A stretch of DNA of 64,000 nt, from the NCBI GenBank assembly GCA_904063045.1, contig CAJFCJ010000002.1, positions 2,909,891-2,973,890 of the forward strand, read 5' to 3'. Numbering within the stretch: position 1 is the first letter of the stretch; each line of letters begins with the position of its first letter. The stretch comes from Dimorphilus gyrociliatus. Its lineage: Eukaryota; Animalia; Annelida. A model generated the notes under the pieces. The model made no database searches, was not told the DNA's origin, and saw nothing but the letters and a program-made list of their open reading frames with translations. Positions 1-64,000 of the stretch are shown here, one piece after another. A program made the translations under genes and the position numbers.

Positions 1-247
1 AATAACAAATGTGGGTCAGTTATAAATACTTTACAATATACAGTACATATTTCAACTAAAAAACGTTTAGAAAAAGTACTGCAGTTGGATTTTATTGACC
101 TGCAGTACTTTTTCTAAATCCAACCAAAAATGTACTTTTTTATTGTTAGAGATAAATCTTTAAATTTATGCAAATTTGTGCATTTGATAAAGAATAGATG
201 CTAACAATTCAGTCTTATCAAGCTTTGCACTCTAACGTATTGTGAAA

Positions 248-2148
248 ATGTCCTTAAATCCTAAACAAGAATATAATGATATTATCACTTTTTATCAATC
301 TTTACTTTATACTATTCTTGGTGCTAGCCAATTTCTTGGTGTTGAGATTATATTAATTAACTACTTGATAACGAAACAAAACTTTTGGTGCCGTATTAAG
401 GAGCTTGAAAAATTCTCTTTCCATAGGCAAAAACTAATTGCAATTCCGAATTATGACAATTCTTTGAGTCGGTGTTATAAGTTCCCTTTGAACTATTCTT
501 CGTACTCTCTGACTGAGTTTCTCAACTGGGACGAAGATAAGAGGGACAAAATCGGCAGATTGTATAACTACAAAAACTCTTGGACTGAATGTCAAAACGG
601 ATGGATTTTTGATAAAAGTATCTTTACGTCTACAATAAGCGAATTGTGGAGTCTGGTCTGTGGAAATAGTTGGATTATACCTCTGATATCATCTTTTTAC
701 ATGTTGGGACGATGTTTGGGTTATTTTGGCGGCAAATTAATGTCCGATAAATTTGGTAGGAAAAAATCAATATTGATTTCCTTACTTGTAAGATTAGCAG
801 GTGGTTTTCTGGAGGCTTTCTCTCAAAATTATATCATCTTTTCAATTGGACGCTTCATACACGCTTTCGGAACAATGAGTTGTAATTGTTCAGCTTTCGA
901 ACTAGGTTGTTTTTTTTTTTTGTTTTTTTTTTATCTAAAGTATATTAATGATGTAAAACTATCTTCCTTTATGGACAGTTTGTGATTTCTCTAACGGAAC
1001 AAATAGATTTATACTGAGCTTATTTTGGAAATTCCTGTTTAGTTTGGGAATATCAAATCAAGCTATAATCTCTTATTTCATTCGAGATTCTTTTATTTTG
1101 CAACTAATCGCTATTATACCCATTTCTATCCTGCTCTCTTATTATTTGTAAGACTTCAACTATACAAATATCTTTATGATATTATGCAGTTTTTCTCAAA
1201 TGTAGCATTTTGGATGAATCTCCTCTATGGCTTATAAATACTAAGAATTTAAATGAAGCTACTTCTATTATCCAAAAAACTGATCAAATCAATGGAAAAA
1301 TACCGACAAATTTACATATAGATTTATTTTCAACAATTACAAGTTCAAAAGATATTCGTCTAATTGAAAATGTTAAAAAAAGGGCCATTTTATTTAGCTA
1401 TACTTCGTAGGCTTTGTATTTAAATATAAGATTATTTTGGTATATAGCTTAGAATTGATAATATTTTTCTTAGATTTGCTAGTAGCCTACTTTATTTTGG
1501 TCTATTATTAAATATTCCATCGATGAGTGGGAATATATACTTGAATGGCTTTTTAATGGGCATTGCAGATATACCTTTTCTTTTAATAGGTAAGCTATTT
1601 ATCTCAAATAATTGACTATTAGAGTATTTAATACTTTGTAGGTTTCTTTCTGAAGAGGAAAATAGGAGTAAGGCACCTGTTGGGAGGATCTTTCATTTTG
1701 GCGTCAATATTTGAATTTATACTAATTTGGTTAATAATAAAGAAACGTTTGTTCTGCAAAGAAAGTTTTTTTGGAATTTATATTTGTCCTATTTCGGCAG
1801 AATCAATTATTTGGACGACAATCATCGTACTTTGTGCCAAAGCGTCTATTTCCCTCTCGAACGCATTGAATATTTCAGATATTATAGGGATATTTTCTTT
1901 CAAAAAGAGAAATTTTGGGCTTATAATGATAATAATTTCAAGTAGTGCGGGAGAGATTATAGCACCTTTCATCGGAGATTCTATAGTAAAACATTTCTTA
2001 TATACTATTTCTTTTAAAAGTACATTAATAATAAAATATGTACAATTTCTAGGCAGTTTTTTGGAAAGGCCTTCCTTCAACGATATACTGCATAGTCAGC
2101 CTAACAGCTGGTATTTTTATGTTGAAATCAACCGAAACACTAATTTAG
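248..2148 (+). CDS. SLC22/MFS organic cation transporter-like protein (multi-exon)
   Basis: Exons translate to SLC22-type motifs: STISELWSLVC, GKLMSDKFGRKK, DESPLWL, final exon AVFWKGLPSTIYCIVSLTAGIFMLKSTET ending TAG at 2146-2148. GT-AG introns, e.g. 906-978. Internal exon boundaries only partly resolved. Confidence 0.8.
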
Positions 2149-2464
2149 AAACATATTTGATAAATCAGTTTTTTTTCTTATCTCTATCTCAAGTATATGA
2201 TGTGCCTACATCATCATATTTTCGTCATATGTTACAGTAACAGCTTAATATATTGTAGAAAATAAAAATTATTTTTGAATATTTACTGCTTATTGATTGT
2301 CTGAAAATACACCGATGTAGTGAACATAGGAAACATATTAAAAGTTACTGTAATTGACTAATACTAGACTAATACTGTTTGCTTTCTATCACAGAGGGCG
2401 TATCTCTGTAAAGTACATAGTTTAATTTGTATAGTTATTGCATTGCCTGTCTAGTATTGAAATA

Positions 2465-4568
2465 ATGCTACAAGATATTCTAAAGTATCTTTTAGTGTTT
2501 AGTTTCCATTATCCAATAAATGGATCGGATAAATCGAATATCGTCTTCATCTTAACTGATGATCAAGATGTTGTGCTTAACGGAATGGTAATGGTCCATG
2601 ATTAGAAATTTAATATTCCTTTCTTATTAATAATATTTATTTATTACAGGAACCAATGCAATTTGCTAGAGAATTGATTGGTAAACATGGTGCAACTTTT
2701 GAAAATATGGTAGATTTATATATTCACATTTATTCTATGGTACGCGATAGGATAATAATATATATTTTCAATACCTTCAGTTTACAGTTTCTCCCCTTTG
2801 CTGTCCATCTAGAGCATCAATTCTTACTGGTAGATATGTTCATAATCATGGTGTTATTAACAATACAATAAGTGGAAATTGTAATTCTATAAAATGGCAA
2901 AAAAGAAGTGAACCTAATACATTTGCTCCATTCTTAAAAAAGTATGGATATAAGACATTTTTCGCTGGAAAATACCTAAATCAAGTAATTTAAACTAATA
3001 AACAAAAAATACCTAGTTAAGTAAAATAATATAAAATGTGTATAATAATAACTTTAGTACGGAAGGAAAGCTGTCGGTGGAACAAAGCACGTTCCACCAG
3101 GTTGGGACGAATGGAATGGTTTAAAAGGAAATTCCGTTTATTATAATTATACTTTATCCGTAAATGGTAAAAGAGAACGTCATTATGATAATTATAAAAA
3201 GGATTATTTAACAGATGTTATTGTAAGGCTTATCTCTACTTTTGAATTAATAATCCATAAAATTTGAAATGTTATTATTATAGAAACGAAGAGCTATGAA
3301 GTTTATTGATAAACAGACGAACGATAATCCTTTTTTTATGATGCTATCAACTCCATCTTGTCATGCACCCTTTACATCGGCACCCCAATATTCAAAAGAG
3401 TTTGCTAATAGAACAGCACCGAAAACAGGATCTTTCAATGTTCATGGAAAGGTAAAGAAAAACAGTTTTTTCATCTATATCTCTTTTACATTCTGCTAAT
3501 TTAAAGAACAAGCATTGGTTAATTGAACACGCAAAAACGCCAATGGGAAACACATCAATGAACTATTTACAATCAGCATTTAGAAATAGGTGGAGAACTC
3601 TTCTATCTGTAGATTCTATGATAAAAGAGCTTATAACAAACTTGGAAAACAAGCATTTCCTTGAAAATACATACATAATTTATTCATCGGACAATGGATA
3701 TCATTTGGGTGAAGTGAAGAAATTCAATTATTATTATTTTTTAGTATTTTTCTTTAAAACACACTTTAGGTCAATTTTCATTACCTACGGATAAAAGACA
3801 ACCTTACGAATTTGATATTAGAGTCCCTTTATTAATAAGAGGTCCTAGAATTAAGAAAGGAATTAAATTGAAGGTATTTTAATGGGACGAAGTGTCAAAT
3901 TTTTCACTTAACTATTTTATTTAAAAACAAATATTTCAGCATTTAGTCTCCACAATCGATCTCGCCCCTACCTTTCTTTCAATAGCTTCTGAAAAGAGAA
4001 GAGGCAATCCTTGGAAAATGGATGGTCGATCTTTGTTAAATATATTAAGACATCCGTATTCGTACAAGTATAAATACTACAATAACGTCTCAGTATGGAG
4101 AGATAGTTTATTGATTGAACATAATGGGGAATATGATATAGCTACTAAAAATTGCCCCATGATAATTGATAAGAATATGTCAGTGAGTAACTTAAATTCT
4201 ATTAAATAGAATTAGTAATATATTAATAAATTTTGTTTAAATACAACAATAGCACTGTTATCCAGAAATGAATTGTGCATGCGAAGATTCCAGAAATAAT
4301 ACCTATACATGTCTAAGGTATTTACCTTTAAGCGAAAAAGGTAATTACCTCTATTGCGAATTTAAGGATAACCAAGTTTGTATTATTAATTAACGATTAA
4401 GAAATTAAATTTAATTGGAAAACTTTTTATTTCTAGCGCAAAAAGGAGATTTACAATCTTGCTATTGATCCTGATCAATTGATTAATGAGGCTAAGAGTT
4501 CATCTAAATCGTTAATAAACTTTTTTAAATCGCTTTTAGAAACTTTAAAAGAGGAATATAAACAATGA
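2465..4568 (+). CDS. GNS: N-acetylglucosamine-6-sulfatase (multi-exon)
   Basis: ATG 2465 then a hydrophobic leader and [11 protein letters not shown]; sulfatase formylglycine motif [14 protein letters not shown]; [39 protein letters not shown]; stop TGA 4566-4568. Confidence 0.92.
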
Positions 4569-4693
4569 AAACAAGATTGCAAAATCACCATCAGTAATAC
4601 TATTCCTGTTTATAATTTATGCAATTAATAGACTTATAAATTACGTCCTTCAAACTATTTCAATTGTACTTATTATGAAATTTACATATAACC

Positions 4694-6037
4694 ATGGTTA
4701 TTTTGTTGACTTGTACTATGGCTTCGTACAGTAGAGTGAACTCTGAAAGTATTTTACAGAATATTGCCAGTTATAAAGATTGTTCCATACAAAATAAGAA
4801 AATATCAAGCATTACAGCTGGGAAGGCTAATTTCAGGTACAGAAAAGAAGACAATTCCGCTCATTGTGACGTATGCAAGGCCAAAATTACATTTTGGGAA
4901 GATATTGTAGATCCCTTTGCTGTGCACAAATCAAGTTGTGGTTATTTGAAAGAATATAGATCTAGAATAACATTAATTAAATTGCCTACTCAGAATGCAA
5001 GAGATATGATACAATCTTTCTCCAAAAGTTTTGGAATTAAACAAAAGCATTCTTATAAACCATTCTCTGACACAATTGAAGAGTCTTATAAGAATTTTCC
5101 GAAGCCTCATTTAGTGAAAAAGTTAATCGACGCTAATTTTTGGTATACGAATATAGGTGACTCATGTATATGCGTAGTCTGTAAATTGATTGCAAAAGAT
5201 TGGAATGAAGAGAAGCCTATTAATATCCATTTTAAAAAAGCAAAACACTGCAAATTTATACAAAGTTGGTATTCTGATGAAGATTGTCCCAAGTTTAACT
5301 ATACGGACACTCTTGCTAGATCTTTCACTGATAAGGAATATCATTATGTACCAGGACTATCGAAAATTGATTTAAATAATATTACCGTTAACGAAGAACT
5401 TGTTGAAGAGGATACTATAGATCATGAACCAAAGAATAGGAAATTGAAATCATTCGCCAAAAGAAGAAAGAGTTTGAACAAATTAAGGTTATCAGTTGAA
5501 TACAAAAATGAATTGGCAGCAGCAGGATTTTATTGTGACACGATATCTGAACAGAACAGACAGTATCTAGTGGTATGTTATCATTGCAAAGCACAGATAA
5601 GAACAAATAATGAACATGTAAATCCAACGATTTTTCACGCAATGTGGCATCCATTGTGTGCTTATATCATTCGAAGATGTGGTCTTAACAATGTAAGGCG
5701 ATTTGCTTCACTACCAAATTATTTAAACAAGAAAGATACGTCAGATGCTATTGCTGATACTCCACCCCAAACTGAGGAGGACTATAGGCTACGAAATGAT
5801 GCAATTAAACAAGCCAGGCGTTGCATGACTATTAAAAGTGATGGAAGGCGTTGTGTAGAAACAAGTAACATCATCAGATTGCCCTGTAGATGTTTGAAAC
5901 TTTGTGATTATTGCGCTGAAAATGTTATCTATTGCAAAGTATGCAAGCGTGTCATCTGGAGAAGAGTAAAATCTATAATTAGTCAAGTTCAAAACCAGAT
6001 TGCCGACGGTCTAGGACTGTTGGTTTGTGAGTTTTAA
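4694..6037 (+). CDS. Inhibitor-of-apoptosis-like protein, copy A (3 BIR + atypical RING, no UBA), intronless
   Basis: Three Cx2C...H...C BIR motifs (HCDVC..HKSSC; CVVC..HFKKAKHC; CYHC..HAMWHPLC) and a C-terminal Cys-rich RING-like domain. Near-identical to 8811-10394 over the BIR region. Confidence 0.85.
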   Translation: MVILLTCTMASYSRVNSESILQNIASYKDCSIQNKKISSITAGKANFRYRKEDNSAHCDVCKAKITFWEDIVDPFAVHKSSCGYLKEYRSRITLIKLPTQNARDMIQSFSKSFGIKQKHSYKPFSDTIEESYKNFPKPHLVKKLIDANFWYTNIGDSCICVVCKLIAKDWNEEKPINIHFKKAKHCKFIQSWYSDEDCPKFNYTDTLARSFTDKEYHYVPGLSKIDLNNITVNEELVEEDTIDHEPKNRKLKSFAKRRKSLNKLRLSVEYKNELAAAGFYCDTISEQNRQYLVVCYHCKAQIRTNNEHVNPTIFHAMWHPLCAYIIRRCGLNNVRRFASLPNYLNKKDTSDAIADTPPQTEEDYRLRNDAIKQARRCMTIKSDGRRCVETSNIIRLPCRCLKLCDYCAENVIYCKVCKRVIWRRVKSIISQVQNQIADGLGLLVCEF

Positions 6038-6176
6038 AATTAACTTGTGATTTTTTTTTTGATATTTCTCCATATTTAAATTGCTTTTATATAAATGTAT
6101 ACCTCTGCTGCCATCACTTTTTATAAAACCCCAAATATTTAGGGAACCATTTGCCTCTTTAAAAGTTTTTTTTGCA

Positions 6177-6660
6177 TATCATGTGATAAGGGGGACTGTA
6201 AAAATATCTCCCCTTCCCGCTATTCCCGATCTTCCACCCAAAACTGAGGAGGTCTATAAGTTACAAAATTACGTAATTAAACAAACCAGGTGATGCAAGA
6301 ATATTAAGAGTGATGGAAAGCGTTGTGAAGAAAGAAGTAACATCGTCAGTTTGCCCTGTGGATGTTTGGCACTTTGTGTATTTTGTGCTGATGTTGTTTT
6401 CTATTGTAAAGGATGCAATCATGTCATAAGGGGGACAGTAAAATTGATAACCAGCCAAGTTCAAAACCAGATTACATACTAGCTACGGGACTATTGGATG
6501 TGAGTTTTAATATATCCGATAGTTGTTTAAGAAGTTCAGGCTGAAATAAAGAGAAGAAGCATAATTATGACTACAAAATTGACGTAGATTTTACACAGTA
6601 AAATATATAACTTGTGATTTGAATATCATTAGTCAAGTTCAAAATCACCAAAATTTTTTA
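6177..6660 (+). pseudogene. Tandem IAP RING-domain remnants
   Basis: RING tail HVIRGTVK joined to PLPAIPD linker, then a RING copy with an in-frame TGA at ~6290 (R*CKNIKSDGKRC...PCGC...CKGCNHVIRGTVK). A further tail remnant NIISQVQN lies at ~6620-6650. Confidence 0.8.
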
Positions 6661-6669
6661 TTAATGCGT

Positions 6670-8195
6670 AAGAGTGGCATTTTTCCAACGAGCTCTGCCC
6701 GAACGTGCGAGGAGCGTGGCACCAGAACCAGCCACAGTTCCACCACGAGAAACAATAATTGGCAGGAACTGCAGTTCGGAGAAGATGGAAGAGCGTTGGA
6801 ACCACTGACCATTAATGTTCGTCATATGCACGAACCATTTTCCCTGCTCCGTTCAGCCATTACTGAGCCCAGAGCTAGGGAATTCGCCAAGCTAGCTGAA
6901 CAAGGGAGGTCCTTCCAAGACACGTCCCTTCACCCGATTTCGAACCACTTTACTTACACAGGCTTCGGCCTTCGCTACAAGGACTATAGATTCGTCTATA
7001 GGGCCCGGTTAGGTAGTCTACCCGTCAACGCCGTTAAATACCGGTTTAACAACAACCGCACCTCCCCGGAATGCCGGCGTTGCCAATTCCAAGTTGAATC
7101 CTTGAAGCATGACCTTAACAAACTGCCGCACCGGTTACGGCCTCTAGGGCGATAGGCATAACGCCATTCAGGACAGACTAGTCAAAGGCACTCGTCTCCC
7201 TCAGGAAGCGACGATCTCGGTCAATCGTACCATCCGCGAGTCTGGTTCCCGCCTTCGGCCGGTCATTGTTGTCCGTAATGGCTCCAGAATTGATATAATC
7301 GACATTGCGGTTCCCTTTGAGCGCCCCGGTACCTTGGCCAAATCTGCTGAAGAGAAGGTAACTAAGTACCGGGTACTCCAGACCGAGCTAGAGACCAATG
7401 GCAACACTGTCGCATTTTGTCATTCGTTGTTGGGTCGCTGGGCGCCTGGTACCGCAATAACCAAAAATTTATGTAAGCTCTTGGCATAGCACGTGGCTAC
7501 CGCAAAATGTTATCCCAACTTTGCGTGGCTGAAGCAATTAAGGGCTCCACAGATGCCTATGATGCCCACATCGATGGACACTATAATTAACCATCTAACC
7601 TCCCAGCCCTTGACTCCATAGAAATACCTTATTCTACCGTTCTATCTGCTAACTACCATACTCACCATTCAAGGAAAAGGAGGACAAGTTCGGGACGCCA
7701 CCTCTTAATCTGGAGTCTGGGCCTACCACGGATGAATCTTCCTTAATAGAGGACGACTCGGCATATATTAGTGACTTGTTGTTCAACACCGGGTCCCTCT
7801 CTTCTACTTCGTTCAAGTCTAAGTCTACACCGCCATCCAAGATCCGCATGGTGCCTCTCTCGGACGTCCGCCTATCTACTGATCCTGCACAGGACGATTC
7901 CGTTGCTGATCTCGCTACCCCGCCCACCCCTGCTTCCGGTTTGGTGAGTACCCTTAACTATACTGTGTTGTCCAAAAAAGCGGTACCAGACAAATCGGTT
8001 GTTAAAAGCGCCCCAGCGGATGACGCACCCAACCGCTCTACCTCCGTAAAACTGGGTTAAGAGATCCCTTCGCTACGCGCGATCCCCCATTCTTTCTATA
8101 AATCAGACCGACGTAGGAAAAACCCCTGAAACCTCTCAAAACGAGTTTACCTACATTGCCTTACGCGGTCACTAGGTCGGCCCCTCCATATGCAA
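6670..8195 (+). mobile_element. 5'-truncated, frameshifted non-LTR retrotransposon of the restriction-like-endonuclease (NeSL/Utopia/R2-like) type; coding remnant to ~7590 plus GC-rich 3' region
   Basis: GC-rich island in AT-rich DNA. Translation gives EQG..SNH..G..YRFVYRARLGSLPVN, a CRRC zinc-knuckle, RHNAIQDRLV, R-P(D), IIDIAVPFE and EEKVTKY, the typical C-terminal/RLE motifs of these clades. No RT domain is present. The 3' boundary is taken as the junction with the GNS duplicate. Confidence 0.85.
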
Positions 8196-8196
8196 C

Positions 8197-8413
8197 ATTC
8201 AAGAAATAATACCTATACTGTACATGTCTAAGGTATTTATCTTTAAGCGAAAAAGTAACTATCTCTATTGCAAATTTAAGGATAACCAAGTTTGTATTAT
8301 TAATTAATGATTAAGAAATTAAATTTAATTACAAAATATTTTATTTCTAGCGCAAAAAGGAGATTTACAATCTTGCTATTGATCCTGATCAATTGATTAT
8401 TGAGGCCAAGAGT
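8197..8413 (+). pseudogene. Duplicated 3' fragment of GNS (end of penultimate exon, last intron, start of last exon)
   Basis: High identity to 4287-4500 (agaaataatacctatac...gcaaaaaggagatttacaatcttgctattgatcctgatcaattgatta), followed by a deletion corresponding to ~4501-4636. Confidence 0.9.
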
Positions 8414-9893
8414 TATAAATTACGTCCTTCAAACTATTTCATTTGTACTTATTATGAAATTTACATGTTTATTCATGAAATTAAAAAAATCAGTCATCAG
8501 CATAAAAGAAAAAACGTCTTAACTGCTCTCCTGTAATGCATTCGAGAGAATGTTTAACCATAATAGAAGAACCACATAACCATACTATCAACCACGAATA
8601 GTATGATTCTCTCCAGAGAGCGTGTAATCGGTTTTTCGAGAAACTGTAAAAAAGTTACATTTGTGGTTTGCCCTTTCATAGGCTAAGGGCGACCATAGAA
8701 AAGATATATATCGATCTACCTTTATACACATATAAAAATTTTGTTTCATTTGTTTTCAGCTACTGAAGTTTAAAGAAATCAAATAAAAACATTCTTTTAA
8801 TCAAATATGAATGATAATACGAAAAACCATGGTTATTTTGTTGCCTTGTACTATTTTTTGGGCTATGGCTGCGTACAGTAGAGTGAACTCTGAAAGTATT
8901 TTACAGAATGTTGCCAGTTATAAAGATTGTTCCATACAAAATAAGAAAATATCAAGCATTACAGCTGGGAAGGCTAATTTCAGGTACAGAAAAGAAGACA
9001 ATTCCGCTCATTGTGACGTGTGCAAGGCCAAAATTACATTTTGGGAAGATATTGTAGATCCCTTTGCTATGCACAAATCAAGTTGTGGTTATTTGAAAGA
9101 ATATAGATCTAGAATAACATTAATTAAATTGCCTACTCAGAATGCAAGAGATATGATACAATCTTTCTCCAAAAGTTTTGGAATTAAACAAAAGCATTCT
9201 TATAAACCATTCTCTGACACAATTGAAGAGTCTTATAAGAATTTTCCGAAGCCTCATTTAGTGAAAAAGTTAATCGACGCTAATTTTTGGTATACGAATA
9301 TAGGTGACTCATGTATATGCGTAGTCTGTAAATTGATTGCAAAAGATTGGAATGAAGAGAAGCCTATTAATATCCATTTTAAAAAAGCAAAACACTGCAA
9401 ATTTATACAAAGTTGGTATTCTGATGAAGATTGTCCCAAGTTTAACTATACGGACACTCTTGCTAGATCTTTCACTGATAAGGAATATCATTATGTACCA
9501 GGACTATCGAAAATTGATTTAAATAATATTACCGTTAACGAAGAACTTGTTGAAGAGGATACTATAGATCATGAACCAAAGAATAGGAAATTGAAATCAT
9601 TCGCCAAAAGAAGAAAGAGTTTGAACAAATTAAGGTTATCAGTTGAATACAAAAATGAATTGGCAGCAGCAGGATTTTATTGTGACACGATATCTGAACA
9701 GAACAGACAGTATCTAGTGGTATGTTATCATTGCAAAGCACAGATAAGAACAAATAATGAACATGTAAATCCAACGATTTTTCACGCAATGTGGCATCCA
9801 TTGTGTGCTTATATCATTCGAAGATGTGGTCTTGACAATGTAAGGCGATTTGCTTCACTACCAAATTATTTATACAAGAAAGATACGCCAGAT
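8197..9893 (+). repeat. Direct segmental duplication of ~4287-5746 (GNS tail + IAP BIR region)
   Basis: Line-by-line near identity between 4694-5740 and 8829-9890. Indels: the GNS-tail deletion and a ~358-nt block (8467-8824) present only in this copy. Confidence 0.93.
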
Positions 9894-10394
9894 AATAGCA
9901 AATCTCAGTCCAGCTTCTCTAATATAGATCCAAGAGAGGCAAGGGCTAGAATGGATACACCTATTGTTCAATTAATTGTTGCACAAGGTCATAATTGGAA
10001 TACAATATTGAGAGCTATAGAAATTTTTATGAGAAGAAGTGGAGATGATTTTACCAGTGCAACGGAATTGTTGGATGTTGTTAAGGAATTGGAGGAAAAG
10101 GCATTTTCTGAAAGGGAAAAAAAGACAGATGCTATTCCTGATAATCCCCTTCCCGCTATTCCTGATACTCCACCCAAAACTGAGGAGGACTATAGGCTAC
10201 GAAATGATGCAATTAAACAAGCCAGGCGGTGCAAGAATATTAAGAGTGATGGAAAGCGTTGTGAAGAAACAAGTAACATTGTCAGTTTGCCCTGTGGATG
10301 TTTGGCACTTTGTGAATATTGCGCTGACGATGTTGTCTATTGCAAACGATGCAATCATGTCATAAGGGGGACAGTAAAAATATTTCGTTCCTAA
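8811..10394 (+). CDS. Inhibitor-of-apoptosis-like protein, copy B (3 BIR + UBA + atypical RING), intronless
   Basis: Same three BIRs as copy A; IAP-type UBA (DPREARARMDTPIVQLIVAQG..TILRAIE..GDDFTSATELLDVV); RING ending in a cIAP/XIAP-like tail VKIFRS*. The true start may be a downstream Met. Confidence 0.9.
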   Translation: MIIRKTMVILLPCTIFWAMAAYSRVNSESILQNVASYKDCSIQNKKISSITAGKANFRYRKEDNSAHCDVCKAKITFWEDIVDPFAMHKSSCGYLKEYRSRITLIKLPTQNARDMIQSFSKSFGIKQKHSYKPFSDTIEESYKNFPKPHLVKKLIDANFWYTNIGDSCICVVCKLIAKDWNEEKPINIHFKKAKHCKFIQSWYSDEDCPKFNYTDTLARSFTDKEYHYVPGLSKIDLNNITVNEELVEEDTIDHEPKNRKLKSFAKRRKSLNKLRLSVEYKNELAAAGFYCDTISEQNRQYLVVCYHCKAQIRTNNEHVNPTIFHAMWHPLCAYIIRRCGLDNVRRFASLPNYLYKKDTPDNSKSQSSFSNIDPREARARMDTPIVQLIVAQGHNWNTILRAIEIFMRRSGDDFTSATELLDVVKELEEKAFSEREKKTDAIPDNPLPAIPDTPPKTEEDYRLRNDAIKQARRCKNIKSDGKRCEETSNIVSLPCGCLALCEYCADDVVYCKRCNHVIRGTVKIFRS

Positions 10395-10449
10395 TTAAAG
10401 ATTGAAGAACTCTATGAGTAACAAAGCAAAAAAGCAAAATTGCATTTGT

Positions 10450-10775
10450 TTTGGAAATGAGACCGAATATGTGCCTGAAACCCTTGCTTTTATGGATGAA
10501 AGATTTAGTATTAAGATTCGACTGTACGGCTAATTGGATAAGTAGAGGACCACCAAAGGGTTTATGACTGCTCGATTTCTTCCTATATAGAGATATGATT
10601 TAAACCACAAGCTGTCTCAAAAAGTTTTGGAATTAAAGAAAAATTAGATGTTTATAAAGATCTTAAACTGCCAAGGGATGGTGCAGACATTTTAGCCATG
10701 GATTCAAATTTGCTGTAATTAGCAAACCAATTAAATGATGGAAAAACATCAGTACTCATTAAACAAAGCATGCTG
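10450..10775 (+). pseudogene. Degenerate inverted copy of a DNAH6 3' coding segment
   Basis: 10529-10558 is the exact reverse complement of 11591-11620 (30 nt); 10497-10517 of 11632-11652 (21 nt); ~10657-10685 resembles the [10 protein letters not shown]-coding segment near 11380-11405. It carries deletions and substitutions. Confidence 0.85.
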
Positions 10776-10949
10776 TTTTTTTTGTTGTTTTTTATAGATT
10801 GATATCATCGTTCAAATACTATATTTTCACTCAATTAAAAATATAATTTTACTTTTATATAAAAGAATTAAAATCATTTACGTCATAAATTTATATAAAT
10901 ATGTAGATGTCTTATTAAAAAGTGTTTGTATTTTCACTTATTCTCTTAT

Positions 10950-13900
10950 TTATTCGCTCAGTTGGCATAGTAAAGCGGAGCCTTGTGAAATCCAATAATC
11001 TTGTGGTTGTTTGCTGGGCAGATGAACAGCCACAACAAAATTTGTTGAATGACCTACGAAATAGTTATAGTAAAATAATATTAATTTTCAAGATATGGGT
11101 GTGTTTATTACCTGTTGTTGATAAAGTTCCGGCTCGTGCTGAAGTTTTATATAACGGTGAGTTATAATCTCTATGAGTAGGAGTAAAATCTACTCGTGGT
11201 TCCCTAAAGTGCAATTGTAAATGAAGAAAGTTGAGAAATATGAGGAAAGTATGATACTTACATATGTAACATGGGAAGGGAAGAGAACATTTCGCCAGGT
11301 ACTGATTCAGCTAGCAGCATTGCTTTATCATCCCATCTGAATCCGTCCATGAAAAGACCATGAACGAATACACCATCCCTTGGTAGTTCAAGATCTTTAT
11401 CCATATCTATTTCTTCTCCATAGTCCAATTTTTCTGTTGCCGCGGTCACTTCTGCTTGATCACGGTATTTAGGAAGAGTCTTAAACCTAAAGTTGAGATG
11501 ATCAATGGCTTGATTATATTTTCTGGCGTGATTCTGCAATACACCAGTGAGAAAACCTTGAGGAAAGAAGAAACCGGACAACCAGAAACTCTTTGGTGGT
11601 CCTCTACTTATCCAATTAGCTATAAAATCGCATCTTAATACTAAATCTTTCACCCATGATGCTAATGGTTTCAGGGACGGATAAGCTGCATTTGCCCATA
11701 AGCTTGGAACCTGATTATTAAGGAAGGATGTGTAAACTCTTTCCAATTCTTCGCTCATAACAACCAGACCCTTAATTGCTTTTTGTAATTCTGTCAAAGA
11801 AGTCCTTATTACTCTTAACAGCTTGTTAAATCGGTCGACTTCTTGTGTTAAAACAGTTGTTAAGGAGTTTACTCTTCCCTTTTCATCGGGTTCCAACATA
11901 TCTGCTCTAGCGTTTTCTATATCTAACTTTTCGATTATCTTCTCCAATATACTTTCTGCTAATTCGTAAACAATGTCGTCGTTACTCTTTCCCGCTCCCC
12001 CGCTAGATAATCTTGGTTGGACGTCAAGAATTGTTCCAATTAAGATGTTTGTTTCCTGAACTTGGAACGCAATATTAGCGTTAGCATGCATACCGAATAT
12101 TTCTGGTTGGTCTAAAAGCGGTAATTTATCAATGTAATCTTTGTATTCTTGGAGGGAGTCATTAATCGGTGCGTAATAGATGCCACTTTCAGAAAATTTG
12201 TAATCATCTTTCAGCGTTTCTGGATGGAAGAAACGCTTGAGAACAGTTTTTAAACATCTTTGATCCCATGCGTCCGTTACTCTACCACCATATGTGATCT
12301 ATTTAGGATAAAGAGTCGATTAAATAACATTTCGTTCATTTATTTACGCGTGAGTTACCTCTCCAGTGATGTAGATTAAACTATCCCAAGGAATAACGCC
12401 TTCTTTGCAGAACATGTCCAAGTTTAATAGGGCGCACTCTCGATCGCTATCGTTAAATTCATATTTAATGTTCCATCCCAGTGGACCAAACTTCTTCCTC
12501 TCCTGTATGATAGCGTGAAAGAAGCAGATTCCGAAAACTAATCTTCTCCACTTAATACCAAGAACTAATTAGAAAAAGGTTAATTGTAAATTGACATCAA
12601 TAAATAAATAATTAGAATAAATGACAGCCTTACTTTGCTCTTCAAAGAATTGATTTGTTAACTCTCCAAATGCTCTCCGAACATTTGCTCTTAGACCTTT
12701 CGGTGGTTCATTGGTGACTTTAACAGCATTTTGAAGAACTGTTACGGGAAAAGATTTCGCCGGCATTGAACTCAAGAACAATCTGAAATCTTCGTGGACG
12801 TCCTGTGGTTTCTCTTGCATTTTCTTAATCATTTCCTCCATGGACAACATCCAACTGGCAGCCAAATGACAATTTTGTAAGAATACCCAATCTCCAGTTT
12901 TAACTGCGGCTGCGATCATCTTTTCAGCTACTGGACCTTGCCCTTGACCTAATGATATTGCTTGTATCTTTTCCGAAAAACCCTTCTCTTTTGCAAATCT
13001 CTGGAAGGCTCCCATTGGATCTGAACCAGTTGAAAGTACAAAAACTAAAGGTGTAACGGGACTCATATCCTCGTATAATAAACTTAAATCAATACTGGGA
13101 CTTTCTATGAATTCTTGGCCAAGATTTTCTCTAACGAATTCAGATGCTGCAAATATGACTTTTTCTTCTTGGAAAACCTTAATAAACACAAGCCTTTGAA
13201 AAGATGTTAATCTTTCATTCCAATGACCTTTTATGGAATCATCGTTAGGTATATTTTTCAAATCTATCTTTGGTTCGGGAACGTAATTTGGATCAGTCTC
13301 CGGGTTTGCTCTAACTTCAACATTACCCATTTTTACAAAACAAGGAGTCTTAGTTAATTCAGTATGTATATTCTTGAATGATTCAAGGGTATCGCTAAGA
13401 TCGAAAGCCGAATTCCAATTTGCTTGACTTATCCATGGAACATCTGGTTTTTTTGGCCTTTCCCTATCCATACCCGACGCTCCTCTAAGGAAAAAGTTCC
13501 ACTCATCGTCAGTAATTAAGTTTTGCTGTCGAAGAATTTCGCCACAAAGCATAAAACTAAAGACTAGCTTATCTTTTTCAAAGAGACCTCTAGCAACATT
13601 CCTAAAGATATCTTGGGTAGTTTTCTCCAATAGAGTGTTTAATCTAGTATGAAGATCTTTACTCTTTTCTGACGCTTGAATGGTATTAGCAAATAGTTGT
13701 TTGAAGTATTTTAGAGAAAATTGATACATGGGATCAACATTGCCCATATCAGCAACAACAAAATACATAACGGAACCCTTAGCCGCAACAGATCTATACT
13801 TTTCTCTTGCGTGTGTTATTTTTGCCTCAGTTTGTTCTGCCTCTTTAAGACGTTGAGTAATTGTACCGGAAGTAATTTTTGAATCGTTCAATGTGTTAAT

Positions 13901-16900
13901 AAGCTCTTCATTGTCCAAAATGTTACCTTCAGATTCAAAGAGTAATTTCAAAATCCTATCTTCGATGGCCTTTAATTGGTTTTTGTCGGTGTTAATCTTA
14001 ACAATTAATTGATTTCTTTGTTCTTCTAGGTCGGGTCTTTCAAGAGAAACCACCTCAGACAATAACTGATCTTCTAAACCAGCTTTTGTAACTGTAAAGT
14101 TAATAATTGTCACTTTGATACAAACTTCAGGCAAATAATGAGGATTTGCCAATTTGGTTGTCATATAAAACTTAAAATTTCTATCGTAATCGATATCGCT
14201 ATCTCCTAATCTAATGAGAAGTCGACCTCCTTGCTTAAATGTTTGTTTAAGAAGAATTGGTTCAAGAGCTGGATCTAAATGTTCACCAACTTCTTCAAGA
14301 AGAACGGGCATACCGATTCTTATACAATTTTCTAACGTTCTTAAGAAATTTGAATCTGTGAGCTTGATAATTTTTAGACCGTTCATTGCCTCTTTATTCC
14401 TAATCCATCTATTGGCTTGATCTTGAGGATCAATCATCAAAGGCCACCTTCGACCTTTCGTAACTAATACTGCATTTTCAGTAGATACTTGATCTCTTGG
14501 TAGGCCATCCGAATTCCATTGCCGTATTTCAAATGGATCAGCCAAAACGTTTACTAACGTCATACCCTGGGTAACTGGTATACCTTTTTCGGCACACTTT
14601 TCAATCCAAAAGTTAACTAATTCTAATCGGTAATTAGCACTAAAGGCACCGTAGTAAGCTACACAAGCTGTTGAGACAAATACATCACCCACAACGTTTC
14701 CTAAGTCTTCTTCAAACTTTGCTACTGATTCCTCCCATCTTATCTTCTCGTCAGCAAGGGCAGTTGTCAATTTAGACGCTCTTCTCAATCTGGCTTGAGT
14801 TAGAGCCATTTGCTTTTCCAATCTTGACTTTTCCGATACGGAATCGTCATACATTTTTTGAAGTTCGGCAATTTGTTTTTCAACTGCTGCTAATTTTTCT
14901 TGCTTCTCTCGCAAAGCAGCTTGAACAACACGAAGTTCAGCTTCTGCCGCTTCCTTCTTCTGACGTTTGGGTTCAACAGTTTTGAAGACTTTTGCATAGG
15001 TATCCATGGCTCTTACCCACATACACATACTCTTACAGGCCTTAGAAACCTTTTCAACTGTTTCCGGTTGGAATTTTGGATTGTTAATGTAGACAGCCAA
15101 TTTCCTGATGATTGCAGGAGATACGTTATCTTTATCGTACCCTTTAAGGTTTTTAATCAAGTTTCCATCACCAAGGAGACGTTTAGCGCCATCCCAGTCA
15201 GTTCTAAAAGATTTTTAGTTATTAATGTCATCGCTTTTATACGGTATAAGTCAAAATGATGCTTACTTTCCACCCATTAAGATGCAAACTGCTTCCATAA
15301 CAGTTTGTACAAGTTCTGGAGGTTTTGTAAACACTCGAATTTCAGAAATATCATTCTTATCCAATGTATCAAGAGCAGCATTGGAAGCTTCAAGGGCAGG
15401 TAAAGCTTCGTCAAGATCCCTTTGGGCATCATCAGCGATAGCTTTTGTTTCACTTTCTTTCGCTTTGGCCACCGCCTCATCTTCCATAACGACTTTTCTC
15501 ACCTAGAGAAACAAGATAATCACGTAAAAGATACTGCTATTCCATTCAATAAATTTTACTTACAGTATCAGCTTTTTCTTGATCGACAACTAATTTCTCC
15601 ATAAGAGTTTCGGTATCAGCACTTTTCTTTTTCAATTCTGGTTCTAATTCAACGAGTTCCTTTTCCATATTTGTAATTAATTCATTAGTTTCGAAGATTT
15701 TAGTTAGACCATTCTTTACACGATCTCTAGCTAATTCTAGACTCCTGTGATATTTTTAATTAATATTAATATACTATATAACATTTATGAAATAATCAAG
15801 TGAATATCGTCTAATTTTACCTTTTCTTATCGCCTAACATTTGAATATAGAGATTGATCAGTTCCAAATAACTAGTTGGTGTTGTATAATAATGTCTTTT
15901 TACTTCTTTGTAGAATCTAGTAGCCATATTTTGAACAGATGTATGAATATCTACGCACATTTCCGAGACTTTGTTTTTAAGTTCGTCAGAACCGAGATCA
16001 ACTTCTTCAAAAGCTGATTTTGAAACGCCTAATAAAGCTTCTCTTGGCCATTCGGTAAACCAATCAATTGTACAGCAGTTTACTAATGACGGGAACATTC
16101 TGCACCTTGTCCTAAAAGCTGATCCCACGGGTGACATACATAGAACAACATGTAAATTGTTTCGAACTCTGTTTATACAGAAATCAAAAATAGCGTCTCT
16201 ATTTCCTTCTGCAATTCCTGCTTCTTTTGCGGCAGGTCTGCATCCAATTATCAATTTTTCATGTTCATCAGGTTCAAACAGATTTGGTACTTCTCCCGAA
16301 TTAAGAATATTATTAATATCTTCCAAAAACTCTTCAACAACAATCTGAGTATCGGTAAAGAGGAAAACTGTATGCTGATTTTCAACTCCAGCACTTGTAT
16401 ATAACTTTTTCAAGTCTTCATGGAAAGACGAATAATCGTATCCTCTACTTAGTTCAATTTGAAAGCATTTATAACCGTTCATATGACTAGCCAGTCTAGT
16501 TAAAGATTGCTTTCCACAACCTCCAACACCGACAAGTAGAGCGTTTCCTCTATCTTGCCTTATCATTCTTGCTATACGGGAAATATGTTCGACAGCGTCA
16601 AGGAAGAAGACAAGCTTCATTTCTTTGGTACTTGTTAGATTGAAATCACCCAAATACTAAAGACAAATTCACAGTGTTAACTCTTTGCAAATATTAGATA
16701 ATATATTGAACTTACATCTTCAAGAATCGATCTAACTTTTGCTAAATTTCCGGATAAATCTTCATAGACTCTATCTTGTCTATCTAATCCCATTTTGATG
16801 TAATCGCCGAATATTACTGGATTAGTGATGAATGATTCGGCTTCGACGTTCTAAAATAATTATTAAATTATGATAAGAAACAAAATATGTCATTGAGTAA

Positions 16901-19900
16901 TGGCACAGAAACAGACCTCTCCAAAGTGTTTTGATGCCATTTCACTGAGAATTGAATAGAAGAATGTTTTGTCTTCGTTGTTGACCAAACGATCGTGGAA
17001 TACTCTGAGAGCTTCATGACAGAAGAGACGGAATATTTGCTTACTCTCTCTTATAGTACTTGAATCAGCTTGTAAGATTCCTTGTACGCATTTGGATAAA
17101 TCTCTAAGATTGAAAACGTAATGAGATTTTGCAGGAGTTGGTAACAAGTCTGTAGACATCCGTTCGTAGATCTCAACTGCAGCTGCTACGATAAAATCGG
17201 TGCACTTTCTGACATCGTGTGTAAAATCGTAAAGGAAACCATTCAAAATAGCCTAAAAAATATACAAATTCATGTTAGAGGTGCATATTTATTAGTGACG
17301 TTTTGAGTTATCTTTCTCCGGTTCTTTGTCAAAGAAAGATAGTGATTAAGAGATATAATAATTTACTGTGAACATATGCTTCAGACTGTGTTCGTTTGGT
17401 GGTGGGATGCAGAACATGCTAAAATGCCGAACGAATCTGGGAGTGACAGGATTTCGACCTCCTCCAGGTGGTGCGCATGCAGCGCAAAATGTAACATCCT
17501 GCAATGGAAGAGTGTTGAGCTTACTTTTGTCATGTATCTTAGAACAGATGGAGTATTATACGGAATTGATAGAGTACTGAAGTGCCTGTAAAACCTAGCC
17601 GACAATGGCCGATTAGGTAAGCAACCTCCACACAGAGTAACATCCTTAGATAGTCAATATTTTATTAATGATAATATGTAAAGAATTAAAGCAATCGTCT
17701 ACTTACATGTATTTCTTTCCAGAAAAGTTTCTCTCTATCATACAATCCTCCATAATCTTGATACTGGCGAAGTAACTCAATAGGCGGTTGAGCACCATAA
17801 ACCTCCAGCTTTGGCATATTAAGATCATCTACGAAGATGATAACTCGTTTTCCAGCAGGCGCTCCTAATATTGTTTTTCTCTTCTTTTCCAACTTTCCCT
17901 CAATCATCTCCTGAGTTCTATTACTATTAGTTTGAGCGGAGAAATTAAGAAAAACTGGCACATAACCAGATTTCAATCCAACATCATTAAGCATTCCCCT
18001 AGCAATTACAGATTTACCAACACCAGTTCCACCGGTAAATAGAACAGATTGATGTACAGATAATAATTTCTCCATCAAAAATCCAAATCTAACAGTATCA
18101 ACAGTTGGAACTAACATTTCAAAGAATGGAATTTCCTTATTATATTTAAATGGCGTAACAGTACGTTCCCAAAGGTCCATTCTACGCATATCAAAATCTA
18201 TATAACAACTCCATAAATCTCCAACATTTGGCAACTGAAAGATGAAAAAGGAAAAAAGTTCATAACTTTTTCTTTTAAAAAAAAAGTATATAAAAAATTA
18301 AAGAAATAAGGAAAGAGATATTGTTTAAAGAGTTTACTATTAAAGACTAACACAATAATAATAGAGTTCTTTTTTCTGTTTTACTATAATGAAAAGGGAA
18401 AAATGGTTTGGAGACAATACCTTTACTACACATGTATAGATATACACAAACATAAATACAATACATATTGCTACATTCTAAACATATTACTAATGTTAAT
18501 TATGTAGCGGGTAAAGAATATTGGATAGATTCTAATTAATTTTAATATCTAATCTAAACTGGTAGATAATAAATTGTTCTTCTTTTTTTTTCTTGTTATG
18601 ATATACAATTGAATTAATAATTTTTTAGTAGTAGTTTGTTATTGTTATTGTTTTCTCTACTGTTTTATTAGATAAAGGATTCTAGTAATGAAAATTAACT
18701 AGTTAAAAATGATACAAATATTATATATATATATATATATACTGTTACTATAAATAGAACAGTATAAGATACTTGAAAAAGATTATGACATACCGTGCCA
18801 CCCTGTTAAAATATTAGCAAAAAACGTCAAAAATATTAAAATTAACAGCTAATTTGTTATAAATACTTTCTTCTAATGAATATTCATTATTTAAATATTG
18901 TTTTTTTTTGTTGTTAAACAAAATAATATTATAGAAGAACTTAATACAGAAATATTCATTTATTTAAATATAATAATTTCAAGTTAAACGTACCTTAGCG
19001 TCTCCTTGATCTTCGAAGATTTGCCTAACATACGTGTCAAAAGCGTCCCAACTATTATGAGATAAGTTACCTCCAATTGACCACATGTAGCTAAATACAA
19101 ATGTTAGGGCAACAAGTGGATGTAGTTTCCCGATATCCTGTTTCAAGTCTGGACAACCTGGCATCAAAAGTAGCGCTTCGAGAAGTTTACATAGCGTTAC
19201 GACTTTACTGATATCGACTTGGGGCATTCCCTGAGTACATTTTTTGCTAATAAATTTCAAGCCTTGTTCGACGTATTTGTCAAACATCTCCATGATATAT
19301 TCCCTAGTCTCTTGTTTGAATTTTTTACCCTTTTCAGTCATCCAAGTTTGTACGTAGGGTAGCCATCCTAATTCCTTTGAATCAATATAAACCATACCGC
19401 AACGAGAGACTGTAGCCGGACTAGCTACAGCCAAATCTTGTACTTCAAACAACATATGAATAAACGGTGTCAATTTAATACGTTCCGAATTGGCTAAGCA
19501 AAGCATTTTATTATCATCCAATACTGTATTCATATTTTCAATCCATAAAGCATCTACAGGACCGTCGCACACCACCCAGTGATGATCCTCGCTGGTATCT
19601 TGGCACGCCTCTCTTACCTTGATGGCCATTAGACCATCATGCCATTCAAGAGTCAATTTATTTATTCCACCATATAATTCATCCATAGTTATTGACTTTG
19701 GATTGAGTATATGAAGGTGAACCGGTTGATAAAAAGGATTATCCAATCCCTCATCAACTAAATTCTCAGCAGTTTTTGCGAGTGTCTGTAGAAAATTTAA
19801 ATAATTTTTAATTATTTATCCAAAGCAAAATAATTAATTCGATAATCAATATTCATAAAAAACTGGAATGGAGAATAAGAATCAATAAGGATGCTTTTAT

Positions 19901-22900
19901 TCTCCTCATTCAAAAGGATTCTAAAAGCTAGAGGAAGCTTAAACTGTTTGAAATTAGGAATCGAAATACAAATAGATAAATATTGAGAGGAAGATTGAAA
20001 GAGAGAGAGAGAGAAGAATATAGTATAGTTTAAAAATCATCTCTGAGAGATATTACTAATTAATATTTTACCTTTAACCTCGATAGGCCATTAGCCAACA
20101 TCTGTGATATTTAAATATGTACTTATATATATTGTGCATTAAAAAACAATGTGACAAAATGCATTGTATGCTCTTTTAATCATTCACACATTAAGCGTTT
20201 ATAGAATATTATAATATGGAGAAATTTACCCGATAAACAGTTGATTTTCCACCTCCAGCAGGTCCAACAAGCATAACTCCGTGTCGAACCAACATCGTTT
20301 CGTAAAATTGAATAATCTATTTATAAATTGAATTATACTTATTATAAAAAATATTGAAAAGATGATAAAAACCTTTTTCGTTTGAGAATCAACAACTTGT
20401 AAGCCAGCATCGGCTGTTACGTATTCAATTTCCTTTTGGAGGCGACCATAATCGTGTTCGGGGATGTCTACTCCAGGGAATAAATCTTGCAATATGGCCT
20501 AAATAATAAAAAATCATATAATTCATTAAAAATAACATATTAACGAATAAATTTGTTAAATTTCAATCAAACCTGGAAAAGAATGGCGTCTTGTTGAAGG
20601 AATTTTGGTAGATTGGAATCTCTAAGAGCTCTGATTAGAACAACATCTTCTGATTTATCGGGATTTTGTCTTTTAAGCGAACCTGCCATAACCAAAACAG
20701 ATTTTACTGCTCTCATACCGAAATCGTAGTGATCTTGTTGCGAAAGTTGTTCCGAGCATAATTTATACATTTGCGTCATTTTTTGAGCCAAAGTTTTTGA
20801 ATCTTCAAAACCTTCTGAATAGAGGATAACCTCAGCAATTAAACCTGTTAACAGACAATTCTTGTTTGATCTATTTATGAATTTCTTTTGATGTTAATAT
20901 TGTTAACGTACGATAATCCGGTACCATCATAGCGATTGGTCTGAAAAGTGCTTTTAAGTTATCAGGCAGTTCTGTACGCCCAGCGTAACCAGGGTTCATA
21001 GTGATAAACGCTGCGCAAGATTGGACTAGCTTGATTTCTCTACCTTCAAACATGAATTTGGCGAGCTAGAAAGTTAAATTTAATCATTAATCGAGCTAAT
21101 TAATTAAAGTGTTAGTTGTCTCATACCTTGCCCGCTTTAGCATTACGGATAGTGATCAATTGTTGAGCGATTACAGATAATACTTCAATATCAATACGGT
21201 TAAATTCATCAAAACAACACCAAGCTCCAGATTGGGCGAGACCGGAAAAGAAACGTCCCATCATTTTATAATCTAAACCATCTGAGCAATTGAAAACGAC
21301 GCATTGTTTCGCTAAACTTTTAGCCAAATCTTTAGTAGTTTCTGTCTTTCCTGTACCTGCTGGCCCGGCTGGGGCACCTCCCAAATCCAATTGTAAAGCT
21401 CCCATTAAACATAGGTAGCATCTATCCGTCAAGGGTGTTATAACCAACCTCGGAGAAGCTCCTAAATATTCGTATCCATATATGTAATAAGAACTTGACA
21501 TTCTTACAACGCAATCATCTACATCAGCTTCCCAATAGTATCTTAGCTGCTTTTGCCATTCGAAATCATTTGTACTATTTACTTTGGAATGAACCATACC
21601 AGTTACCATATCTCTAGCATGTACATCGATTGTGATGAGAGCGCATAATATAGCTCTCTGTAATTTGGTCATATCACCTCTTACTATAGCAGCCATTTTG
21701 TTCAAATCTTTGAAATTCTTTTGTTCAAATTCCTTTAGAGTATTAGTATCAAGAGCTTGTGTTGCTTCCTTACACCAGAACATTTGGGAAACTGTAAGTA
21801 CAATTTGGGAGCAGTGTTGAGCGACCCAATCCTCTTTGCTTCGGTTTTCATAATCGGTAATAGCAGCTTTCGTTAACAATCTTAGGTTTTTGTACATAGC
21901 TTCTTCTACTTTACCAAGCCAATCTTCGACATTTCCTCTTGCTCTTTGACCAGGTCCTAACGACACTCGTTCCCCTTCTGGTGATATCATTGCATGAATA
22001 TCGTTAGTGTATGTAACTTCATCATCTCCAGCTGGAGGAGGCACTGGTCCATCGATATCTCCACCTTCCGATGATCTTTCAGTTTTCTTTTCAACAACAC
22101 CGAATTCCAATTTGGCGATTGCGTCGAAGCATTTTCTGAGATGCGGTTGTACAGCCAATGGATTTCTTGTTTGCGCCAAAATTTCCAATAATTCATCATT
22201 TGATAAAAAGTAAAATCTTGGGAAGATAACTCTTTTGGATTCCAAATAGGCTTCCAAACATTTTTGAATCTGATCGAGTAGGGCATTATTCTGTCTAAAC
22301 GTTTCCAGCATACCTGGAACTGCTGTAATTCTCATTGCCAATGGTACCTTATGAACTTTACGCATAATATCCTTGTAGCTCTTGTCAACTTGATTAAACA
22401 TTTTTGCCTCTGCAGGAAGTTGTCTAGCTATGTCGGGAGCCGAAAAAATAGATTCCAGATAGAGCCATTGTCTTTGGCAATTTAACCAATCTTCCAGGGT
22501 CTTTCCGAAAAGATCCAGTTGCTTTATCCACTCATCAACTTTTGGTTTTATTGGTCCAACATGTCTAGAACTGGAAATAGTTTGAATGTTTATGTTGCTT
22601 TCGTCCAAAAGAACTTGAATATCATCCGTACCACCAAGAATATAAACTTCTTTCTGGTCTTTGTATGGTAGTACAACGAATTCCGTTGCCTTCCAAGAAT
22701 CTTCTACCTTTTTCAGTAGTCCCTCCAATCCAGCTTCCGAGCTGGCTTGTCCTGAGATTTCCTGTATGGATTCTGTATGTCTGAAGGCATCAATCTCCTC
22801 CAATCTCCCTAACGTTATAGGCTCTTCATCAGTGAAATTATAATCCAAAACGCTTTCAATCATTTCCCAATGTCTCTTCTTCAAATTCGGATTTCTCAAG

Positions 22901-25900
22901 TCAGAAATAACAGGTAGTTTTTCTCTCATAAGATTTACTTTGTTTTTAACCAAAGGAACAACTCCATTTGGAGGTAAACCTTTTTCCAATTGGACAACTG
23001 TTTTACCATATTTGGTAGTAGTAGCTGTTAAAGTTTCGGGATCAAGTTCTTCGAATTTCGCATCAGTCCATTCAGAGACGCAATTTTCCCATTCTTCTAG
23101 AGAATCCCACAAAAGTTGCTTCAACTTCAACTCTGCGTGGACTTCTTCTAGTTCTTCGTATTTTGTTACTTCTACTTTAAAGTTCTTTTGATATGACTTG
23201 TAAAGAAAAGCTTTCTGTTGTAATTCTTCCATGGTCTTGTGCATTTTTAATAGGCTGGCTTTAACTTTATCCCTCTCGGCTTTAGGATCAAGAATCATAG
23301 GATTTTGAGATTCCTGTTTAACTTCCTTCAATTCCTTGTTTAAGTCTTCAATATCTTTGTCTAAATGTTTACAGAATTTGTCAACATTCATATCTCTTTC
23401 CGCAAGTGATTTATCTATACTGTTGAGTACGTTATTGATAGACGGGTTTAGTGTCTGAAGAAGAAAAGGGAAATTTTAATTTATCATTGAATTATTAATT
23501 TACAATCAGTGATGTTTACTTGAAATACTGCAAAATCTTCTGGAGGTGTGGGAACTTTAAATTTTTCTATCAATTCATACATTTCAGAGACAATTTGAGC
23601 CTCTTTTTCCAAAGGACCAATCTAAAATATTGAAAATATTTAACCATGATAGTTTTCGATGACTATATAAAATACTAACTCTCTCTTGTACAGTGTCCAG
23701 GAAATTAAGACTGTCCACATATTCAACAGTCGAGGTTGGAAGGAATTCAAGCTTGTATTGAGCATCTTGTAACTCGGCAATTAATCTATCCACTTCCTGT
23801 CTGGCTTTAACTGGTAATATATCATTTACAACTTCCAAACAGCGTCTAGGTGAAGGTGCTAATTTCTCTTTCATTGCAGTTGCATCAACCAACAACAATC
23901 CGAGTAGGCGTTTCTTAATAATAACTTCAACCATTTTTTCTTGACGGTGATATTTAGCCAGAGAAGAGGCGAAGAAATCAACATCTAAAGAAATGAAAAA
24001 GGGAACAAAATATGAATATCTGATCTATAATCAAATGAAAGAGATCCAGTGACACTCTATGAATATTTAAAACATTTCAATTGACAATGATAATAGATAA
24101 AATAATTATATAAAAAGGTGTGAAGGAAGGCATGCTCTGCTACAGATGCTCCTTATTTCTCAAGAAATATGTGAGCCTTACGTAGTAGATAAAGAGCCAT
24201 AATCCAGAACTAGAGATTAGAAGGGGAACATTACAAAGTTTTTGTTTGCTTTTGTTTTTGTTGTAACATTCATCTTTACATTTAAGGAGAGATCAAAAGA
24301 GAAACTATAGTTTTATATATATATACATATATTACGAACAATACATGAACTTTTAAGGGGTACAAAACAGCTAAAATCTCACCATCTTTTGATAAAATGG
24401 CTAAATAATTGATTAAATATAATAATGATATACTGTATATCTAATAAAAAAAGATTTTAGCTTACCGTGGTTTTCTCTTCTTATGGCATCCAAATCCAAA
24501 CTTTCATTTTCCCTAAAGAAATGTCTATATTCTTGGAAAGTATCAGCGTAACTATTTGCGGAATTAAAGGCTGCCATTAAAGCATCTCGAATATTTCCTA
24601 TTCTATCTTGCAAGTGTTTATCATCTTCAAACATAGCCTCCAGACCAGGGCCATCTCCGCAAGTTTTTTCTTCAAATTTACTATTAATTAATGGTCTTGT
24701 AAAGGCATCAAAATAATTATCAGGTACCAAATTTTTTACATCGAGTACACAAGATTGAAATTCATCGATAACTTTCTTAATTTCATTCTGAAATTTATCT
24801 TCATCCGGTTGAAAAATAAGATTTGCTGGTTCTATGAAAAATTCAGTGAGGAAAAGTGGAGGAACTAAATGAGCTCCTTCTTCTTCTTCTTCGTTAGCTG
24901 CTGGAGCTGTTTGTGGTTTTTGCCTAGCACTTTGTTGTCTAACTTTCGGAGGTTCATCCTCTGATCGTGGTATGGCATCCTCTTCAGTAATGACGGGATG
25001 TGTGGACTAAAGTTTGAAAAAGATACTGATTAACCTTATTAAACATGTATAATAATAAAAATTGATAATTTACTTGAATTTCTAAAAGGCTTGGCGTATT
25101 TTCCAATTGTTCTTTAAGATAATTCAACAAAGTTTCAACAGAATTTACAGCAAGAACATGCATAGTGTTGACAATTAGGTAGTCTGCTAATCTTATGAAG
25201 CTACAAAGAAGAATGTGAAGAGATTAGAGGAAGATGCTAGATAGTTAATATTTATAACAAACCAGGTCAATCTCTTGCAATGAGATCTTTTATTTGCTTG
25301 TTCAGTGTAGGTCATCTTATCCGGAGCTTCGCCATAGATATCCATATCATAAACGCTATTCTGAGCATAATAACTAGAAGCTGTTCCTGGTATTCCTCCT
25401 TCTATAAAGAATAGAAGCATGTTAATGGGAAATTTGATATAGTGTACACTAAGAATTCTTTACCCATGCCAGGACTCTCGGAGGAGTCGTAAAAATAATC
25501 ATCCGGAGTAAAACCCGCTTCTAGTAAAGCAGTTCTACAAGCTGATCTAACAACTTCTTTCACAAGTTCACGGAATTCTTTTAGACGTTCAGAGACTTCT
25601 TGTAACTGGTTATGTTGAGCGGAGCAGAATTCGTCCAATCTATAAGTGTGTCCCTTTTCGACCTTACACAAGCCCATATCGCTGATACGATAGCACATTT
25701 CACGGACATTTAAAAGTGCCGGTCGTAATGACTATTAAATATATAAAAATGGATTTAGATAAGAAAGAGAACGTTTTTTCATTAAATCTCTCTACTCACA
25801 GAATTGACAATAAATAAATTCTCCGTTAAAGCCTTCTTACAATCCTTAACTTTCGTTGTTCTAACGTTATTACGCCAAACTGTGAATGCTTTCCACTTGC

Positions 25901-27096
25901 GGAATAATTTGAAAACTGGAATTTTAACAAGCCGCTGAAAATATTTATATTCTTGTTCCCATCTATCTAATGGTGTAAATTCAGTTTCATCATCTGCTCT
26001 CATCCTTATAACACCTTTCTGACTGATTGTACAATGGTCTTCTTTACTGGCTTTCTCATGTTCACAGATTCTATTTTAGTGTTTTTTAATGATTATTTAA
26101 TTATATCATATTCTTTATGAAACTTACTTTAAATTATAATAATGATAATCTACTGAATCCTTGCTCACTGCAGGAGTTAAATAAAAGAATCCAACAGAAG
26201 GATTCTTCCTGATTATCTCAATGATTTCTAATGGTTTGTTCAATCCGTTGTAATTTGTTCGAACTATATTTAATTTTCTTATTAAAAATCAGATAAAATA
26301 ATTTTATTAAAGTACACTTACACGACGGATATACTTGCGCTGGTTTACTAGCCGAATCGGCGTGGCCAGTTCCTCTGGGTGTTCTTGCCGGAGGTGGAGG
26401 AGGTGGAGCCGGTGCTAAGACTGATACAGGCCTTGGAGTAGTTAGTTCATCCTTTTTAAAAAATATCCCATATTAATTTTAATTATCATTCAATTAAGTG
26501 AAAAGGCTTTTTTTGACTAGTCTCACACAGTGATAGGGAGGATATATTAATACAGTTTTGTGATTATTATTATCATTGTTATTATTATACCTTTTCTAAA
26601 CTCATAGATTTTTCTAAGTCAGACTGTGTTTTAATGATATTTATTAATGATTTAAATATTCTTTGTACAATATATCTACCTGTTTCCTTTGTAGTTCTTC
26701 TGGAAGTCTAGGTGGGGGTGTAATGATTGAATCTCTCAGTGGCTCAACTGCTCCAATCTTTTTCCTCTTCTGATAAGGTTCGTCATCTTCTGTTGTACTA
26801 TAATCCTGTTCTAGTAGCTTTTCCTTGGCCTTCCTTTGTATATACTCTGGACTTTGTTGATTTTGATAGCTTTGCAATTGTGGCAAGGGTTCCAATTTTG
26901 CAGCTGCGGGTATAGCAGCGCTACGCAATTGCGCTTGTGTCGGTCTTTGAAAAGTTAATGATCTGGATGGCGTTTCTCTTATACCTTCTGGTTTTGAGCT
27001 CAGTCGTGATTTCAGTTGTAATGACAACGATAAGTTGTTTGTCTCTCTTGGAGGATGGGGTTTTCTTTTCTCAAATAAAGCACTTTCCCCATTCAT
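10950..27096 (-). CDS. DNAH6: Axonemal inner-arm dynein heavy chain 6 (multi-exon)
   Basis: Four P-loops: AAA1 [11 protein letters not shown]2 [12 protein letters not shown]3 [11 protein letters not shown]4 GVGGCGKQS; stalk/MTBD; AAA5-6; C-terminal ALLCQLSE* (TAA 10950-10952). The N-terminal [10 protein letters not shown] and [21 protein letters not shown] match the DNAH6 orthology group as recalled. Confidence 0.93.
17367..17498 (-). other. DNAH6 AAA3 exon B (canonical-type variant, 132 nt)
   Basis: ttgcag|GATGTT...TTCACA|gtaaat; encodes [44 protein letters not shown]; phase 0-0. Confidence 0.92.
17525..17644 (-). other. DNAH6 AAA3 exon A (duplicated, putatively mutually exclusive variant, 120 nt)
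   Basis: atctaag|GATGTT...ACAAAA|gtaagc; encodes [40 protein letters not shown]; phase 0-0; only 26 nt from the exon B acceptor. Confidence 0.8.
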
Positions 27097-27266
27097 TTCT
27101 ATAATCTATTTATGATGAGCTTTGTTTTAACGCATAAGAATATTTAAATATCCAATTAATATATCGAAATGAAATCTTTCACTTGTCACTTGGTTATTTA
27201 GATGAACTAAGAAGAAAATTCATCGAAATTATGTTTCAATAAGTTTTCCGCCATAACACAACTATG

Positions 27267-27279
27267 GTTGCTGAGCGAC
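27267..27279. promoter_or_regulatory. RFX X-box-like motif upstream of DNAH6
   Basis: GTTGCTGAGCGAC, one mismatch to the GYTRCY-N-RGYAAC X-box, ~170 nt upstream of the DNAH6 ATG. RFX control of motile-cilia genes is established. Confidence 0.55.
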
Positions 27280-27370
27280 AAATAAACTGGTTGAACACCT
27301 AAAGTTGATGTAGCATGGTTACGAGCTCCCAACTACCAGGTATTTTCGATATCAAGCGTTGATCAAGAAT

Positions 27371-27394
27371 CCTCGTCCTTTTCCGCTTCCGCTT
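27371..27394 (+). promoter_or_regulatory. Polypyrimidine (TCT/5'TOP-like) initiator of RPL37
   Basis: cctcgtccttttccgcttccgcttt immediately upstream of the ribosomal protein ATG. Confidence 0.65.
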
Positions 27395-27403
27395 TGATAT
27401 AAG

Positions 27404-27861
27404 ATGGTATGTACTAGTGATATTTTATAAAATCTACCTAAATCTTCTCTATTTTAAAGTTCTAATATACAAGTCGTATATGTTGATTTCAAAACATATT
27501 TGATCTTTATATTAAACCTAAAATATTATGAGATATGTTTGTAATAAAGTCGCATCTTTTAATGTAGACGAAAGGAACCTCGAGTTTCGGTAAGCGGCAC
27601 AACAAGACCCACACCATTTGTAGAAGGTGTGGCCGAAGTGCTTATCATATCCAAAAGAAGGATTGTGCAAGCTGCGGATACCCGCAAGCCCGAAAACGCT
27701 CCTTCAACTGGAGTGAAAAATCCAAGAGACGCCGAACAACTGGAACTGGACGTATGAGACACCTCAAGAAAGTTCAACGTCGATTCAACAATGGTTTCAG
27801 AGAGGGAACCGTCCCTAAGCCACGCAAGGCTAAGGTTCAGGCCGCCAGTGCTGCTAAATAA
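27404..27861 (+). CDS. RPL37: 60S ribosomal protein L37 (ATG exon, intron 27407-27567, exon 27568-27861)
   Basis: [40 protein letters not shown]...[13 protein letters not shown]; ATG followed directly by the intron, as is typical for this gene. Confidence 0.97.
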
Positions 27862-28253
27862 ATTTGTTTGCAGTTGGATGTTTCAATACAAATGAAATGA
27901 AAACCAAGAAAGGAAAATAGTGTTGTTTTTAATAACGATCCATTGCTTTCACTAATTAATAGCATAGAGATAAAAGTACCAACGGAATATTTAGCGGTAA
28001 CTATATATTTCTATGAAAAACACTAGCCGCCGACGAACTTCCCTTTAAACATAGACAAGCAATAGATAAACTCGAAACTAGGCTAAATTTTTCTCAACTT
28101 ATATTCTGTTCAATACCACTAAAACATTTATAATTTAACTAAATAAAACAGGCAACACTGAAATGAAAACATTGTTCACAAATCTTTACAAAAGAATATA
28201 ATGTAGTAATGTTTATGAAAAGTTCTTATAAGAATGTATGTTGCTTAAACAGC

Positions 28254-29208
28254 TTATTCTTTATCTTTCTCAGACATGTAAGCATCCAATTCGTGATCTA
28301 AAGCCGATTTTGTACTGCCCATGTATTGATCCAACTCCTTATCCAAATCTTCTCTTGTGACATTCTTTGCTCCACCACGTCCTCTTCCTCTACCTCTACC
28401 TCCTCTACCTCTACCTCTTCCTCTGTTTAATTCGAAAATGAATCCCATATTTTCAATTTTTCCAAATTTCGGCATTTTTAATTTGTATTACCTAAAAGAG
28501 CCTCGTCCTCGTTGTCCTTGTCCTCTTCCTCTGGGTCTCCCACCACCCCTCTGGCTGAAGCCCCTACCACCACGAACCTCTCCTCTGCCTTTAGGATGGA
28601 AGTTTGCCCTATTATGGCCTCTAAATACGCCAACGCCACGTCCTCGGAAACCTCGACCACGACCTCTTCCTCGCTTAGCTAGTAATTTAGCTTTAGCTTT
28701 TAGTAATAAATTTTTTTTTAAAGGGTTTCCAAGTCTCTGCTTCAGACTTTTCTACAAAAATAAAATAAAAAAGCCTTGATAATTTGACGATTGATCCCAT
28801 GATCAGCAGTGGTTAAAAATGTTGCCAGGGTATAAGAATTATTTCCAAAACGGTAACACAGAATTTTGTTCACACCTTTTTTAATTTTAATGCAGCCATT
28901 ACAGCAGGTCTGTTCTCCATTTGCAACGCCAATCTCTTGTTCGCCCTGCTTACATTTAAAGCAGCTGATAGCCTTTGACGAACACCTCGAGCATTGCCAA
29001 AATTTCCAGCGGATTGTAGATTACCTCTTGGAGTAACAGTCGCTGCCGGAGGAGTCTTTATCGAAGAGAATCTATTTGTTGTTAAAAATTTCCTTGTTTC
29101 CTTTTTTGTCTCATGTCGTTTTTTATTTTAAGTAAATTTTTTATCTCACCGATCGTTCAGGGTCATTTTAGTTGTATTACGCAAAACAATTCTTTGTGGA
29201 GCCGACAT
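28254..29208 (-). CDS. CHTOP: Chromatin target of PRMT1 (FOP/C1orf77-like), 4 exons
   Basis: [56 protein letters not shown]-rich core and C-terminal [20 protein letters not shown] duplication. Confidence 0.92.
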
Positions 29209-29838
29209 TTCCAGTTTTTATCTACTGCTTAAAAGAGAAAAAATCATCGATGACGTAGGCAAGAATGAGAAAACATCTCTCATCTCAGAAGTTTCTATCA
29301 ATTATAAGGTATCTTACTAACCGAACGACAGCTATAGCGGTAATTGAATAATTATACGGAGTGCCTTTTTGACAATTGTAGAGCTAATATAGTAAAAAAG
29401 AAAAAATGAATTGCGCCCTAGTCAACAAAAAAAATGGCGTAAAGTGTACAGGTAGTAAGGCTACCGGAAATGCTTTGTACTTCATTTTTAGAAGTGGATA
29501 CCTAATCCATTCTAGGCGGGAAAGTTTAAAATTCAAACAGTCCAGAAATAAAGTTTTCCAATAAAGACTAAAGCAAACACGTGATGTATAATTTCAGATG
29601 TTTTTATTATCAACAAATACACAAAATGCATCGCAGAAATAAATCAGCCAAAATAATGCAGAAAATATATCTAATAACGTACAAGTGCCATTGCATTTAC
29701 CTATTTAGAAAACCTGATTGTTCTTCAATTTCGATCCGATATTTGTCAAAAAAAAATTAAAATGTAAAATAAACAGAATTTAAATTGTTTCAAAAAATGA
29801 AAATTGCTTTTAAATTCAGTAACTAGATTCCTTTACAA

Positions 29839-31469
29839 TTAAATTGAATCAGAATTAAACCCAACAACAAAATCAGGATCAATTACACTTAGACCTTCTT
29901 GATCGGGTAAACCAACTGAAGGTGCCAGCTGAACAGTATCATTTGCAAACACTAACGATTGTGGTATGTTATTGCCAGCGCTGACTGGTACAGCATGAAC
30001 AACTATATGGTCTCTTAAACTGTTGGCTGATGTAGTTAATAGGCCTAAGGCGCTATTGGCAATTAAGAACTGCTGCTGTTGAACAGTTGAAGGGGTTACA
30101 ACGATTTCATTTTCGATTTCTTCGTGCTTCTCCTGCTCTTTATCACAATCTGCTTTTTCCTTTTCCTCCTCGTCATCATCTATTATAACATTTTGATCGA
30201 AAACAATGTTACTTTGATCTAATATAATCGATTGATTGAGTGAGGTTGTTTGGTCTAGGAGAACAGCATTGTCAATAAGTGGCGGAAGCGTTGGTAAAGT
30301 TAGTATTGATACAGTTTGAGATGTGTCACTATCGTTTTCACTTGACAACCTATTCCCTAGTGATGATTGAGAATTAGTTAATCTTGTTTGCAATTGCTTT
30401 TTAACGTTTTCAATTAATTGGGGCAGTTTCATGTCTGAGTAAGCATTAACGTGTCGCTTAAGAGACCACCATTTGGCTCTTAACCATTGAGGGCTTCTTG
30501 CGCTGGGCCAGTCTTGAAATATAGCAGTCCAATTTACGTCATTATCATTGTCGACTTTCAAATGTTGCAGTATATCGAGTAACTTTAGATCGTCATCTCT
30601 AGACCATTCTTTACCGCCGGAGTGTTTCCAGGAAAGGTAATTTAACCATTTCGTCCTGCACTGCTTCTCCGATCGCGATTCAACTTTATCAGCAACTTTT
30701 GCCCATTCAATACCGTGAACTGCAGGAACGCCTGTAGTCTGTCCTTGGAGTTCCTAAGTTTTCAATAATATCTTTTTGAATGGGGGAAAAATAGAAAATC
30801 TAACGAATACATTACCTGTATTGCTTCTACTAGGCGTGCTTCCTCGTCAGGCATCCACTTGCCCGTGTTGCTTTCTCGAAGAAGGCGCATTTTATCTTTA
30901 ACAGATGAGGCGCTTCTGCCCATCTCCTGCCCAATTTTCGACCAGTCTTTACCATACTTTGTTGTGAGCTTTCTTAACCGGTCAACCTCCTCCTTTGAGT
31001 ATTTTCCCATATGATTTTTCTTGTCATACATTCTCAATAATCGCCTATAAACGGAGAAAAGAGGCCTCTCCAAGCCTTTAGCACACTGGCGATAAAAATC
31101 TTTCCTCTCCTCCTTCTGCATGTCAAAAATTACCCTAGTAGGGTCCGTAATAGAATTTTTTTCACAATACTTTTCGACATTTTCCTTAAGAATGTTAACT
31201 TCATCTTTCGTCCACTGACCAGTTTTCCAATTTTGGCCCTGACCTTTACGAGATTCTTTGTCATCTTTGGAAGTGAACCAAGCCTGTGTTATATCAACAT
31301 CCGTTGAGGAAGCCTGAGTTTTCTTTTGATGATTTGAATCCATTTCGACTTCGCATTCTTGCTCAATTTCTTCCACACTCTGAACATGAATACAAATACG
31401 GTTTCCACCCCTTTCAATATATTCAACATCATCATTTGACTTAGGGACTATGACTTCAATATTGTCCAT
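29839..31469 (-). CDS. DMTF1: Cyclin-D-binding Myb-like transcription factor 1 (2 coding exons, intron ~30760-30815)
   Basis: QAWFTSKDDK, GQWTKDEVNILKEN, KEERKDFYR, RPLFSVYRR, Myb repeats, QCRTKWLNYL, RSPQWLRAKWWSLKRHV. Confidence 0.9.
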
Positions 31470-32135
31470 CTAAAGAAAAAGTAAAAAAAGGAAATATTTA
31501 ATATATTAATAGGGAAATCAAACGTTTAGATAAATCCTCTAGACTAATTAGAAGATAAACTACTATAATAAATATTTGTTAGGAAAATGAATTATAATAT
31601 TTTATATCCAGATTAATAAGATAAATATAGTTTTATCTAGTGTATTAACATTTTTACTATACAAAAAGCTTATTTTTTCGTTTTTAATCAAGACAAATAT
31701 ATAAAGATTATAAGTTTTCCTTCCCAAATTTAATAGCAAAACTCTTAAAACATGCCTTAATTAAATGAAACTGAAAAAAAAAAATAGAAAAACAGGAAAC
31801 AAAGAAAAGGTCAGGTAGAATTTCTTTCTCCATTTTTTAAATGAAACCCTTAATATGTTAGTTCATAAATAAAGTTTGTTCCTTATCAAATAATTTAAAT
31901 ATATAGTAAATTAAAAACAAAACAAAAATAAAACAACATAGTAGTCAACTACGTCATTTCTTTAATGTGGTTTGTTTATTGTACTACATTTTTTCCTTCC
32001 TGCAATATAATATATATATACAGTATACATGTTAACTGTTCAATATAAAATCTTATCGATATCTATTCTAGTTTCTTATTACAAAACGATTTAATGATGC
32101 GTTATTTTTCTTATTTTCTTCCTGTGCTCTATATT

Positions 32136-32143
32136 CTCTCTCC

Positions 32144-32206
<63 letters not shown>
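32136..32206. repeat. Compound (CT)n(AT)n microsatellite
   Basis: Read directly from the sequence. Confidence 0.95.
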
Positions 32207-33513
32207 CAGTATATATTTATATACAATAGGTATAAACAAATCACCAATTAAACCTAAAATTAAACCTAAAAGTAATTGAAAATTAATTTCCATTTGATAT
32301 CCATGTTTTAGAGCTTTTAGATAAGAAACTAACTTTATTAGATATTATATTAGAATCACCTATTGCGTAATACTTCGTGATATTTTCTGGTTTCTTTAAG
32401 CAATTGATTATGAAGAAAGCGTTATAGAGTGGTACAGTAATATTATACCTACGAATATATGAAGATAAAATATTCGATTCATTGTTTGTCTGAAAGTCGA
32501 TCGATTTTAGGGTGAAAACTTGGTTGAAATGATTTAATTATATAATCACAATATTCTATCCATTTGAAAGATGTTGAAATTTACTATTTATAAAATAATG
32601 GAATTTATAGATTTCATCTTTTTTTAAGAATTATATAAATCTTTATAGATTATTTTCTAGAAGTCTGCAATGTACTGCAAAACTTCCTTAGAATAGGTGA
32701 AATATTGGACGTCTGCCAAAACAGTGCTGGCAGACATCACATCAAATGGCAAACACAAATTTCTTATCGAGATAAAAGACTGTCATAGAACGAAAAAGTG
32801 AAAAAAAAACAATAAATCAATTTTAGAATTCTGATAGCACTCACGAGGCCAAAAAAACCGTGTTTTCGTCCGGGCAATTCGCGAAGTACCAGGATGGCGT
32901 AGTCGCGTAGGAATACAACTGAAAAATCTACTTTTAGGCCTAGCAACTCAAGAAAACAAGTCCCAAGAGTACTAAATTTGGGGAAAATGTACGATTGCTT
33001 AAATTAGTTATTTTAATAATTTTCTTTTACTGTTTTTAACTAAATTTATTTATAAGCGTAATAAATATTTGTTTTCCGACTTTCCGCGGTGGCGGGGGGT
33101 TTCATAATTGGAACAGCGTATATATATATACATATATATATATATGCATATATATAGATAGATATTAACCAATTGGTAGCTAACAAATATAAAAATAAAA
33201 GTATACGTTGAAGGAAAAAAAATTAAAAGTCCTTAACATTTACGTGCTTTTTAAATGATAAAAAACTTAGTTTTAATGATATATTTTTAACGCGAGGATG
33301 TTAATTGAAAGCAATAGCAGACACCATAACCGGAAATAGCCTACTCTACTGATTAATTTCGTTCGTTTTCGCTCAATTCGACAAATAGTAGATTGCCATT
33401 TGTACTTAAAATTTAATTTAAAGTACGAAACTATTTTAAATTTATATGAGATATTACTCAAACTTAATCTTGTGACTTTAAATACATAGACAAATCCCTT
33501 AAATTTCAGGGTC

Positions 33514-35315
33514 ATGGCACTGACTAAGAAAAGTGCAAAGGAATATGAAAATATCTCCATTGATGATTTGCTTGAGCAGCTCACTGAAGAGGATATAGAG
33601 AAACTAAACCAAGAGCTATTCGATCCGGACGTATGTAATTTTTTTTGCCTTTGCGATCTACTTTAATAAACGCTTTTATGACCAGGATTCAGATATTCCT
33701 GCAAGGGACAGATGTGCTTATAAATTGGACAAATCTCCATCAGCTAAGTTTGATAGAAAAAAGTTATTAGAGCATTTGGAAAAGACTGCTAAGGAGGATA
33801 AAGATTGGCCTGAAAATAAGCCCTATACAGGCGAAAAAAGAGGTAAAAGAGTACTAGAAAAAAAAGCAATCGTTATTTGTATTTAATTTCGCATTAAGCA
33901 AATAAAAAATTATTTGTTATCAAAGTATTAGGAATTATTCAAAATTACTATAGGTCTATTCTTTGTACTGCGTTCTCGTTTCATTTTACTGTGTAAAATC
34001 AAACACTCTGATCTGTTTACACTTTAGTTATCTCCACTCTCATCTTCTTTAAGCCTAGATAAACTACCTTTTACAAATTCTTAAATTCTATTCTTTATAG
34101 GAAAAGTATGGCAACCAAAGGAACAAGAAATCAAGGATTTAGATGAGACTGAAAACGATTTTAACGATGAAATGTGGGAAGCTGTTAAGGATAATGCAAC
34201 TGAAGAGGATTTAGTAGAAATTGCTGGTAAGTAACACGTTTTCTGTTTGTTTATTTATTGTTCTTTATAAAAGAATATTTTGCATTTTTATAGCTTTACT
34301 CGGTATACCGTCCCTGATCAGTCAAACCCAGTATCATGCCGCAGTCGTCGGTGGTGACAAATCTAATATCGACTCGACTGTGAAAGGAGGTGGATTTCAT
34401 AGTAAGTGATTTATACATATTCTATATATTTTCAGGTTCCATTTGTATTAAGTAAAAGCATTTGTAAAATAAGAACAAGGCGTAGTTTCAAATGTTCATA
34501 AACAATGAAAAGGAAAATGTATTTGGTTTTTATTTTCATCTTTATCCCTGTATTTGTGTAAATAGGTGTGGCAAAACATGAAAATTTCAAGCTTTTCGAT
34601 GAAGATCCTCATAATAATACCAATGTTGAAGAAGCTCTTGAAAATATAAAGGCTAACGATCCAAAAACAACAACTATTAACTTAAACAACATTACTGTAA
34701 GTATTCAAGTGTTGTTTGGAAAAATTTTATTATGTTTCATTGTTTTTTTTTTAAAGAAAATATCAGAAGAAAGATTAATTCTATTCGCTGAAGCCTTGAA
34801 AACAAATACGAAGTTGGAAAGATTACAAATGAGCAATGTTAGAATGACTGATAAAGTTGGTGCTGTTCTGGCCGAAGCTCTGAAAGAAAATAATAATTTA
34901 ATAGAATTGAATGTAGAATCGAATTTTCTATCTGGAAAATGTATTCTTCAGCTGGTTAAAGCCATTAACGAAAATGGAACTCTAAAGGAATTACGAGTTA
35001 TTAACCAGGTTCGTAAACAGTTTCACAATACGAAAAAATTAGATAATTTATTAATATGTCGAATTGATGAAACTACAGAGAGCGCAAGTTCTCGGAAATC
35101 AGACGGAAATGGCTATTTCCAAAGAGATTGAAAAGAATAAAACCATACTAGCCTTTAATATCGAGGTAGCGGCTACTGACGCAAGAAATAGAATTGCAAA
35201 TAGCCTTCAAAGAAACGTAGACGAATCAAGTAAGTTTATTACAGTAGAAAAAATACTAGTTAAATCAACATATATATCTTTATTTTCAGAGAGAGTCACT
35301 CGTATATCGAAATAG
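33514..35315 (+). CDS. TMOD: Tropomodulin (multi-exon)
   Basis: IDDLLEQLTEEDIEKL..DPD, IPARDRC, FDRKKLLEHLEK, YTGEKRGKVW, LRR cap (INLNNI, LNVESNFLSG, LKELRVINQ, VLGNQTEMAI). Confidence 0.93.
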
Positions 35316-37044
35316 GTAACAACTTTACGAAAAAGCTGAAGAATGTAATTGAAACTTTCTCACCCTATTATGCTTTATAGAAATTATTTTCTAGTCCCAT
35401 TTAGTTAATTCTTTTTTATTTGTAAATTTAGATATATTACTATTATTATTGATATTAATGTTATTAATACTTCTCTATTGAGCGTCTAAACTGCAAGTTT
35501 TTTATCGCTTTTGCCTTCCCCTCTTATTCCCATTCCTTTACTAGCTGAGATTGCATTATTAAGGAAACACAATTATCCCCCTCCCTTCCTATTCAATTTA
35601 ACCAATGAATCATATTCAACAAATGTGTGCTTGATTTTATCTCCTTAAAAGAAAGAAACAAAAAAAAATACTCTATTTATAGAGATATTTTTGAATAATC
35701 CCTTGAGTTTAGTTAGTTCTGTAAACTTTTTTGAATGTAGCTTAGCTATAACAGAGAAAAAAAAGTAACTGCAGTTGAAAAGAAAAAACGTATCTGATAA
35801 TAATAATGAAAAAGAAAATGAAAAAAAGAATTGGTTCTTCTCCTTTTTTTTGAGCTTATTTCATATCGTATCGAATTGTGTCACTTTTTGTAAAATATAC
35901 TATGCGGAGCTTTTACCTTTTGTTGATCGCGTTTACCTTTGCTTATTTTTTTTTTATATAATAAATCTCATCACAAATCTATTATGCAGTATTCCAGATA
36001 TTTTTCAATTTTAATAAATAAACTCTTTATCATTCAACCCAAAAGAATGAAGTAGTATATTATATGTAATTTATTATTGTTTCTTTTATATATTTAAAGA
36101 TCTATTATCAATCAATAAAATAATCTTTAATAACGACTAGTCAGGTTCATTTTAATATATTCACTTATAATTGGATTTATTAGATAAGATTAAACGGATA
36201 GCATAATAAAATGGAGATAATCTATTGAAATTTGTTTTCATGTAAATAATGAGTAACAAATTCTTAACGCTAAATCGATCTGATATCCTATATATAGATA
36301 TAAAGACTATAAATTCTACGGCATACTCTTTAAATGTTATCTTATCGCTGATTGGTCGAAAATATTACCTGGTTATGAATAGTTAAGAGATTAGCCGCTT
36401 GTTGCAGTGTTTGCGAAACAGGTAGTCAGTCACTCACGTGAACTTGACTGCGGGATCAGGTACGTCGACAAGAGGTCAACCGATTTGTATTGAAATGATA
36501 AAATATTTTATTGAAATAAGAGATCGTTTAATATCAATTATCACATACAAGATACCTACAAAATCTTTGCGTATAACATTTTGATTATCAATTTTAAATA
36601 AAATTACGTTAGGTTTACTACTAAATGTTTTAGTAATGCTAAAACAATTGACACAATATAAATAAGATAAAGAATAAAGAAAAGCCTGATTTATTGTGTT
36701 GATAGAAACATATATTAATTCTCTACGATTTTCTTCTAGAGGTTAAGCACCTGAATTTTTTCACCTTGAAAAGCGGCCCATGGTTATATGATTTGGAAAC
36801 ATGCTTATCAGATTAGGCAATTTTATTGCCCTATTTCATTATATATACATAAGTTAATTTTTCAATACTGTAAAAGTTAGAGATTATTAGTAGTTAAATA
36901 CACAGTATGTTGATAATATACTGTATTTGTGTTATAGTAGTATTTCTATTTTATAGATAATCTATAACATTATAATCTATAATAGCTGATTTCATCTGTA
37001 TAGTCCAGATTTCAAGCATTTCCCTATTTTAGAGAAGAACAAAA

Positions 37045-37713
37045 ATGATCACAAATGATGATGAAGATACAATGTACGATGATGGCGATATTGGATATAG
37101 CTCTCAAGTTTCCTCAAGTTCCATCTGCTCAGCTGATGGTCAAACAAACGGCTTTATTGAAGCCGTTGCCTCATCTTTGGTAAAACCTCCAAAGCAGATA
37201 AAAACTATTTATCTCGAAGAAAGTTTATCAAAGGATAAGAAGAAGAAAATAATTTCTGATTGGCTGCATGAGTGCTATTCAATATGTTTCTATGGAATTG
37301 TTTCGACAAATAGTGGAAAATTTTCGCATGTGTATCTGTTAGAAGTAGACAAGCACTCGAAGACTTGGTCCTATATCGATTCATTGTTTAGCGAGGAAGA
37401 ACAAAAATTTTTAGAGGAGGTGTTCGAGTCCTTTTCTCAAGAAACTACTGAAAAATTGCATTATTCGCCTAAGCCTGCCTATCAACAGCGTTTAAATTCA
37501 TACGATTGTGGAATTTTATTATTAATTTCGCTTGAACAAGTACTTATTGGCGAATCTCCACCAACTTCCATATCGCAAGAGCTTATTAACAAAAAAAAAG
37601 AGGACTACAAGGAAAAATTTGGATTAAGTTGTGGCGTTCAACTTGCAGAGGAGTCTAACTATGATATGGCTAATTATGACGTTAATGATATAGAAGCTAA
37701 TAACGAGAGCTAA
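37045..37713 (+). CDS. Ulp1/peptidase C48-like (SENP8/NEDP1-like) cysteine protease a, intronless CDS
   Basis: His-Asp-Gln-Cys order: SHVYLL, WSYIDSL, YQQ, SYDCGILLL. Confidence 0.75.
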   Translation: MITNDDEDTMYDDGDIGYSSQVSSSSICSADGQTNGFIEAVASSLVKPPKQIKTIYLEESLSKDKKKKIISDWLHECYSICFYGIVSTNSGKFSHVYLLEVDKHSKTWSYIDSLFSEEEQKFLEEVFESFSQETTEKLHYSPKPAYQQRLNSYDCGILLLISLEQVLIGESPPTSISQELINKKKEDYKEKFGLSCGVQLAEESNYDMANYDVNDIEANNES

Positions 37714-37949
37714 GCAATTCAAAATTAAGTTGTATCATCAAAAGAAAAATGTCTTTTTCTTTAAAAGATGTTAGATATTTTTCAGAGTGTTTGGCATATT
37801 AGCAAATATGATCAAAATAATAAGAAATTCGAATTTAGTTATATTTGTAGACAGCTCATATTAATACAATGATTTGACAAACAACATGACTTTATTTATA
37901 TTTAATACATTAATTTAGTCTATATATTTTTAACGCATGAAAGTAGACG

Positions 37950-38987
37950 CTAAGAGACAACTTTTACCGCGGTACTTGACGAATTTGGTTGACTTGTTGT
38001 CGCAACTCTAGAATGTGTTGTAAATATCCTTCTAAATCGTTTATAAAATAATTTATTAAAGTAGGCAAACAAGAAGAAATTTGCTGCGGAATTAAAACAA
38101 ACTAGATTATAGGCAAAAAAGGCGAAATAGTAAAATACATGACCACAAGTTAGCATTTGTTTAATATACAAACCTGACATAATTAATCTTATAATTTCGA
38201 AGAAGAAAACTGTTATAAATAATATATTAACGGCTAATAGAGATCTTGTTAGGTATCTAGAATTTTTTAGACGCCTTAGACATATTTCTGAATCATCAAT
38301 TTTCTTCGTTAAAGACTTGATAGTTATTACAGTCAATACGAGAATAATAAGAATGGGCAAAACTATGACTAGTAAATTATGGCCTACTATCCTATATAAT
38401 ATTCCATAGTATTTATTTTTAGATTTCAGTGTAGTCGCCTTTAATTTATAGACATTCAAATTTGGGTCAAATATAACAATAAATTCGAATCTTCTACTAA
38501 TACAATAACATCCTGATATGATCATTAATATAAATACGCATATACACAATTTATTAACAGTTATACGCTTTAGAAACATTGGCTTACATACTGCTATGTA
38601 TCTTTCAATTGATATTAAAACAATAAGCCAACTTGATACAAATCTACAAAAATCTTCCAACGAAAGAGTATTCATCACTCCATAGGCATAGAAATATGAA
38701 TATTTTTCATAAAAACCTTTGTTTAAATAAGCTAACATGCTTTTCAAACCTTTAAAATATAAGTAAAATTGAAGTATTATCGTGTCAAAAAATTCCAGTA
38801 GAATTACCAATATTGCAGTTGTTTTTCTCACCTTTAACATTGAAAACCAAATAGCCGTCGCAATTAAATTAAACAATGTACCAAACGATGGAATAAGGGT
38901 TGCCGTTAGGCCCATAAATAAAAATTCAGACAAAATACAAGATTCTAAGTTATTATTACTTCTATTATTTGTATTGTTCAGTGTCAT
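37950..38987 (-). CDS. Class A GPCR, FMRFamide/peptide-receptor-like orphan a, intronless
   Basis: Seven hydrophobic segments; FGTLFN in TM1; SIERYIAVCKP (DRY variant); NSAANFFLF in TM7. Confidence 0.88.
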   Translation of the reverse strand: MTLNNTNNRSNNNLESCILSEFLFMGLTATLIPSFGTLFNLIATAIWFSMLKVRKTTAILVILLEFFDTIILQFYLYFKGLKSMLAYLNKGFYEKYSYFYAYGVMNTLSLEDFCRFVSSWLIVLISIERYIAVCKPMFLKRITVNKLCICVFILMIISGCYCISRRFEFIVIFDPNLNVYKLKATTLKSKNKYYGILYRIVGHNLLVIVLPILIILVLTVITIKSLTKKIDDSEICLRRLKNSRYLTRSLLAVNILFITVFFFEIIRLIMSGLYIKQMLTCGHVFYYFAFFAYNLVCFNSAANFFLFAYFNKLFYKRFRRIFTTHSRVATTSQPNSSSTAVKVVS

Positions 38988-39452
38988 TTTGTCTACAATT
39001 GACCACCGTCTAAAAATTCTCCCCAGAGAAAGATATCATTCGAAACGTATACGCTTTAAGTATTATTACACCTAGGTGGCTCTGCTACAGAACAAAAATA
39101 ATTTTCCAGAAAAACATTTTAAAAGAAAGAAGAGATGACTCAGTTTCAAGCCTTGTAATAGAATATAGACTTGTCTTTATTATATACTACGAGACCTTTA
39201 TCTACATATATACTATCTGTCGCTTTCTAATCTAAAGGGAAAAACACTAGTAAAAGTAGTAGTTGTGCGGTGTTTAATGTAATTTGTTTGATAGAACAAA
39301 CTGTTTATTGGACAGATATTTTATAAACTTAAAAGTGTAGGTAATTTAAGATCTATCTCTCACTGTATCTCTTCCTTCGCTTGTAATTTACTGCATATAC
39401 TAAAATACAAGCAATTGTTAGATTTATCTGTATTGTTGAATTTAGTAAACAA

Positions 39453-40124
39453 TTAATTGACATCAATAAAATCAACAAATTCAACACTATCTTCATTTTC
39501 TCCTACATCGGCATAAATCATATCAAGATATTGTGCCCTCTTTTTGTCAATTTGAGAGCGGCTATATTGACTAGACGGTTCGTGACCTAGTAGTCTCTCC
39601 TCAAGTATCATCAATAGTATGTAACCACAGTCAACTCCGCTGGATTTTTGTTGATGACATTTCCTCGGAACATGCATGACTCCTTCGTATTCTATCTTGT
39701 GTTGTAGAGCGATTCTTACAAAGTCTTCCCATGATGTATCCCTTTCTGAATCATAATAGGTCCAGCACTTTTTTTCTACACATACTTCAACTAAGCAACA
39801 GTGTCCAACAGGTCTGCTTTTTGGTTTATTAATCAGAATACTATAGCAAGTAGGGTATTCGCATTCTTCAATTTTCGATTTAAAATTCTCTATGGCACAT
39901 TGATTGTTAGGTTCAATAAGGCTAGTTAAAATACTTATCTTCTTGCCAATATCCTTTGGACAGCCATCTCTAAGCTTCTGTGCTATTATCTCTATTTCGC
40001 CAACACTCAATAGTTTGTGCGATTTTTGATTTGGTTTTTGAAGGCATCGCCGTTTTCTCTTGTAACTTTCAAATGAATCGCTGTCGTATAATTGATCTTC
40101 TTCTGATGGTGAGGGTGAATACAT
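39453..40124 (-). CDS. Ulp1/peptidase C48-like cysteine protease b, intronless CDS
   Basis: GHCCLVEV, WTYYDS, CHQQ, VDCGYILLMILE; paralogous to 37045-37713. Confidence 0.75.
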   Translation of the reverse strand: MYSPSPSEEDQLYDSDSFESYKRKRRCLQKPNQKSHKLLSVGEIEIIAQKLRDGCPKDIGKKISILTSLIEPNNQCAIENFKSKIEECEYPTCYSILINKPKSRPVGHCCLVEVCVEKKCWTYYDSERDTSWEDFVRIALQHKIEYEGVMHVPRKCHQQKSSGVDCGYILLMILEERLLGHEPSSQYSRSQIDKKRAQYLDMIYADVGENEDSVEFVDFIDVN

Positions 40125-40697
40125 GATGGGAATTTAGGATGAAAATTTTCTAAATTCTGTATCATTCCTTCTATTTTTAAAAAAAATATAATAAAGATCT
40201 GGCAGGAATAGAATCGTCTGGCCACCTTGTCTAATATGAACATTTAAGCGCCATCGAAAATTACATCATCTTAACGAAAATTCTAGAATACTACTATCTT
40301 AAAACCATGAAATAACCATATTTTTCGCCACCTACAGGTAAGTTTGATGAGAAATGCGTGGACTGGAGTACATTTAAATATTGTAGTAGTAAAAAGTCAC
40401 ACGCTTTTTAGAGATATCTAAATAGATATTTCAATATTATTAAAAAGATAATATATAGATTTTGTCTTGGAATTAATAGATTTATTAACGATTAAACAAC
40501 AATTACAGAAAAAGACTGATAAATAGTTCACAGATAAATGAATTGTTATTAGTTTACGACTTACAATACGGTTTAAATCGACGGAGACATTTTTCAAAGA
40601 CAACGTCTAAATATAATAGTTTATTTGTGTAAAGACTTGGAATTCTTGGTCTCAATAGAGTACAGATATACAATATATATATATACTGTATATATAT

Positions 40698-41705
40698 TCA
40701 ATAAGTATTTGTAGTACCAGTCACTTCCATAACATGAACGATATTTCTTGTAAAGAACCTTTTAAACTTTCTATAGAATATCTTATTTAAGAAGGCGAAT
40801 AGAAAGAAGTTGGCAGCTGAATTAAGACAAGTTAAATTGTACGTAATCGATGTAAAATAGAAGAAAAAATGCCCGCAAGTTATCATTTTTTCAACGTATA
40901 ATCCTGATATTACTAATCTAAAAATTTCGAATAAGAATGTACAAATAAATAATATATTAACAGCCATTAGAGATCTCGTAATATATTTTGCATTTACGCT
41001 AAGATGGCTTTGAATTTCTAGTACCTTTCTCGTAAGTGTTCTCAACGTGAAAATCGTTAAAATTACAATTATTGTGAAAGGTAATAAGATAACAATCAAA
41101 TTTTGTAACACTATTCTATATAAGATACCGTACATTGTATTGTTCTTTTTCAAGCTTGTAGGCTTAAGCTTATAGTAGGAATCTCTTTGATCGAAATAAA
41201 TGTCGTATTCATAGGCCCGTGGTATTGAGAAACTAATACCAAATATGGCTAAAAATACAACTGCTATAGTAACTCTTCCAGGTTTGAAATATTTGGCTTT
41301 ATAAGGCCAACAAATTGCAAAATATCTTTCTATAGAAATAAAGACTATAATCCAATTTGATGTTATTCTAGCAAAATTCTCTATTGGTAGGATACGAGCC
41401 ACAGCTTTAGATCTGAAGGAGGCATACACTTTAAAAAAACTTTTATCAACATAACCAATAAAGATATGAAGGCTTTGAAAGATAAGAAAAAATATTAAAA
41501 TTAAACTATCGGATATTTCCAAACAAACAACAAGAATTGTAGTAGCATTGATCTTAGAATTATTCATTGTTAACCAAATAATAGCCGCCACAGTATTAAA
41601 TATTGTTCCAAAAGTCGTAATAAATGTTAAACAAACGCCAGATAGTATAAAATTCCAAAATTCACAATTGAATAATTGTTTTTGAATCGAATTCGTGGTA
41701 TTCAT
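40698..41705 (-). CDS. Class A GPCR, peptide-receptor-like orphan b, intronless
   Basis: Paralog of 37950-38987 (FGTIFN, SIERYFAIC, KYITRSLMAVNILF, TCGHFF, NSAANFFLF). Confidence 0.88.
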   Translation of the reverse strand: MNTTNSIQKQLFNCEFWNFILSGVCLTFITTFGTIFNTVAAIIWLTMNNSKINATTILVVCLEISDSLILIFFLIFQSLHIFIGYVDKSFFKVYASFRSKAVARILPIENFARITSNWIIVFISIERYFAICWPYKAKYFKPGRVTIAVVFLAIFGISFSIPRAYEYDIYFDQRDSYYKLKPTSLKKNNTMYGILYRIVLQNLIVILLPFTIIVILTIFTLRTLTRKVLEIQSHLSVNAKYITRSLMAVNILFICTFLFEIFRLVISGLYVEKMITCGHFFFYFTSITYNLTCLNSAANFFLFAFLNKIFYRKFKRFFTRNIVHVMEVTGTTNTY

Positions 41706-42350
41706 CGTGTATTAAAGATTATTAAACTTCACCTAAGATTTGTTCACGAGTGTTTGTCGCAATTCTATGAAAATATAATCTATTAAACATAAATTATTAT
41801 TTTGTACTTATGAATATTCATGAAATTATTATTTTGTAAAGGATAACAAAAAACAAAAAGATGGGTTTATTTAAATGATTTATCATATTATGAATATTAA
41901 ATAGGTAAATTATATATAATAGTCTCCCTTTTTTTAATTTTCGAATCTTTCCTCCTTTGAAGATCTTGTAACGTATTTAAAATCTCTTTTTATACATTTG
42001 CCTATTTCCTGTAATAGTCCTATGCACATACAGCATATTTTTTTATAGGTAAAAGCGAAAAATAAATTAAGCCTATGTATGGTTTTATTAGCGCTCAAAT
42101 AAAAATTCCTAATCGTCTAAGTTGCGTTTTTCGCCTTCTATGGTTTTTTTCAAATTTCGTGGTTGTCCTTAAAATGTGGCTCCTGCTTCCCGTCACAAAA
42201 AACGATTGGTATTATTGTAATAGATTATTGTGTCCTCAAATCTCGAAAGGTCTCATTGTCGACTTTTCATTCAAACAAGAGCGCTTGAAGTAGTCAGACA
42301 GAGAGTATATATTTACTTGAAATTTTATAATAAATTTTTTATTTGGCATA

Positions 42351-42920
42351 ATGGATGAATTTGAAGAAGATAGTTTCTATGGTTCTTTTAATCAGAGTAT
42401 TGATCAAATATCCGATTCAGAACCGGATATGTTCAGCAATCGATATACGCAAGAATGGATGGAAAGAGAAGCTGAACATTTGTTAGCAAAATCTGAAATA
42501 CCACGTTTTCGAACACACGTTTTTATCTCTTGGTTAACAACTCGACCGAATATTTTGGAATATTTTGTGCCTCTTCGATCTCAAAATTTCTTTATACTGT
42601 TAGAAAATCCGAATTATTGCGGATGTTTCCAACATTGCTGTATGGTCGAAATAAATATTCGTGACAGATCGTGGTCGTACATCGATTCGATGCATAATCA
42701 TGAGAAACTAGAACGAATACGTAAAGCGTTTTGGCCAATAATTGATATGTTCTCGCTAGAGTATCAACCAACTAGATGCCATCAACAAAACAATTTATCG
42801 AGCAAATGTTCAATAATGCTACTGAAAACTCTTGAGAGAAAGCTTGTTGAAATAAAAAGCGTTTTGGAGGAGTTCTATGATGAACTTCCAGCGAATGAGA
42901 TATCAATTGAATTTCAGTAG
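42351..42920 (+). CDS. Ulp1/peptidase C48-like protein c (divergent catalytic Cys context)
   Basis: QHCCMVEI, WSYIDSM, CHQQ, then SKCS in place of DCG. Confidence 0.65.
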   Translation: MDEFEEDSFYGSFNQSIDQISDSEPDMFSNRYTQEWMEREAEHLLAKSEIPRFRTHVFISWLTTRPNILEYFVPLRSQNFFILLENPNYCGCFQHCCMVEINIRDRSWSYIDSMHNHEKLERIRKAFWPIIDMFSLEYQPTRCHQQNNLSSKCSIMLLKTLERKLVEIKSVLEEFYDELPANEISIEFQ

Positions 42921-43717
42921 AAAATTTACCAAAATGTATTCAAGTATTAGTCGTATTTGAAAAATATTCGAAATTCCTACTTGACTTTTTTTGCTGTCTG
43001 CTGTCAGCTCGAAAAATGACATTCTTGAAGAAGAATATATGATAGAGCTTTACCTTCTGTACCTATACATACATATGTGTCTAAACAAGTGCCATCATGG
43101 TGTTATCATAATGACATTCTTTGAGGACCTTTATGGAAGTCTATTATGTTACATCCACATGGGGAGAAGAATTTGAAGAAATATTTGGATGATTTTTTTT
43201 ATTCCTCCAAATGCAAATACTTATGGAATGTGTACGCTCTTGTACTATACATTTCATTTATACGATTTATATTGCTCATATAATAGTAGTTAATATAAAA
43301 TATTATTAATACATATTCTAATTACAATATTTCGAGTTTATTGAACAAATATTAAAAAACAATAATAATCTATTCTACGGGCGGGACTAAACAGCAGAGT
43401 CGTAGGCCTTAAATTTTCAAATATGCCTTCTCTCTTTAAATGTATGATTGATTCTTTCGCAATGATTAGTAATTCGACAGGCACATTTTAAGGCTAGCAA
43501 GAATTAATCTGGAAAATATTATCTTTATTGATTTATGAAGTGTAGCAATACTCAATATTTAATAACTGAGTAGGGTGATAAGTACAAGTGTTAATTCAGC
43601 ACTCGGTGATTAAAGCGCCATCTGTAATACAAAAAAAACAGACCTTATGTAATTACCGGTTTATGTTGTTGAAATCTCCTTTCAATTTCTCTCCTACTTC
43701 CGTAGTTCGAAGGTAAA

Positions 43718-45313
43718 ATGCCATACGATGTCAAGGTTGATTGTGATGAAAGTGATGTTTGCATAAGATTTAATGAAGAGCAATTAATCTGTACTATTTG
43801 CTCTTCCACTTGGTTGAATAAGAAACCGCGTTGCTTGCCTTGTGAAGTCAGCCATATTTTCTGTTCAGATTGTTTAGAGCAATTTGCATCAAAAAATAGA
43901 CTTAAAACAGGAGAAAAATTCGGTTGTCCAAATTGTCGAAAACAATATATTTGGCCAAAAAACGGAGTTAAATCTTTTGTATTACTTATGCCTTTTGTTA
44001 GCACTTCCGACTATCGATCGAATGTGGAAATGGAAATGGGCGAAAATGATACGCAACCTTTTTCCGTTCTTAGCGAAGACGAGAAGTTCAGAGAAGAGGA
44101 ATCGAAGGACTTTGAATCAGAAATCATGAACGCCCTCGAATCTTTAAGCGAAGAGCGTCTAAGTGAATCAAAAACCCTACAGAGGGAAGCTCGCAGTCTA
44201 GCTGCAATGATTTATAAGAAACAGTCGGCTTTGCAAGATGAATTGGATGTATATTTTGCGGAAAAAGAGTCAAACTTAAGGTTTTTATTAAAGAATGTTA
44301 AAACATATCAATTATTCCTGAATCGAGCGGGAGTAATGTTTGAACATAATGCAGTCGAGATGAGAAACAAACTGCTAAAGGAAATGAATAAAGTTTTTCA
44401 AACAACGATAAGATTCAAGAGTCTTGTGTCAATTGAGGATTTTGAATTAGGTGAATCAGCTTGCGAAGAATTCGAGCCAACGTATTTTCAAACGGAACTT
44501 GATATTGAAGGAACTATACATAGTATATCCTGCCTCGATAAGCGGCTTTACGTTCTTACTAAAGATAGAAGAGATAAGAGAAAAATTGAGTTTAAAATTT
44601 TTAGAATTGAAAATGAAGCGGAAGACTTTTTGTTCCACTTAGAGACTAATATTGACTCACATTTCAAGATGGTTATCAAAGATAACGTTTACTTGTTGGA
44701 AACTGGTGGAGATAACAATACTTTTCTCAAACTTGAAGTTAATCCTAGTAGAGGACTTTATCATCAATCTCGGTATCAATTGACAGAGGTCGACTATTTC
44801 GCAAAACAATTTAATCATAATCCATGGACACACGTTTGCTCTTCATACAAGATTTTAATGCTATTTAACGATTATGTACTGGAAGTATATAGCTTTGATC
44901 CTAAGATGTCTAAATACGAGAGACTAAAGGTGCTTGAACTTCCCTCATCTACTGGTTTAAGAGATGTTAGAAGTACTGGAAATTATATTTTTATGCTATT
45001 TAATAATGGTTGCCTCTATACGGCTGATATAAAAGACTACGATGAGTTTTCTAAAATTAAAATTTCGGAGAGAGCTAGTTGTATTTCATTTTACGGAAAT
45101 ATTATTGATCCCTTAAAGAATGGTTGTGTTCTACTCTCCAACGGTAAACGTGTTTATATTGTCAATCTAGCAACGAAATGTGCAATATCGTATCCTCTTC
45201 TAAGCATTGTTAAAGATTGCAGGATGATAGACTACGAATTAATTGATAATGACATAATATTTTATTTTGTCATCGGTGCTGATATAATAATCAAAAAACG
45301 TTATATTTTATAA
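43718..45313 (+). CDS. RING-HC + coiled-coil + beta-rich (propeller-like) protein 1, TRIM-like without B-box
   Basis: CTIC..PRCLPCEVSHIFCSDC..CPNC; heptad-rich helical middle; beta-strand-rich C-terminal ~280 aa shared with neighbours. Confidence 0.8.
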   Translation: MPYDVKVDCDESDVCIRFNEEQLICTICSSTWLNKKPRCLPCEVSHIFCSDCLEQFASKNRLKTGEKFGCPNCRKQYIWPKNGVKSFVLLMPFVSTSDYRSNVEMEMGENDTQPFSVLSEDEKFREEESKDFESEIMNALESLSEERLSESKTLQREARSLAAMIYKKQSALQDELDVYFAEKESNLRFLLKNVKTYQLFLNRAGVMFEHNAVEMRNKLLKEMNKVFQTTIRFKSLVSIEDFELGESACEEFEPTYFQTELDIEGTIHSISCLDKRLYVLTKDRRDKRKIEFKIFRIENEAEDFLFHLETNIDSHFKMVIKDNVYLLETGGDNNTFLKLEVNPSRGLYHQSRYQLTEVDYFAKQFNHNPWTHVCSSYKILMLFNDYVLEVYSFDPKMSKYERLKVLELPSSTGLRDVRSTGNYIFMLFNNGCLYTADIKDYDEFSKIKISERASCISFYGNIIDPLKNGCVLLSNGKRVYIVNLATKCAISYPLLSIVKDCRMIDYELIDNDIIFYFVIGADIIIKKRYIL

Positions 45314-45805
45314 GAAACACTAAAGAGTATTAAAGTTTTTGACAGTGAAAAAAGAAACGACGATTTTTTTTCATTAAAAAGAAAAAAAAACAAAACATTC
45401 TTGATTGAAAAAAGTTAAATATTAATATTTTTTTTCTATTCTTTTTTTAAATATTCATATTTTTTTTGTAAAAAAAAAAAAAGAAAAAAAACAAAAATTG
45501 TCCAAAAAACTTTTTTTTTGGTAATTATTGATTTCATCTTTCTTTAGTTTAAAGTTCGTTTGCTATTACTTTCTTTTTAAAAGTTTTATTTTTCAATAAA
45601 AGTTTTATTAGTTTCATTGAAAGTGATTTTTAAATAAGATACTATTTGACAATAAAAGGACTTTGATTCTAGTACGCTACATAAATCAATTTAAGTCTTG
45701 TTATGTAAAAATAGTAAGGAACAATGAAATATCGGATTTCCCATTAGCGATATATGTTAAAAGTAGAAGGATATTAGAATTAGCTTTTGTTTAGATATAG
45801 CTTTG

Positions 45806-47302
45806 ATGGATGGTGTAATGTCCTCGGAGGTTGATCAACTTTGTGGTATTTGCAAACTTCCATGGAATGATCGCAATCCTCGAGTTTTACCCTGCGACAG
45901 GAGACATATTTTCTGTTCTAACTGCTTAGATGAGTTGATAAAAAAGTTCTGCCTTAAAGTTGGTGATTATCTTATCTGTCCGAATTGTGGAACAAAGCAT
46001 ATGCTCACCGAAAAGAAGACTGAAGAATTTATACGTCTTTGCCCTTTTAGGGGATTTCTAGGTAAAATGGATAATGTATCCTTAAAATTTCGAGAGTTTT
46101 TGAACAACTACGAGTCAAGATTATTAAGCATTCATCATTCTTTGGAAGATGCTGAACAGAGGCAATTAAGTCTATTGAATAAGGAAATAAATAAAGTGCA
46201 ACTTTTTCTAGATTCAGAAAAATTTACGCTAACCAAAGAAATAGAAACATTTAAAAAAGGAAAACAATTGATAGCGAAGGAAATGTTGGATAAAATCAAA
46301 ACGTTAGAGAATATGAAAGCTTATGAATTTAATATTTCTGATTTTGAAAACATAATTTTTGATCTGGAATGTAAATTTAATAGAATCGATAATGTACAAA
46401 TTCGATTTAAAACGTCACCAATTCTCGATCTATGTCGATTTGGGCAAATAATATTTGAAGATGATGGATTAGTTACACCTATATTATCTTTAACACGCGT
46501 TTTCACTTTCGAAGGGAGTTTTCAAGATTCTTACGCAACTAGTAGCGGATTCTACATTCTTACTAAGAATTTAACGGATGAATTTTCATATTATTTTAAT
46601 CTTTATAAAGTTGATAAGGAAAAAAGCTTTTCATGTGTCTGTAGCTGGAAGAGAAGAGAGAATATGTCCTACAGAATGTCCGTAAAATCATCTGTATTTT
46701 TACTACAGATGACTAATGAGGGAGAAATCAGTAGATTTAATGAAACAGACACTCAAGTAAAAATAGTACCTGTCGACTGTATGAATTGTCCTGCAGGATA
46801 TTGGAAGAGTATATGGTGTTTAGAGAAAGCCAATATATTCTTCAACAAATCAGCTATGGAGATATACATTAATCCAGTACTGGCAGTCAGGTTTGCTAAA
46901 GTTAATCTACCAAATGAGACAGATATTTTGGATTTAAAGTATATAAAGCCTCGCATATTTATTTTGACAGAAGACTCTCTTGTCTATACGCTCAATCTTA
47001 TGCAATTTCCATTAGCTTTCGATTTCGTTCACATAAAAGAACAAGTTAAATATAATATAAACTACGTAGATATTGCTAGAATGTTGGCAAAAGGTTACAC
47101 GCTTTTAAGTAACCAGGACAAGATATTCTGTATCAATACAGAACAATGTAAAGGAACGTCGTATAGTCTTAAAGAAACATTCGGGGATTGTAAGAAATTG
47201 GAATATTATTTATCATGGCAGGAAGTGCGATTATATTTAGTGAATAAGTCAAATAAAGTTATTGTTAAATGCTTTCATCGATTTTCAGATGTTAATAAAT
47301 GA
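45806..47302 (+). CDS. RING-HC + coiled-coil + beta-rich protein 2
   Basis: CGIC..PRVLPCDRRHIFCSNC..CPNC; same architecture as 43718-45313. Confidence 0.8.
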   Translation: MDGVMSSEVDQLCGICKLPWNDRNPRVLPCDRRHIFCSNCLDELIKKFCLKVGDYLICPNCGTKHMLTEKKTEEFIRLCPFRGFLGKMDNVSLKFREFLNNYESRLLSIHHSLEDAEQRQLSLLNKEINKVQLFLDSEKFTLTKEIETFKKGKQLIAKEMLDKIKTLENMKAYEFNISDFENIIFDLECKFNRIDNVQIRFKTSPILDLCRFGQIIFEDDGLVTPILSLTRVFTFEGSFQDSYATSSGFYILTKNLTDEFSYYFNLYKVDKEKSFSCVCSWKRRENMSYRMSVKSSVFLLQMTNEGEISRFNETDTQVKIVPVDCMNCPAGYWKSIWCLEKANIFFNKSAMEIYINPVLAVRFAKVNLPNETDILDLKYIKPRIFILTEDSLVYTLNLMQFPLAFDFVHIKEQVKYNINYVDIARMLAKGYTLLSNQDKIFCINTEQCKGTSYSLKETFGDCKKLEYYLSWQEVRLYLVNKSNKVIVKCFHRFSDVNK

Positions 47303-47979
47303 ATTAAAAATCCTTTAAATCAAGTTAAATAAATAATTTCGTTATAATACAAAACTAACAAAAAAATTTTATTAAAAATTGAGTACGATCCTATTACTTA
47401 AAAAAAAAAGCTAATAGAGACTAAAAGCGCCATCTTCCTTTGTTTTATAACATATTTGTACCTTCTACCGGTTTCTACTACTAAGAACATTCTCAAGATC
47501 AGACATTACATGGTCACGGGGAAAATTTGACATATTTCAAAAAGGACGTTCAGCTATCGAATTAACTTCAAAGTATTTCAATAATAACCAGGAAATTCTA
47601 TTCATAAAAGTAAGTTTATTATCAAATTTGGAACATTCTTGCAATAAAAAGTTAGATAATATAAATTAAAAGTATTAATTTTTTATTGCAATGAGTAATT
47701 AATCATGGAAACTGAAGTTTTTGTCAAAGCTAAATTGAGTAAGAATTAGATAAAAAGTATTAATTCATTATTACAAATATAAATATACTGTATATTATCT
47801 ATTGACATATATTATAACTATTAGACCTTGATTACCATATTTTTCAAGGTGAAGGAACTTATTTTTGGAAAGTTTTTTTGACAAAATTTTACTAGAGTAG
47901 AACTCTATAAAGTCATTTCTTTTACTTCTCTTTTCCTCAGGCAAATGTTTTATTGTTACATATATTTTCGATAGGGAAT

Positions 47980-49224
47980 ATGGCAGAGTTTAGCAGAACT
48001 TTTGAAGAACTTCACGAAGTTAACGTCTTCTTCAATGAAAATGATGTATTGTGTGGTATATGTAGAGCCCCATGGATTACCAAATATCCTCGATGTCTTC
48101 CTTGCGAAACTTCACACATATTCTGTTCAAAATGCTTGGATAGATTGATAAATGCCAGCTTACTAAAAGGATATTTATTATGTCCGATATGTCGAAAAGA
48201 GTATCCTCTGACCGATAAAGGAGTGAAAGCATTTTCCCTTCTATCACCCTTCGTCAACTGCTCACTTGCTAGTGGTCGTGATTATCAGCCATTGTACAAA
48301 AGCAATATAGAGATTTGTGACGATAATCCAATTAGTCAAATTCCGTCGGTTTCGGATGACTTCTCAATTCGTGATGATACATTCCAGAGATTTAGAAGTC
48401 AGGCTTCTATAAAATTTTTACGATTCGAAAGCAGAGTGAATCACATGTATTGTTTAAATGGGATTCCTTATTGCCTAACTGAAGCTAGAAAGGCTGGACG
48501 ATTCAAATATACAATTCTTCGACTTTTAAACGATAATCGTGCCGCGGAGAAGGTCGCTTCTTGGACATCAGCTACTGCTTGCCAACGCATTGCTCCAAAC
48601 AAAGATATCTACCTTTTAACTGGATTTGGCTCACGAAGAAGGATAAAGCGTTTAAAGTTAAAAGAAGAGGGGGGTGACAGAAGTAATTCAGACAACAGTT
48701 CATTGGAATTAAAAGACGTGGAGACTATATGTCCTCGTTTGTCACATCTTACCCCGTGCGCTGATGGTTTTGTTCTTATTCATGATAAGTATTTGGAATT
48801 TTATACGATACGACCATTGCGCCTTTCAAGAAAAATCCCATTACCTACATTAAGAAGAGTGGTAACTGTAAAATATGCCAAATCACAAGTGTTTGTTCTA
48901 TTTGATAGAGGTCAACTTTTCTCAATCGATATTAAAACGAAACCATCCGAATTTCAACCTGTGAACCTTACCTTTTTAGAGAATGTCACACATTTCCAAA
49001 ATGAAGTTTTCAACAGTATGAAACACGGTAAAATACTGATGACTGATAGAAAGTGGATATTCGTCATAACTCTAGAAACAAAGACAGCTGTATGCTTGCC
49101 TCATCAGCCAATTTTTGGTAGTTTTACACTACTGGAATACTTTATAACTAAGAATGAAATTGTCTTTTATGTGGTTGCAAAGGAAGGTTTAATAGCCATA
49201 AGATATTTTGATTTTACACAGTAA
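47980..49224 (+). CDS. RING-HC + beta-rich protein 3 (coiled coil absent)
   Basis: CGIC..PRCLPCETSHIFCSKC..CPIC followed after a short linker by the family C-terminal domain (NKDIYLL, LEFYTIRPL, LLEYFITKNEIVFYVV). First ATG at 47980. Confidence 0.8.
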   Translation: MAEFSRTFEELHEVNVFFNENDVLCGICRAPWITKYPRCLPCETSHIFCSKCLDRLINASLLKGYLLCPICRKEYPLTDKGVKAFSLLSPFVNCSLASGRDYQPLYKSNIEICDDNPISQIPSVSDDFSIRDDTFQRFRSQASIKFLRFESRVNHMYCLNGIPYCLTEARKAGRFKYTILRLLNDNRAAEKVASWTSATACQRIAPNKDIYLLTGFGSRRRIKRLKLKEEGGDRSNSDNSSLELKDVETICPRLSHLTPCADGFVLIHDKYLEFYTIRPLRLSRKIPLPTLRRVVTVKYAKSQVFVLFDRGQLFSIDIKTKPSEFQPVNLTFLENVTHFQNEVFNSMKHGKILMTDRKWIFVITLETKTAVCLPHQPIFGSFTLLEYFITKNEIVFYVVAKEGLIAIRYFDFTQ

Positions 49225-49856
49225 TTTAAGAAGGAAAAAAGCTATTTGTCATTTATAACTTTAAGATACTTTATACGATTTTTTTTTCAACAAACTGAAA
49301 TAATCTTCATTTAAATCCTAATCTGCAGCATAAATCTTATTAAAAGAAAAGTTATTATTTTTATCAATCTACTTTAAAAGTAAATGCATATATATACATG
49401 AAAACTTTTCAATTATGTATAATGAATAGTGGCTTCTATCATCTTCTAAAATGAGTTAAAATTTATTTCCATAATTTCCTTTGAAATTCAATAAATTTTT
49501 ATATTTTTTAAATGAAAACTTTGCATTTGAATACAAGTCAACTTTGTATGATAAAAAAATAGAAGAGCATTAACACTTTTGCTAAAACAATCTTATTGGC
49601 GCCATCTTGAACTGTATTGAGAATACTCACCAATTGTAGACCAATTATGTCAGTAGTGTCCTGAGTTTGAATACTTTTTTATCGTTCCAATTACAAAATT
49701 AATCCTGATTAACGAATTGTTCTAAGGTAAGACACCCATTATAAGGAATATAATGGATATAGATTAGCGCTCCTAGCGTTGGAATTAGAATTCTTTATTG
49801 ACTTCATTCACGACAGGTTCATCGGTCGAAAAGCTAACGAGTGAAAAGAGGGAAAA

Positions 49857-51467
49857 ATGAGTAACGACAGCCGCAGAAGCGAGAATGAAATGGATATAAG
49901 CTTTCACGTTGCCGATGACCAATTCGTTTGCAGCTTATGTTCCGATTCTTGGTTGAATAATATTCCACGATGTCTACCTTGCGAAAATAATCACATCTTC
50001 TGCTCTGATTGTCTATTGGAATTTGCAAACTCAAATAATATAAAGAATGGCGATAATTTCTTTTGTCCAGTATGCAATGAAAAACATACTTGGCCGGAAG
50101 ATGGTGTTGAAGCTTTCGGAATTGTAAATAACGATACGAAAAATTCACAGAGCGAGTCGGATTCGTCTTTTATGCAGGATTCGTTAAAGTGCGATACAGT
50201 AGAGGTTTTGGGTAAATCTTTTTCGTTGAGATCCAGTCATAAAGATTCCAGATCGTTTCGAGAGAGAATCTTAGCAGCTTTAGAAAAGCTTCAGGAAGAA
50301 AGGGAGAAAGAATATAAAGAATTAGAAAATGAAAGTAAAAATTTGCATCTATTGATAAATAGTAAACAGCAAAGTTTGCAGAGCATCATTAATAGATTTT
50401 ATATGAATAAGGAGGATAAGCTTAGGCATTTACTGCAACAATTCTCGGATGATGATGATCAAGAAGTCGAAGAAGAGATAGCCGACACCGAAATAGAACA
50501 TAAAAGAGATTTAATAAATAGGATGAAAACTGTATTTAGAAGTACAATTAAATTTTCAAGACCTAATCTTATCGACAATTTCAATATGGGCGAAGTTTTT
50601 TTAATAAACAACGAAGATGGCGAAAGTGATGATTGTCTTTTTCAATCAACAAGTGAAATTCTAACTATTACGTCATCAAAGCAAGCATTTTACGTTTTAA
50701 CAGAACAAAGCCTACAAAATACGTTCATTTATAGAATTTTTATGTTACCTATCGCAGGAAGTAAATTTGTTTTAATAAAATCTTGGACAAGCGATGAGAA
50801 ATTTCATTACAAAATGGCAGCTAATAAAGATTTATACCTACTAGAAGTTGGATCATCAGCTGGCCTGATGAGATTAAGAGTTAATGGTAATAAGGATTTA
50901 TGTCCGGAAACAGAATTCGAAAGATTTAAGATTACTGTTCACAAGCCTTCTCCTCTATTAAGGAAGATCTATTCGAAGACGTATTCAACAAACCTTGCCT
51001 GTTCAGATACAACATTGGTTTTAGTAAATAGCAACGGTGTTCTTGAAAAATATTCAACTGAACCATTGGAGAAAATTAGAAGTATGAGACTACCTGCCAA
51101 AAGTGCCGTCGCTGATATACGATGCTCTAATCTTTATATCATAGTATTATTTCAAGGTGGTAGTGTATGTTACACATATATAAACTCTTTGAAAACTAAT
51201 TTCGAATATCTAAGAAAAATGAATCTTTCAAGTATATTCGATATAGAAGGATTTATCATTCCACCACTAAAAGATGATGGCTTTATTATGTCGGACAAAT
51301 CAAATGTTTACAATGTAAATCCATCAAAGTCAATGGTTGAATATTGTTCATTCACCAGAGTTTTTAAGGACGTCATGAGATTTGATTATAATGTAACAGA
51401 AAATCATATTTTTCTATATACAATAACAGACTCAAATGCCGTTATCGTAAATCGTTTTAAATTGTAA
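49857..51467 (+). CDS. RING-HC + coiled-coil + beta-rich protein 4
   Basis: CSLC..PRCLPCENNHIFCSDC..CPVC; NKDLYLLE, LEKYSTEPL, DIRCS. Confidence 0.8.
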   Translation: MSNDSRRSENEMDISFHVADDQFVCSLCSDSWLNNIPRCLPCENNHIFCSDCLLEFANSNNIKNGDNFFCPVCNEKHTWPEDGVEAFGIVNNDTKNSQSESDSSFMQDSLKCDTVEVLGKSFSLRSSHKDSRSFRERILAALEKLQEEREKEYKELENESKNLHLLINSKQQSLQSIINRFYMNKEDKLRHLLQQFSDDDDQEVEEEIADTEIEHKRDLINRMKTVFRSTIKFSRPNLIDNFNMGEVFLINNEDGESDDCLFQSTSEILTITSSKQAFYVLTEQSLQNTFIYRIFMLPIAGSKFVLIKSWTSDEKFHYKMAANKDLYLLEVGSSAGLMRLRVNGNKDLCPETEFERFKITVHKPSPLLRKIYSKTYSTNLACSDTTLVLVNSNGVLEKYSTEPLEKIRSMRLPAKSAVADIRCSNLYIIVLFQGGSVCYTYINSLKTNFEYLRKMNLSSIFDIEGFIIPPLKDDGFIMSDKSNVYNVNPSKSMVEYCSFTRVFKDVMRFDYNVTENHIFLYTITDSNAVIVNRFKL

Positions 51468-52820
51468 CAATACTATTAAAGCTAAAACGAAAGAGTAACA
51501 GTTTTGTAGATTCGATTTTACTATTAAAAGTAATTATAATATTTAAATATTCATTTCCAAGTATTCAGCTGGAAAAAAAAAACTTTTTACTGATTTCTTC
51601 TATCTATTACTCTCCATCTTAGTATTTGAGTTCACAGTGAATAAAACGAACTCTATTTCATTTTTTTTATACTTTGCTCTACTTCCGATATTTTATTCAA
51701 CCAGTGTCAGTTTAAAGGAAGATAAATAGATTTAAAAAGGAAGGAATACAGTTTTCATGGCTTTTTGTTTAAAATCTTTGTTATCATATTATTCAAAAAG
51801 AAATACAAATATCTATATAAGACGTATTTCGAAGAATACTAAAATTCTGCGTCTAAATATCCTTTTCCTCGTCTCTCGTCTCCATCACTCTGTCAGCAGA
51901 TAGTCGGAAACTTTTAATCAAATTTAGTTTTCTAGATTATTATATACGCTGTTCTCTCATTCTCCTCGTTTCCCCATTCCTTTAGCTATCTCTTTTATAT
52001 ATCTTTCTCCCTTTGTGTTCCCTGTCTATGATCTGGAACAAATTTTCATTGTTTCCCTATTTTATTATATCTCTATCTAAAATTGTAATTCTCTTTTAGT
52101 TCTATTGAACGTAATATTTTTAGAAAAAGAGAAAAAAACCTCTATTTTAAATTTAATCTACCTTTTCCTGGAAATAAATTAAGAATATAAAATTAGCTTA
52201 ATAACGCCATTTTCCTTTCATTTAGACTATAAAAGTATACTTGTCTTTCGAAGTGTTCACATAGCAACTTTTTTAATGAGGCTATAATAATATTTTCTCT
52301 TTGTTACAATTACAATGATAGCTGATAAACTCCGTGACCGCTTGAATATAGTTTTTACACAATACGTATTGGAGTTAATGTACCAGTGGAAAAAATTTCT
52401 TAAAGTATAATAGACAATCCCTTAAGATGAAATATACATTCAAGTTGAAAAAAGATAATATCATAACGAAAAAGTGTGTAGTTTGTTTAGAGTAAATGAA
52501 TACGATATTATCAGTTATTAAAGAGTGCATAGTGTAAGAAAAGCGTTTAAACAATCTAACACAATCGTGATTTATCTATAATTATTGCTGGATAATTTTC
52601 TTGTAAGGAAAGACTTCTTTTTTTATCTGGTTCTTTGAAAAATAAATATAACACTTTCGTCGGATAGAATATAACTATCGAGTCACGTGATCAAATCCAA
52701 TATTGCACTTATTGTTTTTATGTTATCAGCGTTGGCACTGCTCAATACAAGTAATATAGTATTGAAATTTCTAAATTGCAATAATTTTAACAAATTTTTC
52801 TTTTTAACTAATTTATACAA

Positions 52821-53588
52821 ATGAATTACGAAGGCAGTATGTTTGAGAACAGAATCAATATTACGTTCACAGAAGGACAGCTATTATGCGCAATTTGTAC
52901 AAGACCCTGGCTAAACAACTCTCCGAGATGTTTGCCATGCGAAATAAGCCATATATTCTGTTCGGAATGCATAGAAGAGTATGGAAGAATCAATCTATTG
53001 GAAGAAGGAAGTACTTTCTCATGTCCAGTTTGTCGAGCTAAACACTATTGGCCAAGAAAAGGTGTACAGTCCTTTATTCTTTTGACTCCATTTGTTGATT
53101 GTTGTACTACATCTTTCGCAAATGAAGAATCCGAATCGACTAGTCATTTTCAGCAAAAAACTGCTCATAAAACAAAGTCAAATACTAATGAAAAAGATAT
53201 ACAAGATATACAAGAATTAAGGATAAAAATAAGCAAGACTTTAGAACAATTAGAAAAAAGGAGGGACATAGAATGGAAGCTTTTAGATGATGAAATAAAA
53301 AATATCACTCAATTAATAGAACAGAGAAGATTAATCCTTCGAGATCAATTAAATATATTCTATAAAGAAAAGGAATCAAAGTTAAGAGACTTATTGAACG
53401 ACGCTAAAATTTTGCAATCATTTAGAATAACAGCAAGTGATAGATTTAAAAAATGCTACGAAGAAATGAGACAAAGACTCTTTAAAGAAACTATTGAAAT
53501 ATTTAATAGCTATGCCGTCTTTAGTAAATCTTATGATAAAAGTGCATTAAATTTAGGCGAAATTATTAAAAATTCAATGGATATTTAG
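52821..53588 (+). CDS. RING-HC + coiled-coil protein 5 (C-terminal domain absent)
   Basis: CAIC..PRCLPCEISHIFCSEC..CPVC plus coiled coil. Stops just after LNLGEI, the motif that precedes the beta-rich domain in paralogs. Confidence 0.72.
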   Translation: MNYEGSMFENRINITFTEGQLLCAICTRPWLNNSPRCLPCEISHIFCSECIEEYGRINLLEEGSTFSCPVCRAKHYWPRKGVQSFILLTPFVDCCTTSFANEESESTSHFQQKTAHKTKSNTNEKDIQDIQELRIKISKTLEQLEKRRDIEWKLLDDEIKNITQLIEQRRLILRDQLNIFYKEKESKLRDLLNDAKILQSFRITASDRFKKCYEEMRQRLFKETIEIFNSYAVFSKSYDKSALNLGEIIKNSMDI

Positions 53589-54136
53589 CCATAAAAACAC
53601 GCACAACGGTATTAAAATTTAAAATTAAAGAATGAAGAAAAAATGGCTCCGTTTCCAATTGAATTTTAATAAAGACATGTGGTAAACTGTTAAAACTATA
53701 TTTCTTTTAAAAGCATACTTTTATATGATTTTATTATCGTATGTAGTACTGAAAGAAGTCTTTTTAATTATATGCAACCAACTATACTTGTGGAATAAAA
53801 TTCAATGAATAGAATGTTTCGTTTGCTCTTTTTTTCTTCTATGGAACGCTCTACAACAGGAAGTTGGAAGTAAAGCGCACCCTAGTATTCATTTATTGTA
53901 AGGTTTCAGAGCTAAAAATTCTCTAATCATTATAATAATTAACTGTATACTCTTTCATCAAATAATTTATTTGAGAAGATAGAAGAGAGAGAGACAGACA
54001 GACGGACGGAGAGTGAGAGAGAGTCAAGTGGAAACTGAAAATTCGGTAAGTAAAGATAACAATAGTTGCATACATTTACTTTACTTTATTTTTATAGTAC
54101 TTTAGTTCTCCCTAAAAGAAAGGTAAAACAACGGAA

Positions 54137-55000
54137 ATGAACGAGAATAATACGGATAAAAATCAATCAGAAAGTCCTCATGACGATTGCACAATAGCAC
54201 CTATCATTTTACGTAAAGAACACAACATAGTAAAACACTGTTTGGCTGATTGTACAATCATTTCAACGGTTTCTTCTGTATGTAACATCTACTTTTGGAT
54301 TGTTAAAAATAATAGAAATTCAATTGTTGAAGTTCAATGTAATTCGTCTTATGGATATCATTTATATCATGATAATGAAATTTCAATTATTGATATATCC
54401 GTTGATAAAGATTTATACGTTTTGGAAAGACTTTTGGATCATACGAATATTAGACGATTGGAATGTGTTCAGGCTAATTATCAACTAAGCTTTATTGGAA
54501 AAGTTGAAGCTAATAATCCAGTATCTTTTACATGTATCAATGATGGATTCTTGATACTATGCAATCGAACTATTTATAAATTCTCCCGTAATCCCTTTGA
54601 GAAACTCTGGTTAACGCAATTACCTTTCGAAGGCAATGTTACAAGCTTGAAATGTGAAAAGTTTAACTTATTCGTTCTTTGCGAAGATGGTCATATTTTT
54701 TACGCAAACATTCTTACTCCAAACGAAAATTTTTTTCAAATATCACTTAATTTCTCACCGTTTTTCTATCCAAACTCCTCTAATCCCACACTTCCCCTAC
54801 TTGACTCGAAAGAGTTTATTTATAATCAAAGCGTTATTTATGTTATAGATCCAGATAGGCAAGAAGCGGATTGCTATAGTGTGTTGAAACTTTATAAATC
54901 ATTTAAGATATTTGGATGTGCCAGATTTGAGAGAATTTCTTTGTTCTACATTGTTCAAGAAGATGATGATATACGAACAATTTTAACCGTGTCTTATTAA
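54137..55000 (+). CDS. Stand-alone beta-rich (propeller-like) domain protein 6 of the same family (no RING or coiled coil)
   Basis: DKDLYVLE, KFSRNPF..LP, SLKCEKFNLFVLCEDGHIF, IYVIDP, ISLFYIV align by eye to the paralog C-termini. Own 5'UTR intron at 54046-54097. Confidence 0.7.
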   Translation: MNENNTDKNQSESPHDDCTIAPIILRKEHNIVKHCLADCTIISTVSSVCNIYFWIVKNNRNSIVEVQCNSSYGYHLYHDNEISIIDISVDKDLYVLERLLDHTNIRRLECVQANYQLSFIGKVEANNPVSFTCINDGFLILCNRTIYKFSRNPFEKLWLTQLPFEGNVTSLKCEKFNLFVLCEDGHIFYANILTPNENFFQISLNFSPFFYPNSSNPTLPLLDSKEFIYNQSVIYVIDPDRQEADCYSVLKLYKSFKIFGCARFERISLFYIVQEDDDIRTILTVSY

Positions 55001-55335
55001 CTATCTCCGCCTTACTCTTCGTGATGTTTTGTTATGGGTGTATAATCTTTAAAAATATGTTTACATATATACTGTATATATACAGTGCATAAAAGTAGCC
55101 TTGTACTAGTTTGCTACTGCTTTATTTATATAAATTAGTTCATTATGTGGTGAGTGGCTTAAATATAAAGTAAGTAAAGTTTGAGGACTATATTTTCAAA
55201 TTTTGGCGGTTTTAAAACAAAATATTCAACTAACTAACTATTAGCGTCATCTATATAATTACCTACTTAAAATTGTTTTATTCTTCACACCTCTTTTAGA
55301 TTACTCAGTCCGACTTCCTTTCGAAATATTTTCTA

Positions 55336-56889
55336 ATGGCTTCCCAGAGAATAGAGGAAGAAGTTAATGTTAAATTTCAAGTTCAACAGGTTAAATGTCC
55401 AATATGCAGATCTGCGTGGCTAGATAGACAACCTAGATGTTTACCTTGTAAAGTTATGCACATATTTTGTTCAGAATGCCTGGAGGAAGTCGGACACCAA
55501 TACGAATTAAAATTCGGTGATAAATTTCCTTGTCCAATTTGCAGAAAGGAGCATACTTGGCCGGAAGATGGGGTAAACTCTTTTTCTGTTCTCACTCCTT
55601 TCGTTCAATGTAAAACTGTTTACGATAACAAGAAAGAAGGACCGAGTTTAATAGAATTGAATACTAGCAGTACTGCAGAAAACGATTATAAACATCTGGA
55701 AAAACAGATTTTAGCTGAATTGGAAGAATTAGATAAAGATAGAAAGAGAGAATTCGATTCATTAAATAATCAAACGAAAAACCTATCAATATTAATTCAA
55801 AGTAGAAAAGATTATCTTCAAAATGAGTTAGATGATTTTTTTACAAATAAGGAAACGAAACTTAAGAGTTTATTAAAGGATATTAGTAATTTTGAAATGT
55901 TTCAATATCAAGCGGGTAAAATGTTTGAAAGTAACCTAAAGGAAATGAAATCAAAGCTATTGAAAGAGATAAAGAGAATTTTAAAGAGTAAGGCTCAATT
56001 TCAAAAATGGGATCACTTAAATTTTAAATTAGGTGAAATAGTTTACAATAAGGAAGAAGTTATTAGTCTAGAGGATACATTTAATATCGAGGGAAATATT
56101 TATAGAATAGCTTGCGGAGATAAATCTTTGTATATATTAACAAAGGACAATTCAAAGGGTTATAACATATATACAATTCTCTCTTTGGGACAAGATCAAA
56201 AATCGATTAATAAGTTGTATACATGGAAAACTAACAGTAACGAAAATTATAGAATGTCGGCTAATAAGGAACTATATCTGGTAGAGATTGAACCTTCATA
56301 CGCACTGTTACGTTTAACAACGCATGGAGATAGTTTCAAATTAAAGGCTCTCCATAAACTTATCCAAAAAAATGGTGGCTTTTCCGATCCGTATTGGACA
56401 AATATCGCTTCTACTGAGGATGGTATTATAGTTGTTAGTGCTAATTGGATTGAAAAATACTCAATACAGCCTCTCAAGAGAGTTTGGTCAATGTCTGCTC
56501 CCACTGAATTTGCAGTCAATGATCTCAGGTGCGACGAAGAACATTTATATATTCTATTTTCCAATTCGACGATATATCGCATAAATCTCAACAATAAGAA
56601 CGTTGATACTCTTCCTATCGAAAATATTGATAGAGATTTGCTATTTAATGATGATATCATTAATAATTTGGTAAGGGGAGGTTGTCTCCTCTCAAACAAA
56701 AGAAATATTTACGTCATCGACGCCTCGAAGAGAGTAGTTTATTGTCATAAGTTAATTAAAGTTTTCGGAAGTTGTGCTTTAATGGATTATCGCCTAGACG
56801 AAGAAAATATCGTTTTTTATACAGTTGATAAATCCAATATTTTAACAGTAAAGCAATTTAATAGACAAAGTGTCAAGAGGGACGAGTAG
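55336..56889 (+). CDS. RING-HC + coiled-coil + beta-rich protein 7
   Basis: CPIC..PRCLPCKVMHIFCSEC..CPIC; NKELYLVE, IEKYSIQPL, NDLRCD, MDYRLDEENIVFY. Confidence 0.8.
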   Translation: MASQRIEEEVNVKFQVQQVKCPICRSAWLDRQPRCLPCKVMHIFCSECLEEVGHQYELKFGDKFPCPICRKEHTWPEDGVNSFSVLTPFVQCKTVYDNKKEGPSLIELNTSSTAENDYKHLEKQILAELEELDKDRKREFDSLNNQTKNLSILIQSRKDYLQNELDDFFTNKETKLKSLLKDISNFEMFQYQAGKMFESNLKEMKSKLLKEIKRILKSKAQFQKWDHLNFKLGEIVYNKEEVISLEDTFNIEGNIYRIACGDKSLYILTKDNSKGYNIYTILSLGQDQKSINKLYTWKTNSNENYRMSANKELYLVEIEPSYALLRLTTHGDSFKLKALHKLIQKNGGFSDPYWTNIASTEDGIIVVSANWIEKYSIQPLKRVWSMSAPTEFAVNDLRCDEEHLYILFSNSTIYRINLNNKNVDTLPIENIDRDLLFNDDIINNLVRGGCLLSNKRNIYVIDASKRVVYCHKLIKVFGSCALMDYRLDEENIVFYTVDKSNILTVKQFNRQSVKRDE

Positions 56890-57577
56890 AGTTAGAGGTG
56901 GATACTCAATCTCCTTTTTTCTTTCTGAAAAAAAAAATTTCAGTTTTTTAGCACTCAAAGATTTCACTTTTGAGCGACAATCGGATGTTTTTTTTTTCTT
57001 TTTTTATTTACAAAGTTTATTCTACTTTTAGACAATTTTTTTCGATCACAGTTATCTTTATTTTAGAAATTTGGATATTTTTTTTAAAATACATGACTTA
57101 GCATTTAAAAAGATCTTATTCGTTATATATTTATGCAATATGGCGTACAGAAGACAAAGACAGTAAACAATGAGTACTTTTATATTACAATTGAGTAACA
57201 ATATTAAGAATAATAGCTGTAAAGTATCTATTGAAAATACGCCATCTACTGTCTGAAAATGGAAAGAATAATTACCTTTTATATCATAAACCAATGGTAA
57301 ATAATTAGTAGAATAACAGAAATATATTATTTAATATAGGTCAAATTTGAAGAAAAGATTGAAAGACATTTTTGATTATATTAGAAAAGCAGATGGGAAT
57401 AAAGTTGTAAACCATCCAGTAATTGATAAGAATAGAGAAGAGAGAAAGAGAGAGAAAGATTAATATCTAACCCAATAAAGAAGATATATTTTAAGTAATA
57501 TATTTAATTATACAATTTGAAAAGGATAAGGAAACGAAGGAAAATACGAATGAATTGAAGCGTTAAACTCTTATGCG

Positions 57578-57843
57578 GAGAGAGAGAGAGAGAGGGGGAG
57601 GGAGAGAGACAGAGATTGACAGAGACAGAGAGAAAGAAAGAAAGTAGGCAAGGAAAGAAAAGCAGGAATATATATATATATATATATATATATTTCCTCC
57701 TATATTGTATGAAAAGGTTTTATATATTCTATTCAATGTCAATTTTTTTACTACGTACTTCTTCGTATTTAAGTATTGAACAGCTTGCTATATTGCAAAT
57801 TAACTACATACAGTCTATAAATATATATATATATATATATATA
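57578..57843. repeat. Cluster of (GA)n and (AT)n microsatellites
   Basis: Read directly from the sequence. Confidence 0.9.
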
Positions 57844-59745
57844 TGTAGAATAATGAAAATACAGTTAGAAATTGGAAAAAGTGAAAACCAATCAAAATCT
57901 TTATATTGTGTTTTTTTAAAAGATATTCAATCTTATTAAGATTCTACTCTTTCCTATTATTCAAGTGTTATCTTACAATCTTTTACCCTTAAATTGCCGT
58001 TGATATAGTAATACGAGTGTCATTCTTATTAGTTAAATGACATCATTAATTAGATCTGATATAATTAGAAAACAAATTGTAACTTTGAAAATAAAACAAG
58101 AAGGATAACGAAAAGAACAAATAGAATATAAACGTGAAAGCATTTTATCTTTATAGATTTAAGACTGACGGAGCGAATGATGCGTCTTAATTTATAATTA
58201 ATGACAATAATCTATTATCATTAATTAAAGAATACTTGGCTCGTGTCGTTTATTTATAAAGGATACATTATATTTGTAAGACAGTGTCAAAATATAAAAG
58301 GATGAGGAAAGGCACTTCAACTTCATCTTCCTTTACATATTCTATTTTTATCCAATTATCTAATCGTATTGAAAAAGAGTGTGTTTTTTACGTAACCCAC
58401 TTGAAAATACTCGACACTATAACATCAAGTAAAAATCGAAGTCGGTCGAGTTGGTTTTAATTAAAATCTGAACATCGGGCATAGCGTGATCTTGGACGTA
58501 CGTTGCCGTATTATACATATATATATATATATATACATGCGAAATGCATAATCCACAAAGAAAAATATTTACGTTTCTTTCGTTCCAGGTGCGTTAAACG
58601 AGTAAATGATTAGTTTGAAATCACGTGACCGACTTTTTTCTAGATAACGACTTGATGTAAAGTTGTAAAATAATAAGAATATGTATTAAAAGAAAAATAA
58701 CTTCCTAACTTAGATCATCCGTATAAATAGCCTATATAGTAAGATTTATTACCTTTAACACTAATACGTTTATAATAAGAAGTAGTATTTTATAAATTAT
58801 TAACTAATTAGTAATTAGTAATTAATTGATCAATTTCTATAAATTTTATTAATTTTCTCCTCAATCTCTCTATCGCAGCATCGTTCTTCTTTCTCCCTTT
58901 GAAAAAAAAATGATCGTTATAAGGGAAAGAATAAAAGGTAGCCTGATGCGTAAAATAATTTTAAATACAGAACACGCGACTCCTATAAGCGATCAGAGTT
59001 ATTGTTAGTCGATATATCGCTCTTGACGTTGGCAGGTTTTTAATATGTTGTCAATTGTTCTTTATTATATTGTTTTCTTCATATTTTTCGCCTAGTGACA
59101 CGTTTAATGCTCTAATTTACCATCGGTTGCTGTCTAAAATATTCCAGTTGTTTTTTTATTTACTATTTTATTACGACACCTTAATTACATATAAAATGAA
59201 GGCAACGCCACCTCTTTTCCCCCATCATTCCCCTCCCCCACCTTTCCTCTCCCCTCTATACATTCCCTTCAGAGATTGCCCTATTCCAGATTCCAATTAA
59301 CATTTAAAATATAATAATTCATAAGCCAACATAAAAAATTTTGAAAATTAAAAATGGCGTCGTTCAGTTAAGAAAAAGAAATAATCGGTAAATTTATAGG
59401 CTTTTTTTTGTTACCAGCAAGGTAAAAATTTATTTTTGCAATAAAAAATATCAATAATTTAAGAGAAATAAAGCGACTTGTACATTTAAACATTGATTTT
59501 ATATATATGCATATAATAAACAGAATTACCATAACCGAGTTTTAAGTTAAACATTTAAAAAAAATACTTGTTACGTATACGTATATACGGCAAGATACTA
59601 GGCCTATACAATTGATTAAGTAGGAATGCAGCAGAAAAAAATTGTTCACTGAATAATTCAAACAAATAGATTCATTGCATAGAAACAAAGAGACAAAATT
59701 TAAATGTTTTAATTAATTTCATTAACAAGACATTTTAAGTCATTT

Positions 59746-60099
59746 TTATTTTACGTATGCTTTTTCAAGTATTTTCCTTTGGGCGCTTGATAGAACGACA
59801 TTCTCAGCGTCCTGGCCATCGATAACAGCCGTCATGAATGCTATGTAGGTTATAGCCAGTCGAAGGGTTTCAATTCTTGATAAACGTTTCTCGTAGGCGA
59901 AAGTAGGAACACGTTTTCTCAAAGTGTCAAAAGCTTCGTTGAGATTAAACATTCTCCGTCTTTCCCTGATATTAGCTGCTCTTCTCTGAGCTTGAGTAGG
60001 CACTCTCTTTCTCTTCTTTTCGGGTCCGAAATTCTGAGTGGGATAGTAATTTTGCCATGGTTCACACTGCCAGTATACATCAGGATATCTTTCATTCAT
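59746..60099 (-). CDS. FERD3L: bHLH transcription factor Fer3/FERD3L (Nato3)-like, single exon
   Basis: [50 protein letters not shown], the Fer3-subfamily bHLH signature ([27 protein letters not shown]). Confidence 0.92.
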
Positions 60100-60294
60100 A
60101 TTTCCTTATTAATGATTTTGGTTTTTCAATTGGAAGAAAAGTGTTCAAATTTCTCAATTTGGCGTTAAATATACGTATAAATATTTACAGATAAATATAG
60201 ATATAAGTATATCGGTATATAACTTATTAAATTCGGTAGGTTTTCTATAAATAATGATAATTATTTCCCTCCTTCCAGGATAGAATACAGCGGG

Positions 60295-60331
60295 AAATGA
60301 CGTGAACTTTTCGCGGACGGCCGACTTTATA
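60295..60331 (-). promoter_or_regulatory. Putative TATA box + initiator of the Fer3-like gene
   Basis: Minus-strand TATAAAG (60331-60325) about 30 nt upstream of TCATTT (60300-60295), ~200 nt above the ATG. Confidence 0.5.
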
Positions 60332-61803
60332 AGATGTGCAGTCTTTTGTCATTTTAATCCATTCACCGACTGCCGCCAATAAGAGCGTTTACATTTGCGA
60401 CCGGTCGGCAGCTGCCGGTTTTTATCGAAATACGAACATTTTCTGGTCATTTTCTTTATTATTGTTTATTTGCGCACGTGCTAGAAGAAATACTATAGAA
60501 CGGAATGGTTTTTTCGCCCTTCTAAGTTTGCATAGGGAGCTTGGAACTTTTAATTCTTTAAATTTAATATTCTTTTATAACATTTAAGCATTATATAATT
60601 ATTCTTTCTGCAAACAAACAAATATAAGAAGAGAATAATTTTCCTTGTTCGCTTTATACCCGAAAATTTCTATTCCGTTGATTGTCCAATTAACTCGTTC
60701 AAATGTTTGAATCTACAAGCATATAATAGAATATAATAAAAAATCTTCTGTGTAGTGAGAGAACACTGCGCGGACTATGAATTGATTTTTTTTTTTTAAA
60801 CACGCAAAACATTTTATCTATGCTTTACCGATTTTGTAAGAAATAAATTACCTATCAATTGAATTGACCCAATTCTGGACTAACTGTAAAAGAAACTTGA
60901 TTTTTATAATGTGAATATCTCAACTTTAAGGATATTCCCATCGGCAGATAAAAATGCCGCTGGCAAGATACAAATATATTCAAGATTTTCTTTCACCGCC
61001 TACGCCATCTATAAATTCTCTTATTTTATGGTTTTTAATGGCTATAATAAATCAATATACAAAGTTTTATTCTTATTCTCTATCTGTTGTTACGCAACTG
61101 TGATGTTAAGATGAATGTAGGTTACTCACACTAAAATTCATTAATTAGAGTTGAGTCATTACATTCTTTCTTGGAAAATCCACATCTCATTATAAGATGG
61201 TCGAAAGTAATTGTTTTTCAGAAGATGAACGTTCGTATCAGTGTTTAGGAACTGCTGCCATTGTTAAATAAATGAGTGTACTTTTAGTCCTAATGAAAAT
61301 TCTATTGGGCATTTGGCAGTGATAAATAAAAACCTAATCGTTTGCGTATCTCTGTATAATTGCTGCGAAAGTTTAATATTTCAAAGGCTAGTATCTCGTT
61401 CTGATGGGTGCATGTCTGAGTGTGTAGCTGTATGCGTGGGTCTATAAAATGTTAAAGAGTATAAAACTTTTCATGTATTCTTGAATCCTGTGGCACCAGC
61501 TAAAAAAAGTAGCACTCATACATGCTATCATATTATCTATAAATCGTCAGAACAAAACAGTAAAAACTGGAGAAACTTTTTCTCAAAAATAAACGAACAA
61601 TATACATCTTCATTTACTATTTCGAGTAATAACGAGATGACCCTTTAGTTCATTCGCAAACGAAAACAAATATCAAAGTCTCTCTCAGTCAGAGATTATA
61701 TTAATTTAAAAATGTCAATTTTTAACTATATATATATTTATATATATATATGAGCCGGGAACCACGGAGAAGAAAAGCAAGTAAAGGAGTTTCGTTCTGC
61801 TTC

Positions 61804-63938
61804 TTATTGAACTCTAACGGGAAGAGCAGGGAAGTCGTCCTCATTTCTGACATTAGGTGCCCTTACTTTTTTGCCTGGACCACCTCGTCCGCCACTTCCA
61901 AAAGATCTTCCCGGTCTTCCGCCTGCTCCCGATCCTGCTCCGACTTCTCTTCTACCACGGTCACCTGGTCCTCTACCTCGTCCTCTGCCTCCACGTCTAT
62001 CATCCCGGTACGTAATTTCAATATTTAGTGTTTTCTTTTTCTTTCCTTCCTCTTCCTAAAATAAAAACATTGGCATGGTAAATAAAAGGTATATAGAAAT
62101 TATCGAATAGTAGGATTAGCGCTAAATGACTCATAAAAGTTCTTATAACTTCAAAAAAGCGCCATCTGAACGCAGAAATATTAAGTATTTTACGAAGATC
62201 AGATCACATGTGCCAGAACATTCTTTAGATTTTCTGACCGGACGACCTTCAGGTAGAAAATTTGCTATCGATAAGATATACTGGCCTCATCGTAATCTTC
62301 ATCGTCCTCGTCGTCTTCTTCGCCATCCTTTTTGTCGTCTTTCTTCTTCGCTAATTGAAATGTATCTTTCCATTGTCTTTCGTCAACACCTTCGCCAGCC
62401 TTGCGGATGTTGAAGTCCTTTTTCGGTTGTTTGTCCTTTTGCATTTTCCTATATTCGTCCAGTGTCATTTGTTTAACTTCAGGTTCAGTCGGTACCGATT
62501 CGTCTTTGATTTCTTCCTTCGAGACATTTGGGTCCTGATTTTCGGGTTCATCGGTTGAAGTATTCATTTCCTGTTTCTCTTCTGTTAAAGATGCATCGAT
62601 TTGATCATTTGTACTTCCCCAGTTGGCTCGTCCACCGCCTTGTTTCTTGTCCTGATGTTTAATACCGGTCTTGTCTGATCCAGAATGTCGGTCAAAAACC
62701 CGCTTTCCTTCTCTTCCAGCAAAAGTACCTCTGGTACCTCTGCCTCTTCCTCTTGCAGGTCGAGACTTATTTTCGTGATCGTTAGCTTGTTTTTCGCCAA
62801 ATACTTCAAATTTTCCGCCAAATCCATCGTCCTTGTTTCTTACAGGACCGCCTCCTCGTCTTGGCCGATTTGCCATGTCTGTTCCACGTGTTTTTCCCGC
62901 TGAAAATTTATTCTCTTTTGGAGAACGATTCTCACGAGAAATCTTTTCGTTTTCATCTCTGGCCTTCTTCGGACGATTTTCGTCACGATTTGCCAATTCT
63001 TTTTCTAGAATAAGAAAGATTATTAATTTATGTCTTATCCAGAAATATTTGTATGATTTGGATGTTAATCTCAAATATCTAACTATGTGTATTCATATGA
63101 AACATGCGTTCCTTCCCAAACTATTGAAAGTTTCGCGAAGCAACATTTGTTGACCAGTATACAGAGAACCCAGCATTGTTATAACTTTTCTATTACACGT
63201 AATTTAAGCTTTATATTGTGTTCTGAAATGTACCATTAACCATTTATCGATCTATAAAGCAGAATGGATGGAAAATGCTAATTAACTTAATACTCGTCTG
63301 TAATAAATTAAAGTTGGCAGATAAAGCGCTATCTCTATTCAAAGACATACGCTTTTGAGCACGTGTAGAGTCGTGCGTAAATTATGTTCTTAACTTAGGA
63401 GTTTTATTGTAATGCCTTTTCGTGCATGTTTTCAAGCCAAAAGTTTTCTAAGATAGACACTGGCTGATTAATATATATTCATATTGAACCAAGTAGAAAA
63501 CACGTGAAACGTGAAATTAAGCTCTAGTGGTGAATTTTCGAAAAGATGTTTATATAAACGATTGTCTTTGTTCAACACATGCTATTTCTTTAAGAAAATG
63601 TGTTAAGAAGCCGAATTTGAGGACACGAGGCACTCCTCGCCTTACCGCCAAAATTGTCACATGGCAACGAAATGAACACGTGAATTTTTATAATTACCCG
63701 AAGTTTTCTCTTTTCTTTCTTCGCCTGTCTTGTTCTTTTGATTAGTAGTTACCTCTGTCGATTTTTTGGCCGTCTTTGGCCTCTCGACTTTGGTATTAGT
63801 CTTCGGAACCTTTTTTGCCTCCTTCTCTGCTTTATTTTTACATTCTACTTGTTTTAGTAGCTCGCTTGGATCCGCCTCCTCATTATCCTCAAACGACGCG
63901 TACCTATTGTTAATTTGCACGCCGTATATGCTGTTCAT
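61804..63938 (-). CDS. SERBP1: SERPINE1 mRNA-binding protein 1 / HABP4 family (3 coding exons)
   Basis: MNSIYGVQINNRY; GKRVFDRHSGSDKTG; KKQGGGRANWGS; KQMTLDEY; FNIRKAGEG; RGG tail; APNVRNEDDFPAL; stop at 61804-61806. Confidence 0.93.
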
Positions 63939-64000
63939 GTTAATGAAATTACTAGATATCCATGGATATCAACTGACTCTACAAAATGCAATCAAACCGT

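Follow-up and report, generated by a model that had tools for sequence, protein, structure and literature searches.

Does one dynein heavy-chain gene of Dimorphilus gyrociliatus encode two motors by choosing between two neighbouring copies of a single exon? The question was raised by a 64,000-nucleotide stretch of its genome (the whole stretch is called the window here, and positions refer to it unless a contig is named), in which one long dynein heavy-chain gene occupies about 11.3-33.5 kb on the minus strand. Successive minus-strand exons match the Pfam families DHC_N2, AAA_6, AAA_7, AAA_lid_1/DYN_lid, AAA_8, MT, AAA_9 and Dynein_heavy, in the order of a dynein motor domain (DHC_N2, AAA1, AAA3, lids, AAA4, stalk/MT, AAA5, AAA6). 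When solved dyneins were searched with the exon that we call exon B, it matched residues 2205-2247 of human DNAH6 (8j07 chain g5) with an E value of 6e-19; human, bovine and mouse DNAH6 all gave this value, and DNAH12, DNAH7 and DNAH1 gave 3e-8 or worse. DNAH6 was also the best match among solved dyneins when exon B was taken together with its flanking exons. Judged by its best matches, in this search and in the Foldseek comparison described below, the gene is an axonemal dynein heavy chain of the DNAH6 type.

The features that concern us encode part of the AAA3 module and are listed in Table 1. The upstream exon matches positions 1-147 of Pfam AAA_7 (E value 1.6e-59), carries the P-loop GGTGVGKS and the Walker B motif FVDDLNMP, and has a phase-0 end, ...KEIH; it ends at 17707 with ...AAAGAAATACAT, followed by GTAAGT. 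Exon B falls on positions 148-181 of the same profile and encodes the end of the AAA3 large subdomain in its canonical form. The downstream exon begins at 17252 with AILNGFL, after TTTTTTAG, and its other end is joined at 16850/16917. Exon A lies between the upstream exon and exon B; the lengths of A and B, 120 and 132 nt, are both multiples of three, and both exons have the same phase, 0-0. Reading the minus strand over 17100-17900 gave exon coordinates, splice sites, open frames and translations identical to the base with those of the initial annotation.

Table 1. Exons, introns and spacer around the A/B exon pair, with positions in the window.
Feature	Positions	Strand	Description
Constitutive upstream exon	17707..18236	-	N-terminal part of AAA3 large subdomain; 5' boundary approximate
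Intron for exon A inclusion	17645..17706	-	62 nt; donor GTAAGT, acceptor TAAG
Exon A	17525..17644	-	120 nt, 40 open codons, phase 0-0; preceded by TCTAAG, followed by GTAAGC
Spacer, A donor to B acceptor	17499..17524	-	26 nt, ends TTGCAG; not a multiple of 3
Exon B	17367..17498	-	132 nt, 44 open codons, phase 0-0; followed by GTAAAT
Intron, exon B to downstream exon	17253..17366	-	114 nt; joint present in both RNA runs
Constitutive downstream exon	16917..17252	-	AAA3 small (lid) subdomain; Pfam AAA_lid_1 and DYN_lid

The RNA data came as assembled contigs of two runs, X1 (a coral metatranscriptome) and X2, and these contigs were placed on 16700-18300. A spliced X2 contig of 12,259 nt covers the upstream exon over 17706-18236 and joins 17707 to 17498, 17367 to 17252 and 16850 to 16917, that is, with exon B included and exon A skipped. 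A short X1 contig joins exon B to the downstream exon. Depth was zero over 17510-17671, the exon A region, in the contigs of both runs, a form of data that drops rare variants. B is the main form in RNA, and the contig joins confirm the exon boundaries. Exon A was likewise not found among proteins of 22-157 amino acids (searched as 22-70 and 50-157) in a collection of 5.8 billion proteins, so that this collection documents no short RNA-derived fragment containing exon A. A degenerate DNA pattern for a 13-residue stretch of exon A had no match in JGI metagenome contigs. Two exon A matches among 1.84 billion representative proteins were rejected as spurious: both are long repeat proteins whose scores add up from many weak matches. 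Another X2 contig (13,945 nt) aligns at less than 90% identity with two conserved spots of the window, 17095-17131 and 18088-18111, and probably represents the transcript of a paralogous dynein heavy chain from the same organism.

In the protein collection, the upstream exon matched one cluster, P0001, at 98% identity, and the next matches reached 79% or less. Seven runs each contributed one genomic Logan contig that encodes P0001 (L001-L007), and the cluster has a single member sequence; because one and the same sequence recurs across seven runs, we regard it as the orthologue from another organism and not as a paralogue in the same genome. Alignment to L001-L007 showed that exon A of this relative is intact, with the same 40 codons in length and frame, the acceptor TAAG/GAT and the donor AAA/GTAAGC, and that the seven contigs are identical to one another over the exon A stretch (7/7). 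The spacer of the relative is 31 nt long, as against 26 nt in the window, and neither length is a multiple of three. The introns of the two organisms are 30-60% identical and differ in length (62/67, 114/238, 66/82 and 59/66 nt in window and relative, respectively), while usable splice sites are kept in both, with AG/G acceptors and the donors GTAAGC and GTAAAT. In the intron after exon B, which spans 996-1233 of L001, the extra sequence of the relative is A/T-rich and has internal inverted repeats. Inside exon B, a run of 37 nt (17452-17488) is identical in window and relative.

We then have two orthologous copies of exon A from which selection can be read. Exon A of the window differs from that of the relative by 22 synonymous and 3 non-synonymous changes (pS 0.754, pN 0.033), exon B by 11 and 1 (pS 0.359, pN 0.010), and five constitutive exons with 1,435 codons by 668.7 and 116.3 (pS 0.741, pN 0.034). 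The pN/pS ratio is thus 0.044 for exon A and 0.028 for exon B, compared with 0.035-0.124 for the individual constitutive exons and 0.046 for these exons pooled. The differences in exon A fall on codon positions 1, 2 and 3 in the numbers 6, 1 and 18; so small a number of non-synonymous changes has a binomial probability of 3e-11, and none of 200,000 neutral simulations of 25 substitutions in exon A gave at most three amino-acid changes and no stop (p < 5e-6). Because pS and pN of exon A take the constitutive values while the introns barely align, exon A is best read as a coding exon under selection and not as a relic; these comparisons indicate that it is protein-coding and under purifying selection as strong as that on the constitutive exons. 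The initial annotation had named stops or frameshifts in orthologous copies, together with a lack of reads that include exon A, as the mark of a dead duplicate; the orthologous exon A has neither, and its pS of 0.754 stands against a pN of 0.033. Of the annotation's proposal that one gene makes two motors, the part that has exon A coding and selected is upheld, whereas no A transcript was found, the two RNA assemblies being B-only or B-compatible.

Exon B has a peculiarity of its own. Its pS of 0.359 is the lowest of 1,220 sliding 44-codon windows of the gene, the minimum elsewhere being 0.38 and the background 0.741, and in two more distant relatives without exon A, L008 and L009, the third positions of these codons change freely. 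The low synonymous divergence of exon B may reflect a splicing-control constraint tied to the choice between A and B.

How are the two exons related to each other? In a single BLASTP comparison, A and B were identical at 17 of 42 positions (about 40%) with one 4-residue gap and an E value of 5e-10, and their divergence at non-synonymous sites is pN 0.36-0.39. By this similarity A and B are homologous beyond chance, and they form a tandem duplicate inside AAA3, in agreement with the annotation, which had described two homologous phase-0 exons there. Queried by itself, exon A is too short and too divergent to match any Pfam family or any solved dynein in the PDB. With the upstream exon as query, metagenome contigs yielded 80 dynein loci; all are at most 75% identical and lack a second copy of the exon, and they were used for a survey and for a conservation profile. 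In 75 dynein loci, 15 positions of the segment reach a conservation of 80% or more; exon A keeps six of them (D1, P10, R21, R24, H25 and F26) and changes nine. It deletes P11-G14, although the PGGG glycines are invariant or nearly so in the 75 loci, G12 and G14 being invariant; an arginine is still present two residues past the gap (NRP). That exon A has no PGGG loop yet retains R-F-x-R-H-F, as annotated, was borne out both by the A-B comparison and by the 75-locus profile.

No second copy of the exon was found in any of the 75 other dynein loci surveyed, each of which has a single B-type exon. The same holds for the two more distant relatives, L008 (79% identity) and L009 (72%), which have a single B-type exon and an intron at the same place; the intron of L008 contains no A-like exon and that of L009 is too short for one. 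The L008 intron at the exon A position (about 4510-5176 of that contig) is approximately 680 nt long and filled with a tandem repeat, which reads ...KQV*ETH... in translation. Exon B itself is identical to L008 at 38 of 44 positions and to human DNAH6 at about 33 of 43, as counted by eye. Exons A and B have in common two residues that are rare elsewhere, S27 (4 of 75 loci) and M42 (4 of 65), from which we conclude that A was copied from this lineage's own exon B. Based on these comparisons, the simplest history would be a lineage-restricted tandem duplication, followed by fast change in A and then by stable purifying selection.

The distance between the two exons bears on how they could be used. 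Against a spacer of 26 nt in the window and 31 nt in the relative, nine other introns from the gene's 3' half have lengths of 59-114 nt and 50-238 nt, respectively; in each species the shortest intron measured apart from the spacer (59 and 50 nt) is about twice as long as the spacer. The annotation had judged the spacer to be about half the usual intron length, and the comparison agrees, with a short spacer in both species. The introns of this gene are in line with the median intron length of 66 bp reported for D. gyrociliatus (PMC7854359). The acceptor of exon A, TAAG (window 17645-17650; L001 707-712), has an A at -3 and no pyrimidine tract in either species, whereas the remaining nine acceptors of the gene's 3' half all read YAG (9/9); the exon A donor, GTAAGC, is strong. 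A weak acceptor of this kind fits a regulated exon, with B as the default. U12-type sites are absent at the locus, as all of its donors are GTAAGT-like, and nonsense-mediated decay cannot police the choice between A and B, because the length of each exon is a multiple of three. Comparison of the two sequences revealed no inverted repeat common to window and relative that could serve as a docking or selector element, and conserved complementary intronic sequences, the sign of competing RNA structures, were not found in them. By analogy with known cases, the layout is that of a mutually exclusive exon pair of the steric type.

Taken together, these data suggest, with a probability that we put at roughly 0.65, that this DNAH6-type inner-arm dynein gene carries a tandem alternative exon pair in which B is the default, A is a functional, translated alternative, and the two are used on an A-or-B basis. 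We infer from the layout and the selection on exon A that A is included in mRNA, that the choice is mutually exclusive and that it affects the motor. Only a minor share of transcripts would contain exon A, or its use would be confined to a cell type or stage outside those sampled. The putative branch site for exon B would lie in or abut the spacer, a few bases from A's donor, or fall inside exon A, so that U1 on the donor of A and U2 on the branch site of B would each need the same few bases and compete for them. With no more than 26 nt (31 in the relative) between the A donor and the B acceptor, joining A to B would be impossible in this model. If exon A is recognised, its donor would be spliced to the acceptor at 17252 and B skipped; if it is not, A and the spacer would be removed within an intron of 208 nt, and the weak AAG acceptor of A would make B the default.

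Four other explanations have to be weighed against this one. Exon A could be a dead, unused duplicate, a pseudo-exon that has stayed open by chance, as the want of reads or contigs over A, its failure to match Pfam or a dynein in the PDB by itself, and the loss of PGGG might suggest. A decaying duplicate, however, is excluded by constraint at saturated synonymous divergence: the 22:3 ratio of synonymous to non-synonymous changes is that of constitutive exons, frame and splice sites have been kept in two species whose adjacent introns barely align, and the neutral simulation never produced such a pattern. We therefore regard the dead duplicate as close to refuted and give it a very small chance. 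Conservation of exon A could also come from an opposite-strand gene or from a non-coding role, for example as an element that controls splicing; plus-strand open reading frames of 70-71 amino acids do overlap part of the region, and the synonymous constraint in exon B is possibly regulatory. But these frames stop at 17580 and 17591, short of spanning exon A, and the two species have no inverted repeat in common. The combination of constraint, the 6/1/18 distribution over minus-strand codon positions and the retained dynein residues (the six listed above) excludes a purely non-coding role, and the chance of this explanation is next to negligible.

The two remaining explanations accept that exon A is coding and selected. 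One is that its use is not strictly A-or-B, for instance that A and B are included together with the spacer removed, or that other boundaries are used. Double inclusion and double skipping would both be in frame and beyond the reach of nonsense-mediated decay, and the splicing partners of A are not visible in the two contig-level RNA runs. On the other hand, the spacer of 26 or 31 nt is far below the minimum of 50-59 nt among the 18 other introns of the two species, C. elegans does not excise intervening introns of comparable length (PMC4165533), double inclusion would duplicate the core strand-loop-helix of the AAA3 fold, and the major mRNA has B alone; we consider non-strict use unlikely. 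The other is that exon A is used in the relative, or was used until recently, and is silent in D. gyrociliatus, whose RNA is B-only; the selection signal sums both lineages and would accommodate this. But the pN of exon A (0.033) is not above the background (0.034) even though synonymous divergence is saturated, from which it follows that neither lineage can have been without constraint for long, and the splice sites in the window are intact. Silence in the window's species is thus quite improbable, and the reading of A and B as alternatives, with B as the default, is the one that we retain.

What would the swap change in AAA3? An AlphaFold2 model of an orthologue fragment with a B-type segment, not the A form (P0009, 308 amino acids, mean pLDDT 83), had bovine and human DNAH6 chains as its best structural matches in Foldseek. 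In this model the 44-residue segment forms a strand (166-171), a loop with PPGGGR (172-183) and a helix with R..RH (184-193), and ends with a short loop and the first half of a helix into the lid. The model identifies the swapped segment, in AAA+ terms, as the post-Walker B strand with the sensor-I loop and the next helix. In AAA1 of dynein, closure of the nucleotide site brings the sensor-I loop into contact with the next large subdomain, and the arginine finger comes from the neighbouring large subdomain (PMC4879348, PMC4047620); by analogy, this picture may carry over to AAA3. The A form would have 40 divergent residues in place of the 44 canonical ones, and the swap would span the post-Walker B strand, the PPGGGR loop (four residues shorter and without PGGG in A), the R-F-x-R-H-F helix and the connector to the lid. 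With nine of the 15 conserved positions changed, including invariant glycines, the A form may not be an active ATPase module.

Steric exon pairs of a similar build have been described in C. elegans, where the introns between egl-15 exons 5B/5A (14-nt spacer) and let-2 exons 9/10 (30 nt) are never excised, such intervening introns between mutually exclusive exons being shorter than about 40 nt (PMC4165533). All five steric clusters of this nematode, the others being bet-2, gly-5 and gly-6, have exons whose lengths are multiples of three, and exons 2/3 of mammalian alpha-tropomyosin are mentioned in the same source as a steric-interference pair (PMC4165533). The locus studied here resembles the C. 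elegans pairs in having adjacent homologous exons with lengths that are multiples of three and an intervening intron below the organism's normal length. It differs from them in that both isoforms were shown experimentally in C. elegans, whereas B alone is seen in RNA here, and in that the two copies are far more divergent (about 40% identity), A having lost a universal motif.

Earlier papers mention alternatively spliced versions of dynein motor domains (PMC3228551, PMC5100056). In particular, a mutually exclusive exon in the motor domain was predicted for the cytoplasmic dynein SmDHC1 of Schistosoma mansoni (PMC3228551; mentioned in PMC5100056), which, like the present gene, has a tandem-duplicated homologous alternative exon in a dynein heavy-chain gene. 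That gene is a cytoplasmic DHC1, however, and the present one is of the axonemal DNAH6 type; moreover, the SmDHC1 exons are identical in length, strongly homologous and bounded by split codons, whereas A and B differ by four codons, are strongly divergent and encode the end of AAA3L. DNAH6 and its Chlamydomonas counterpart DHC7 represent inner-arm dynein g (class 9-alpha, IAD5; PMC5100056), and the second exon copy sets the present gene apart from DNAH6/DHC7-type and other dyneins, given its absence from the surveyed loci. Full-text literature searches that combined mutually exclusive exons with axonemal dynein or DNAH6 returned no such report, which agrees with the annotators' impression that the arrangement had not been described for DNAH6.

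In cytoplasmic dynein, AAA3 controls the release of the motor from the microtubule. It is possible, although we offer it only tentatively, that the A form is a second DNAH6 motor limited to a cell type or sex, for example sperm, dwarf males or one ciliary band, with an AAA3 that has a shortened sensor-I-type loop and no PGGG. If this is true, one gene would give rise to two inner-arm dyneins with different regulatory gating at AAA3, and the locus would be a natural experiment on the function of the post-Walker-B loop. The swapped loop and helix lie where the dynein AAA3 module is most conserved, and an exon without PGGG that is under purifying selection as strong as that on the rest of the motor suggests that a dynein lacking this loop can still function, or can function in a different way. 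The analysis also illustrates that a comparison with a relative can reveal a silent-looking exon as functional when RNA data are thin. If the A form is expressed, the two proteins would be a natural pair of motors differing only in this element, suited to the study of AAA3 regulation in axonemal dyneins, and the diversity of inner-arm dyneins would in this case arise by exon swapping rather than by gene duplication.

Follow-up and report, generated by a model that had tools for sequence, protein, structure and literature searches.

A conserved tandem array of B-box-less RING, coiled-coil and beta-propeller genes, one of them split in two, in Dimorphilus gyrociliatus

Positions 43718-56889 (+) of the window (the whole 64-kb stretch of DNA that was analysed) contain seven long open reading frames (ORFs), which correspond to six loci. 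The explanation we favour, with a probability of roughly 60%, is that these are six old paralogues of a family restricted to D. gyrociliatus and a close relative, descended from a RING ligase of the TRIM2/3/56 kind whose B-box was lost, and that they constitute a fixed panel whose members, E3 ligases or adaptors, act on different endogenous targets. The N-terminal C3HC4 RING would recruit an E2~ubiquitin conjugate; dimerisation, through a TRIM-like antiparallel coiled coil, would fall to the long helical hairpin, and target binding to the C-terminal six-bladed, NHL-sized propeller. The target would be an endogenous protein, or an RNA as in TRIM-NHL proteins. The genes are plausibly regarded as putative E3 ligases, and we infer their ligase activity, dimerisation, kind of target and the cooperation of genes 5a and 5b from sequence.

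Gene layout and transcription

All seven plus-strand ORFs, which the earlier note had counted as a seven-member array, were confirmed at the same coordinates; the number of complete members is lower, since there are six loci and the fifth and sixth ORFs (genes 5a and 5b) are halves. The features are as follows.

Gene 1, 43718-45313 (+), 531 aa: RING at aa 25-73, nt 43790-43936 (+); helical region at about aa 120-228; six-bladed propeller at aa 259-531, nt 44492-45310 (+).
Gene 2, ORF 45803-47302 (+), true ATG at 45806, 498 aa: RING at nt 45842-45988; helical region at about aa 96-196; propeller at nt 46496-47299 (+).
Gene 3, ORF 47953-49224 (+), true ATG at 47980, 414 aa: RING at nt 48052-48192; short non-helical linker of about 60 aa; propeller at nt 48412-49221 (+).
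Gene 4, 49857-51467 (+), 536 aa: RING at nt 49929-50075; helical region at about aa 122-228; propeller at nt 50634-51464 (+).
Gene 5a, 52821-53588 (+), 255 aa, RING and coiled coil only: RING at nt 52887-53033 (+); disordered linker at aa 92-119; helices at aa 121-229, an 84-residue helix and a return helix.
Conserved non-coding island, 53857-53890 (+): located between 5a and 5b, immediately before the first spliced donor at 53898.
Spacer introns, 53898-53978 and 54046-54097 (+): both small and of the GT..AG type, with a non-coding exon of 67 nt between them.
Gene 5b, 54137-55000 (+), 287 aa, propeller only: leader of 33 aa, then propeller at nt 54236-54997 (+).
Gene 6, 55336-56889 (+), 517 aa: RING at nt 55396-55542; helical region at about aa 109-217; propeller at nt 56074-56886 (+).

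A chance origin of the ORFs is excluded by their length (about 500 codons in DNA of 31% GC) together with their matches to the family HMM (E 1e-55 to 1e-92), and the paralogues of the array are 18-35% identical to one another. Elsewhere in the same 64-kb window lies a duplicated BIR/IAP pair.

The array genes are transcribed: RNA-derived contigs cover them, against the possibility, entertained in the earlier note, that they are untranscribed. Spliced, high-depth contigs came from run X2, whose library kind is not on record and whose RNA nature is inferred from the GT..AG joints and the depth, and a coral metatranscriptome (X1) supplied 99+% contigs lying almost wholly within three CDSs. A 2008-nt RNA-derived contig is colinear with gene 4 over 51000-51761 and continues past its stop, gene 6 is covered by 99+% contigs of the coral metatranscriptome, a spliced contig of high depth includes gene 5a, and gene 5b is matched by metatranscriptome contigs. 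The CDS had been described as intronless throughout, and colinear RNA-derived contigs support this for genes 4 and 5a.

Domain architecture and relatives

Six of the window genes carry a complete C3HC4 RING that contains the motif PRxLPC-x3-HIFCSxC, in the pattern C-x2-C-x13-C-x3-H-x2-C-x2-C-x15/17-C-x2-C. This agrees with the earlier note, which had reported the motif in six ORFs with all Zn ligands kept: none of the eight ligand positions varies among the six genes, and across 17 family members there is no change at the seven Cys, and at least 90% retain the His (Arg in P0008). The spacing had also been called unusual, which holds relative to the closest relatives only, as canonical RINGs allow x1-3 and C-x3-H falls within that range; in TRIM2 the spacing is C-x-H, and relative to it the family has a 2-residue insertion. 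The RING is of the TRIM2/TRIM3/TRIM56 type. Searched against the PDB, the family RING profile matched TRIM2 (2.7e-12), TRIM3 (1.7e-9), TRIM56 (7.6e-9) and TRIM5 (3e-5), with an alignment to TRIM RINGs that takes in the flanking CPxCR..lPekGV motif; the top seven Foldseek matches were all the TRIM2 RING (32-37% identity), and the TRIM56 RING scored a VIA Z of 7.8 at 28% identity. All Pfam RING models stayed below their gathering thresholds (best 24.5 vs 27.3 bits). A word-index protein search, which is too insensitive for tracing ancestry, retrieved with the gene 6 RING region, besides gene 6 and its orthologue, a single canonical RING-B-box-coiled-coil fragment (P0046), and with gene 4 only the gene itself and its 78% orthologue. 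An E3 ligase repertoire, as the earlier note had it, is plausible to the extent that the RING is of TRIM type and keeps all Zn ligands. The residue after the last RING Cys is Arg in most members and in TRIM2, Gly in gene 2 and Asn in gene 4; replacement of this Arg may weaken E2~Ub activation.

The reported absence of a B-box was borne out, with no zf-B_box match in Pfam at E<=1 in the seven ORFs and no Cys/His cluster in the post-RING linker, where residues from about 92 to 119 are disordered and poor in Cys and His. In the AF2 model of gene 5a, helices 121-204 and 207-229 have a pLDDT of 90-98, and the Brat coiled coil gives the longest helical alignment (105 residues), whose Z of 7.3 is not significant on its own. 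The long helical hairpin after the RING is plausibly predicted to be a TRIM-like coiled coil. Gene 3 has no coiled coil: about 100 residues present in its paralogues are missing, which leaves a malin-like RING-propeller layout.

The C-terminal domain had been described as beta-propeller-like and as not assignable to a named family from sequence alone, and both descriptions stand. The AF2 model of the gene 4 propeller (277 aa, 23 strands; pLDDT 87, pTM 0.86) has six blades and an N-terminal velcro closure, Pfam searches with all ORFs and 22 family propellers returned nothing for the domain, and the PDB profile search gave no signal either; a phage tail spike matched there at E 0.027 was rejected as noise. 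The scattered motifs noticed earlier (NKDLYLLE, LEKYSxxPLE, VxDxRC and DYxLxENxIxFYxV) are present in the alignment consensus. The top VIA match of the propeller was the NHL domain of Brat (Z 17.2, 231/279 residues), followed by NHL domains of TRIM71, TRIM2, LIN-41 and NHL-2 (Z 15.5-15.8), and the WD40 domains of Cdc20 (Z 16.3, within 1 unit of Brat, the tool's tie range) and RFWD3 (Z 14.4) were also matched. NHL domains are covered over about 83% of their own length and seven-bladed WD40 matches over about 62%, but an NHL and a WD40 assignment of the modelled propeller are not separable on structural score. Foldseek and the Atlas placed the Nup43 WD40, Tectonin and other generic propellers first (TM 0.5-0.7), matches to the model that confirm the fold class and not the family. 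WD40 gave no Pfam match, and the model is six-bladed, not seven- or eight-bladed. RCC1 was rejected: the bacterial RCC1 multi-stretch matches, down to 5e-10, are one blade motif repeated (profile positions about 136-180), the family has no RCC1 Pfam match, and six modelled blades stand against seven RCC1 repeats of 50-60 aa. A TRIM-NHL origin of the propeller is plausible but unproven.

The NHL domains of Brat, TRIM71, LIN-41 and NHL-2, which are among the best of these structural matches, bind RNA, and the RING most resembles that of the TRIM-NHL proteins TRIM2/3, so that the array genes might be post-transcriptional regulators of the TRIM-NHL kind (Brat, LIN-41/TRIM71, NHL-2) whose propeller top face binds mRNA motifs, with the RING secondary. 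The basic propellers of genes 2, 3 and 4 (pI 8.7-9.7) and the strong long-term conservation, which fits developmental regulators, point the same way. However, sequence similarity to NHL repeats was absent (no PF01436 match at E<=10 in the 22 propellers, and no NHL chain at E<=10 when the propeller profile was searched against PDB sequences), and propeller pI ranges among paralogues from 4.8 to 9.7, with near-neutral and acidic propellers in gene 1 (6.4-6.6) and gene 5b (4.8-5.1; 5.1 in D. gyrociliatus). We consider this RNA-binding reading quite improbable. In both species the orthologous propellers belong to the same charge class (acidic, near-neutral or basic); as each paralogue has its own propeller and the charge is similar in the two species, a fixed panel for different targets is most likely.

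We searched 1.84e9 representative proteins with the propeller profile (E<=1e-3) and obtained 41 matches, 10 of them multi-stretch ones; the other 31 comprised 20 D. gyrociliatus (CAD51...) or Logan proteins, six window genes or their L001 orthologues, and five weak matches. Every checked relative is a D. gyrociliatus or Logan-assembly protein, and this restriction upholds the claim of a lineage-specific, B-box-less RING/coiled-coil/propeller family. The same profile recovered members on a 4.55-Mb scaffold of the same genome; in the family tree the window genes fall, with P0008-P0013 and P0019, in a weakly supported major branch different from that of these members. No mention of the family was found in the genome paper or its supplements.

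Orthology and selection in a sibling taxon

Sibling-taxon sequences from Logan runs SRR23372229 and SRR23372216 contain syntenic loci (L001 and, from the second sample, L002) in which all seven ORFs are present one to one, including the split pair, and neither lineage has gained or lost a member of the array. Synonymous sites are saturated (pS 0.67-0.79) and pN is 0.07-0.27; the resulting pN/pS of 0.09-0.38 gives, owing to the saturated dS, only rough upper bounds that would hide episodic or site-specific positive selection. Amino acid identity to the orthologue is 86% for gene 1, the most conserved, 57% for gene 2, 78% for gene 4, 68% for gene 5b and 76% for gene 6; the gene 3 orthologue (412 aa) has the same architecture, and that of gene 5b has 269 aa. 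The six 1:1 orthologue pairs each have an SH-aLRT of 100 and long stems, and stems of 0.9-1.95 against tips of 0-0.4 substitutions per site indicate that the duplications are long older than the sibling split.

These data bear on an innate-immune role, in which variable propellers would recognise pathogen molecules as a sensor or restriction repertoire expanded and diversified by host-pathogen conflict in the manner of TRIM5/TRIM22 or the finTRIMs of fish. Such a role would accord with a family that is lineage-restricted, tandem and multi-copy with paralogues only 18-35% identical, with the duplicated BIR/IAP pair in the same window, and with TRIM56, an antiviral TRIM, being among the three closest RINGs. 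In contrast, orthology and synteny are strictly 1:1 at saturated dS, no propeller window has a pN/pS above 0.8, variability in the propeller does not exceed that in the remainder of the protein (conservation is lowest in the coiled-coil/linker region), the differences between orthologues show an even distribution over the strands and both loop faces, and a neighbouring GPCR has a comparable rate of evolution (76% identity to its orthologue). We thus regard an immune repertoire as unlikely. The earlier note's suggestions that the family evolves quickly as it expands in tandem, and that its propeller is variable and possibly pathogen-recognising, find no support in the data, which show stable synteny, old duplications, low pN/pS and no hypervariable propeller region. 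The note had also allowed that these might be orthologs of a described family under purifying selection: the purifying selection was found and the described family was not. Our preferred reading remains a fixed panel of ligases or adaptors with endogenous targets.

The split pair and kinship with known ligases

The conserved gene fission is the most unusual feature of the array. In this fission pair the break coincides exactly with the domain boundary: gene 5a comprises the RING and the coiled coil, and its stop (53586) falls about 10 residues before the start of the propeller in the paralogues. The two ORFs lie 548 nt apart across a spacer with stops, and in an RNA-derived contig both spacer introns, which follow the 5a stop and precede the 5b ATG, have been removed by splicing. 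On the exons as they stand in the reference sequence, a single gene 5 fused by splicing was rejected, as the 5a stop comes before the first donor and the exon that carries the 5b ATG has an in-frame TAA (54113-54115) ahead of that ATG. The conserved island at 53857-53890 is likely the promoter or the first non-coding exon of gene 5b.

A gene in two ORFs separated by stops, and a gene 3 short of about 100 residues, could be taken for broken remnants in a partly pseudogenic array. Yet all three ORFs are intact with the same architecture in L001 and L002 despite saturated synonymous divergence, their pN/pS is 0.38 (5a), 0.25 (5b) and 0.38 (gene 3), both halves of the pair occur in RNA-derived contigs, and the break sits exactly between domains; decay is largely refuted and, in our judgement, extremely improbable. 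We tentatively propose, as a possibility well short of even odds, that 5a and 5b, expressed from adjoining or overlapping transcription units, form a working two-part ligase. The halves may reassemble non-covalently through linker strands retained at the 5a C terminus, or may act on other family members, 5a by heterodimerising with them although it lacks a propeller and 5b by competing with them as a decoy.

Proteins of this kind are already known. The members of the array resemble class VII TRIM-NHL proteins (TRIM2, TRIM3; TRIM71/LIN-41, Brat, NHL-2) in a RING closest to TRIM2/3 with the post-RING CPxCR..PekGV motif, and in a long helical coiled-coil region followed by a propeller of about 275 aa and six blades that best matches an NHL domain. 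They differ from these in lacking a B-box and a filamin domain, in having a RING with C-x3-H instead of C-x-H and a propeller with no detectable NHL signature, and in being tandem genes with intronless CDS confined to D. gyrociliatus and its close relative. TRIM56 is the third-best RING match (7.6e-9), and its C-terminal region is only NHL-like and poorly recognised by repeat profiles; however, TRIM56 keeps its B-box, and similarity was detected in the RING only. NHLRC1/malin, a TRIM32-related RING and NHL ligase that has neither B-box nor coiled coil (PMC3160408), offers a precedent for a stripped-down TRIM-NHL derivative, with the RING-propeller layout seen in gene 3. In contrast to the array family, malin is a protein of vertebrates and a cephalochordate whose NHL repeats are recognisable; a sequence link between the two was not found, and most array members keep the coiled coil. 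Malin is encoded by a single exon. COP1/RFWD2, RFWD3 and TRAF7 likewise combine a RING, a coiled coil and a C-terminal propeller that acts as substrate receptor, but theirs is a seven-bladed WD40 with clear Pfam signatures and their RING is not TRIM2-like; they are analogues and not relatives.

Together, these findings suggest that a very compact genome retains many B-box-less TRIM-derived ligases whose propeller may have drifted beyond sequence recognition. They also indicate that a tandem array of divergent RING-propeller genes can be old and stable while purifying selection acts on each copy, and caution that a tandem, divergent RING-propeller family need not be an immune repertoire. If 5a and 5b do act as a two-part ligase, the array would have a built-in regulatory layer, and with gene 3 it would represent a TRIM scaffold dismantled into separately evolving modules within one lineage. 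The split between 5a and 5b offers a natural experiment on whether TRIM-like catalytic and recognition modules can work in trans.

Array layout and the RING-helical region

We found seven long ORFs on the + strand at window 43718-56889, separated by gaps of 335-1353 nt in AT-rich animal DNA (window GC about 31%), which confirms the array as a real feature. The earlier note had counted seven members; the seven same-strand ORFs are present, but they form six loci rather than seven full members, as 5a and 5b are each partial and gene 3 has no helical region. The true start codons of genes 2 (ATG 45806) and 3 (ATG 47980) are borne out by orthologues. The split pair and the flanking genes are located as follows.

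37045-37713, + strand: Ulp1/C48-like small ORF, in the block of genes directly upstream of the array
37950-38987, - strand: rhodopsin-type GPCR gene
39453-40124, - strand: Ulp1/C48-like small ORF
40698-41705, - strand: rhodopsin-type GPCR gene, interleaved like the first with the three Ulp1/C48-like ORFs
42351-42920, + strand: Ulp1/C48-like small ORF
52821-53588, + strand: gene 5a ORF, RING and helical region only
54137-55000, + strand: gene 5b ORF, propeller only
59746-60099, - strand: bHLH ORF, single exon (HLH, E 2.4e-19), downstream of the array
62265-63074, - strand: HABP4/PAI-RBP1 (SERBP1-like) ORF, downstream of the array

The last ORF of the array ends at 56889, and the bHLH and HABP4/SERBP1-like genes beyond it lie on the opposite strand. 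Only one of the three Ulp1/C48-like ORFs gave a match to Pfam Peptidase_C48, and that a weak one (E 0.0035). Genes in the window besides the array encode a dynein heavy chain, two BIR/IAP proteins, rhodopsin-type GPCRs and a bHLH protein. The tandem BIR-domain (IAP-like) genes (4694-6037 and 8811-10394) are near-identical over their N-terminal ~330 aa; the second has an additional segment in the middle and a RING at its C-terminus, and between the two genes a 178-aa ORF (6619-7155) sits where GC content rises to 45%.

Six of the ORFs encode a full RING of the form C-x2-C-x13-C-x3-H-x2-C-x2-C-x15/17-C-x2-C that contains the motif PRxLPC-x3-HIFCSxC, and all eight ligand positions are invariant across these window genes, in agreement with the retention of Zn ligands reported earlier. 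In a 17-member alignment, the seven Cys ligands never vary and at least 90% of sequences have the His, while the Cys within "PRC" is a non-ligand (Val in gene 2, Trp in the gene 4 orthologue). Directly after the last RING Cys, gene 2 has Gly and gene 4 has Asn, where most members have Arg. The spacing had been called unusual, a description that holds only against the nearest relatives, compared with which it amounts to a two-residue insertion; x3 is legal in a RING. Pfam searches of the array ORFs returned only sub-threshold RING matches and no other credible domain. A profile built from the N-terminal halves and run against PDB sequences matched TRIM2 (E 2.7e-12), TRIM3 (E 1.7e-9), TRIM56 (E 7.6e-9) and TRIM5 (E 3e-5), with weaker matches to other TRIMs, RNF135 and RNF4. 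The TRIM2 alignment extends through the RING flanks ("IDKQFLICSIC...CPVCRQTSILPEKGV" in TRIM2).

An AF2 model of 5a, a natural RING-coiled-coil protein, had a mean pLDDT of 82.7. Its RING is well folded and is joined by a disordered linker (residues 92-119) to a helix of 84 residues (121-204), after which the chain returns in a second helix (207-229); the model also contains two short strands. The best seven Foldseek matches to this model were all the TRIM2 RING (32-37% identity), which also ranked top in VIA (Z 8.6); 105 helical residues aligned to the Brat coiled coil (Z 7.3, alone not significant). TRIM2 RING activity needs dimerisation via helices flanking the core RING (PMC9732051); by profile alignment the family retains similarity to TRIM2 in these flanks, where the 5a model is of low confidence. 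No B-box was found in the array proteins, which therefore fall outside TRIM by definition. The nearest precedent for such a stripped-down TRIM plan is malin (NHLRC1), a TRIM32-related RING-NHL ligase with neither B-box nor coiled coil (PMC3160408).

A predicted six-bladed propeller and its taxonomic range

The model of the gene 4 C-terminal 277 aa, built with only seven sequences (pLDDT 87, pTM 0.86), contains 23 strands arranged as six four-stranded blades, the last closed by the N-terminal strand. Exhaustive structural comparison placed Brat NHL first (Z 17.2, 231/279 residues aligned), followed by Cdc20 WD40 (Z 16.3) and the NHL domains of TRIM71 (Z 15.8), TRIM2 (Z 15.7), LIN-41 (Z 15.6) and NHL-2 (Z 15.5). 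NHL domains agree with the propeller in size and blade number, with a Z margin inside the tool's tie range, and Foldseek and Atlas returned generic propellers. No sequence-level link to NHL, WD40 or RCC1 was found with the profile against PDB sequences or with Pfam on 22 family propellers, so an NHL assignment by sequence is not possible. Because the fold matches NHL in size and blades, yet without a sequence link, we describe the domain as an orphan at the sequence level whose predicted fold is a six-bladed propeller of NHL size. This bears out the earlier description of a propeller-like domain with no named family, and the scattered C-terminal motifs quoted with it were all found in the alignment consensus.

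Searching 1.84 billion representative proteins with the propeller profile yielded 41 matches at E<=1e-3, of which 13 reached E<=1e-10. Ten multi-stretch matches were scanned, and the nine RCC1-repeat proteins among these ten matched one blade motif repeatedly. This motif, V.D.RC....IFVLF..G, occupies positions 136-180 (blade 4; e.g., gene 4, window 51040-51170) of the profile from alignment A2, and alone matches bacterial RCC1-repeat proteins repeatedly, with whole-protein E down to 5e-10. No other blade matched RCC1-repeat proteins, and no NHL or WD40 protein was among the profile matches; an RCC1 relationship was set aside as a generic blade pattern, given the repeated matches to a single motif. 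Among the other 31 matches, six were the window's own genes or their orthologues on L001 (a Logan contig from a sibling taxon), and the 20 looked up among the remaining 25 were all D. gyrociliatus or Logan proteins; the five others were weak matches. At HMMER sensitivity, the family thus appears restricted to D. gyrociliatus and one relative, as the earlier claim of lineage specificity had it. Three family members retrieved by search (P0008, P0009 and P0012) map to the same contig as the window's own proteins.

Orthologues and selection across the array

Logan contigs from two samples encode the 78% homologue of gene 4 and keep its neighbourhood: a GPCR, a Ulp1-like gene, and then ORFs of 531, 561, 412, 536, 242, 269 and 515 aa. 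Because the whole neighbourhood is reproduced, all seven ORFs have 1:1 orthologues, and this holds also for the split pair and for gene 3 with its missing coiled coil. The called product of the gene 2 orthologue (L001 5884-7569; 561 aa) has a non-ATG start and a hydrophobic leader that is probably non-coding; its start is likely the Met before 'NNSNCGIC', giving about 496 aa. Amino acid identity to the orthologue is 86% for gene 1, 57% for genes 2 and 3, 79% for gene 4, 56% for 5a, 68% for 5b and 76% for gene 6, with 76% for the neighbouring GPCR. The Ulp1-like copy at 42351 is the fastest-evolving gene in the neighbourhood (42% identity, pN/pS 0.47).

Between window and sibling orthologues, pS was saturated (0.67-0.79) and pN was 0.07-0.27, giving a raw pN/pS of 0.09-0.38 across the array, which overestimates omega because saturation compresses pS. 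Conservation was highest in the RING, lowest in the helical/linker region, and intermediate or equal to the RING in the propeller. In 30-codon windows, no propeller segment exceeded a pN/pS of 0.8, and the maxima fell in the disordered post-RING linker. Mismatches were evenly distributed over strands (0.27), presumed top loops (0.31) and bottom loops (0.34), with loop faces assigned by strand order, not coordinates. A maximum-likelihood tree of 29 propellers recovered six orthologue pairs (SH-aLRT 100 each), with stems of 0.9-1.95 and tips of 0-0.4 substitutions per site; members on a 4.55-Mb scaffold fell in another, weakly supported branch than the window genes. On this tree, all duplications far predate the species split. 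The propeller-like domain had been proposed to be variable and to recognise diverse, possibly pathogen, substrates; the B-box-less, lineage-restricted RING/coiled-coil/propeller family on which that reading built stands, but the conservation pattern makes an immune arms race the less likely reading.

Paralogues differ widely in propeller pI (4.8 to 9.7), but each orthologue pair keeps its character, be it acidic, near-neutral or basic, a pattern compatible with different, stable ligands. For the basic propellers, an RNA-binding mode as in TRIM-NHL proteins is a live alternative.

Transcription, the 5a-5b split and a proposed mode of action

The stretch is present in two public runs from two studies (X1 and X2). 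Because the X2 contigs show two exact GT..AG skips and a depth of 200-350 within only 60 Mb of data, they are RNA-derived; the record gives no library type. A 2008-nt X2 contig is colinear with gene 4 over 51000-51761 and extends 294 nt beyond the stop. Another, of 1275 nt, aligns to 52785-53897 and, past a skip of 53898-53978, to 53979-54045; after a second skip (54046-54097) it continues as far as 54192. The 5a CDS is therefore unspliced and retains its stop, and for genes 4 and 5a the two contigs agree with the intronless CDSs noted earlier. The spacer contains the following elements.

53857-53890: conserved ~30-nt island (CAGGAAGTTGGAAGTAAAGCGCAC...), just upstream of the spliced GT donor, kept between the window and L001
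53898-53978, + strand: small intron, GT..AG skip in the X2 contig
54046-54097, + strand: small intron, GT..AG skip in the X2 contig

The island occurs once in the window, and the rest of the spacer is unalignable. The 1275-nt contig extends to the 5b ATG, and an in-frame TAA lies ahead of this ATG within the same exon. Because this contig is no proof of a single transcript spanning 5a and 5b, neither operons nor trans-splicing were reported in the D. gyrociliatus genome paper (PMC7854359), and the island is conserved, 5b probably has its own promoter at 53857-53890 and a 5' UTR with two introns that overlaps the 3' UTR of 5a. The island is a candidate for either the promoter or the first exon of 5b. 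In X1, a coral metatranscriptome, the 99+% contigs lie almost wholly within the CDSs of 5a, 5b and 6, with the contig over gene 6 passing the stop by 12 nt. A depth spike (28.6) in X1 at 53985-54183, an AG/ACAG-rich low-complexity part of the spacer, probably reflects unrelated low-complexity matches.

The most unusual element of the array is the split of one member, the 5a-5b pair, exactly at the domain boundary. Decay of array copies is excluded, both halves being intact and constrained in two taxa. The best-supported reading is that the array is a panel, both old and stable, of RING ligases that derive from TRIM and have no B-box; we infer their ligase activity and dimerisation, and the descent of the propeller from NHL. 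By analogy, the proteins would work like TRIM-NHL or COP1-type RING/coiled-coil/propeller ligases: the coiled coil would dimerise the ligases, and the private propeller of each paralogue would select its target.
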